Shown here: positions 1 to 24,000 of the stretch, piece after piece
How positions within the stretch are numbered: position 1 is the stretch's first letter
How the letters are laid out: the number at the start of each line of letters is the position of its first letter
Made by a program: the position numbers and the translations under genes
The notes under the pieces: generated by a model
What the model was told of the DNA's origin: nothing
The model's input: the letters and a program-made list of their open reading frames with translations, nothing else
Databases searched by the model: none
From: Actinomycetales bacterium
GTDB taxonomy: Bacteria > Actinomycetota > Actinomycetes > Actinomycetales > Dermatophilaceae
Direction: 5' to 3'
Assembly (NCBI GenBank): GCA_038258215.1
Contig: JBBSQC010000007.1
Span: 1 to 24,000 of the forward strand
Length of the DNA: 24,000 nucleotides

Positions 1-1281
1 CGGTCGTTCAACCCGTTCACCGGGGAGACGTACAAGGAAGCGCTGCAGATGAGCCGGCTCACCCGCGAGATGTTCTGCCTGATGGAGGGGCGGCACGTCC
101 ACCCCTCCACCCTCTACCCGGGCGGCGTCGGCACCGTGGCGACGATCCAGCTGATGACCGACTACATCACCCGGCTGATGCGCTACGTCGAGTTCATGAA
201 GAAGGTCGTGCCGATGCACGACGACCTCTTCGACTTCTTCTACCAGGCGCTGCCGGGCTACGAGGAGGTCGGCAACCGTCGCATCCTGCTGGCCTGCTGG
301 GGGTCCTTCCAGGATCCCGAGCACTGCAACTTCGAGTACAAGGACATGACCAACTGGGGACGCAGGATGTACGTCACCCCGGGCATCGTCGTGGACGGCA
401 AGCTCGTCACGACCGACCTGGTGGAGATCAACCTGGGCATCCGGATCCTGCTCGGCTCGTCGTACTACGACGACTGGGAGGGCCAGGAGATGTTCGTCGA
501 GAAGGACCCCCTCGGCAACCCGGTCGACCGGCGCCACCCCTGGAACCAGCACACCAACCCCAAGCCGCAGAAGCGCGATCTCGACAACAAGTACAGCTGG
601 GTGATGTCGCCGCGCTGGTTCGACGGCACGGACTACCTCGCCCTCGACACCGGGGGTGGCCCGCTCGCGCGGCTGTGGTCGACCGCGCTGGCCGAGCTCG
701 TCGACATCGGCTACGTGCAGTCGACGGGCACGTCGGTGAAGATCAACCTGCCCAAGACCGCGCTGAAGGGCCCGGTCGAGCTGGAGTGGAAGATCCCCAA
801 GTGGAGCAACACGATCGAGCGCAACCGGGCGCGCACCTACTTCCAGGCGTATGCCGCGGCCTGTGCGCTGCACTTCGCCGAGAAGGCGCTGGTCGAGATC
901 CGGGCCGGACGCACCAAGACCTGGGAGAAGTTCACCGTGCCCGAGACGGGGCTCGGCTGTGGCTTCACCGAGGCGGTGCGCGGGGTGCTGAGCCACCACA
1001 TGGTCATCCGCGACGGGAAGATCGCCAACTACCACCCCTACCCGCCGACCCCGTGGAACGCCAACCCGCGTGACTCGTACGGCACCCCGGGACCGTACGA
1101 GGACGCCGTGCAGGGGCAGCCGATCTTCGAGGAGAACGATCGCGAGCACTTCAAGGGCATCGACATCATGCGCACGGTGCGCAGCTTCGACCCGTGCCTG
1201 CCGTGTGGTGTGCACATGTATCTCGGAGAGGGGCAGAAGCTCGAACTGATGCATTCGCCGACCCAGTCCGTCAGCGGATAG
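1..1281 (+). CDS. hhyL: [NiFe]-hydrogenase large subunit, C-terminal ~426 aa (5' end outside window); context suggests group 1h/5 Hhy-type enzyme
   Basis: Frame 1 is open from base 1 (RSFNPFTGETYKEALQ precedes the tracked Met at 49). The C-terminal Ni-ligand motif DPCLPCGVH is followed by a 21-aa tail (MYLGEGQKLELMHSPTQSVSG) of the kind removed by the maturation protease. Strong GC3 bias; followed by protease and hypCFCDE genes. The group 1h assignment is inferred from gene context only. Confidence 0.9.
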   Translation, partial: RSFNPFTGETYKEALQMSRLTREMFCLMEGRHVHPSTLYPGGVGTVATIQLMTDYITRLMRYVEFMKKVVPMHDDLFDFFYQALPGYEEVGNRRILLACWGSFQDPEHCNFEYKDMTNWGRRMYVTPGIVVDGKLVTTDLVEINLGIRILLGSSYYDDWEGQEMFVEKDPLGNPVDRRHPWNQHTNPKPQKRDLDNKYSWVMSPRWFDGTDYLALDTGGGPLARLWSTALAELVDIGYVQSTGTSVKINLPKTALKGPVELEWKIPKWSNTIERNRARTYFQAYAAACALHFAEKALVEIRAGRTKTWEKFTVPETGLGCGFTEAVRGVLSHHMVIRDGKIANYHPYPPTPWNANPRDSYGTPGPYEDAVQGQPIFEENDREHFKGIDIMRTVRSFDPCLPCGVHMYLGEGQKLELMHSPTQSVSG

Positions 1282-1283
1282 CG

Positions 1284-2201
1284 ATGGCGGATGTCGATGG
1301 GGCCCAGCGGCTGAGGGCCACGGGCGAGCGCATCGACGCGCTGCTGGATGCCAGTGGCTCGGGCGGGGTGGTGGCGCGCGAGCGCGCCGAGGAGCTGGTC
1401 CGGCTCGTGGCCGACCTGTACGGCGCCGGGCTGGAACGCATCCTCGACATCACCTACGAGGCCGGGCAGCTCAGCGACGAGGTGCTCGCCGCGCTGGCCG
1501 CGGACGACCTGGTGGCGAGCCTGCTGCTGGTGCACGACCTGCATCCGTACGCCGTGGGCCAGCGCGTGGAGCAGGCGCTGGAGAGCGTGCGGCCCTACCT
1601 CGGCTCGCACGGAGGTGACGTCGAGCTGCTCGGGGTCAGCGACGAGGGCACAGTCCGGCTGCGCCTGCTGGGCAGCTGCGACGGTTGCCCGTCGTCGTCG
1701 GTGACCCTCAAGCTGGCGGTCGAGGGAGCGATCGAGGCGGCCGCGCCCGAGATCACCCGCATCGAGGTGGAGGACGCCGCGCCGAGCGGTGCCGAGACGC
1801 TGATCCCGGTCTCGTCCCTGCGCTCCCGTCTCGACGAGATCTCGGGCAGCACCGCGTCCTGGGAGCCTCTTCCCGACCTCGCGGGTCTGAGCGCCGGTGG
1901 CGTCCTGACGGTCGAGGTCGGCGGCACGAGGGTCGTGGTCTGCCGGCTCGGCGCCGAGCTCTTCGCGTACGCCGACCGCTGTGCCCGCTGCGAGGAGTCT
2001 CTCGAGGGCGCAGCCCTGTCGCGCCGACTGGGTGCAGCAGTGGGCGAGGCCGTGCTGCGCTGTCCTGCGTGCCGAGCCCACTACGACGTCCGCCGCGCTG
2101 GTGCGTGTCTCGACGACGACTCCCTGCACCTCATCCCTGTCCCGCTGCTCACCGATGGCGGCGTCACCTCGGTCGCGGTCGCCACTCCGGTCCCGTCATG
2201 A
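1284..2201 (+). CDS. NifU-like Fe-S assembly domain protein with an all-Cys Rieske-like/zinc-ribbon C-terminal domain
   Basis: ATG at 1284 lies 2 nt after the hhyL stop, in frame with ORF 1194..2201. The central segment LGSHGGDVELLGVSDEGTVRLRLLGSCDGCPSSSVTLKLAVE is typical of the NifU/Nfu C-terminal domain (CxxC). The C-terminus carries C-x2-C-x23-C-x2-C (CARC...CPAC). Confidence 0.8.
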   Translation: MADVDGAQRLRATGERIDALLDASGSGGVVARERAEELVRLVADLYGAGLERILDITYEAGQLSDEVLAALAADDLVASLLLVHDLHPYAVGQRVEQALESVRPYLGSHGGDVELLGVSDEGTVRLRLLGSCDGCPSSSVTLKLAVEGAIEAAAPEITRIEVEDAAPSGAETLIPVSSLRSRLDEISGSTASWEPLPDLAGLSAGGVLTVEVGGTRVVVCRLGAELFAYADRCARCEESLEGAALSRRLGAAVGEAVLRCPACRAHYDVRRAGACLDDDSLHLIPVPLLTDGGVTSVAVATPVPS

Positions 2202-2863
2202 GCGCCCCCGGCGGCTCCCCGCTCGCCTCGCTCCGCCGGATCACCAGCACCCGACCGACGCCGGTGGTGGGTGAGCGCTGCGAGATGTGTGCGGCCGCCA
2301 TCGCCGAGGAGCACCAGCACGTCGTCAACCTCGAGAGCCGGGTGCTGATGTGCACCTGCCGCGGGTGCTACCTGCTGTTCACCGCCGAGCACGCGGAGCT
2401 GCGCTATCGCTCCGTGCCCGACCGCTACCTCTCCTTCCCCGACTTCGAGTTCGGCGCCCGCGAGTGGGACGAGCTCCAGATCCCGGTCGGGCTGGCGTTC
2501 CTGTTCAAGAACTCCGTGCAGGACCGCATCATCGCGTTCTATCCCGGCCCGGCCGGCGCCACCGAGTCGGAGCTCACGCTCGAGGCCTGGGACCGCATCG
2601 TCGTGGCCAACGCCCAGCTCGACCATCTGCGCGCCGACGTGGAGGCGCTGCTGCTGCGCGGTGCCGACCGGGAGCACCCCGACTTCACCGCACACGTGGT
2701 CCCGATCGACGCCTGCTACGAGCTGGTCGGTCGGCTGCGCTCACTGTGGCGCGGCTTCGACGGCGGCACGGAGGCGCGCACGGCGATCGATGACTTCTTC
2801 GCGATGGTCGAGCACCGCAGCAGGCCGGCTCCGCCCGTGCCGACGGTGGCTGATGTCCGATGA
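2198..2863 (+). CDS. Conserved hydrogenase-cluster protein of unknown function (recalled as DUF5947-like), Cys-rich metal-binding motif
   Basis: ATG 2198 overlaps the upstream stop (ATGA), in frame with ORF 1685..2863. Motif C-x2-C-x20-C-x-C-x2-C (CEMC...CTCRGC); GC3 bias. The DUF name is from memory, not verified. Confidence 0.75.
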   Translation: MSAPGGSPLASLRRITSTRPTPVVGERCEMCAAAIAEEHQHVVNLESRVLMCTCRGCYLLFTAEHAELRYRSVPDRYLSFPDFEFGAREWDELQIPVGLAFLFKNSVQDRIIAFYPGPAGATESELTLEAWDRIVVANAQLDHLRADVEALLLRGADREHPDFTAHVVPIDACYELVGRLRSLWRGFDGGTEARTAIDDFFAMVEHRSRPAPPVPTVADVR

Positions 2864-3498
2864 GCAGCTATGAGTTCTCCGTCGTCGACGTCTTCGCCGA
2901 GCCGTATGCCGCCGCGCCGCAGCTCACCGCGCGGCTGCGGATCCGGGAGACGAGCGGCGAGACCATCCACGCGATCGCGCTGCGGTGCCAGGTCAGGATC
3001 GAGCCGCAGCGCCGTCGCTACGAGGAGAGCGACGAGAGCGGCCTGCGCGCGCTCTTCGGCGACCGCGACCGTTGGGTCGACACCCTCAAGCCGTTCCTGT
3101 GGATGCAGTGCAACTCGATGGTCCAGGGGTTCACCGACGTCACCGAGGTCGACCTGGTGCTGCCGTGCACCTACGACTTCGAGGTCACCGGCTCGCGCTA
3201 CCTGCACGCCGTCGGCGATGGTGACATCCCGATCGTCTTCCTGTTCTCGGGCACCGTCTTCACCAAGGGCGCCAACGGGTTCGGCGTGGTGCAGGTGCCC
3301 TGGGACTGCGAGGCCTCCTACCAGCTGCCGGTGCGGGTCTGGCAGCAGATGATCGCGTCCTACTACCCGAACAGCGGATGGATCCGCCTCGACCACGACG
3401 TCCTGACCGCGCTGGCCGAGTTCAAGGCTCAGCACGGTCTGACCACCTGGGAAGAGACGCTCCAGAGCCTGCTCACCACGCACGGGGTCCAGCCATGA
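2860..3498 (+). CDS. Conserved hydrogenase-cluster protein of unknown function (recalled as DUF6084-like)
   Basis: ORF-track entry 2860..3498. Its ATG overlaps the upstream stop (ATGA at 2860-2863). Coding bias; no recognisable catalytic motif. Confidence 0.75.
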   Translation: MSSYEFSVVDVFAEPYAAAPQLTARLRIRETSGETIHAIALRCQVRIEPQRRRYEESDESGLRALFGDRDRWVDTLKPFLWMQCNSMVQGFTDVTEVDLVLPCTYDFEVTGSRYLHAVGDGDIPIVFLFSGTVFTKGANGFGVVQVPWDCEASYQLPVRVWQQMIASYYPNSGWIRLDHDVLTALAEFKAQHGLTTWEETLQSLLTTHGVQP

Positions 3499-4853
3499 GC
3501 GGCATCGACCACGTCCGCGCGATCGCCGACGCGGTCCTGTACGAGGGCTACCTGCTCTATCCCTACCGCGCCAGCTCCTCGAAGAACCAGTCCCGTTGGC
3601 AGTTCGGTGTGCTGGGTCCGCCGCGCGCGACTGCGGCGAGCTTCGCCGAGCAGCCCGGCCTGTCCTTCCAGTGCCTGCTCGATGCCCTCCCGGGTGCGGC
3701 CACCGTCGGAGTGCACCTGCGCTTCCTGCAGCTCCAGGTGCGCTCCGTCGAGCGGTACGCCGACGGCGGCTACCTGCCGGTCACCGAGTTGGTCGTCGAC
3801 GGGACGTCGTTGCTCAGCTGGGAGGAGGCGGTGGAGTGCGAGGTCACACTGCCGCCGTACGACGTGGGCGGTCCGCCGGTCGTCACCGCCGTGGAGGTCC
3901 CGGGTGGTGAGGAGGTCGAGCCGCTCTCGGACGCCGCGGGCACGAAAGTGGGCCGGATCCTGCGCCGGCGGTTCCCGTTGCACGCAGAGGTCCGTGTGGG
4001 CGAGGAACCCGACGACGGGTTCACCCGGCTCAAGGTGGCCGTGACGAACACCCACCCCGACGAGGTGAACGGCAAGGACGACGCCATCCGGTCCTCGATG
4101 ATCGGCACGCACGTGCTCCTCGTCGCCGACGGGTTCACCTTCATCTCGCTGCTGGAACCCTCCGAGGAGGCGGCCGGCGCCGCGGGCCGGTGCACGCAGA
4201 GGCGCTGCTTCCCCGTGCTGGTGGGGCCCGCCGGATCCGCCGACGTGGTGATGGGCTCGCCGATCATCCTCTACGACCACCCGGAGATCGCCGAGGAGAG
4301 CGCTGGTGCGCTGTTCGACTCGACCGAGATCGACGAGATCCTGAGCCTGCGCGTCATGACGATGACCGACACCGAGAAGGCCGAGGCCCGGGCCACCGAC
4401 CCGCGCGCCGCCGCCATCATCGACCGGTGTGACGCGATGTCGCCCGAGACCCTGCGCGACCTGCACGGCACGCTCCGTGACCCCCGCCGGGGCGAGACAC
4501 CCCCAGCCGGCACGGACTTCGACACCGGGGACGTCCCCTGGTGGGACCCGGCCGCCGACGAGAGCGTGCGGCCGGACACCGACAGCGTCGTCATCGACGG
4601 GGTCAGCGTGGCGCGCGGCAGCCTGGTGAGGGTCCACCCGACGCGGCGGGCCGACGCCCAGGACCTGTTCTTCGCCGACCAGGCGGCCCGGGTCACCGCC
4701 GTGCTGTCCGATGTCGACGGCAGCACGCACGTCGCGCTGGTGCTGGTCGACGACCCCGCGGCCGACCTGCACGAGGAAGCCGGGCGCTTCTTCTACTTCG
4801 CCCCGGATGAGCTCGAACCACTGGACCACGCACGAGAGGAGAGTCACCCATGA
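3495..4853 (+). CDS. Conserved hydrogenase-cluster hypothetical protein, 452 aa
   Basis: ATG 3495 overlaps the upstream stop (ATGA 3495-3498), in frame with ORF 3378..4853. N-terminus MSGIDHVRAIADAVLYEGYLLYPYR; strong GC3 bias. The antisense 472-aa ORF is a shadow. Confidence 0.75.
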   Translation: MSGIDHVRAIADAVLYEGYLLYPYRASSSKNQSRWQFGVLGPPRATAASFAEQPGLSFQCLLDALPGAATVGVHLRFLQLQVRSVERYADGGYLPVTELVVDGTSLLSWEEAVECEVTLPPYDVGGPPVVTAVEVPGGEEVEPLSDAAGTKVGRILRRRFPLHAEVRVGEEPDDGFTRLKVAVTNTHPDEVNGKDDAIRSSMIGTHVLLVADGFTFISLLEPSEEAAGAAGRCTQRRCFPVLVGPAGSADVVMGSPIILYDHPEIAEESAGALFDSTEIDEILSLRVMTMTDTEKAEARATDPRAAAIIDRCDAMSPETLRDLHGTLRDPRRGETPPAGTDFDTGDVPWWDPAADESVRPDTDSVVIDGVSVARGSLVRVHPTRRADAQDLFFADQAARVTAVLSDVDGSTHVALVLVDDPAADLHEEAGRFFYFAPDELEPLDHAREESHP

Positions 4854-4969
4854 GAACTGTTGGCTGGCTGACCACGGTCGCCGTCGCCTGCGTTGCCGCA
4901 GTCGCAGCGTTCGTCGGGGTCCGTTCGATCCCCGACATCAAGCGTTACCTCAAGATGCGCCAGATGTGA
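4850..4969 (+). CDS. 39-aa single-pass membrane micro-protein (not in the ORF track)
   Basis: Hand translation: MRTVGWLTTVAVACVAAVAAFVGVRSIPDIKRYLKMRQM, stop TGA 4967-4969. The ATG overlaps the upstream stop (ATGA 4850-4853). One hydrophobic helix followed by a basic tail. Confidence 0.6.
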   Translation: MRTVGWLTTVAVACVAAVAAFVGVRSIPDIKRYLKMRQM

Positions 4970-5003
4970 GGTGTCCCGAGCACCATCGAAGGAGGAGGTC
5001 GGC

Positions 5004-5525
5004 GTGAGTGACCCACCGGGAGCGCGCGCGGGAGAGGTCCCGATGACTCGAGTGCTGGTCGCCGGCATCGGCAACCTCTTCTGCAGCGACGACGGGTTCG
5101 GTCCCGAGGTCGTCCGTCGCCTCGCCGCGCATGGCACCCTGCCCGAGGAGGTCCGCGCCGTCGACTACGGCATCCGTGGCCTGCACCTGGCCTACGACCT
5201 CCTCGACGGCTACGACGCGCTCGTGATCGTCGACGCGCTGCCCGGCGACGGCCGCCCCGGCACGCTCACCGTGCTCGAGGTCGGCGAGGGTGACCTCGGC
5301 GCCAGCGCGTTCGACCCGCACGGGATGGCCCCGGTCGCCGTCCTGGCCGGATTGTCCGACCTGGGTGGCTCCCTGCCACCGACGTACGTCGTGGGGTGTC
5401 GGCCCGCCGACCTCGGCGACGGGATCGGGCTGTCGGACCAGGTCGAGGCCGCGGTTCCCGAGGCGATGCAGACGGTGCTCACCCTGCTCCGTGAGCGGGT
5501 GCCGACGCTGGACTGGGCCTGCTGA
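5004..5525 (+). CDS. [NiFe]-hydrogenase maturation endopeptidase (HupD/HyaD/HybD family)
   Basis: VLVAGIGNLFCSDDGFG, DALPG and a later HG motif are typical of the family. GTG 5004 sits 5 nt after a near-perfect SD, GAAGGAGGAGG (4989-4999). The alternative start ATG 5043 (MTRVLVAGIGN) is also preceded by GGAGAGG and fits family N-termini better, so the start is ambiguous. Confidence 0.85.
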   Translation: MSDPPGARAGEVPMTRVLVAGIGNLFCSDDGFGPEVVRRLAAHGTLPEEVRAVDYGIRGLHLAYDLLDGYDALVIVDALPGDGRPGTLTVLEVGEGDLGASAFDPHGMAPVAVLAGLSDLGGSLPPTYVVGCRPADLGDGIGLSDQVEAAVPEAMQTVLTLLRERVPTLDWAC

Positions 5526-5767
5526 TGTGTCTCGGGATCCCCGGTCGGGTGGTGCGTGTGCTGGACGGCAACGCCGGGATGCTCGCGCTCGTCGACGTGC
5601 TCGGGGCGCAGCGTCCGGTCAACCTCGGGATGCTGGAGGACATGGCGGTCGACCCCGGCGAGTGGGTGCTCATCCACATGGGCTTCGTCGTCGAACGAGT
5701 CGACGAAGCGGCGGCCGAGAAGGCCATGACCGGTCTCGAGCTGATGGGACGCGAGCGCGATGGCTGA
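5525..5767 (+). CDS. hypC: Hydrogenase maturation chaperone HypC/HybG/HupF family (copy 1)
   Basis: 80 aa, N-terminal MCLGIPG with the essential Cys2, GEWVLIHMGFVV core; TGATG overlap with the protease stop. Confidence 0.9.
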   Translation: MCLGIPGRVVRVLDGNAGMLALVDVLGAQRPVNLGMLEDMAVDPGEWVLIHMGFVVERVDEAAAEKAMTGLELMGRERDG

Positions 5768-8039
5768 GCGCCGGGTCCGCAGCAGGTTCGAGGTCTCCGG
5801 GCTCGTGCAGGGGGTCGGCTTCAGACCGTTCGTCTACGTCACCGCGAGCGAGCTGGGCCTCACCGGCACCGTCGCCAACACGTCCGCCGGGGTGGTGATC
5901 GAGGTGGAAGGCGCCGAGACCGCGGTGGCCGAGCTGGGTCGCCGCCTGGTCCATCGGCCTCCGCCGCTGGCCGAGGTCCACGACATCAGGGAGTCGAGCC
6001 GGCCCCCACGCGGCGGCACCGGCTTCACGATCGAGGACTCCGCGAGCGGCGAGGGGCGCACCCTGGCGTCGGCCGACATCGCGACCTGCGAGGACTGCCT
6101 GCGCGAGCTCGCCGACCCGGCCGACCGGCGGCACCGCCACCCCTTCATCACCTGCACCAACTGCGGCCCCCGCTTCACGATCATCACCGGCCTGCCCTAC
6201 GACCGGGCCGCCACGACCATGGCCGGGTTCGCCATGTGCGACGCCTGCCGAAGCGAGTACGAGGACCCCACGGACCGCCGGTTCCACGCCCAGCCGATCG
6301 CCTGCCCCGACTGTGGCCCGACCCTCGAGCTCGTGGGCCACGGGCCACGGGTGGTGGGTGACGAGGCCGTATGCCGTGCGCGTGACCTGATCGCCCGCGG
6401 CCTGATCGTCGCGGCGAAGGGGTTGGGGGGCTACCACCTCGCCTGCGACGCCCGCAACGAGGCGGCGGTGGCCGAGCTGCGTCGGCGCAAGCAGCGCGGC
6501 GACAAGCCGTTCGCCGTGATGGTGCGCGACGCCGGGGTGGCCGACGAGCTCGTGCGCATGGGTGAGGCCGAACGCCGGCTGCTCACCGGCAGCCGCAAGC
6601 CGATCGTGCTGCTCCCACGCACGGACGCCGAGCGGCTCGCTGCGTCCGTCGCGCCGGGCAACCCTGACCTCGGGCTGATGCTCCCCTACACCCCGTTGCA
6701 CGTCCTGCTGATGGAGGCACCGGGCACCGACGCGCTCGTGATGACGTCAGGCAACCTCTCGGGCGAGCCGATCGTCACTGACGACGGCGCGGCTCGCGAG
6801 CGGTTGTCGTCGATCGCCGACGCCTGGTTGCGGCACGACCGCCCCATCCACGTGCCGTGTGACGACTCGGTGGCCCGCTATGTCAGCGGTGTCGAGCTGC
6901 CGTTGAGGCGGTCGCGCGGCCACGCGCCGCTGCCGGTGGCGCTGCCGTTCGCCGTCGACCCGGTGCTGGCCGTGGGGGCCGACCTCAAGAACACGTGCGC
7001 TCTCGCCTCGGGTCGCTACGCCTGGGTGAGCCAGCACATCGGCGACCTCGACGACCTCGCCACCCAGGCGGCGCTGACCGCGTCGGAGGCCCACCTGGAG
7101 GAGCTCACCGGCGTGCGGCCCGAGTGCCTGGTCGCCGATGCGCACCCCCAGTATCGATCCAGCCGGTGGGCTCGCGAGCACGCCGCAGGCCGGGAGGTCC
7201 GCACCGTGCAGCACCATCACGCCCACGTGGCCTCGGTGATGGGGGAGCACGGCCTCGGCAGCGACGACACCGTCATCGGTGTCGCCTTCGACGGCACCGG
7301 CTACGGCACCGACGGGGCCATCTGGGGCGGCGAGGTCCTGGTCGCGGGCTACAAGTCGTTCCGGCGGGCCGCGCAGCTGGCCTACGTGCCGCTGGCCGGC
7401 GGCGACGCGAGCGTGCTGCGGCCCTACCGGATGGCGTTGGCGCACCTGTGGGCCGCCGGCATCCCGTGGTCCGACGACATCCCCGCCGTGGCGGCCTGCC
7501 CCGAGACCGAGCGCGGCGTGCTGGCCCACCAGCTGTCGACCGGGCTGGGGTGCGTGTCCACGTCGAGCATGGGACGCCTCTTCGATGCCGTGTCCTCGCT
7601 CGTCGGGGCCCGCCACACCGTGGACTACGAGGCCGAGGCCGCGATCGAGCTCGAGTCCCTCGCGCGCTCCGTGCCCGTCCCGGAGCCCTACCGGTTCGAG
7701 ATCACCGCCTCCGAGGAGGGCCCGGTGCTCGCCGAACCGGCGCCGGTCCTGCGGGCCGTCGTCGACGACGTACGGCGTGGGGAGCCGGCCGCTGACATCG
7801 CGGCCCGCTTCCACGCCGCTGTGGCGGCCCTCGTCGCCGACCTCGCCGACCACGAGCGCCGGCAGACCGGTCTCGACGTGGTCGTCCTCGCCGGCGGGGT
7901 GTTCCAGAACGCCGTGCTGCTCGACGGCTCCACCCGGCTGCTGGAGGCACGCGACTTCACCGTCCTGCGACCCAGGCTGCTTCCACCCCACGACGGCGGC
8001 ATCGCCTTCGGACAGATCCTGGTCGGCTCGTTCGGCTGA
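5760..8039 (+). CDS. hypF: Carbamoyltransferase HypF
   Basis: 759 aa. Acylphosphatase-like N-terminus (FEVSGLVQGVGFRPFVY) and two zinc-finger pairs (CEDC...CTNCGPRFTI, CDAC...CPDCGP), followed by YrdC-like and Kae1-like regions. The start overlaps the hypC stop by 8 nt. Confidence 0.95.
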   Translation: MAERRVRSRFEVSGLVQGVGFRPFVYVTASELGLTGTVANTSAGVVIEVEGAETAVAELGRRLVHRPPPLAEVHDIRESSRPPRGGTGFTIEDSASGEGRTLASADIATCEDCLRELADPADRRHRHPFITCTNCGPRFTIITGLPYDRAATTMAGFAMCDACRSEYEDPTDRRFHAQPIACPDCGPTLELVGHGPRVVGDEAVCRARDLIARGLIVAAKGLGGYHLACDARNEAAVAELRRRKQRGDKPFAVMVRDAGVADELVRMGEAERRLLTGSRKPIVLLPRTDAERLAASVAPGNPDLGLMLPYTPLHVLLMEAPGTDALVMTSGNLSGEPIVTDDGAARERLSSIADAWLRHDRPIHVPCDDSVARYVSGVELPLRRSRGHAPLPVALPFAVDPVLAVGADLKNTCALASGRYAWVSQHIGDLDDLATQAALTASEAHLEELTGVRPECLVADAHPQYRSSRWAREHAAGREVRTVQHHHAHVASVMGEHGLGSDDTVIGVAFDGTGYGTDGAIWGGEVLVAGYKSFRRAAQLAYVPLAGGDASVLRPYRMALAHLWAAGIPWSDDIPAVAACPETERGVLAHQLSTGLGCVSTSSMGRLFDAVSSLVGARHTVDYEAEAAIELESLARSVPVPEPYRFEITASEEGPVLAEPAPVLRAVVDDVRRGEPAADIAARFHAAVAALVADLADHERRQTGLDVVVLAGGVFQNAVLLDGSTRLLEARDFTVLRPRLLPPHDGGIAFGQILVGSFG

Positions 8040-8067
8040 CCCTCGCCAACTGCAAAGGAGAGCGCAC

Positions 8068-8352
8068 ATGTGTCTAGCGGTCCCAGGCCGCGTCCTGTCC
8101 GTCGAGGACCAGGACGGAACGGCCATGGCGCAGGTCGACTTCGGTGGACTACGCAAGGAGGTCTGTCTGGCCTACATCCCCGACGTCCGGATCGGTGAGT
8201 ACGTCATCGTGCACGTCGGCTTCGCGATCCAGCGGCTCGACGAGAAGTCGGCGCTGGACACACTGGCCAACTTCGAGAAGCTCGGCATCCTCGAGGAAGA
8301 GTTCGGCGACGGCTTCGCCCTCGCCGCCAAGCAAGCAGGAGAACCGCAATGA
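8068..8352 (+). CDS. hypC: Hydrogenase maturation chaperone HypC family (copy 2, longer C-terminal tail)
   Basis: ATG 8068 is preceded by AAAGGAGAG, in frame with ORF 7279..8352. [10 protein letters not shown]..., [12 protein letters not shown] core; 94 aa. Confidence 0.9.
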
Positions 8353-9473
8353 AGTACCTCGACGAGTTCAGTGACCCGGTGCTGGCCCGCAAGCTGGTGG
8401 ACCAGATCCACGCGGTGACCACGAGACCCTGGGCGATGATGGAGGTGTGCGGCGGGCAGACGCACTCGATCATCCGGCACGGCATCGACCAGCTGCTGCC
8501 CGAGGGTGTCGAGATGATCCACGGCCCGGGCTGCCCGGTCTGCGTGACGCCGCTGGAGATCATCGACAAGGCCCTCGCGATCGCCGAGCAGCCGGGCGTG
8601 ATCTTCTGCTCGTTCGGTGACATGCTCCGCGTGCCCGGCAGCAGCAAGGACCTGTTCTCGATCAAGAGTGCGGGTGGCGATGTCCGCGTCGTCTACAGCC
8701 CGCTCGACGCGCTCAAGCTGGCGCGTGAGAACCCCGACCGCCAGGTCGTGTTCTTCGGCATCGGGTTCGAGACCACGGCCCCGGCCAACGCGATGACCGT
8801 CTACCAGGCGAAGAAGCAGGGCATCGACAACTTCTCGCTGCTCGTCTCGCACGTGCTGGTGCCACCGGCCATCGCGGCCATCATGGAGTCGCCCAGGTGC
8901 CGGGTGCAGGCATTCCTGGCGGCTGGCCACGTGTGCAGCGTGATGGGCACCTCCGAGTACCCCGCGCTGACCGAGAAGTACCAGGTCCCGATCGTGGTCA
9001 CCGGGTTCGAGCCGCTCGACATCCTCGAGGGCATCCGGCGCACGGTGATCCAGCTCGAGTCGGGTCGCCACGAGCTGGAGAACGCCTACTCCCGGGCCGT
9101 CACCGCCGAGGGCAACCTCCCGGCGATGGCGATGCTGCGCGACGTGTTCGAGGTGACCGACCGCACCTGGCGCGGCATCGGGATGATCCCGCAGAGCGGG
9201 TGGAAGCTGTCCGAGCGATACACCGACTTCGACGCCGAGACGCGCTTCAAGGTCAGTGACATCCACACCGACGAGTCCGCCCTGTGCCGCTCGGGCGAGG
9301 TGCTCCAGGGCCTCATCAAGCCGCACGAGTGCGCGGCGTTCGGCAAGGAGTGCACGCCCCGCAAGCCGCTGGGCGCGACGATGGTGTCGTCCGAGGGTGC
9401 CTGTGCGGCGTACTACACCTACCGGCGCCTGGACCACCTGGAGCTCTCCGAGACCCGCCTGGTGGAGGCCTGA
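8349..9473 (+). CDS. hypD: Hydrogenase formation protein HypD
   Basis: 374 aa; CGGQTHSI and GPGCPVCV motifs; ATGA overlap with hypC copy 2. Confidence 0.95.
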
Positions 9474-10531
9474 TGAGCAACGACCTCGACTTCGAGGGCT
9501 GGGTCTGTCCGCTGCCGCTGCGTGACACCCCGGCGATCGTGATGGGCCACGGTGGCGGCGGAGCCATGTCCGGTGAGCTGATCGAGCAGCTCTTCCTGCC
9601 GGCCTTCGGTGGCGCCGCGCGAGCCGAGCTCGGCGACTCGGCGGTGCTGGAGGTGCCCGCCGGCCGGCTGGCCTTCTCGACCGACTCGTTCGTCGTGAAG
9701 CCGATGTTCTTCCCGGGTGGCTGCATCGGTGACCTCGCGGTCAACGGCACCGTCAACGACCTGGCGATGGCGGGCGCGACACCGCTCTATCTCTCGACGG
9801 CGTTCATCCTGGCCGAGGGCACCTTGATGACGGACATCGGCCGCGTCGCGATGGCGATCGGCAAGGCGGCCGAGGTCGCGGGAGTGCAGCTCGTCACCGG
9901 CGACACCAAGGTGGTCGACAGCGGCAGCGGCGACGGCATCTTCATCAACACCACCGGCATCGGCGTCATCCCCGACGGCATCGACATCTCGCCGGCGCGG
10001 GCCCGGGTGGGCGACGCCGTGCTGGTCAGCGGTGACATCGGCGTGCACGGCATCGCGGTGATGAGCTGTCGCGACGGGCTCGAGTTCGGCACCACGATCG
10101 AGAGCGACTGCGCGCCCCTGCACGGGCTGGTGGCCGACATGCTCGCCACAGGGGTGGACGTGCACGTGCTGCGGGACCCGACCCGCGGCGGAGTCTCGGC
10201 CACCCTCAACGAGATCGCCAAGGCTTCCGGGGTGGGCGTCGAGCTGGTCGAGAAGGACCTGCCGATCCCGGCCGAGGTCAAGGATGCCTGCGGCCTGCTC
10301 GGCCTCGACCCGCTCCAGGTCGCCAACGAGGGCAAGTTGATCGCGATCGTGGCGGCCGAGGATGCCGACGAGGTGCTGGCTGCGATGCGGCGGCACCCGC
10401 GCGGTACGGGTGCACGCCGCATCGGCACGTGCGTCGCGGAGCACCGGCAGATGGTCGTGGCCCGAACCGGTCTCGGCGGGACCCGCGTCGTGGACCTGCC
10501 GATCGGCGAGCAGCTACCCCGGATCTGCTGA
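9473..10531 (+). CDS. hypE: Hydrogenase expression/formation protein HypE
   Basis: ATG 9473 (TGATG overlap with the hypD stop), in frame with ORF 9284..10531. AIR-synthase-like fold signature and the characteristic C-terminal PRIC. Confidence 0.95.
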   Translation: MSNDLDFEGWVCPLPLRDTPAIVMGHGGGGAMSGELIEQLFLPAFGGAARAELGDSAVLEVPAGRLAFSTDSFVVKPMFFPGGCIGDLAVNGTVNDLAMAGATPLYLSTAFILAEGTLMTDIGRVAMAIGKAAEVAGVQLVTGDTKVVDSGSGDGIFINTTGIGVIPDGIDISPARARVGDAVLVSGDIGVHGIAVMSCRDGLEFGTTIESDCAPLHGLVADMLATGVDVHVLRDPTRGGVSATLNEIAKASGVGVELVEKDLPIPAEVKDACGLLGLDPLQVANEGKLIAIVAAEDADEVLAAMRRHPRGTGARRIGTCVAEHRQMVVARTGLGGTRVVDLPIGEQLPRIC

Positions 10532-10543
10532 GCGCCCGTCATC

Positions 10544-11287
10544 ATGAGTGATGAGGGGGCGCTGAAGTTCGCGCGCTATGCCTACCCGCCCAACCAGCTC
10601 GGCTACTGCGGTCCCGACGGTGCGCACGAGATGCTCGCGCCCGGCGCGGTGGCCGAGATCGAACGGCGGGCGCGGCTGTTCGACGGCGCCTGGGTCTATC
10701 TCGAGTTCCTCGCCGGTGTGCTCGGCACCGATGACCCTCTCTCGACGCCGGTGGTCGAGGCGTACTGGATCGGCAGTGACCTGCTGGCCGCCGTCGACCC
10801 GGCCGCCCTCGTCCGGCATCTGACGCTGGCGTTCGACGGTCAGGTCGGCGGGACGTGGCGGGAGTCGGCCGCGCGGGCTCGCGCGCACCACAGCTACCAG
10901 GTCTTCGAGGTCTATCCATGGGCCGCGATGCTGCTTCGTGGCCTGTCCCCCGGTCCCGCGGTGTCCGTGCTCGACCGCTGCCGGATCCGTACGGGCGTCG
11001 TGTGCGAGGTCGACGGCGAGTCGGTGGTGGTGAGATCCAACCTCCTTGCCTGGGACGGCGACTCGCTGATCCCGTCGCAAAGCCAGGTCGAGGCGGCCCG
11101 GTGGTCGCTCGACGGCCAGAGCCTGCTGTCCCCGCCGGCCGTCGGCGACACGGTGGCGCTGCACTGGGACTGGGTGTGCGACGTCCTCACGCCGGATCAG
11201 GCCGACCGCATCCAGCGGATCGAGGCGACCCAACGAAGCGCCGTCGGGCTGGGCGGGCCGGAAGAAGGCGGGCGCCGCCTGGACTGA
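10544..11287 (+). CDS. Conserved hydrogenase-cluster protein of unknown function (recalled as DUF6390-like); the C-terminal half resembles HypC
   Basis: ORF-track entry, 12 nt after the hypE stop. Residues ~146-228 (CRIRTGVVCEVDGE ... GDTVALHWDWVCDVLTPDQADRI) align by eye with the HypC copies in this window. Confidence 0.75.
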   Translation: MSDEGALKFARYAYPPNQLGYCGPDGAHEMLAPGAVAEIERRARLFDGAWVYLEFLAGVLGTDDPLSTPVVEAYWIGSDLLAAVDPAALVRHLTLAFDGQVGGTWRESAARARAHHSYQVFEVYPWAAMLLRGLSPGPAVSVLDRCRIRTGVVCEVDGESVVVRSNLLAWDGDSLIPSQSQVEAARWSLDGQSLLSPPAVGDTVALHWDWVCDVLTPDQADRIQRIEATQRSAVGLGGPEEGGRRLD

Positions 11288-11300
11288 GGGTCGCGGTCGG

Positions 11301-11843
11301 TCACCCGGCGCGGTCCGGCACGCCGCGCGTCTGCGCCAGGTGTCCCCCCAGGTATCCGCCCACGGACAACGCCGTCGCACCCGCCAGCGCCAGCCCCGTG
11401 CCCATCCCCCGGCGCCCTCTGCGACGAGCGACCCACGACCCGGCATACGCCCCGATCGCGATGCCGTTGGTGACGGCGTGCACCAGCCCCACCCTCTTCG
11501 CCCGTGGACCGACCGACGTCCACTCCGCCCAGCCCGACCAGGCTGTGGGTCCAACCGCGAGCAGCCCCACACCGACCAGCTTCCGAGCCGCAGCCGAGTC
11601 CCCGGCGACACCGATGAGGTCCAGGATGGTGGCCGAGGTCCAGCTACCGATGACGACGTCGGTCAGGACGGGGTGCAGGGAGTGGCCCAGCCACTCGCCG
11701 CGAAGCACGACGGCGCGCCGCCCCGTACCGAAAGCTGCCGTGATCGCGGGCTCGACCGCACCCACCAGTGGGTCGAGGGCGCTCGCCTCCTCCAGCGCGA
11801 GAGTCCACGCGAGCGCACGAGGTGGTCGTTCAGTCGGTGTCAT
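11301..11843 (-). CDS. DUF2231-like integral membrane protein
   Basis: ATG at 11843 is preceded by GAGGAGA (6-nt spacer), which shortens tracked ORF 11301..11963. LGHSLHPVLTDVVIGSW and several hydrophobic helices; the family name is from memory. Confidence 0.7.
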   Translation of the reverse strand: MTPTERPPRALAWTLALEEASALDPLVGAVEPAITAAFGTGRRAVVLRGEWLGHSLHPVLTDVVIGSWTSATILDLIGVAGDSAAARKLVGVGLLAVGPTAWSGWAEWTSVGPRAKRVGLVHAVTNGIAIGAYAGSWVARRRGRRGMGTGLALAGATALSVGGYLGGHLAQTRGVPDRAG

Positions 11844-11866
11844 TTCGTGTCTCCTCGTGGCCCGTG

Positions 11867-11925
11867 GTCGCACGGCCGACCGTCGTTCCTGCACACCGAT
11901 CCTCCACCTGCCGGGGCCGTGCGAC
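11867..11925. other. 11-bp perfect inverted repeat (GTCGCACGGCC / GGCCGTGCGAC) with a 37-nt spacer, between the DUF1059 and DUF2231 genes
   Basis: Arms 11867-11877 and 11915-11925 are exact reverse complements. Possible RNA structure or attenuator between two co-oriented genes. Confidence 0.35.
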
Positions 11926-11980
11926 AACCCGTTCCCGACCCTCGATCCGCGGAGGGGCACCAACGGCCCAGGGCCGGGGC

Positions 11981-12217
11981 TCAGTCCTCGGGCAGGTGGG
12001 CGAAGGTGGCCTTCGCGTCGTTGTACCAGCCCAGCGACTTCTTCGGATGCCGCCAGCGGCTCTTCATCGCGTCGCGCGCCTCCCGGTGGCTCGCGTCACC
12101 GGCCTTCTCAGCCTCCTTGAGGTGGCTGTCCTGGGCCTTGATGACGTCGTCGGCGCTCTCGCCATGGTGCTCGAGGTCGCACGGCCCCCCGAGCTGGCTG
12201 CAGGTCATCGTCTTCAT
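11981..12217 (-). CDS. DUF1059-like small protein
   Basis: MKTMTCSQLGGPCDLEHHGESADDVIKAQDSHLKEAEK... matches the remembered DUF1059 pattern (N-terminal Cys pair, His-rich). Three in-frame ATGs (12226, 12217, 12208) arise from a 9-bp tandem repeat. ATG 12217 has GAGGA 8 nt upstream. Confidence 0.7.
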   Translation of the reverse strand: MKTMTCSQLGGPCDLEHHGESADDVIKAQDSHLKEAEKAGDASHREARDAMKSRWRHPKKSLGWYNDAKATFAHLPED

Positions 12218-12266
12218 CGTCTTCATCCTCTGGTGAGCGGTCGGTGGGTGATGCGTTCGGTGGTCT

Positions 12267-12293
12267 GACGATCGGAGAGCCACGGATGTGACA
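12267..12293 (-). promoter_or_regulatory. ECF41-type promoter candidate TGTCACA-N16-CGTC upstream of the DUF1059 gene
   Basis: The minus strand reads TGTCACA (12293-12287), a 16-nt spacer, then CGTC (12270-12267). This lies ~40-50 nt upstream of the DUF1059 start and just downstream of the sigma stop. It matches the ECF41 target motif as I recall it from the literature. Confidence 0.6.
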
Positions 12294-12304
12294 CAGCGCC
12301 GAGG

Positions 12305-13141
12305 TCAGCCGCGGCGTGTCTCCCCGTCCCGGCGGACCACCTGCACCAGCACCTCGGGCTCGGCGCAGAAGGTGATGCCCTGGACGAGGCCGTGCGCGAT
12401 GGCGAAGTCGAAGAGGACCATGACCTGGCCACGGTGGAACCACGCGGCCCCGGGTCGATCACCCACGAACACCGGAAGAGCCGACCGGGCGCTGCCGTTG
12501 AGGAACGAGGCCACCTCGTGGCGACCCTCGATCTGCTCCGGGGTGCCGGCCAGGATCGCGGCCCGGTCGGCGGCCACGGACGCGTCGGGCGCGAGGAGCT
12601 GGAGCAAGCGGTCGAAGTCACCCTCCCGGGCCGCGGCCATGAACGCGTCGACGACCTCCCAGTCCGACAGCGCGTCCTCCGGAGCGGGCTGGCTGATCTT
12701 GGAGCGCGCCCGGGACGCGAGCTTGCGCGCCGCCACGGGGGTGGTGTCCAGGACGGCCGCGATGGTGAAGAACTCGAAGCCGAAGCTGTCGTGCAGCACG
12801 AACGCGACCCGCTCGAGGGGTGAGAGCCGGTCCAGCACCATCTGGAGGGCGACGCCCACGGTCTCGGCCAGGGCGACCTCCTCGGCCGGGTCCGGCGCGG
12901 TCTCGGTCACCGGGAGGTCGGCCCTCGGGGCGGGGACCCGGGCGCGCAGCCGGTCCAGGCAGAGCCGCGTGGTCACGGTCGTCAGCCAGGCGGGCAGGCT
13001 GTCGATCTCGGCCTCGGTCCGGTGCAGCCGGAGCCAGGCACCCTGCACGACGTCCTCGGCCTCGGCCGGGTCCCCCAGCACCCGCGCGGCGATGCGCACC
13101 AGTCGTGGTCGCTCCGCCTCGAAGGCTTCCGTCTGGTCCAC
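12305..13141 (-). CDS. ECF sigma-70 family factor with a fused C-terminal SnoaL/NTF2-like domain (ECF41 / SigJ-like)
   Basis: Region 2 (FEAERPRLVRIAARVLGDPAEAEDVVQGAWLRLH) and region 4 (LSPLERVAFVLHDSFGFEFFTIAAVLDTTPVAARKLASRARSKI) are followed by a ~100-aa extension. GTG 13141 is preceded by GAAAGGGTGG; alternative GTG at 13150. The tracked ORF extends to 13297 but has no support there. Confidence 0.85.
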   Translation of the reverse strand: MDQTEAFEAERPRLVRIAARVLGDPAEAEDVVQGAWLRLHRTEAEIDSLPAWLTTVTTRLCLDRLRARVPAPRADLPVTETAPDPAEEVALAETVGVALQMVLDRLSPLERVAFVLHDSFGFEFFTIAAVLDTTPVAARKLASRARSKISQPAPEDALSDWEVVDAFMAAAREGDFDRLLQLLAPDASVAADRAAILAGTPEQIEGRHEVASFLNGSARSALPVFVGDRPGAAWFHRGQVMVLFDFAIAHGLVQGITFCAEPEVLVQVVRRDGETRRG

Positions 13142-13178
13142 GGCGCCCACCCTTTCACTGTCGTCTGGTCGACCCCTT

Positions 13179-13205
13179 GACGACCCGACCCGACCGAGTG
13201 TGACC
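13179..13205 (-). promoter_or_regulatory. Second ECF41-type promoter candidate GGTCACA-N16-CGTC upstream of the sigma gene itself
   Basis: The minus strand reads GGTCACA (13205-13199), exactly 16 nt, then CGTC (13182-13179). This lies ~30-40 nt upstream of the sigma start. Confidence 0.5.
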
Positions 13206-13303
13206 CCCGGTGGTGGAACGACGTGACGCACCTGCGCGCACGGACGACGGTGCTGAGTACGAGGGCTCACGACGCTCCTCGCCGCGTGAGTCAGCATGGG
13301 GGC

Positions 13304-13708
13304 ATGCCTGCCTCACGGACCATCCTGCGTTCGGCCCTGCTGTCCCTGATGCTCTTGGCTGCCAGCTTCGGCACCTGGTGGGCCTGGCTGGGCTGGGACC
13401 ACGAGTACTACACCGACCCTGAGACGGGGTATGCCGCAGGCCCCTACCGTCCGTGGCAGGTCATCGGTTGCGTCCTCACGCTCCTGGTGCTCGCGATCCT
13501 CGCCCACATCGTCCTGAACCCCGTCCTGGTCGGCGTCTCGATGACCCTGGGCTTCAGCGCCGCCTTCGCCAGCACTGCGGTTCCCGACGACGAGACGGGA
13601 CTGGCCCTGGTGGGTGTGTTCCTCGTCGTCATCGGCATGTCGCTGGCCTCGGTGGTCCTCGGTCTGATCGCCTGGGGAGTCAAGAGCGCCGTCCGGCGCC
13701 CGGCCTGA
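13304..13708 (+). CDS. Hypothetical small membrane protein (about 4 predicted helices)
   Basis: ATG 13304 is in frame with ORF 13223..13708. MPASRTILRSALLSLMLLAASFGTWWAW... with alternating hydrophobic segments and GC3 bias. No recognisable family. Confidence 0.6.
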   Translation: MPASRTILRSALLSLMLLAASFGTWWAWLGWDHEYYTDPETGYAAGPYRPWQVIGCVLTLLVLAILAHIVLNPVLVGVSMTLGFSAAFASTAVPDDETGLALVGVFLVVIGMSLASVVLGLIAWGVKSAVRRPA

Positions 13709-14174
13709 CCCGCGATCCGACCAGGCCGACCGCGAGCGCGACCCCCCAGGCGAGGAACAGCGGGTCCCAAAGCCACGCGTGCCCGATCATCCCCGGCCGG
13801 TCGTAGCCCCCGTCGGGGCGGATCACCCCAGCCAGCACGAGGTTCCCGACAACGGTGTTCAGCCCGCCCCACACCACCAGGACCAGCGCCCCGACCCATG
13901 ACACTGCCCTGGTCAGCCGTCTTGCCGGCCACCCCGACCGGGCCAGGAGTGCGGGCGCGACGGCCGCGACGACCTTGACGAGCCCGATCGGCACGAGGAG
14001 CCACTCGCGCCCCGCGAAGCTCTCGCGCAGCCCGGTTCCGAGGGACCACACCAGGAAGGTCCCGCCGGTGGCCCAGTAGAGGGTGAACCCCGCATGCGCG
14101 AGGCCCAGAACGGCAGCGACGCGCAGCCCAGGGGGCACCGTCCGGATGCCGGGAGCCACGGTGGTCGTCGTCAT
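13680..14174 (-). CDS. Hypothetical membrane protein (recalled as DUF3995-like)
   Basis: ATG 14174 (MTTTTVAPG...). The upstream part of tracked ORF 13680..14834 is antisense to the macro gene and is rejected. Four hydrophobic helices. The 3' end overlaps the convergent gene by 29 nt. Confidence 0.6.
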   Translation of the reverse strand: MTTTTVAPGIRTVPPGLRVAAVLGLAHAGFTLYWATGGTFLVWSLGTGLRESFAGREWLLVPIGLVKVVAAVAPALLARSGWPARRLTRAVSWVGALVLVVWGGLNTVVGNLVLAGVIRPDGGYDRPGMIGHAWLWDPLFLAWGVALAVGLVGSRVRPGAGRRS

Positions 14175-14279
14175 CGGGCCAGCCTTGTCGGGCCAGGTGA
14201 CACCGGCAATCGGGGTCCTCCCCCACCGAGCCCGGACCCGCCCCTGACGTGTGGCCTCACCCAGCCCTGTCGACCGGCA

Positions 14280-14285
14280 TACGGT
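14280..14285 (+). promoter_or_regulatory. -10 box TACGGT positioned for a leaderless macro-domain mRNA
   Basis: The TAnnnT hexamer ends 7 nt before ATG 14292, and there is no SD sequence. Confidence 0.4.
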
Positions 14286-14291
14286 GTGGTG

Positions 14292-14819
14292 ATGGCGAGC
14301 ATCGAGGCCGTCCGCGGTGACATCACGACCGAGCGGGTCGACGCGATCGTCAACGCCGCGAACTCCATGCTCCTCGGTGGTGGCGGGGTCGACGGAGCAA
14401 TCCATACCGCGGCGGGCCCGGACCTGCTGGCTGATTGTCGGAGGCTGCGGCGCACGACGCACCCGGACGGACTGGCCGTCGGCGACGCGGTGGCGACCGG
14501 GGCCGGCGACCTGCCCTGCCGGTGGGTCATCCACACGGTCGGGCCCAACCGGCACCGCGGACAGACCGACCCGAGCCTCCTCGCTTCGTGCTTCCGGCGG
14601 AGCCTGGAGGTCGCTCAGCAGGTGGACGCTCGGAGCCTCGCCGTCCCGGCCGTCAGCGCGGGGGTCTACGGCTGGGACATCGAGCAGGTGGCGCAGATTG
14701 CCGTGACCGTGACGCGCGCGGAGCTCGCCGCCGGTCGGGACCTGGATCAGGTGCGTTTCGTGCTGTTCTCCGGCGCCGCGCACGCGGCCTTCGAGCGGGC
14801 GCTGGCGAGCACCGCCTGA
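14292..14819 (+). CDS. Stand-alone macro domain protein (MacroD/YmdB-type ADP-ribose / O-acetyl-ADP-ribose hydrolase)
   Basis: GDITTERVDAIVNAANSMLLGGGGVDGAIHTAAGP ... VIHTVGP ... AVPAVSAGVYGW are hallmark macro-domain motifs. 175 aa. Confidence 0.9.
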   Translation: MASIEAVRGDITTERVDAIVNAANSMLLGGGGVDGAIHTAAGPDLLADCRRLRRTTHPDGLAVGDAVATGAGDLPCRWVIHTVGPNRHRGQTDPSLLASCFRRSLEVAQQVDARSLAVPAVSAGVYGWDIEQVAQIAVTVTRAELAAGRDLDQVRFVLFSGAAHAAFERALASTA

Positions 14820-14877
14820 GAACGGCACCGACACCCTCGCTGGTCTCGTGGGGTCAATGGTCCTGCGCTTCGGCCCT

Positions 14878-14935
14878 CACGCAGAAGACCGGATCGCACG
14901 CACCAATAACTGCGTGGGATCCGGTCTTCTGCGTG
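14878..14935. terminator. Long GC-rich hairpin between convergent genes (25-position stem, one G-G mismatch, 8-nt loop CCAATAAC), no U-tract
   Basis: CACGCAGAAGACCGGATCGCACGCA / TGCGTGGGATCCGGTCTTCTGCGTG were paired base by base. It lies 59 nt after the macro stop. Confidence 0.55.
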
Positions 14936-15024
14936 CCGCCCGGTTCACCGAGAACCAGGGGGGTCGACGCAGGGTGTTCGCGTCAGAAGCGCCCGTAGCC
15001 GCTCACAACGGGGAACACCGCGCG

Positions 15025-15150
15025 CTAGGAAGTCGACGGGGTGCTGCCGCCGTAGACGTAGGGGATCCCCAGCAGCGAGCGGGCGATGTTGATGACGCCG
15101 CTGGTGCCGGCCGGGACCTCGCGCGCCGGGGCCTTGCTGGCCCTCGCGTG
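15025..15150 (-). pseudogene. Remnant of an NlpC/P60 (C40) peptidase gene: 41 codons ending in a premature stop
   Basis: The minus-strand frame reads HARASKAPAREVPAGTSGVINIARSLLGIPYVYGGSTPSTS*. IARSLLGIPYVYGG matches the conserved lead-in of NlpC/P60 domains, but the catalytic DCSG segment is missing. 40 of 41 codons end in G/C. There is no start codon, and the frame is offset by 1 nt from the upstream stop. Confidence 0.45.
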
Positions 15151-15151
15151 C

Positions 15152-15958
15152 TCAGTTGACGGTGACGTGCACGTGGTCCATGTGGTTCGCGGTGGGTGAT
15201 CCGCGGTCCTCCATGCCCCGCCAGGACGAGCCCGGCTCCCAGTAGCGCTGGCGCCAGATGACGTACTTCACGTTGAGCGAGCCGGAATGGGACTGCACGT
15301 ATGCCGCGATGGCGTCGCCCTGGGACTGGCCCGAGATCATGAAGTCGATGGCCTGACCGGTGCTGTGCTCACCGGCATTCGCGCGGTAGCCACCTATCGT
15401 CCCCAACCCGAAGACGGACTGGACCGCCGCGCAGGCCTGTGCCGCGCGCGAGGTCAGGCCGATCCCGCCACACTTTCCGGTGCCGTAGGACCCGCGGGGC
15501 TCCGAGGAGCTGGAGGACCCGCTCGACGAGCTCGACCCGCTGGATGAGGAGCCGCTCGAGGACACGGCGCTCTGCACGACCGGCTTCGGCTTCGGCTTGG
15601 GCTTCGGCTTGGGCTTGGCCACGGGCTTCACCCCCGAGACGCCGACCTTCTCAGGCGCCGCGGGTGCCGCGACGGCCGGGGCGGTCACCGCCGGGCGCTC
15701 GGCCCGCACGCTCGAGCGAGACGCGCCCTGCGCGGAGGAACGGCCGGTGAATGCTGCGCTCGATTCGGCGGAGAGCGCCAGCGGGGCGCTCGGGCTCGCG
15801 TCGACGGGCACGGCGAGCGCGACGGCCACACTGCTCAGGACGGCGGCGCCGGCGAGCGACTTCACGGCCCAGCTGGCACCGCTGCGCGGCAGGCGGTCAG
15901 GGAGCCGCCGGACGGCGCCCGAGGCCCGGCGACAGCCGGATGCGGTGGATCGGAACAC
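15152..15958 (-). CDS. Secreted protein with low-complexity linkers and a C-terminal LAS-metallopeptidase-like domain (putative cell-wall hydrolase)
   Basis: GTG 15958 is preceded by AGGAAGG (9-nt spacer); alternative GTG at 15865. Hydrophobic signal-like segment KSLAGAAVLSSVAVALAVPVDA, a (KP)6 run and a Ser/Gly run. The C-terminus carries H-x6-D (HSTGQAID) and H-x-H (HVH). Confidence 0.75.
   Translation of the reverse strand: MFRSTASGCRRASGAVRRLPDRLPRSGASWAVKSLAGAAVLSSVAVALAVPVDASPSAPLALSAESSAAFTGRSSAQGASRSSVRAERPAVTAPAVAAPAAPEKVGVSGVKPVAKPKPKPKPKPKPVVQSAVSSSGSSSSGSSSSSGSSSSSEPRGSYGTGKCGGIGLTSRAAQACAAVQSVFGLGTIGGYRANAGEHSTGQAIDFMISGQSQGDAIAAYVQSHSGSLNVKYVIWRQRYWEPGSSWRGMEDRGSPTANHMDHVHVTVN
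15582..15617 (-). repeat. Six tandem 6-bp units (GGCTTC/GGCTTG) encoding (Lys-Pro)6
   Basis: Read directly: ggcttc ggcttc ggcttg ggcttc ggcttg ggcttg. An adjacent Ser/Gly-coding low-complexity tract lies at ~15490-15565. Confidence 0.8.
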
Positions 15959-16044
15959 GAGGTAGAGCCTTCCTGGGCATGGACAACTCGTCCCACGGTA
16001 ACGGCGAGCTCCGCCAAAGTCACATTCCGGTAACGAGGACCCGC

Positions 16045-16065
16045 CACGTCGGGCGCGGCGACGTG
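16045..16065 (-). terminator. Short GC hairpin immediately after the ideR stop (7-bp stem CACGTCG/CGACGTG, 7-nt loop)
   Basis: Exact complementarity of 16045-16051 with 16059-16065; no U-tract. Confidence 0.3.
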
Positions 16066-16066
16066 C

Positions 16067-16765
16067 TCAGCCGACGGCGACGAAGACGTGCGACGCGATG
16101 TCGTCGGGCAGCGACACACCGGAGGCCTCATCGGACCCCTCGAGCCAGGCGATGACCCGCGACCCCTCCCGGCGCACCCGCGCTGGGCGACCGGGCAGCA
16201 GCTTCGCGGAGGTGAGCAGGCTCAGGGCCTCGGAGTCCATCTGGACCGGCTCACCGATGCGGCGCACGACGACGGTGACCGGCTCGGCCACGGCAACCAC
16301 GTCGAGGGTCGTGAGCCCGAGCCGGAAGTCGACCATCTCGCCGATCTCCCCGAGCTCGGCCAGGCCGGGGATCGGGTTGCCGTACGGGGACTCGGCATGG
16401 TCCACCAGGATCGCGAGGATCTTGCGCTCCACCCGGGCGGACATGACGTGCTCCCAGCGGCACGCCTCCTCGTGGACGTACTCCCACTCCAGGCCGATGA
16501 CGTCGACGAGGAGCCGCTCGGCGATCCGGTGCTTGCGCATCACCCGGGTCGCCAGCAGCCGGCCGTGGTCGCTGAGCTCGAGGTGCCGGTCCCCCGCGAC
16601 GTGGATCAGCCCGTCGCGCTCCATCCGGGCCACGGTCTGGGAGACCGTGGGCCCCGAGTGCCCGAGCCGCTCCGCGATCCGGGCCCGCAGGGGGGTGATC
16701 CCCTCCTCTTCGAGCTCGAAGACGGTGCGCAGGTACATCTCGGTGGTGTCGATCAGGTCGGTCAC
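16067..16765 (-). CDS. ideR: Iron-dependent transcriptional repressor, DtxR/IdeR family
   Basis: GTG 16765 gives VTDLIDTTEMYLRTVFELEEEGITPLRARIAERLGHSGPTVSQTV..., close to the IdeR sequence as I remember it. All metal ligands sit at IdeR positions (M10, H79, E83, H98, C102, E105, H106), and there is a C-terminal SH3/FeoA-like domain. The tracked 979-aa ORF is an open-frame artefact upstream of this start. Confidence 0.9.
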   Translation of the reverse strand: MTDLIDTTEMYLRTVFELEEEGITPLRARIAERLGHSGPTVSQTVARMERDGLIHVAGDRHLELSDHGRLLATRVMRKHRIAERLLVDVIGLEWEYVHEEACRWEHVMSARVERKILAILVDHAESPYGNPIPGLAELGEIGEMVDFRLGLTTLDVVAVAEPVTVVVRRIGEPVQMDSEALSLLTSAKLLPGRPARVRREGSRVIAWLEGSDEASGVSLPDDIASHVFVAVG

Positions 16766-16772
16766 GCAGGTC

Positions 16773-16778
16773 AGCCTA
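16773..16778 (-). promoter_or_regulatory. -10 box TAGGCT close to the ideR start (leaderless or near-leaderless)
   Basis: The minus-strand TAGGCT ends 8 nt before GTG 16765, and there is no SD. Confidence 0.35.
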
Positions 16779-16842
16779 CGTTCACCGGACGACATCCGGG
16801 TATGCCGTGCGCCCGGGGTGCGCCCGAGCCACCCGCGCGTGG

Positions 16843-18045
16843 TCAGTCGGCCCGACGTGGGTCGTACTCGGGCAGCCAGCGCGCCAGCCACGCACCTCCC
16901 GCGAGGACCACCACGCCCACCACCGTGCTGGCGGCCCCGATGGACGCGAGCGCGGCGACCCCACCGACGAGGAGCGTGGCGCCGTTCTGCCCGACGAGCG
17001 AGAGCAGGCGCCATACGGACAGGAAGGACGCCCGACCCGCGGCGGGCGCGGCATCCGCTCCGAGTGTCATGACGATGCCCGACCCCAGCCCGTTGCCGAC
17101 CCCCATGAGGACGGCCAGCCCGCCGACGCCGACGATGCCGCCCGTCAGGGGGAGCAGCACCAGCCCCGCACCGATGGTCACCGACACGGGCACCGCGACC
17201 CAGACCCTCCCGTGCCGGTCCATCACGGACCCTGCGGGGTAGAACAGCAGCACCTCGACCAGGGCCGACGCCGCGAAGACCAGGGAGGTGCTGGCGGCAT
17301 CCAGCCCGACGTGCTCGGCCCAGAGCGGGACGACCACGACCTTGGCCGACCGGGCCACGCCGATCGCGACGACCCCCAGACCGACGGTGAGGAGCACCCG
17401 CCGGTGCCTGGCGACCACCCCGGACACCGGCACCCGGGTCGAGCCGTCGGGCGCGGACCCCGAGTCGGCCCCCAGGTCCGCGGCCCGCCACGCGAGCGCT
17501 GAGGCGAGTACCCCACCGGCCACGGCGACCCCGAACCCCGCCTGCGGACCCCAGCGGGCCACCAGCGGCGCTCCGACCAGCGGCCCGACGAACAGCCCGA
17601 TCCGGGTCACGCCGCCGAGCGTCGACATCGCGCGGGCCCGCAGGGCGACCGGCGCTGCCGCGGTGAGGTAGGACTGCCGGGCGATGAGGAAGACCGCCCC
17701 CGAAGGCCCGAGCAGGGCGACGGCCAGGCCGAGCACCCACAGCGAGGGGGCCAACAGGGCGAGCGCCGAGGCGGCGGCGTCCGCGAGGCCCGCGAGCACC
17801 AGCGCGCGCCGCTCGCCGATCCGGTCGACGAGCATCCCGGCGGGCACGGCGGCCCCGAACTCGGTGACCATCGAGAGGCCGACGACGAGGGCCGCGAGGC
17901 CCACCGACGCACCGAGGTCTCGCGCGCTGAGGGCGACCACGGGCAGCACGGCGCCGGCGCCCACCGCCCAGATCGCCGACGGGCCGAAGGCGGGCAGGGC
18001 GATCCGGCGCAGGGTGAACTCCTCGCCCTGACCCTCCTCCGACAT
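16843..18045 (-). CDS. MFS transporter
   Basis: ~400 aa with about 12 hydrophobic segments. ATG 18045 (MSEEGQGEEFTLRRIALPAF...) has GAGG upstream; the tracked start at 18063 is a TTG. Confidence 0.85.
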   Translation of the reverse strand: MSEEGQGEEFTLRRIALPAFGPSAIWAVGAGAVLPVVALSARDLGASVGLAALVVGLSMVTEFGAAVPAGMLVDRIGERRALVLAGLADAAASALALLAPSLWVLGLAVALLGPSGAVFLIARQSYLTAAAPVALRARAMSTLGGVTRIGLFVGPLVGAPLVARWGPQAGFGVAVAGGVLASALAWRAADLGADSGSAPDGSTRVPVSGVVARHRRVLLTVGLGVVAIGVARSAKVVVVPLWAEHVGLDAASTSLVFAASALVEVLLFYPAGSVMDRHGRVWVAVPVSVTIGAGLVLLPLTGGIVGVGGLAVLMGVGNGLGSGIVMTLGADAAPAAGRASFLSVWRLLSLVGQNGATLLVGGVAALASIGAASTVVGVVVLAGGAWLARWLPEYDPRRAD

Positions 18046-18159
18046 GCCCACCACCCGCCTCAACTGTCCCGCCCGATCCCGACACCTTCACGTCAGCACC
18101 AGAACCGACCCCGCACGAAGGTGAAGGTTCTCGCACCATCCTCGAGCCACCGGGCCGCT

Positions 18160-18179
18160 TTATCTTGACGTCAAGATAA
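18160..18179. promoter_or_regulatory. 20-bp perfect palindrome TTATCTTGAC|GTCAAGATAA, candidate operator in a divergent intergenic region
   Basis: All 10 base pairs were checked individually. It is 70% A+T within very GC-rich DNA. It lies 33 nt upstream of GTG 18212 and ~115 nt upstream of the MFS ATG 18045. Confidence 0.65.
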
Positions 18180-18199
18180 CTCACCGGGGCGGTCGTGGG

Positions 18200-18205
18200 T
18201 AGGTT
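18200..18205 (+). promoter_or_regulatory. -10 box TAGGTT positioned for a leaderless mRNA starting at GTG 18212
   Basis: The TAnnnT hexamer ends 7 nt before the start codon; no SD. Confidence 0.4.
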
Positions 18206-18211
18206 GGGTGC

Positions 18212-18943
18212 GTGGAGCTCACCATTCCCCACCGCTACTGCGGCCCACCCGAGTCCGGCAACGGGGGCTGGGTCAGCGGCATCGTCGCCGCTCACGTCCC
18301 GACCACGGGCAGCCACCCCGCCGTCACCGTGCGGCTGGCCTCCCCTCCCCCGCTCGACCGGGCCCTCACCCTCGAGGCGGCGCCCACGCCCGACGGCGCG
18401 ATCGGCGTGAGTCTGACCCACCGGGGCCATCTCGTCGCCACCGCGACCCCGTCGACCGGGCCAGAGGGCGAGCCGCCGCCCACCCCCACGCAGGAGCAGG
18501 TGCGCGCGGCCGAGCTGCGCTACGAGGGGCTCGTCGACCACCCCTTCCCGACGTGCTTCGCCTGCGGCACCGGGCGCGAGCACCCGGACGCCCTGTGCCT
18601 GCGCCCCGGGCCGATCGACGACGGCTCGGGGCGGTATGCCGCGTCCTGGGTCCCGGAGGAGACGTCGGTGCCGTTCGTCTGGGCCGCCCTGGACTGCCCT
18701 GGGGGCTGGTCCGCCGGGATCGCCGGCCGGCCGATGGTGCTCGGCACGATGACCGCGCGGATCCACGCACTGCCTGAGGCCGGTGAGCCCCACGTGGTGC
18801 TCGCCTGGCAGCGCGGCGCCGAGGGGCGCAAGCACCTCTCCGGCACGGCGCTGATCTCCCCCGGCGGGGAGGTCCTCGCCCGGGCCGAGGCCACGTGGAT
18901 CGCCGTCGACCCCACCTCCATCCGACCCAAGGGACCCGCATGA
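18212..18943 (+). CDS. Hotdog-fold (thioesterase-like) protein, function unknown
   Basis: ORF-track entry; VELTIPHRYCGPPESGNGGWVSG ... FPTCFACG ... ALDCPGGW. The fold assignment is a remembered resemblance, not verified. Confidence 0.6.
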   Translation: MELTIPHRYCGPPESGNGGWVSGIVAAHVPTTGSHPAVTVRLASPPPLDRALTLEAAPTPDGAIGVSLTHRGHLVATATPSTGPEGEPPPTPTQEQVRAAELRYEGLVDHPFPTCFACGTGREHPDALCLRPGPIDDGSGRYAASWVPEETSVPFVWAALDCPGGWSAGIAGRPMVLGTMTARIHALPEAGEPHVVLAWQRGAEGRKHLSGTALISPGGEVLARAEATWIAVDPTSIRPKGPA

Positions 18944-19692
18944 GCGACACCCGACCGACCGCGGTCGTGACCGGCGCCAGCAGCGGCATCGGCGCGGCCA
19001 CGGCACGCCTCCTCGCCGGGGCCGGTTTCCGGGTGGTGTGCGCCGCGCGACGAGCCGACCGGGTCGAGGCCCTGGCCGGGGAGATCAACGGGGTCGCGGT
19101 GGCGTGCGACGTCACGGCCGACGGTGACGTGGCCCGCCTGACCGAGGCCGCGGGTGGCACGGTTCAGGTGCTCGTCAACAACGCCGGTGGTGCGCTCGGC
19201 CTGGAGCCGGTCGCGAGCGGTGACGTCGACCTGTGGCGACAGATGTACGAGACCAACGTCCTGGGCACCCTCAGGGTCACCAAGGCCCTGCTGCCCGCGC
19301 TCATCGCGGCCGACGGGCAGGGCATCGTCGTCAACGTCGGCTCAATCGCCGGCCTGCTCGCCTACGAGGGTGGCGGCGGATACACCGTGGCCAAGCACGG
19401 GGTGCACGTGATGACCGAGACGCTGCGCCTCGAGCTCGTCGAGCAGCCAGTGCGGATCACCGAGGTCGCGCCGGGGATGGTGCACACCGAGGAGTTCGCG
19501 CTCACCCGTTTCGGAGGCGACAAGACCCGGGCCGACAAGGTCTACGAGGGTGTGCCCGGACCACTCGTCGCCGAGGACGTCGCCGAGGCGATCCTCTGGA
19601 TGGCGACCCGCCCCGCCCACGTCAACGTCGACCTGCTCGTCATCAAGCCGCGCGCCCAGGCCGCCCCGCACAAGGTGCTCAGGGTCACCTGA
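18940..19692 (+). CDS. Short-chain dehydrogenase/reductase (SDR) family oxidoreductase
   Basis: ATG 18940 overlaps the upstream stop (ATGA). TGASSGIGAA cofactor motif, NNAG, catalytic YTVAK. Confidence 0.9.
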   Translation: MSDTRPTAVVTGASSGIGAATARLLAGAGFRVVCAARRADRVEALAGEINGVAVACDVTADGDVARLTEAAGGTVQVLVNNAGGALGLEPVASGDVDLWRQMYETNVLGTLRVTKALLPALIAADGQGIVVNVGSIAGLLAYEGGGGYTVAKHGVHVMTETLRLELVEQPVRITEVAPGMVHTEEFALTRFGGDKTRADKVYEGVPGPLVAEDVAEAILWMATRPAHVNVDLLVIKPRAQAAPHKVLRVT

Positions 19693-19696
19693 CTCC

Positions 19697-19750
19697 TCGC
19701 CGTGAGTGCGGAAGTGGTTGCTCTGATAGCCACTTCCGCACTCACGGCGA
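19697..19750. terminator. Perfect 21-bp hairpin with a 12-nt loop between convergent SDR and pdxH genes
   Basis: TCGCCGTGAGTGCGGAAGTGG (19697-19717) is the exact reverse complement of 19730-19750; loop TTGCTCTGATAG; no U-tract. Confidence 0.6.
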
Positions 19751-19755
19751 ATGAG

Positions 19756-20433
19756 TCAGGGCTGGCGGCGCTGGAGCGTCCAGGACGCCGCGTCGTCGAG
19801 GTCGCCGTCGCCGACCCGGGTGAACACGAGGCGGTCGTGCAGCCGGTTGCGGCGCCCGGCCCAGAACTCCACCTCGTCGGGCACCGCACGGTAACCGCCC
19901 CAGAAGTCCGGCACGGGCACGTCCGACCCCGATCCGGTGTCGGGGACCTGCGCGGCCCGCGCGGCGTACTGCTCCTCCAGCGCCTCGCGCGAGGCGACCG
20001 GCTCGGACTGCTGGGAGGCCCACGCCGAGATGCGCGAGGCCCACGGCCGGGAGTCCCAGTAGTCCTGCACCTCCGAGCGGTCGACCTGCACCGCCGCGCC
20101 CCGGAACCGGATCGCGCGGAACATCGCGGGCCAGGTGAGGGTCACCGCCATGACCGGGCGGGCGGCGATCTCGCGCCCCTTGGCCGAGGTCAGCGCGGTG
20201 ACGAAACCGGGACCCCGTTCGTCGAGGAACCGCATGAGCACCGTTCGCACGTCGGGCACACCGTGCTCGTCGACCGTGGCGACCGACATGGCCGTCGGCT
20301 CGAACACGTCGTCCGATTCCTTGGCCCGCGCCACGGCCTCGTCGACCCAGAGCCGGGCCTGCGCGTAGGGGGTCCCGAGCAGCATCCCCTCGCTCAGGCC
20401 GTCACCGTCGTAGTCGACGCGTTCGTGGGTCAT
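19756..20433 (-). CDS. pdxH: Pyridoxamine 5'-phosphate oxidase
   Basis: 225 aa; family-typical segments RTVLMRFLDERG, EFWAGRRNRLHDRLVF and the C-terminal RRQP. Confidence 0.9.
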   Translation of the reverse strand: MTHERVDYDGDGLSEGMLLGTPYAQARLWVDEAVARAKESDDVFEPTAMSVATVDEHGVPDVRTVLMRFLDERGPGFVTALTSAKGREIAARPVMAVTLTWPAMFRAIRFRGAAVQVDRSEVQDYWDSRPWASRISAWASQQSEPVASREALEEQYAARAAQVPDTGSGSDVPVPDFWGGYRAVPDEVEFWAGRRNRLHDRLVFTRVGDGDLDDAASWTLQRRQP

Positions 20434-20439
20434 GCCACC

Positions 20440-20445
20440 ACCGTA
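20440..20445 (-). promoter_or_regulatory. -10 box TACGGT positioned for a leaderless pdxH mRNA
   Basis: The minus-strand TACGGT ends 7 nt before ATG 20433. Confidence 0.4.
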
Positions 20446-20560
20446 TGCCGCCCCGGCAGCCCACCCCGCTCCCCCACCTCCCGACTTCTTCTGTCGCGGT
20501 GCGGTGACACGCCGCGACCAGCGTCCGAAAACGACGATCTGGCCGACGACGTGGGGAAGG

Positions 20561-20586
20561 GTCAGGGCGTCGGGTCAGGGCGTCGG
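20561..20586. repeat. 13-bp exact tandem duplication GTCAGGGCGTCGG x2 spanning the MFS stop codon
   Basis: 20561-20573 equals 20574-20586. The second copy holds the stop (TCA at 20575-20577 on the + strand). Confidence 0.8.
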
Positions 20587-21855
20587 GTGGCGGGCGTCAT
20601 AGCGGACGAAGCCGGGCTGGCGCAGCGCCAGGAGGCCGATGACGAGGATGCACGCGATCCCACCCGCGACGGCCGTCCAGCCCTCGCCGATCCGCTCGGC
20701 CACCGTGCCCCCGAGCAGCTCACCGAGCCGCGGGCCGCCGGCCACGACGACGATGAACACCCCCTGGAGCCGCCCGCGCATCCGGTCCGGCGCCGCGCTC
20801 TGCAGGATCGTCGTGCGGAACACCGCGCTCACCGAGTCCGAGGCGCCCGCCACGCCCATCGCCAGCAACGCACCGACGAGGGCCTGTTCCTGGGTGAGGG
20901 CTCCGCCGGCGCCGACCAGGGCCACCCCGAGCCCGATGATGCCCGCCCCCCAGCCCACGATGCTCACCAGGATCGCGGCGCCCTGCCGGCGCACCGAGCC
21001 GAGCCGGCCTGAGAAGAGCATGGCGAGGATGCCGCCGATGGCGGTCGCGGCATACAGGGCACCAACCGTGCGGGCCCCACCGCCGAGGATGACCGCCCCT
21101 GCGGCCGGGAACAGCACCCGCGGCTGCGCGAGCAGCATGGCGGCGATGTCGGCGACGAAGGTCATCCGCACGTTGGGCGCCGTGCCGAGGAACCGGAAAC
21201 CGTCCACGACCGAGCGCAGCCCCGCCCGGTGCGCCCCGCCGTCCTCGGTGGGGTCCGGGGGCACCGGGCCGAGCCGCAGCAGCCCGGCCACCGCGGCGAT
21301 GGTGAGCGCGGCATCCACGGTGTAGGCCGCGCGGTAGCCACCCGTGTCGATGAGCACGCCGGCGAGCAGCGGGCCCACGGTCATCGAGGTGTTCATCGCG
21401 AAGACGGAGAGCGCGTTGGCGGCCGGCAGCTGGGTCAGGGGCAGGATCCGCGGGTAGATGCTCGACCGGGCCGGCGAGGAGACAGCGAAGGCACCACTCC
21501 AGACGGCGACCACGAGGTAGAGAAGCACCACCGACGTGTTCCCCAGCCACGCCTGCGCCGCGGCCACCAGGCTCGTGCCCCACGCGACGAAGGTGGCCAC
21601 CAGCGCCACGACCCGGCGGTCGTGGTGGTCCGAGAGCGACCCGCCGTAGAGGCCGAGCACGACCAGCGGCACGAGCGCGAACAGCCCCACGACACCAACC
21701 GAGGCGGTGGACCCGGTGATGTCGTACACCTGCAGCCCGATGGCGACCACGGCCATCTGTGAGCCGATGTTGGAGAGGGTGAACCCGAGGAACACCGCCC
21801 GGTATGCCGCGCTCTCCCGGAGCGGGGTCAGGTCCGGGAGCAGGGAGCGCAGCAC
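20575..21855 (-). CDS. MFS transporter (EntS/DUF894-like by N-terminal pattern)
   Basis: 426 aa, GTG start at 21855, about 12 hydrophobic segments, LRESAAYRAVFLGFTLSNIGSQMAVVAIGLQVY. The subfamily is from memory only. Confidence 0.85.
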   Translation of the reverse strand: MLRSLLPDLTPLRESAAYRAVFLGFTLSNIGSQMAVVAIGLQVYDITGSTASVGVVGLFALVPLVVLGLYGGSLSDHHDRRVVALVATFVAWGTSLVAAAQAWLGNTSVVLLYLVVAVWSGAFAVSSPARSSIYPRILPLTQLPAANALSVFAMNTSMTVGPLLAGVLIDTGGYRAAYTVDAALTIAAVAGLLRLGPVPPDPTEDGGAHRAGLRSVVDGFRFLGTAPNVRMTFVADIAAMLLAQPRVLFPAAGAVILGGGARTVGALYAATAIGGILAMLFSGRLGSVRRQGAAILVSIVGWGAGIIGLGVALVGAGGALTQEQALVGALLAMGVAGASDSVSAVFRTTILQSAAPDRMRGRLQGVFIVVVAGGPRLGELLGGTVAERIGEGWTAVAGGIACILVIGLLALRQPGFVRYDARHPTP

Positions 21856-21899
21856 TGGAGAAGCATGCCCGACACGGTGACTGCACCGGGTGCGGGGGC

Positions 21900-21905
21900 T
21901 AGGGT
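21900..21905 (+). promoter_or_regulatory. -10 box TAGGGT positioned for a leaderless mRNA starting at ATG 21912
   Basis: The TAnnnT hexamer ends 7 nt before the start codon; no SD. Confidence 0.4.
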
Positions 21906-21911
21906 CCGTCC

Positions 21912-22832
21912 ATGGACAGCCAGGGTCAGATCGCGCTTCTCATCGACGCCGACAACGCCCGCGCGGCCCGGATCGAGCTGATCCTCGGCGAGCTCTCGAC
22001 CCTCGGGGAGACCAACATCCGTCGGGCCTATGGGAACTGGACCAAGGCGGGACTGAAGTCCTGGCAGGACGTGCTGCACGAACACGCGATCCGCCCCGTG
22101 CAGCAGTTCGACCAGAGCAAGGGCAAGAACGCGAGCGACATCGCGCTCGCCGTCGACGCGGTGGAGATCCTGCACACCCAGCGCCCCGACGCCTTCGCGC
22201 TGGTGTCGAGCGACGCCGACTTCACTCCGCTCGTCATGCACCTGCGCGAGCACGGCGCCCGCGTCTACGGCTTCGGCGACGCCAAGACGCCCGCACCGTT
22301 CCAGAGCGCCTGCACGCGCTTCCTCGTGCTCGACCGGCTCTCCTCGGGGGGTGAGACCGCCACGGCCTCGGCTTCGGCGGCCGACGAGGAGAGTCCCCCG
22401 CCGAGCGGTGGCCGGGCCCGCAAGGCCTCTGCCCCGGCCACCACCGCCACCACGGGGACCGCCGCCAAGGGGGCCGCGAAGAAGGCGACGTCGAAGAAGG
22501 CGGCGGCCACGGCATCCAGCACACCGCCGCCCCGGGCCACCCGGGCCCAGCTGCGCGGTGACAACAAGCTCGTGGCGCTGTTGCGGCGCACCGTGGAGAG
22601 TGCCGCCGACGACGCGGGCTGGGCCCTCGTGGGGACCGTCGGCAACCGGATCTCGAACCAGTCCTCGTTCGACTCTCGCAACTACGGGTACGCGAAGCTG
22701 AGCAAGCTCCTGGAGGCCACGGACCTCTTCGAGATCAAGGACAGCGGGGCCTCCGGGATGGCCGTGCGGGACCGCCGTAGCGCGGGCGGGGGGTTCACGA
22801 CGGGTGGGCCTGGTGGGAACGACGACGCGTGA
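21912..22832 (+). CDS. NYN (LabA-like PIN-related) domain protein with a C-terminal OST-HTH/LOTUS domain
   Basis: N-terminus IALLIDADNA ... NASDIALAVDAVE ... LVSSDADFTPLV (NYN acidic residues). An Ala/Thr/Lys-rich disordered linker follows. C-terminus GWALVGTVGNRISNQSSFDSRNYGYAKLSKLLEATDLFEI (LOTUS-like). Confidence 0.85.
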   Translation: MDSQGQIALLIDADNARAARIELILGELSTLGETNIRRAYGNWTKAGLKSWQDVLHEHAIRPVQQFDQSKGKNASDIALAVDAVEILHTQRPDAFALVSSDADFTPLVMHLREHGARVYGFGDAKTPAPFQSACTRFLVLDRLSSGGETATASASAADEESPPPSGGRARKASAPATTATTGTAAKGAAKKATSKKAAATASSTPPPRATRAQLRGDNKLVALLRRTVESAADDAGWALVGTVGNRISNQSSFDSRNYGYAKLSKLLEATDLFEIKDSGASGMAVRDRRSAGGGFTTGGPGGNDDA

Positions 22833-22884
22833 CGTGCACAATGGGCGCGCCCGACAACGGTGACGAGTGAGGAATGGACACCCC

Positions 22885-24000
22885 ATGACCACGAGCGAAG
22901 CGAACCGCACCCAGAGCGACCCGGACTTCCGGCCCGGGCTCGAGGGCGTCGTGGCCTTCGAGTCCGAGATCGCCGAACCCGACAAGGAGGGTGGGGCGCT
23001 GCGCTACCGCGGAGTCGACATCAACGACCTCGTGGGCCGCGTGTCCTTCGGCCAGGTGTGGGGGCTGCTCGTGGACGACGATCTCGACCCGGGGCTGCCC
23101 CCCGCCGAGCCCTTCCCGCTCCCGGTGCACACCGGGGACATCCGGGTCGACGTGCAGAGCTCCATCGCCCAGCTCGCGCCGGTCTGGGGTTTCAAGCCGC
23201 TGCTCGACATCAGCGACGAGGAGGCCCGGGAGCAGCTCGCCCGCGCCTCGGTCATGGCGCTGTCCTTCATCGGCCAGTCCGCGCACGGGCAGGGCTCCCC
23301 GATGGTGCCGCAGAGCGAGGTCGACAAGGGCGCCACCATCGCCGAACGGTTCATGATCCGCTGGCGCGGCGAGCCCGACCCCAAGCACGTGGAGGCCATC
23401 GACTCCTACTTCATCTCCGCCGCCGAGCACGGCATGAACGCCTCGACCTTCACCGCGCGCGTCATCGCCTCGACCGGCGCCGACGCCGCCGCCTGCCTCT
23501 CGGGTGCGATCGGGGCCCTGTCCGGGCCCCTGCACGGCGGGGCGCCCTCGCGGGCCCAGCACATGATCGAGGGTGTCGAGCAGATGGGCGACGCGCGCCG
23601 CTACGTGCGCGAGACGCTCGACCGCAAGGAGCGGCTGATGGGCTTCGGGCACCGGGTCTACCGCGCCTACGACCCACGGGCCGCGGTGCTGCGCGACACC
23701 TGCCAGCGCCTCGGGGCACCGCGCTACGAGGTCGCGCTCGAGCTCGAGAAGGCGGCCATCGCCGAGCTCGCGGAGCGGCATCCGGAGCGGGTCATGGAGA
23801 CCAATGTCGACTACTGGGCAGCGGTGCTGCTCGACTTCGCGGAGGTGCCGGGCCAGATGATGACCCCGCTCTTCGCCTGCGCCCGCACCGCCGGCTGGTC
23901 CGCGCACATCCTGGAGCAGAAACGCACCGGGCGCCTCATCCGGCCGAGTGCGCGCTACATCGGCCACGGCCCGCGCGCCATCGAGGACGTCGCCGGCTTC
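22885..24000 (+). CDS. citA: Citrate synthase (type II / CitA-like), 3' end outside window
   Basis: Absent from the ORF track because the frame runs off the window. Hand translation from ATG 22885 (GAGGAA upstream): MTTSEANRTQSDPDFRPGLEGVVAFESEIAEPDKEGGALRYRGVDI ... AEHGMNASTF ... GPLHGGA ... GFGHRVY. The antisense 390-aa ORF is a shadow. Confidence 0.9.
   Translation, partial: MTTSEANRTQSDPDFRPGLEGVVAFESEIAEPDKEGGALRYRGVDINDLVGRVSFGQVWGLLVDDDLDPGLPPAEPFPLPVHTGDIRVDVQSSIAQLAPVWGFKPLLDISDEEAREQLARASVMALSFIGQSAHGQGSPMVPQSEVDKGATIAERFMIRWRGEPDPKHVEAIDSYFISAAEHGMNASTFTARVIASTGADAAACLSGAIGALSGPLHGGAPSRAQHMIEGVEQMGDARRYVRETLDRKERLMGFGHRVYRAYDPRAAVLRDTCQRLGAPRYEVALELEKAAIAELAERHPERVMETNVDYWAAVLLDFAEVPGQMMTPLFACARTAGWSAHILEQKRTGRLIRPSARYIGHGPRAIEDVAGF

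What the first reader, a model, noticed from the sequence alone, without database searches (positions are those of the whole stretch)
1284..4969. Five translationally coupled genes of unknown function wedged between the hydrogenase large subunit and its maturation protease
The block from hhyL to the protease gene contains a NifU-like protein, three conserved unknowns (222, 212 and 452 aa) and a 39-aa membrane ORF. Each start overlaps or abuts the previous stop: 1281/1284, then ATGA at 2198, 2860, 3495 and 4850. That implies fixed stoichiometry with the structural genes. Two of the proteins carry multi-Cys motifs: C-x2-C-x20-C-x-C-x2-C in the 222-aa protein and C-x2-C-x23-C-x2-C at the NifU-like C-terminus. 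These suggest metal or Fe-S handling. To my knowledge no biochemical role has been assigned to this block in high-affinity actinobacterial hydrogenases. It is the largest stretch of function-unknown but clearly selected coding sequence in the window.
Basis: partly seen in the sequence, partly recalled or inferred. Interest (0 to 1): 0.62.

Follow-up and report, generated by a model that had tools for sequence, protein, structure and literature searches.

The report
Known-unknown helper genes of air-hydrogen hydrogenase
The five overlapping genes are real and are this genome's copy of an already catalogued but still unexplained accessory set (hhyE, hhaABC, a 39-residue membrane peptide) that accompanies the hydrogenase soil bacteria use to live on atmospheric hydrogen.

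Summary

The block is not new. Gene 1 is HhyE, which is required for Hhy activity in M. smegmatis (PMC6883350). Genes 2-4 are the published "conserved hypotheticals" hhaABC (PHG067-069 of C. necator pHG1). Two of them are the Pfam families DUF5947 and DUF6084. Gene 5 is DUF6893. This scan has reported the same block in many other genomes.

- **Co-occurrence:** among 201 genomes of the phylum, the genes occur only in the 27 that carry a group 1h large subunit.
- **Gene order:** it is fixed in 80 genome loci and 80 metagenome loci.
- **Solved structures:** no PDB entry, including the active enzyme 5AA5, contains these proteins.
- **Folds:** HhaB is predicted as a generic Ig-like sandwich. HhaC is a large beta domain with no convincing match plus an SH3-like barrel.
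- **HhaA:** it keeps 6 Cys and 2 His invariant.
- **Short HhyE forms:** these (including PHG066) lack the NifU CxxC.
- **The peptide:** it also exists, unannotated, in pHG1.
- **Fusions:** the gene-fusion argument used by earlier reports is weaker than claimed.

Best reading, at about 50%: a hydrogenase-specific assembly module plus a membrane tether, not a missing electron wire.

The parts
1..1281 (+). hhyL, 3' 426 codons of the group 1h [NiFe]-hydrogenase large subunit (context). The last 21 residues after CGVH form the C-terminal extension that maturation removes.
   Evidence: 5AA5 HofG matches at E 2e-223, and that chain ends at the His aligned to window residue 405; 60-86% identity to the large subunits of 26 other genomes.
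1284..2201 (+). hhyE: N-terminal helical region, NifU/Nfu domain (residues 95-161, C132-x2-C135) and an all-Cys Rieske-fold domain (residues 193-283; C220, C233, C236, C260, C263).
   Evidence: PF01106 at 3e-23; PF00355 at 21.3 bits against a cut-off of 20.3; these Cys are invariant in 74-75 full-length orthologues; 36% identity to PHG066 over the NifU part.
2198..2863 (+). hhaA (DUF5947; PHG067 orthologue). Invariant residues are C28, C31, H39, H41, C52, C54, C57 and C173.
   Evidence: PF19372 at 5e-72; invariant columns in 93 sequences; 41% identity to PHG067; the model has a zinc-knuckle, a beta-hairpin and a helix N-terminus around the Cys residues.
2860..3498 (+). hhaB (DUF6084; PHG068 orthologue). 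Predicted Ig-like beta-sandwich followed by C-terminal helices. No conserved metal ligands.
   Evidence: PF19562 at 3e-94; the invariant residues are mostly aromatic, Pro or Arg; pLDDT of 86-98 over this half of the fusion model; Foldseek hits are to beta-sandwich domains of FXIII, KirBac and LEA14.
3495..4853 (+). hhaC (PHG069 orthologue; no Pfam family). Conserved N-terminal motif (residues 11-42), beta-rich domain (50-260), conserved acidic helical segment (261-325) and an SH3-like C-terminal barrel (about 360-442).
   Evidence: no family hit; 3806 cluster representatives at E<1e-3; invariant columns. AF2 pLDDT 83.2, pTM 0.70. Foldseek result; 35% identity to PHG069 over the full length.
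4850..4969 (+). DUF6893 micro-protein, 39 aa. One hydrophobic helix and a basic tail, RSIPDIKRYLKMRQM, ending in Met-stop. It has its own GAGGAG Shine-Dalgarno sequence.
   Evidence: PF21833 at 5e-16; present in all 80 genome loci (65 by phmmer, all 39 aa, plus 15 by HMM), with 66 distinct sequences including the window's; 21 genomes score above the cut-off, all of them Hhy-positive; present in 35 of 46 judgeable metagenome loci; a 33-aa homologue lies in pHG1.
5043..5525 (+). hupD-type maturation endopeptidase (context; the downstream end of the block).
   Evidence: PF01750 at 4e-17; TIGR00072 at 120.6 bits against a cut-off of 47.45.

Best explanation
The block is the group 1h (Hhy)-specific accessory module. 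Most likely it helps build and place the enzyme rather than forming part of its catalytic or electron-transfer core.

**Proposed roles (inferred unless marked shown)**
- **HhyE** is a dedicated helper of the hydrogenase.
  - Shown genetically in M. smegmatis: it is required for activity.
  - In Actinomycetota it carries an Nfu-type CxxC and a 4-Cys Rieske-fold site. It may therefore deliver or hold an Fe-S cluster for the small subunit.
- **HhaA** is a small metal-binding protein. Its N-terminus looks like a treble-clef Zn site (C28, C31, C54 or C52, C57). A possible second site would use H39, H41, C52 or C54, and C173.
- **HhaB and HhaC** are non-redox scaffold or chaperone proteins.
  - HhaB is an Ig-like sandwich.
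  - HhaC is a large beta domain plus an SH3-like barrel.
  - I propose that they act on the unprocessed large subunit together with the HupD endopeptidase. HupD removes the 21-residue C-terminal extension.
- **The DUF6893 peptide** is a single-pass membrane micro-protein.
  - Its basic tail is predicted to face the cytoplasm.
  - It is the only predicted transmembrane element in the operon.
  - It is therefore the best candidate for tethering the otherwise soluble-looking enzyme to the membrane.
For: **Specificity**
- DUF6084 (27 genomes), DUF5947 (26) and HhaC (26) occur only in the 27 of 201 sampled genomes that have an HhyL at 60% identity or more.
- None occurs in the other 174 genomes. 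These include at least 7 with other respiratory-type [NiFe] large subunits at 35-44% identity.

**Position and coupling**
- The genes always lie between hhyL and hupD-hypC.
- hhaC overlaps hupD by 4 nt in 43 of 62 metagenome loci and in pHG1.

**Not stoichiometric subunits of the solved enzyme**
- 5AA5 is the only group 1h structure in the PDB copy.
- No PDB chain matches HhyE's non-NifU parts, HhaA, HhaB or HhaC, by sequence or by profile.

**Not redox proteins**
- HhaB and HhaC have no conserved Cys or His cluster.
- Their predicted folds are non-cofactor folds.

**An Fe-S relay cannot be the universal role of HhyE**
- The short HhyE forms all lack the first Cys of the NifU CxxC. These are PHG066, M. 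parvus, Actinoplanes and Asanoa.
- They also lack the whole 4-Cys domain.

**Literature**
- The hhyE deletion mutant loses activity even with the artificial acceptor NBT. The authors themselves allow an assembly role (PMC6883350).
- hhaABC is co-induced with hhySL under carbon limitation (10.1101/457697).
- PHG066, PHG067 and PHG070 are co-induced in C. necator (PMC4377017).

**Fusions**
- Seven 50%-cluster representatives join HhaC to a HycI/HupD domain, with conserved motifs intact on both sides.
- None has an M, V or L at the usual protease start.

**Peptide**
- Hhy is found only in the membrane fraction and resists 5% cholate, although it lacks transmembrane segments and a signal peptide (10.1101/769216).
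- DUF6893 is present in 80 of 80 actinobacterial loci and in 35 of 46 judgeable metagenome loci.
Against: **No direct evidence**
- There is no experimental evidence for HhaA, HhaB, HhaC or the peptide in any organism.

**The fusion argument is weak**
- HhaC and HupD are separate ORFs in 62 of 62 metagenome loci and in all 74 genome loci where both are visible.
- The fused forms are of unknown provenance. They come from a library that probably favours long representatives (my assumption).
- Nearly all HhaA-HhaB 'fusions' come from long-read MAGs. Their conserved motifs and neighbouring genes are visibly frameshifted.

**Points that favour a redox role**
- In Actinomycetota the HhyE Cys ligands are invariant.
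- HhyE reportedly co-migrates with HhyLS on native gels (PMC6883350). This fits a redox partner as well as it fits a helper.
- HhaA's 6 Cys and 2 His could bind an Fe-S cluster.

**Points against the tether idea**
- C. necator AH is described as cytoplasmic (PMC4377017), yet pHG1 has a DUF6893-like ORF.
- About 10 of 46 metagenome loci and the M. parvus locus lack the peptide.

**Structure gave no functional match**
- Foldseek returned only generic or weak matches.
Confidence: 0.5

Rival explanations
1. Electron-transfer module. HhyE (Fe-S) and/or HhaA (Cys/His cluster) accept electrons from the distal cluster of HhyS and pass them towards menaquinone. HhaB and HhaC act as structural adaptors, and the peptide is the membrane anchor of this relay.
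For: - Group 1h operons lack a cytochrome b gene (PMC6883350).
- The HhyE ligands C132, C135, C233, C236, C260 and C263 are invariant in 74-75 full-length actinobacterial orthologues.
- HhaA keeps 6 Cys and 2 His invariant, also in PHG067.
- PHG067 was proposed as the electron acceptor, and HhyE co-migrates with HhyLS (PMC6883350).
- Hhy is tightly membrane-bound (10.1101/769216).
Against: - PHG066 and the other short HhyE forms have no cluster ligands at all. T. roseum and Methylacidiphilum lack HhyE entirely (PMC6883350).
- NBT does not rescue the hhyE deletion mutant (PMC6883350).
- HhaB and HhaC have no cofactor motifs.
- The solved active enzyme lacks all of these proteins.
- hhaC is translationally coupled to the protease gene in most lineages.
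Confidence: 0.2
2. Stable extra subunits. HhaA, HhaB and HhaC (with or without HhyE and the peptide) are true components of a larger native Hhy complex at the membrane. In this reading they play a role like that of HucM in Huc and are lost during the purification that gave 5AA5.
For: - The genes sit with the structural genes and are strictly co-inherited with them.
- The most conserved stretches of HhaC (residues 11-42 and 261-325) are modelled with low confidence (pLDDT 50-79). The confident beta domain is less conserved. This is the pattern expected of segments that fold on a partner.
- Huc needed a third subunit that genomics alone had not explained (PMC10017518).
Against: - M. smegmatis Hhy runs as a low-molecular-weight activity band on native gels (10.1101/769216).
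- No structural or proteomic evidence was available here.
- Partner-binding segments fit a chaperone equally well.
Confidence: 0.15
3. A general metalloprotein or oxidative-stress helper pair. HhaB and HhaC are not hydrogenase-specific and also serve other metalloenzymes.
For: I did not test this.
Against: In my sample of 201 genomes, no DUF6084, DUF5947 or HhaC hit lies outside a genome that has Hhy.
Confidence: 0.05

Closest known systems
PHG066-PHG070 of the actinobacterial-type hydrogenase (AH, hofKG) cluster on Cupriavidus necator H16 megaplasmid pHG1
   Same: - The order is the same: small subunit, large subunit, NifU-like, DUF5947, DUF6084, about 476-aa unknown, protease.
- Identities to the window proteins are 36%, 41%, 42%, 35% and 48%.
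- Junctions are 4-8-nt overlaps.
   Different: - PHG066 has the NifU fold only (192 aa). It has no CxxC and no 4-Cys domain.
- The DUF6893-like ORF is 33 aa, unannotated, and lies after the protease gene instead of before it.
M. smegmatis hhy operon: HhyE (MSMEG_2718) and the downstream hypotheticals (MSMEG_2717 and following); 'hhaABC' of Thermomicrobium roseum (trd_1876-1874)
   Same: - The window's HhyE has the family's features as described in PMC6883350: a NifU CxxC and two C-terminal CxxC motifs.
- Mycobacterial and Mycolicibacterium loci in my set (for example L024 and L032) have the identical order, including the 39-aa peptide.
   Different: - The experimental evidence (loss of Hhy activity on deletion) exists only for HhyE and only in M. 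smegmatis.
- Nothing has been tested for this genome.
- I could not read the M. smegmatis locus itself.
Group 1d accessory proteins of O2-tolerant membrane-bound hydrogenases (HoxO/HyaE, HoxQ/HyaF, HoxR rubredoxin, HoxT/HybE, HoxV/HupK)
   Same: This is an analogy only. Both are hydrogenase-class-specific extra genes between the structural and hyp genes. They include a small Cys-rich protein and are needed for aerobic assembly (from general knowledge; the rubredoxin example is cited in PMC6883350).
   Different: - No sequence or profile similarity was found.
- Pfam gives only DUFs for the window proteins.
- hhalign probabilities against HypA and HypC profiles are at most 0.6%.
- I did not have Hox profiles to test.
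Nfu/NifU C-terminal domain Fe-S carriers (NfuA, plant Nfu2) and Rieske-type ferredoxins
   Same: - HhyE residues 93-168 align with plant Nfu2 (2z51, E 2e-16) and other Nfu domains.
- Residues 193-283 have a Rieske fold signal.
   Different: - HhyE falls far below the NCBIfam NfuA and NifU equivalog cut-offs (43 bits against 269).
- The Rieske CxH...CxxH ligands are replaced by CxxC...CxxC, so this is not a Rieske centre.

Membership tests
HhyE (HucE/HhyE family of Islam et al. 2019) | Encoded immediately downstream of the group 1h large subunit gene | tested here: met
   The start at 1284 lies 2 nt after the hhyL stop. The position is the same in 76 related loci.
HhyE (HucE/HhyE family of Islam et al. 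2019) | NifU-like domain with a CxxC motif, plus two C-terminal CxxC motifs | tested here: met
   PF01106 at 3e-23 over residues 95-161. The motifs are C132/C135, C233/C236 and C260/C263.
HhyE (HucE/HhyE family of Islam et al. 2019) | Required for Hhy H2-oxidation activity | not testable with these tools
   Shown only for MSMEG_2718 (PMC6883350).
DUF5947 (PF19372) / PHG067 / HhaA | Profile match above the gathering score, with the conserved CxxC...HxH...CxCxxC...C residues | tested here: met
   241.6 bits against a cut-off of 25. C28, C31, H39, H41, C52, C54, C57 and C173 are invariant in 93 sequences. Identity to PHG067 is 41%.
DUF6084 (PF19562) / PHG068 / HhaB | Profile match above the gathering score, and a position between DUF5947 and HhaC | tested here: met
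   314.7 bits against a cut-off of 25. Identity to PHG068 is 42%. Synteny is shown.
HhaC / PHG069 (no curated family) | Full-length similarity to PHG069 and a position between DUF6084 and the protease gene | tested here: met
   35% identity over residues 4-450 against 1-476, E 5e-72. Synteny is shown.
DUF6893 (PF21833) | Profile match above the gathering score | tested here: met
   58.9 bits against a cut-off of 24.6.
Rieske [2Fe-2S] proteins | Cluster ligands CxH ... CxxH (2 Cys and 2 His) | tested here: not met
   The ligand positions read C233-x2-C236 ... C260-x2-C263. H266 is not conserved (50 of 79 sequences). PF00355 reaches only 21.3 bits against a cut-off of 20.3. The fold is related but this is not a Rieske centre.
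NfuA / NifU proper (NCBIfam equivalogs) | Score above the curated equivalog cut-off | tested here: not met
   TIGR03341 scores 42.9 against 269. TIGR02000 scores 36.6 against 273. Only the Nfu domain is shared.
HypA / HypC maturation proteins | Profile-profile similarity | tested here: not met
   hhalign probabilities are at most 0.6% for HhaA, HhaB, HhaC and the HhaC sub-domains against HypA and HypC alignments built from the loci. The HypC alignment was crude.

The most novel reading that the evidence does not exclude
The overlooked DUF6893 micro-protein may be the missing membrane tether of group 1h hydrogenases, or their coupling subunit to a respiratory complex.
- It has 33-39 residues, one transmembrane helix and an invariant ...PD-x2-RY-x3-(R/K)-x-Met-COOH tail.
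- HhaA, HhaB and HhaC together with HupD would then form a dedicated late-assembly machine that hands the processed enzyme to it.
- This would explain how an enzyme with no signal peptide, no transmembrane segment and no cytochrome b is bound so tightly to the membrane.
Probability: 0.25. Interest if true: 0.65.

Novelty: already known. Interest (0 to 1): 0.36.

Why it matters
Group 1h hydrogenases are among the main enzymes credited with the soil sink for atmospheric H2. They also support bacterial persistence.

Two questions remain open in the papers I could search:
- How is the enzyme assembled in air?
- How do its electrons reach the quinone pool, given that there is no cytochrome b subunit?

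The genes in this block are the obvious candidates for both answers, and only HhyE has been tested.

This window adds no new kind of gene. The comparative results do sharpen which experiments are worth doing:
- **The peptide:** it is conserved across phyla, so it is worth testing as a tether.
- **HhyE:** it exists in Cys-less forms, which argues against a universal electron relay.
- **Fusions:** the fusion evidence used in earlier reports of this scan needs caution.

Tried and rejected
- **PDB by sequence and by profile** for HhaA, HhaB and HhaC: nothing better than E 0.3.
- **NCBIfam** for genes 2-5: nothing.
- **Foldseek for HhaC**:
  - The top hit is DISARM DrmA (7s9v_A), with E 2e-5 but TMq 0.25 and rmsd 22 Å. 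I treat it as not interpretable.
  - Only the C-terminal 75 or so residues match anything compact. These matches are the SH3-like folds of PetP, the nitrile hydratase beta C-terminus and BAH domains.
- **Foldseek for the HhaA-HhaB model**: only generic Ig-like sandwiches for the HhaB half. Nothing for HhaA appears in the top 50.
- **Folding two proteins in one job:**
  - I used a natural-looking HhaA-HhaB fusion (L016) as the target.
  - MAFFT first stacked HhaA rows on HhaB rows (A5 and A7).
  - Trimming 22 C-terminal residues from the HhaA rows gave a block-diagonal alignment (A8).
  - The rows are unpaired and pTM is 0.54, so the relative orientation of the two halves carries no information.
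- **Rosetta-stone argument:**
  - I expected to confirm it and instead found it fragile.
  - The HhaA-HhaB fusion proteins are almost all from long-read ENA MAGs. They show garbled conserved motifs and fragmented neighbouring genes (L085, L086).
  - Only L107 looks clean.
  - HhaC-HupD is fused in none of 62 metagenome loci.
- **hhalign against HypA and HypC**: no similarity.
- **Literature:**
  - DUF5947 and DUF6893 appear in no paper, and DUF6084 in one incidental paper.
  - No 2022-2026 paper on Hhy accessory genes was found.
  - Schäfer et al. 2013 is not held. What I say about it comes from papers that cite it.

Full report
**1. Observation**

The window starts inside hhyL at the end of contig C7. 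The partial large-subunit gene ends with TAG at 1279-1281. Five genes follow on the plus strand:

| Gene | Coordinates | Length |
|---|---|---|
| 1 (hhyE) | 1284-2201 | 305 aa |
| 2 (hhaA) | 2198-2863 | 221 aa |
| 3 (hhaB) | 2860-3498 | 212 aa |
| 4 (hhaC) | 3495-4853 | 452 aa |
| 5 (peptide) | 4850-4969 | 39 aa |

The only slip is 221 rather than 222 residues for gene 2.
- GC3 is 0.89-0.94 for the four large genes.
- Pfam scores lie far above their cut-offs.
- dN/dS is 0.17-0.54, like the neighbouring protease gene.
- Gene order is invariant in 80 related genome loci.
- Downstream lie hupD, hypC, hypF, hypC, hypD, hypE and a DUF6390 gene.

These are real, selected genes.

**2. What the genes are**

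- **Gene 1 is HhyE.**
  - It has a NifU/Nfu domain with C132-x2-C135.
  - Its C-terminal Rieske-fold domain has ligand positions that are all Cys.
  - This matches the published description of HhyE.
  - Deleting the M. smegmatis orthologue abolishes Hhy activity (PMC6883350).
- **Genes 2 and 3** are DUF5947 and DUF6084.
- **Gene 4** has no curated family but has 3806 cluster representatives.
- **Gene 5** is DUF6893.
- On C. necator pHG1 the same order reads NifU-like, DUF5947, DUF6084, 476-aa hypothetical, protease. This is PHG066-070, at 35-48% identity to the window proteins.
- PHG067 and MSMEG_2717 have been floated as electron acceptors (PMC6883350).
- Earlier reports of this scan describe the same block in many other genomes.

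The block is a known unknown, not a discovery.

**3. Specificity**

I sampled 201 genomes of the phylum.

- DUF6084 occurs in 27, DUF5947 in 26 and HhaC in 26.
- All of these lie within the 27 genomes that have an HhyL at 60% identity or more.
- The single genome lacking two of the hits has its locus cut by a contig end.
- None of the 174 other genomes has any of them. These include at least seven with other respiratory-type large subunits at 35-44% identity.
- DUF6893 scores above its cut-off in 21 genomes. All are Hhy-positive, and the places listed lie on the same contig close to hhaC.

**4. Structure**

- No solved structure contains relatives of HhaA, HhaB or HhaC.
- The only group 1h structure, 5AA5, holds the two structural subunits. 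Its large-subunit chain ends at the His that aligns with window residue 405. The last 21 residues of the window's HhyL are therefore the extension removed by the protease.
- **HhaC model** (AF2, pLDDT 83, pTM 0.70):
  - A confident beta-rich domain (residues 50-260).
  - A helical segment.
  - A small C-terminal barrel.
  - Foldseek finds nothing convincing for the beta domain.
  - The barrel matches SH3-like folds such as PetP, with TM about 0.7 relative to the target.
  - The two most conserved stretches (residues 11-42 and 261-325) are modelled with the lowest confidence. I take this to mean that they fold on a partner.
- **HhaA and HhaB model.** I used a 442-residue HhaA-HhaB open frame from locus L016 with a block-diagonal alignment. 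pLDDT is 87.
  - HhaB resembles generic Ig-like sandwiches.
  - HhaA has no match in the top 50.
  - HhaA's invariant residues are C28, C31, H39, H41, C52, C54, C57 and C173, in 93 sequences and also in PHG067.
  - The model places the first CxxC on a knuckle, HxH and CxC on a beta-hairpin, and the last Cys at a helix N-terminus.
  - I read this as a treble-clef Zn-type site plus a possible second 2His/2Cys site.

**5. HhyE is not uniform**

- In 74-75 full-length actinobacterial orthologues, all of these Cys are invariant.
- The short forms have lost the first Cys of the NifU motif and lack the 4-Cys domain. These are PHG066, the M. parvus protein, and three Actinoplanes or Asanoa loci.
- An Fe-S-dependent electron relay therefore cannot be the function shared by all group 1h operons.

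**6. The peptide**

- All 80 genome loci encode it between hhaC and hupD. It is found by phmmer in 65, all exactly 39 codons long, and by HMM in the other 15.
- There are 66 distinct sequences including the window's.
- It is also present in 35 of the 46 metagenome loci that can be judged. In 28 of these it lies after hupD, where it has 33-36 residues.
- pHG1 has an unannotated 33-codon homologue, with an AGGAGG Shine-Dalgarno sequence, between PHG070 and hypF.
- Every copy ends ...PD-x2-RY-x3-(R/K)-x-Met-stop.
- The hydrophobic helix followed by a strongly basic tail predicts a cytoplasmic tail.
- Hhy of M. smegmatis is found only in the membrane fraction and resists cholate, although it has no transmembrane segment or signal peptide (10.1101/769216).
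- The peptide is therefore the obvious tether candidate. Earlier reports of this scan suggested the same idea.
- Against this, C. necator AH is described as cytoplasmic (PMC4377017). About ten metagenome loci and the M. parvus locus lack the peptide.

**7. Fusions**

Earlier reports leaned on natural fusions to argue for an assembly role. I tested this.

- **HhaC-HupD**
  - Seven of ten long HhaC cluster representatives carry a C-terminal HycI/HupD domain.
  - Motifs are intact on both sides, linkers vary, and no M, V or L sits at the usual protease start. These features argue for real fusions.
  - Their provenance cannot be checked. The library probably prefers long representatives (my assumption).
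  - HhaC and HupD are separate ORFs in all 62 metagenome loci and all 74 genome loci where both are visible.
- **HhaA-HhaB**
  - The many DUF5947+DUF6084 'fusion' proteins come almost entirely from long-read MAGs.
  - They show garbled conserved motifs and fragmented neighbouring genes.
  - Only L107 looks clean.

Fusion evidence is therefore supportive at best. More robust is the 4-nt overlap of hhaC with hupD in 43 of 62 diverse loci and in pHG1.

**8. Synthesis**

The evidence favours an assembly or placement module (about 0.5) over an electron relay (about 0.2) or permanent extra subunits (about 0.15). The reasons are:

- The genes are strictly specific to this hydrogenase class.
- They are absent from the solved active enzyme.
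- HhaB and HhaC lack cofactor motifs.
- Some HhyE forms lack Cys ligands.
- NBT does not rescue the hhyE deletion mutant.
- hhaC is coupled to the protease gene.

None of this is direct evidence.

**9. Limits**

- Schäfer et al. 2013 could not be read.
- Only two structure jobs were allowed.
- No complex prediction was possible.

Noticed in passing
window 1-626; genome contig C14, first 9 kb (reverse strand): The window begins inside hhyL at a contig end. The end of contig C14 carries a hypB-like gene, hhyS and the 5' part of hhyL. It overlaps window 1-626 at 90% nucleotide identity (94% amino acid identity). This is either a strain variant that broke the assembly or a second hhy copy. The HhyS N-terminus there shows no twin-arginine motif.
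   Followed up: partly
L082 (C. necator pHG1, NC_005241.1) 9658-9759: An unannotated 33-codon ORF (MKGFLKYLVLPALVVALLANIKDIRRYIRIRSM) lies between PHG070 and hypF, behind an AGGAGG Shine-Dalgarno sequence. It is a DUF6893 homologue in the model organism for this enzyme class.
   Followed up: partly
L082 5771-6346 (PHG066); L083 4839-5360; L010, L013, L080: The short, NifU-only HhyE homologues have lost the first Cys of the NifU CxxC motif. PHG066 has neither Cys. They cannot bind a cluster in the usual Nfu way.
   Followed up: yes
window 10544-11287: A DUF6390 protein (247 aa, Pfam 1e-80) closes the hyp cluster after hypE. It is another uncharacterised family attached to this hydrogenase cluster.
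   Followed up: no
proteins P0391-P0436; loci L085, L086: Many multi-domain 'fusion' proteins in the large protein collection come from long-read metagenome assemblies that carry frameshifts. Conserved motifs are garbled and neighbouring genes are split. Domain-fusion arguments drawn from that collection need a check at the DNA level.
   Followed up: partly
L084 (M. intracellulare subsp. chimaera plasmid NZ_CP012886.2) 7986-8111: A complete hhy operon sits on a 437-kb mycobacterial plasmid next to nuo genes. The 126-nt unannotated gap between hhaC and hupD encodes the 39-aa DUF6893 peptide.
   Followed up: partly
window 5525-5767 and about 8100-8352: Two hypC paralogues flank hypF. hypA and hypB are not in the window. 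A hypB-like gene lies upstream of hhyS on contig C14.
   Followed up: no

Follow-up and report, generated by a model that had tools for sequence, protein, structure and literature searches.

A SigJ/ECF41-like sigma factor gene and a DUF1059-like gene, each preceded by an ECF41-type promoter motif, as a probable two-gene regulatory module of actinobacteria

The window analysed here is a stretch of 24,000 nucleotides from an actinobacterium of the Dermatophilaceae (contig JBBSQC010000007.1, positions 1 to 24,000). Its minus strand encodes an ECF sigma factor, a small DUF1059-like protein and a DUF2231 membrane protein, in this order, and the first two genes are each preceded by a bipartite promoter motif:

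13199..13205, minus strand: -35 element GGTCACA of the predicted sigma promoter (exact match; site kept in 67 of 81 related loci)
13179..13182, minus strand: -10 element CGTC, followed by A, of the predicted sigma promoter (16-nt spacer)
12305..13141, minus strand: ECF sigma factor gene, 278 aa (sigma2, sigma4 and an NTF2/SnoaL-like C-terminal domain; alternative start GTG 13150)
12287..12293, minus strand: -35 element TGTCACA of the predicted promoter of the DUF1059-like gene (12 nt past the sigma stop codon; exact match)
12267..12270, minus strand: -10 element CGTC, followed by A, of the predicted promoter of the DUF1059-like gene (16-nt spacer)
11981..12217, minus strand: DUF1059-like small protein gene, 78 aa (Pfam DUF1059 below cut-off; alternative start ATG 12226)
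11301..11843, minus strand: DUF2231 membrane protein gene (Pfam DUF2231, 38.6 bits; adjoins the module in the window genome only)

GTCACA-N16-CGTC has exactly two perfect matches in the 24 kb of the window, at 13204-13179 and 12292-12267. Both lie on the minus strand and have equal spacers, with GGTCACA and TGTCACA as their flanked -35 elements. Shuffled windows contained a mean of 0.14 such sites, and 1 of 100 shuffles contained two or more. The likeliest sigma start, GTG 13141, lies 37 nt beyond the end of the first site (the alternative GTG 13150 lies 28 nt beyond it), while the second lies within the 87-nt gap between the sigma stop codon (12307-12305) and ATG 12217 (or ATG 12226) of the small gene. 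An earlier, sequence-only reading of this DNA had reported the pair, had put its chance expectation well under one site and had judged both sites correctly placed relative to start codons, and all three statements were confirmed. When one mismatch was allowed, four sites were found versus 3.64 expected, only two of them beyond the exact pair. A third, degenerate promoter in the window was rejected, since sites with one mismatch are about as frequent as chance predicts and fall within unrelated genes. In many sigma promoters of the related loci described below, GTGAC, inverted relative to the -35 core, is found just past the -10 element. A leaderless sigma mRNA starting at this conserved GTGAC was also considered and rejected, as only 14 of 67 loci have it in frame.

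The sigma gene probably starts at GTG 13141, which is preceded by GAAAGGG, given the conservation of this ribosome binding site and of GTG-GAC-CAG and the existence of a 278-residue database entry (P0001). Pfam analysis identified Sigma70_r2 (residues 10-71) and Sigma70_r4_2 (residues 101-152) without region 3 or 1.1, which is the architecture of ECF sigma factors, while the Pfam SnoaL_2 match was weak (19.5 bits versus a cut-off of 27). The two top-scoring NCBIfam models, by a wide margin, were the SigJ model NF007214, which aligns sigma residues 5-270 to positions 5-288 of 293, and TIGR02957, although both scores fall below the model cut-offs (198.3 bits versus 271 and 173.2 versus 323.25, respectively). 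The Mycobacterium tuberculosis SigJ structure 5xe7 matches the protein with an E value of 4e-33 and with full-length homology. A fold search with a predicted model of the sigma factor returned SigJ 5xe7, SigG1 7qh5 and ketosteroid isomerase-like folds; confidence in the whole model is low (mean pLDDT 57.7), with values of about 65-84 in the C-terminal domain. The profile, structure and fold matches support the earlier proposal of a SigJ/ECF41-like sigma factor with a fused NTF2/SnoaL-type C-terminal domain.

In two species, mapped transcription start sites and reporter assays showed that ECF41 factors recognise TGTCACA-N16-CGTC (PMC3426412). Ecf41Bli of Bacillus licheniformis, Ecf41Rsp of Rhodobacter sphaeroides and SigJ and SigI of M. 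tuberculosis have the same sigma2/sigma4 arrangement with a fused NTF2/SnoaL-like domain, which corresponds in the window sigma factor to a C-terminal extension of ~100 aa with a SnoaL/NTF2-like fold. The group also resembles the window locus in having no adjoining anti-sigma gene (here the sole conserved neighbour is the DUF1059-like gene), in its (T/G)GTCACA-N16-CGTC promoter and in a very small regulon around a neighbouring gene, often with the motif before the sigma gene as well (PMC3426412). The two exact window sites fit the ECF41 target promoter TGTCACA-N16(±1)-CGTC, and the window sigma factor presumably recognises them. Unlike canonical members, however, it lacks the WLPEP motif, its linker reading PRADLPVTETAPDP. 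Three conserved motifs in the ECF41 C-terminal extension are mentioned, though not spelled out, in the text of the group description (PMC3426412), and we read DGGG and NPxKL from the canonical members in its Table S1; the window sigma factor has ADRAAILAG in place of DGGG, and EPEVL where NPxKL lies. Judged by its sequence, it is an atypical ECF41 member, since WLPEP and DGGG are absent and it scores below the SigJ and TIGR02957 cut-offs. For the same reasons, its regulation, and in principle also its specificity, may differ from those of canonical ECF41 factors.

The small protein scored 19.3 bits against Pfam DUF1059 (PF06348), below the gathering threshold of 21.1, with positions 1-36 of the 56-position profile matched. 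A search returned 2744 homologues, with source names such as 'DUF1059 domain-containing' or 'predicted small metal-binding protein'. PF06348 is on record for 5 of the 120 close homologues listed, several of which are named 'DUF1059 domain-containing protein' by NCBI. C6, C13, H17, H32, H57, RWRHP and WY are invariant in the alignment, and the RWRHP...WY segment, invariant in the actinobacterial subfamily, is absent from low-GC homologues that have no sigma linkage. On this sequence evidence, the protein is best described as a divergent DUF1059 subfamily with its own C-terminal RWRHP...WY extension. Its AlphaFold2 model (pLDDT 94.5) consists of a beta-hairpin and three helices, and structure searches found no solved relative. 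The spacing of the cysteines is C6-x6-C13; the HxxxCxxC motif of zinc-binding anti-sigma (ZAS) domains is absent from the sequence, and neither Pfam nor the fold search of the model revealed an anti-sigma domain. The sole indications of a metal-binding role are the invariant Cys/His residues and the database names; the protein may bind a metal or sense redox state.

To follow the motifs and the gene pair beyond this genome, 81 loci were compared (the window and 80 related loci; 677 kb, both strands scanned). These come from Nocardioides, Aeromicrobium, Kocuria, Arthrobacter, Cellulomonas, Pedococcus, Ornithinimicrobium and other genera, and span at least four actinobacterial orders or families. 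Carriers of the module include Nocardioides sp. N13 (NZ_CP196809.1, locus L063), Aeromicrobium flavum, Kocuria sabuli and Janibacter. In 79 of the 81 loci, the small gene lies near the sigma gene. An exact motif precedes the sigma gene in 67 of 81 loci (consensus GGTCACAC) and the small gene in 63 of 79 (consensus CCGATCGTCAG), the latter count including three divergent and four separated arrangements. Both promoter motifs are therefore conserved in related loci, a check that the sequence-only reading had named. Of the 68 loci in which both elements of the sigma promoter are intact, 67 have a spacer of 16 nt and one has a spacer of 17 nt, while the spacer sequence varies, as expected for a bipartite promoter. 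In total, 130 exact sites are on target, and the 677 kb contain just one elsewhere on either strand, between the two genes of locus L008. The motif stays with the small gene when the latter is divergent (L048, L055 and L062) or 0.7-1.5 kb away (L017 and L050). In tandem loci with an exact motif before the sigma gene alone, the gap between the genes is at most 60 nt in 11 of 15 cases. A reverse search from the small protein led to three long contigs; in each of them the sigma gene immediately precedes the small gene, and the motif is at its usual position. The comparative evidence for conservation of the motifs and the gene pair is decisive. The association with a sigma factor does not extend to distant homologues of the small protein: neither a sigma gene nor the motif occurs in 80 metagenome loci of the low-GC subfamily, and no neighbour is conserved there. 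No homologue is a natural fusion of the two proteins, and the longer 'homologues' appear to be ORFs that were miscalled or are chimeric.

Besides the small gene, no neighbour is conserved across the 81 loci, the largest other neighbour cluster being present in 14. The suggestion that the output might include the downstream DUF2231 gene was not borne out: in the 80 related loci, the ~4 kb around the sigma gene contain no DUF2231 homologue, so of the proposed sigma-DUF1059-DUF2231 synteny the first part held (79/81) and the second did not (0/80), and DUF2231 was rejected as a module member. Read-through into DUF2231 is possible in the window genome, as the 137-nt gap after the DUF1059-like gene has no terminator-like site and no significant structure (fold z-score 0.48); an Rfam search gave no match in the window. 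A link to the hydrogenase cluster, which the sequence-only reading had mentioned as lying directly beside the module, or to DUF6390 fell away in the same manner, since no other gene cluster exceeds 14 of 81 loci, and we regard both as local accidents of the window genome. The expectation that the DUF1059-like gene takes the place of a COE gene (carboxymuconolactone decarboxylase, oxidoreductase or epimerase) is supported by these neighbourhoods: no COE gene adjoins the sigma gene in the window or is conserved in the 81 loci, and the nearest short-chain dehydrogenase gene lies about 6 kb away and has no motif.

Among the 373 ECF41 proteins in Table S1 of Wecke et al. (PMC3426412) is HMPREF0063_1507 of Aeromicrobium marinum, recorded as an orphan with promoter 'no' and no target. 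It is 64% identical to the window sigma factor and has the same indels and the same missing motifs, and is therefore taken as its orthologue; it likewise has no COE gene nearby. In contrast to the published entry, most of the 81 loci have both promoters and a conserved target. A WLPEP-less ECF41 branch (for example Ndas_0663, AMED_0965 and Acid345_3512) is 41-52% identical to the window sigma factor, has the same linker type and carries GGTCAC(A/C)...CGTCA before both the sigma gene and the target, as in the window module. Its target is a COE enzyme (CMD or oxidoreductase) encoded by a divergent gene, whereas the window module has a DUF1059-like protein, usually encoded in tandem downstream. 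Both the Ndas_0663/AMED_0965 branch and the A. marinum relative lack WLPEP, although they belong to the published ECF41 set.

We read the observed motifs, their placement and their conservation with the gene pair as a self-contained regulatory module of two genes, sigma factor and DUF1059-like, each with an ECF41-type promoter, and assign this reading a probability of roughly three in four. Promoter recognition by the window sigma factor, the transcription starts, the role of the small protein and the signal would then be as follows. The sigma factor, composed of sigma2, sigma4 and the NTF2/SnoaL-like domain, would direct RNA polymerase to GGTCACA-N16-CGTCA promoters, with transcription probably starting about 6-7 nt past CGTC. 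The promoter before its own gene would provide positive autoregulation, and the second promoter would drive expression of the 78-residue soluble, Cys/His-rich DUF1059-like protein as the conserved output. In relatives without a second promoter, the sigma promoter would serve both genes, as suggested by an inter-gene gap that is usually no longer than 60 nt. The module has no separate anti-sigma gene. By analogy with characterised ECF41 proteins, the fused C-terminal domain would act as both input and regulatory element.

The small Cys/His protein could instead also be the cognate regulator of the sigma factor, a metal- or redox-sensing anti-sigma factor or partner whose sigma-dependent expression closes a feedback loop. 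The gene order, sigma factor followed by small Cys/His protein, and the near-obligate linkage would suit such a role, and an autoregulated sigma gene followed by a gene for a small cytoplasmic Cys/His protein is also what is seen in ECF sigma/zinc anti-sigma pairs of the SigR-RsrA type. Across the related loci, the small protein is no less conserved than the sigma factor (62-85% versus 69-79% identity), RWRHP...WY is restricted to the sigma-linked actinobacterial subfamily, and the absence of WLPEP from the linker may mean that an intramolecular inhibitory contact has been lost in this branch. However, the small protein differs from the RsrA type in having no HxxxCxxC, no anti-sigma domain by Pfam and, despite a confident model, no fold match to any solved anti-sigma domain, and its gene usually has its own promoter, which it keeps when away from the sigma gene, as a target would. 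Homologues in other phyla have no linked sigma gene, so the fold must have a function of its own. We therefore consider a regulatory role unlikely. It is similarly doubtful, if more far-reaching, that a WLPEP-less, SnoaL-fused sigma branch has in the DUF1059-like protein a hitherto unrecognised type of partner, an anti-sigma or co-factor that senses metal or redox state; signal input would then have moved from the fused domain to a sigma-induced small protein.

Two further explanations concern the promoters rather than the small protein. Actinobacteria usually carry multiple ECF41 copies per genome (46 of 60 species) and all ECF41 factors have a near-identical promoter consensus (PMC3426412), so sequence alone cannot name the paralogue that reads these sites. 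Both could be read mainly by another ECF41 factor, in a cascade like that of SigJ on sigI, whose promoter is the one validated SigJ target (PMC5766207), which would make the window sigma factor a target and not its own activator. This is quite improbable given that the gene pair and both promoters travel together across very different neighbourhoods and taxa, which is most simply explained by a self-sufficient module, and that the -35 element consistently reads GGTCACAC and not TGTCACA, a preference also seen in the nearest ECF41 relatives without WLPEP and in their targets. That the motifs arose by chance, or that they form a protein-binding site with no part in sigma recognition, might be argued from the single shuffle in 100 with two matches and from the inverted GTGAC, which could suggest a palindromic operator. 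Against this stand the ratio of 130 on-target sites to one other, a spacer that varies in sequence but is 16 nt in all but one site, the correct strand and start-codon distance, and the identity of the motif with the experimentally mapped ECF41 promoter (PMC3426412); the comparative data effectively refute this explanation.

Within the two-gene module favoured here, the pairing of DUF1059 with ECF41 was not found in the ECF41 literature searched, which included the text and Table S1 of PMC3426412. Within that literature, the claim of an undescribed output module stands for the pairing itself, whereas autoregulation without a COE gene is not new, since ECF41 'orphans' without a COE gene make up 34% of the group and 38 of 126 have the motif before the sigma gene (PMC3426412). 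The module leaves the view of how ECF41 factors work unchanged. To our knowledge, neither the signals nor the physiological role of the ECF41 group are known. With over 12,000 sequences, it is among the largest ECF sigma groups (2019 preprint of the 2021 re-classification). One widespread actinobacterial orphan clade, found in Propionibacteriales, several Micrococcales families and others, can now be assigned a specific, conserved and very small predicted regulon, and the uncharacterised DUF1059-like 'small metal-binding protein' family gains a first regulatory context. Comprising two genes and two 26-bp promoters, the module is compact and, like other ECF41 pairs, could be used as an orthogonal switch.

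An exact search of the 24-kb window for the ECF41-type motif GTCACA-N16-CGTC returned two sites, beside the SigJ/ECF41-like sigma gene and the small DUF1059-like gene, confirming the two promoter motifs that the sequence-only reading had noted. The number expected by chance is 0.14, and two or more sites occurred in one of 100 shuffles of the window. Allowing one mismatch added two sites within unrelated genes, which is chance level for the window. The features that concern us here are:

49-11287, plus strand: cluster of [NiFe]-hydrogenase and hyp maturation genes with DUF6390 last, on the opposite strand to the sigma gene
12217, minus strand: likely ATG start of the small gene (78 residues), which an AGAGGA ribosome-binding site fits
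12292-12267, minus strand: predicted promoter of the small gene (exact motif), placed after the sigma stop codon (12307-12305) and ahead of the small gene
13204-13179, minus strand: predicted promoter before the sigma gene (exact motif), ending 37 nt upstream of GTG 13141
13223-13708, plus strand: predicted membrane protein of 161 aa, divergent from the sigma gene

GTG 13141 is most likely the sigma start codon, since it is preceded by GAAAGGG, fits the GGAAGGG-N-GTG-GAC-CAG arrangement conserved in relatives and gives 278 aa, the length of the database entry. Pfam analysis of the protein indicated Sigma70_r2, Sigma70_r4_2 and a weak SnoaL_2 match, while its top NCBIfam models, SigJ (198 bits, full length) and TIGR02957 (173 bits), score far above all others, both below their curated cut-offs. 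The closest solved structure is Mycobacterium tuberculosis SigJ (5xe7, E 4e-33). An AlphaFold2 model, poor overall (pLDDT 57.7) with an acceptable C-terminal domain, matches the folds of SigJ, the ECF56 factor SigG1 and ketosteroid-isomerase/NTF2-type proteins. The WLPEP linker motif and DGGG stretch are absent from the sequence.

The promoters were compared across 80 related loci, scanned as one genome per species, whose sigma factors are 69-79% identical to that of the window, itself the 81st locus. Represented among them are Nocardioides, Aeromicrobium, Marmoricola, Friedmanniella, Kocuria, Arthrobacter castelli, Cellulomonas, Pedococcus, Terracoccus, Ornithinimicrobium and Kineosporiaceae, along with many MAGs. 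A small-protein homologue (62-85% identical) is encoded in 79 of the 81 loci, so the sigma-DUF1059 part of the proposed synteny stood, while its DUF2231 part was found in none of the 80. This comparison strongly reinforced the promoter assignments: the exact motif precedes the sigma gene in 67/81 loci and the small gene in 63, with a further eight and four loci, respectively, one base off. The spacer is variable in sequence and 16 nt long in all exact cases but one, and the consensus is GGTCACAC-N15-CGTCA for the sigma promoter and GGTCACACC-N-CCGATCGTCAG for the small-gene promoter. Across 677 kb (both strands), the only other exact site lies between both genes of one locus (L008). The motif stays with the small gene when the two genes are divergent (L048, L055 and L062) or 0.7-1.5 kb apart (L017 and L050). 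Where tandem loci carry the exact motif upstream of the sigma gene alone, the intergenic gap is at most 60 nt in 11 of 15, which fits co-transcription.

A reverse search from the small protein found the sigma gene directly upstream, with the motifs in place, in all three long contigs (Janibacter cremeus, a Gordonia MAG and a metagenome contig). In J. cremeus (JACCAE010000001.1, L161 2083-2918) gene calling splits the sigma gene into two ORFs of 162 and 106 aa, suggestive of a frameshift or a pseudogene; the two promoter motifs remain intact despite this split, as does the small gene. Many sigma promoters of the related loci also feature GTGAC(C), conserved to a moderate degree and in inverted orientation with respect to the -35 core GGTCAC, 6-7 nt past the -10 element at the expected start site; its window counterpart (13167-13173) is a degenerate GTCGACC. 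A role for GTGAC as a leaderless sigma start codon was rejected, as only 14/67 loci have it in frame with the sigma ORF.

Clustering of all ORFs revealed no further conserved neighbour, the largest other cluster occurring in 14/81 loci; on this sequence comparison, conservation thus extends to two genes and two predicted promoters and no further. We consider it probable (roughly 0.75) that both promoters are recognised by the sigma factor, which would thereby boost its own synthesis and drive expression of the small protein, with the fused NTF2/SnoaL-like domain acting as a regulatory element by analogy with other ECF41 factors. Chance matches or an operator site would be a very improbable origin for two motifs so placed. 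It is also improbable, if less so, that a paralogous ECF41 factor reads both promoters, as SigJ does for sigI. The small protein may additionally regulate the sigma factor, an unlikely reading to which the tight linkage of the genes, the invariant Cys and His residues and the missing WLPEP motif all point, but which lacks domain or fold support: no anti-sigma domain was found in the small protein, and sequence and fold searches retrieved no solved relative. The small protein is hydrophilic (GRAVY of -1.1), devoid of any hydrophobic segment.

The small protein scores 19.3 bits against Pfam DUF1059 (cut-off 21.1), with the match confined to the profile's N-terminal half. Its AlphaFold2 model is confident (pLDDT 94.5), with a beta-hairpin followed by three helices, and residues invariant in 34 sequences include C6, C13, H17, H32, H57, R54-W-R-H-P58 and W64-Y65. 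Homologues number 2744 at E <= 0.001, named 'DUF1059 domain-containing protein' or 'predicted small metal-binding protein' at source. The family is narrow, given that searching 1.84 billion cluster representatives exhaustively and without a profile yielded only 362 matches. A distant subfamily (MKTMTCKQLGGPCD...) lacks RWRHP and occurs on metagenome contigs of mostly 30-45% GC, where across 80 loci neither a sigma gene nor an ECF41 motif was linked to it and no neighbour was conserved. This distribution indicates that the fold functions in its own right and that the sigma link is confined to the actinobacterial subfamily. The window gene begins with a 9-nt tandem duplication (ATGAAGACG x2, 12209-12226, minus strand), which would give MKTMKTM in place of the MKTM of 33/33 aligned homologues (two with 1-2 extra N-terminal residues); the AGAGGA site suits the second ATG (12217).

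ECF41 was defined by Wecke et al. 2012 by a C-terminal extension and WLPEP linker motif, with no anti-sigma gene, and its promoter, TGTCACA-N16-CGTC, was determined in two species through start-site mapping and reporters (PMC3426412). The only detectable targets were neighbouring COE genes, with occasional 'hypothetical' ones; orphans without a COE gene, mostly actinobacterial, made up 34%, and in 38/126 of these the motif preceded the sigma gene (PMC3426412). Table S1 of that study lists HMPREF0063_1507 (Aeromicrobium marinum) with context 'ECF', no promoter and no COE gene (PMC3426412); we take it as an orthologue of the window sigma factor, based on 64% identity and common indels. No DUF1059-like protein sequence appears anywhere in that table. 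The closest relatives there, Ndas_0663, AMED_0965 and Acid345_3512 (41-52% identity), likewise lack WLPEP and the DGGG stretch, and their promoters, GGTCAC(A/C)...CGTCA, precede CMD or oxidoreductase genes. The central proposal, an ECF41-like sigma factor with two promoters and a DUF1059-like output replacing the COE gene, appears right at the sequence level and, as far as the literature searched shows, is new: no DUF1059-ECF41 link was found there, DUF1059 itself appearing in one genome-annotation paper, with the subgroup descriptions of the 2021 ECF re-classification beyond the reach of this search. A database-level record of the neighbourhood may already exist. The module is relevant to research on ECF sigma factors and proteins of unknown function, and is not a new principle.

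The DUF2231 membrane protein gene that follows the small gene, earlier suggested as a possible co-target, was rejected as part of the module; like DUF6390 and the membrane protein adjoining the sigma gene, it occurs in 0/80 related loci. The latter protein has no Pfam or NCBIfam match. The hydrogenase cluster had been noted as lying directly beside the module; the 81 loci do not bear out a link, as no neighbour beyond the pair is conserved and the cluster is incidental to the window genome. It encodes a [NiFe]-hydrogenase large subunit, a NifU-Rieske protein, DUF5947, DUF6084, a HycI-type protease and HypF/C/D/E; DUF6390 seems to belong to this maturation operon, as its gene begins 13 nt past hypE. 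Elsewhere in the window, the iron-dependent repressor domains (DtxR/IdeR type) of a 979-aa ORF (16067-19006, minus strand) are confined to residues 750-880, and the real gene is probably its ~230-aa 3' portion, the long ORF being a high-GC artefact.
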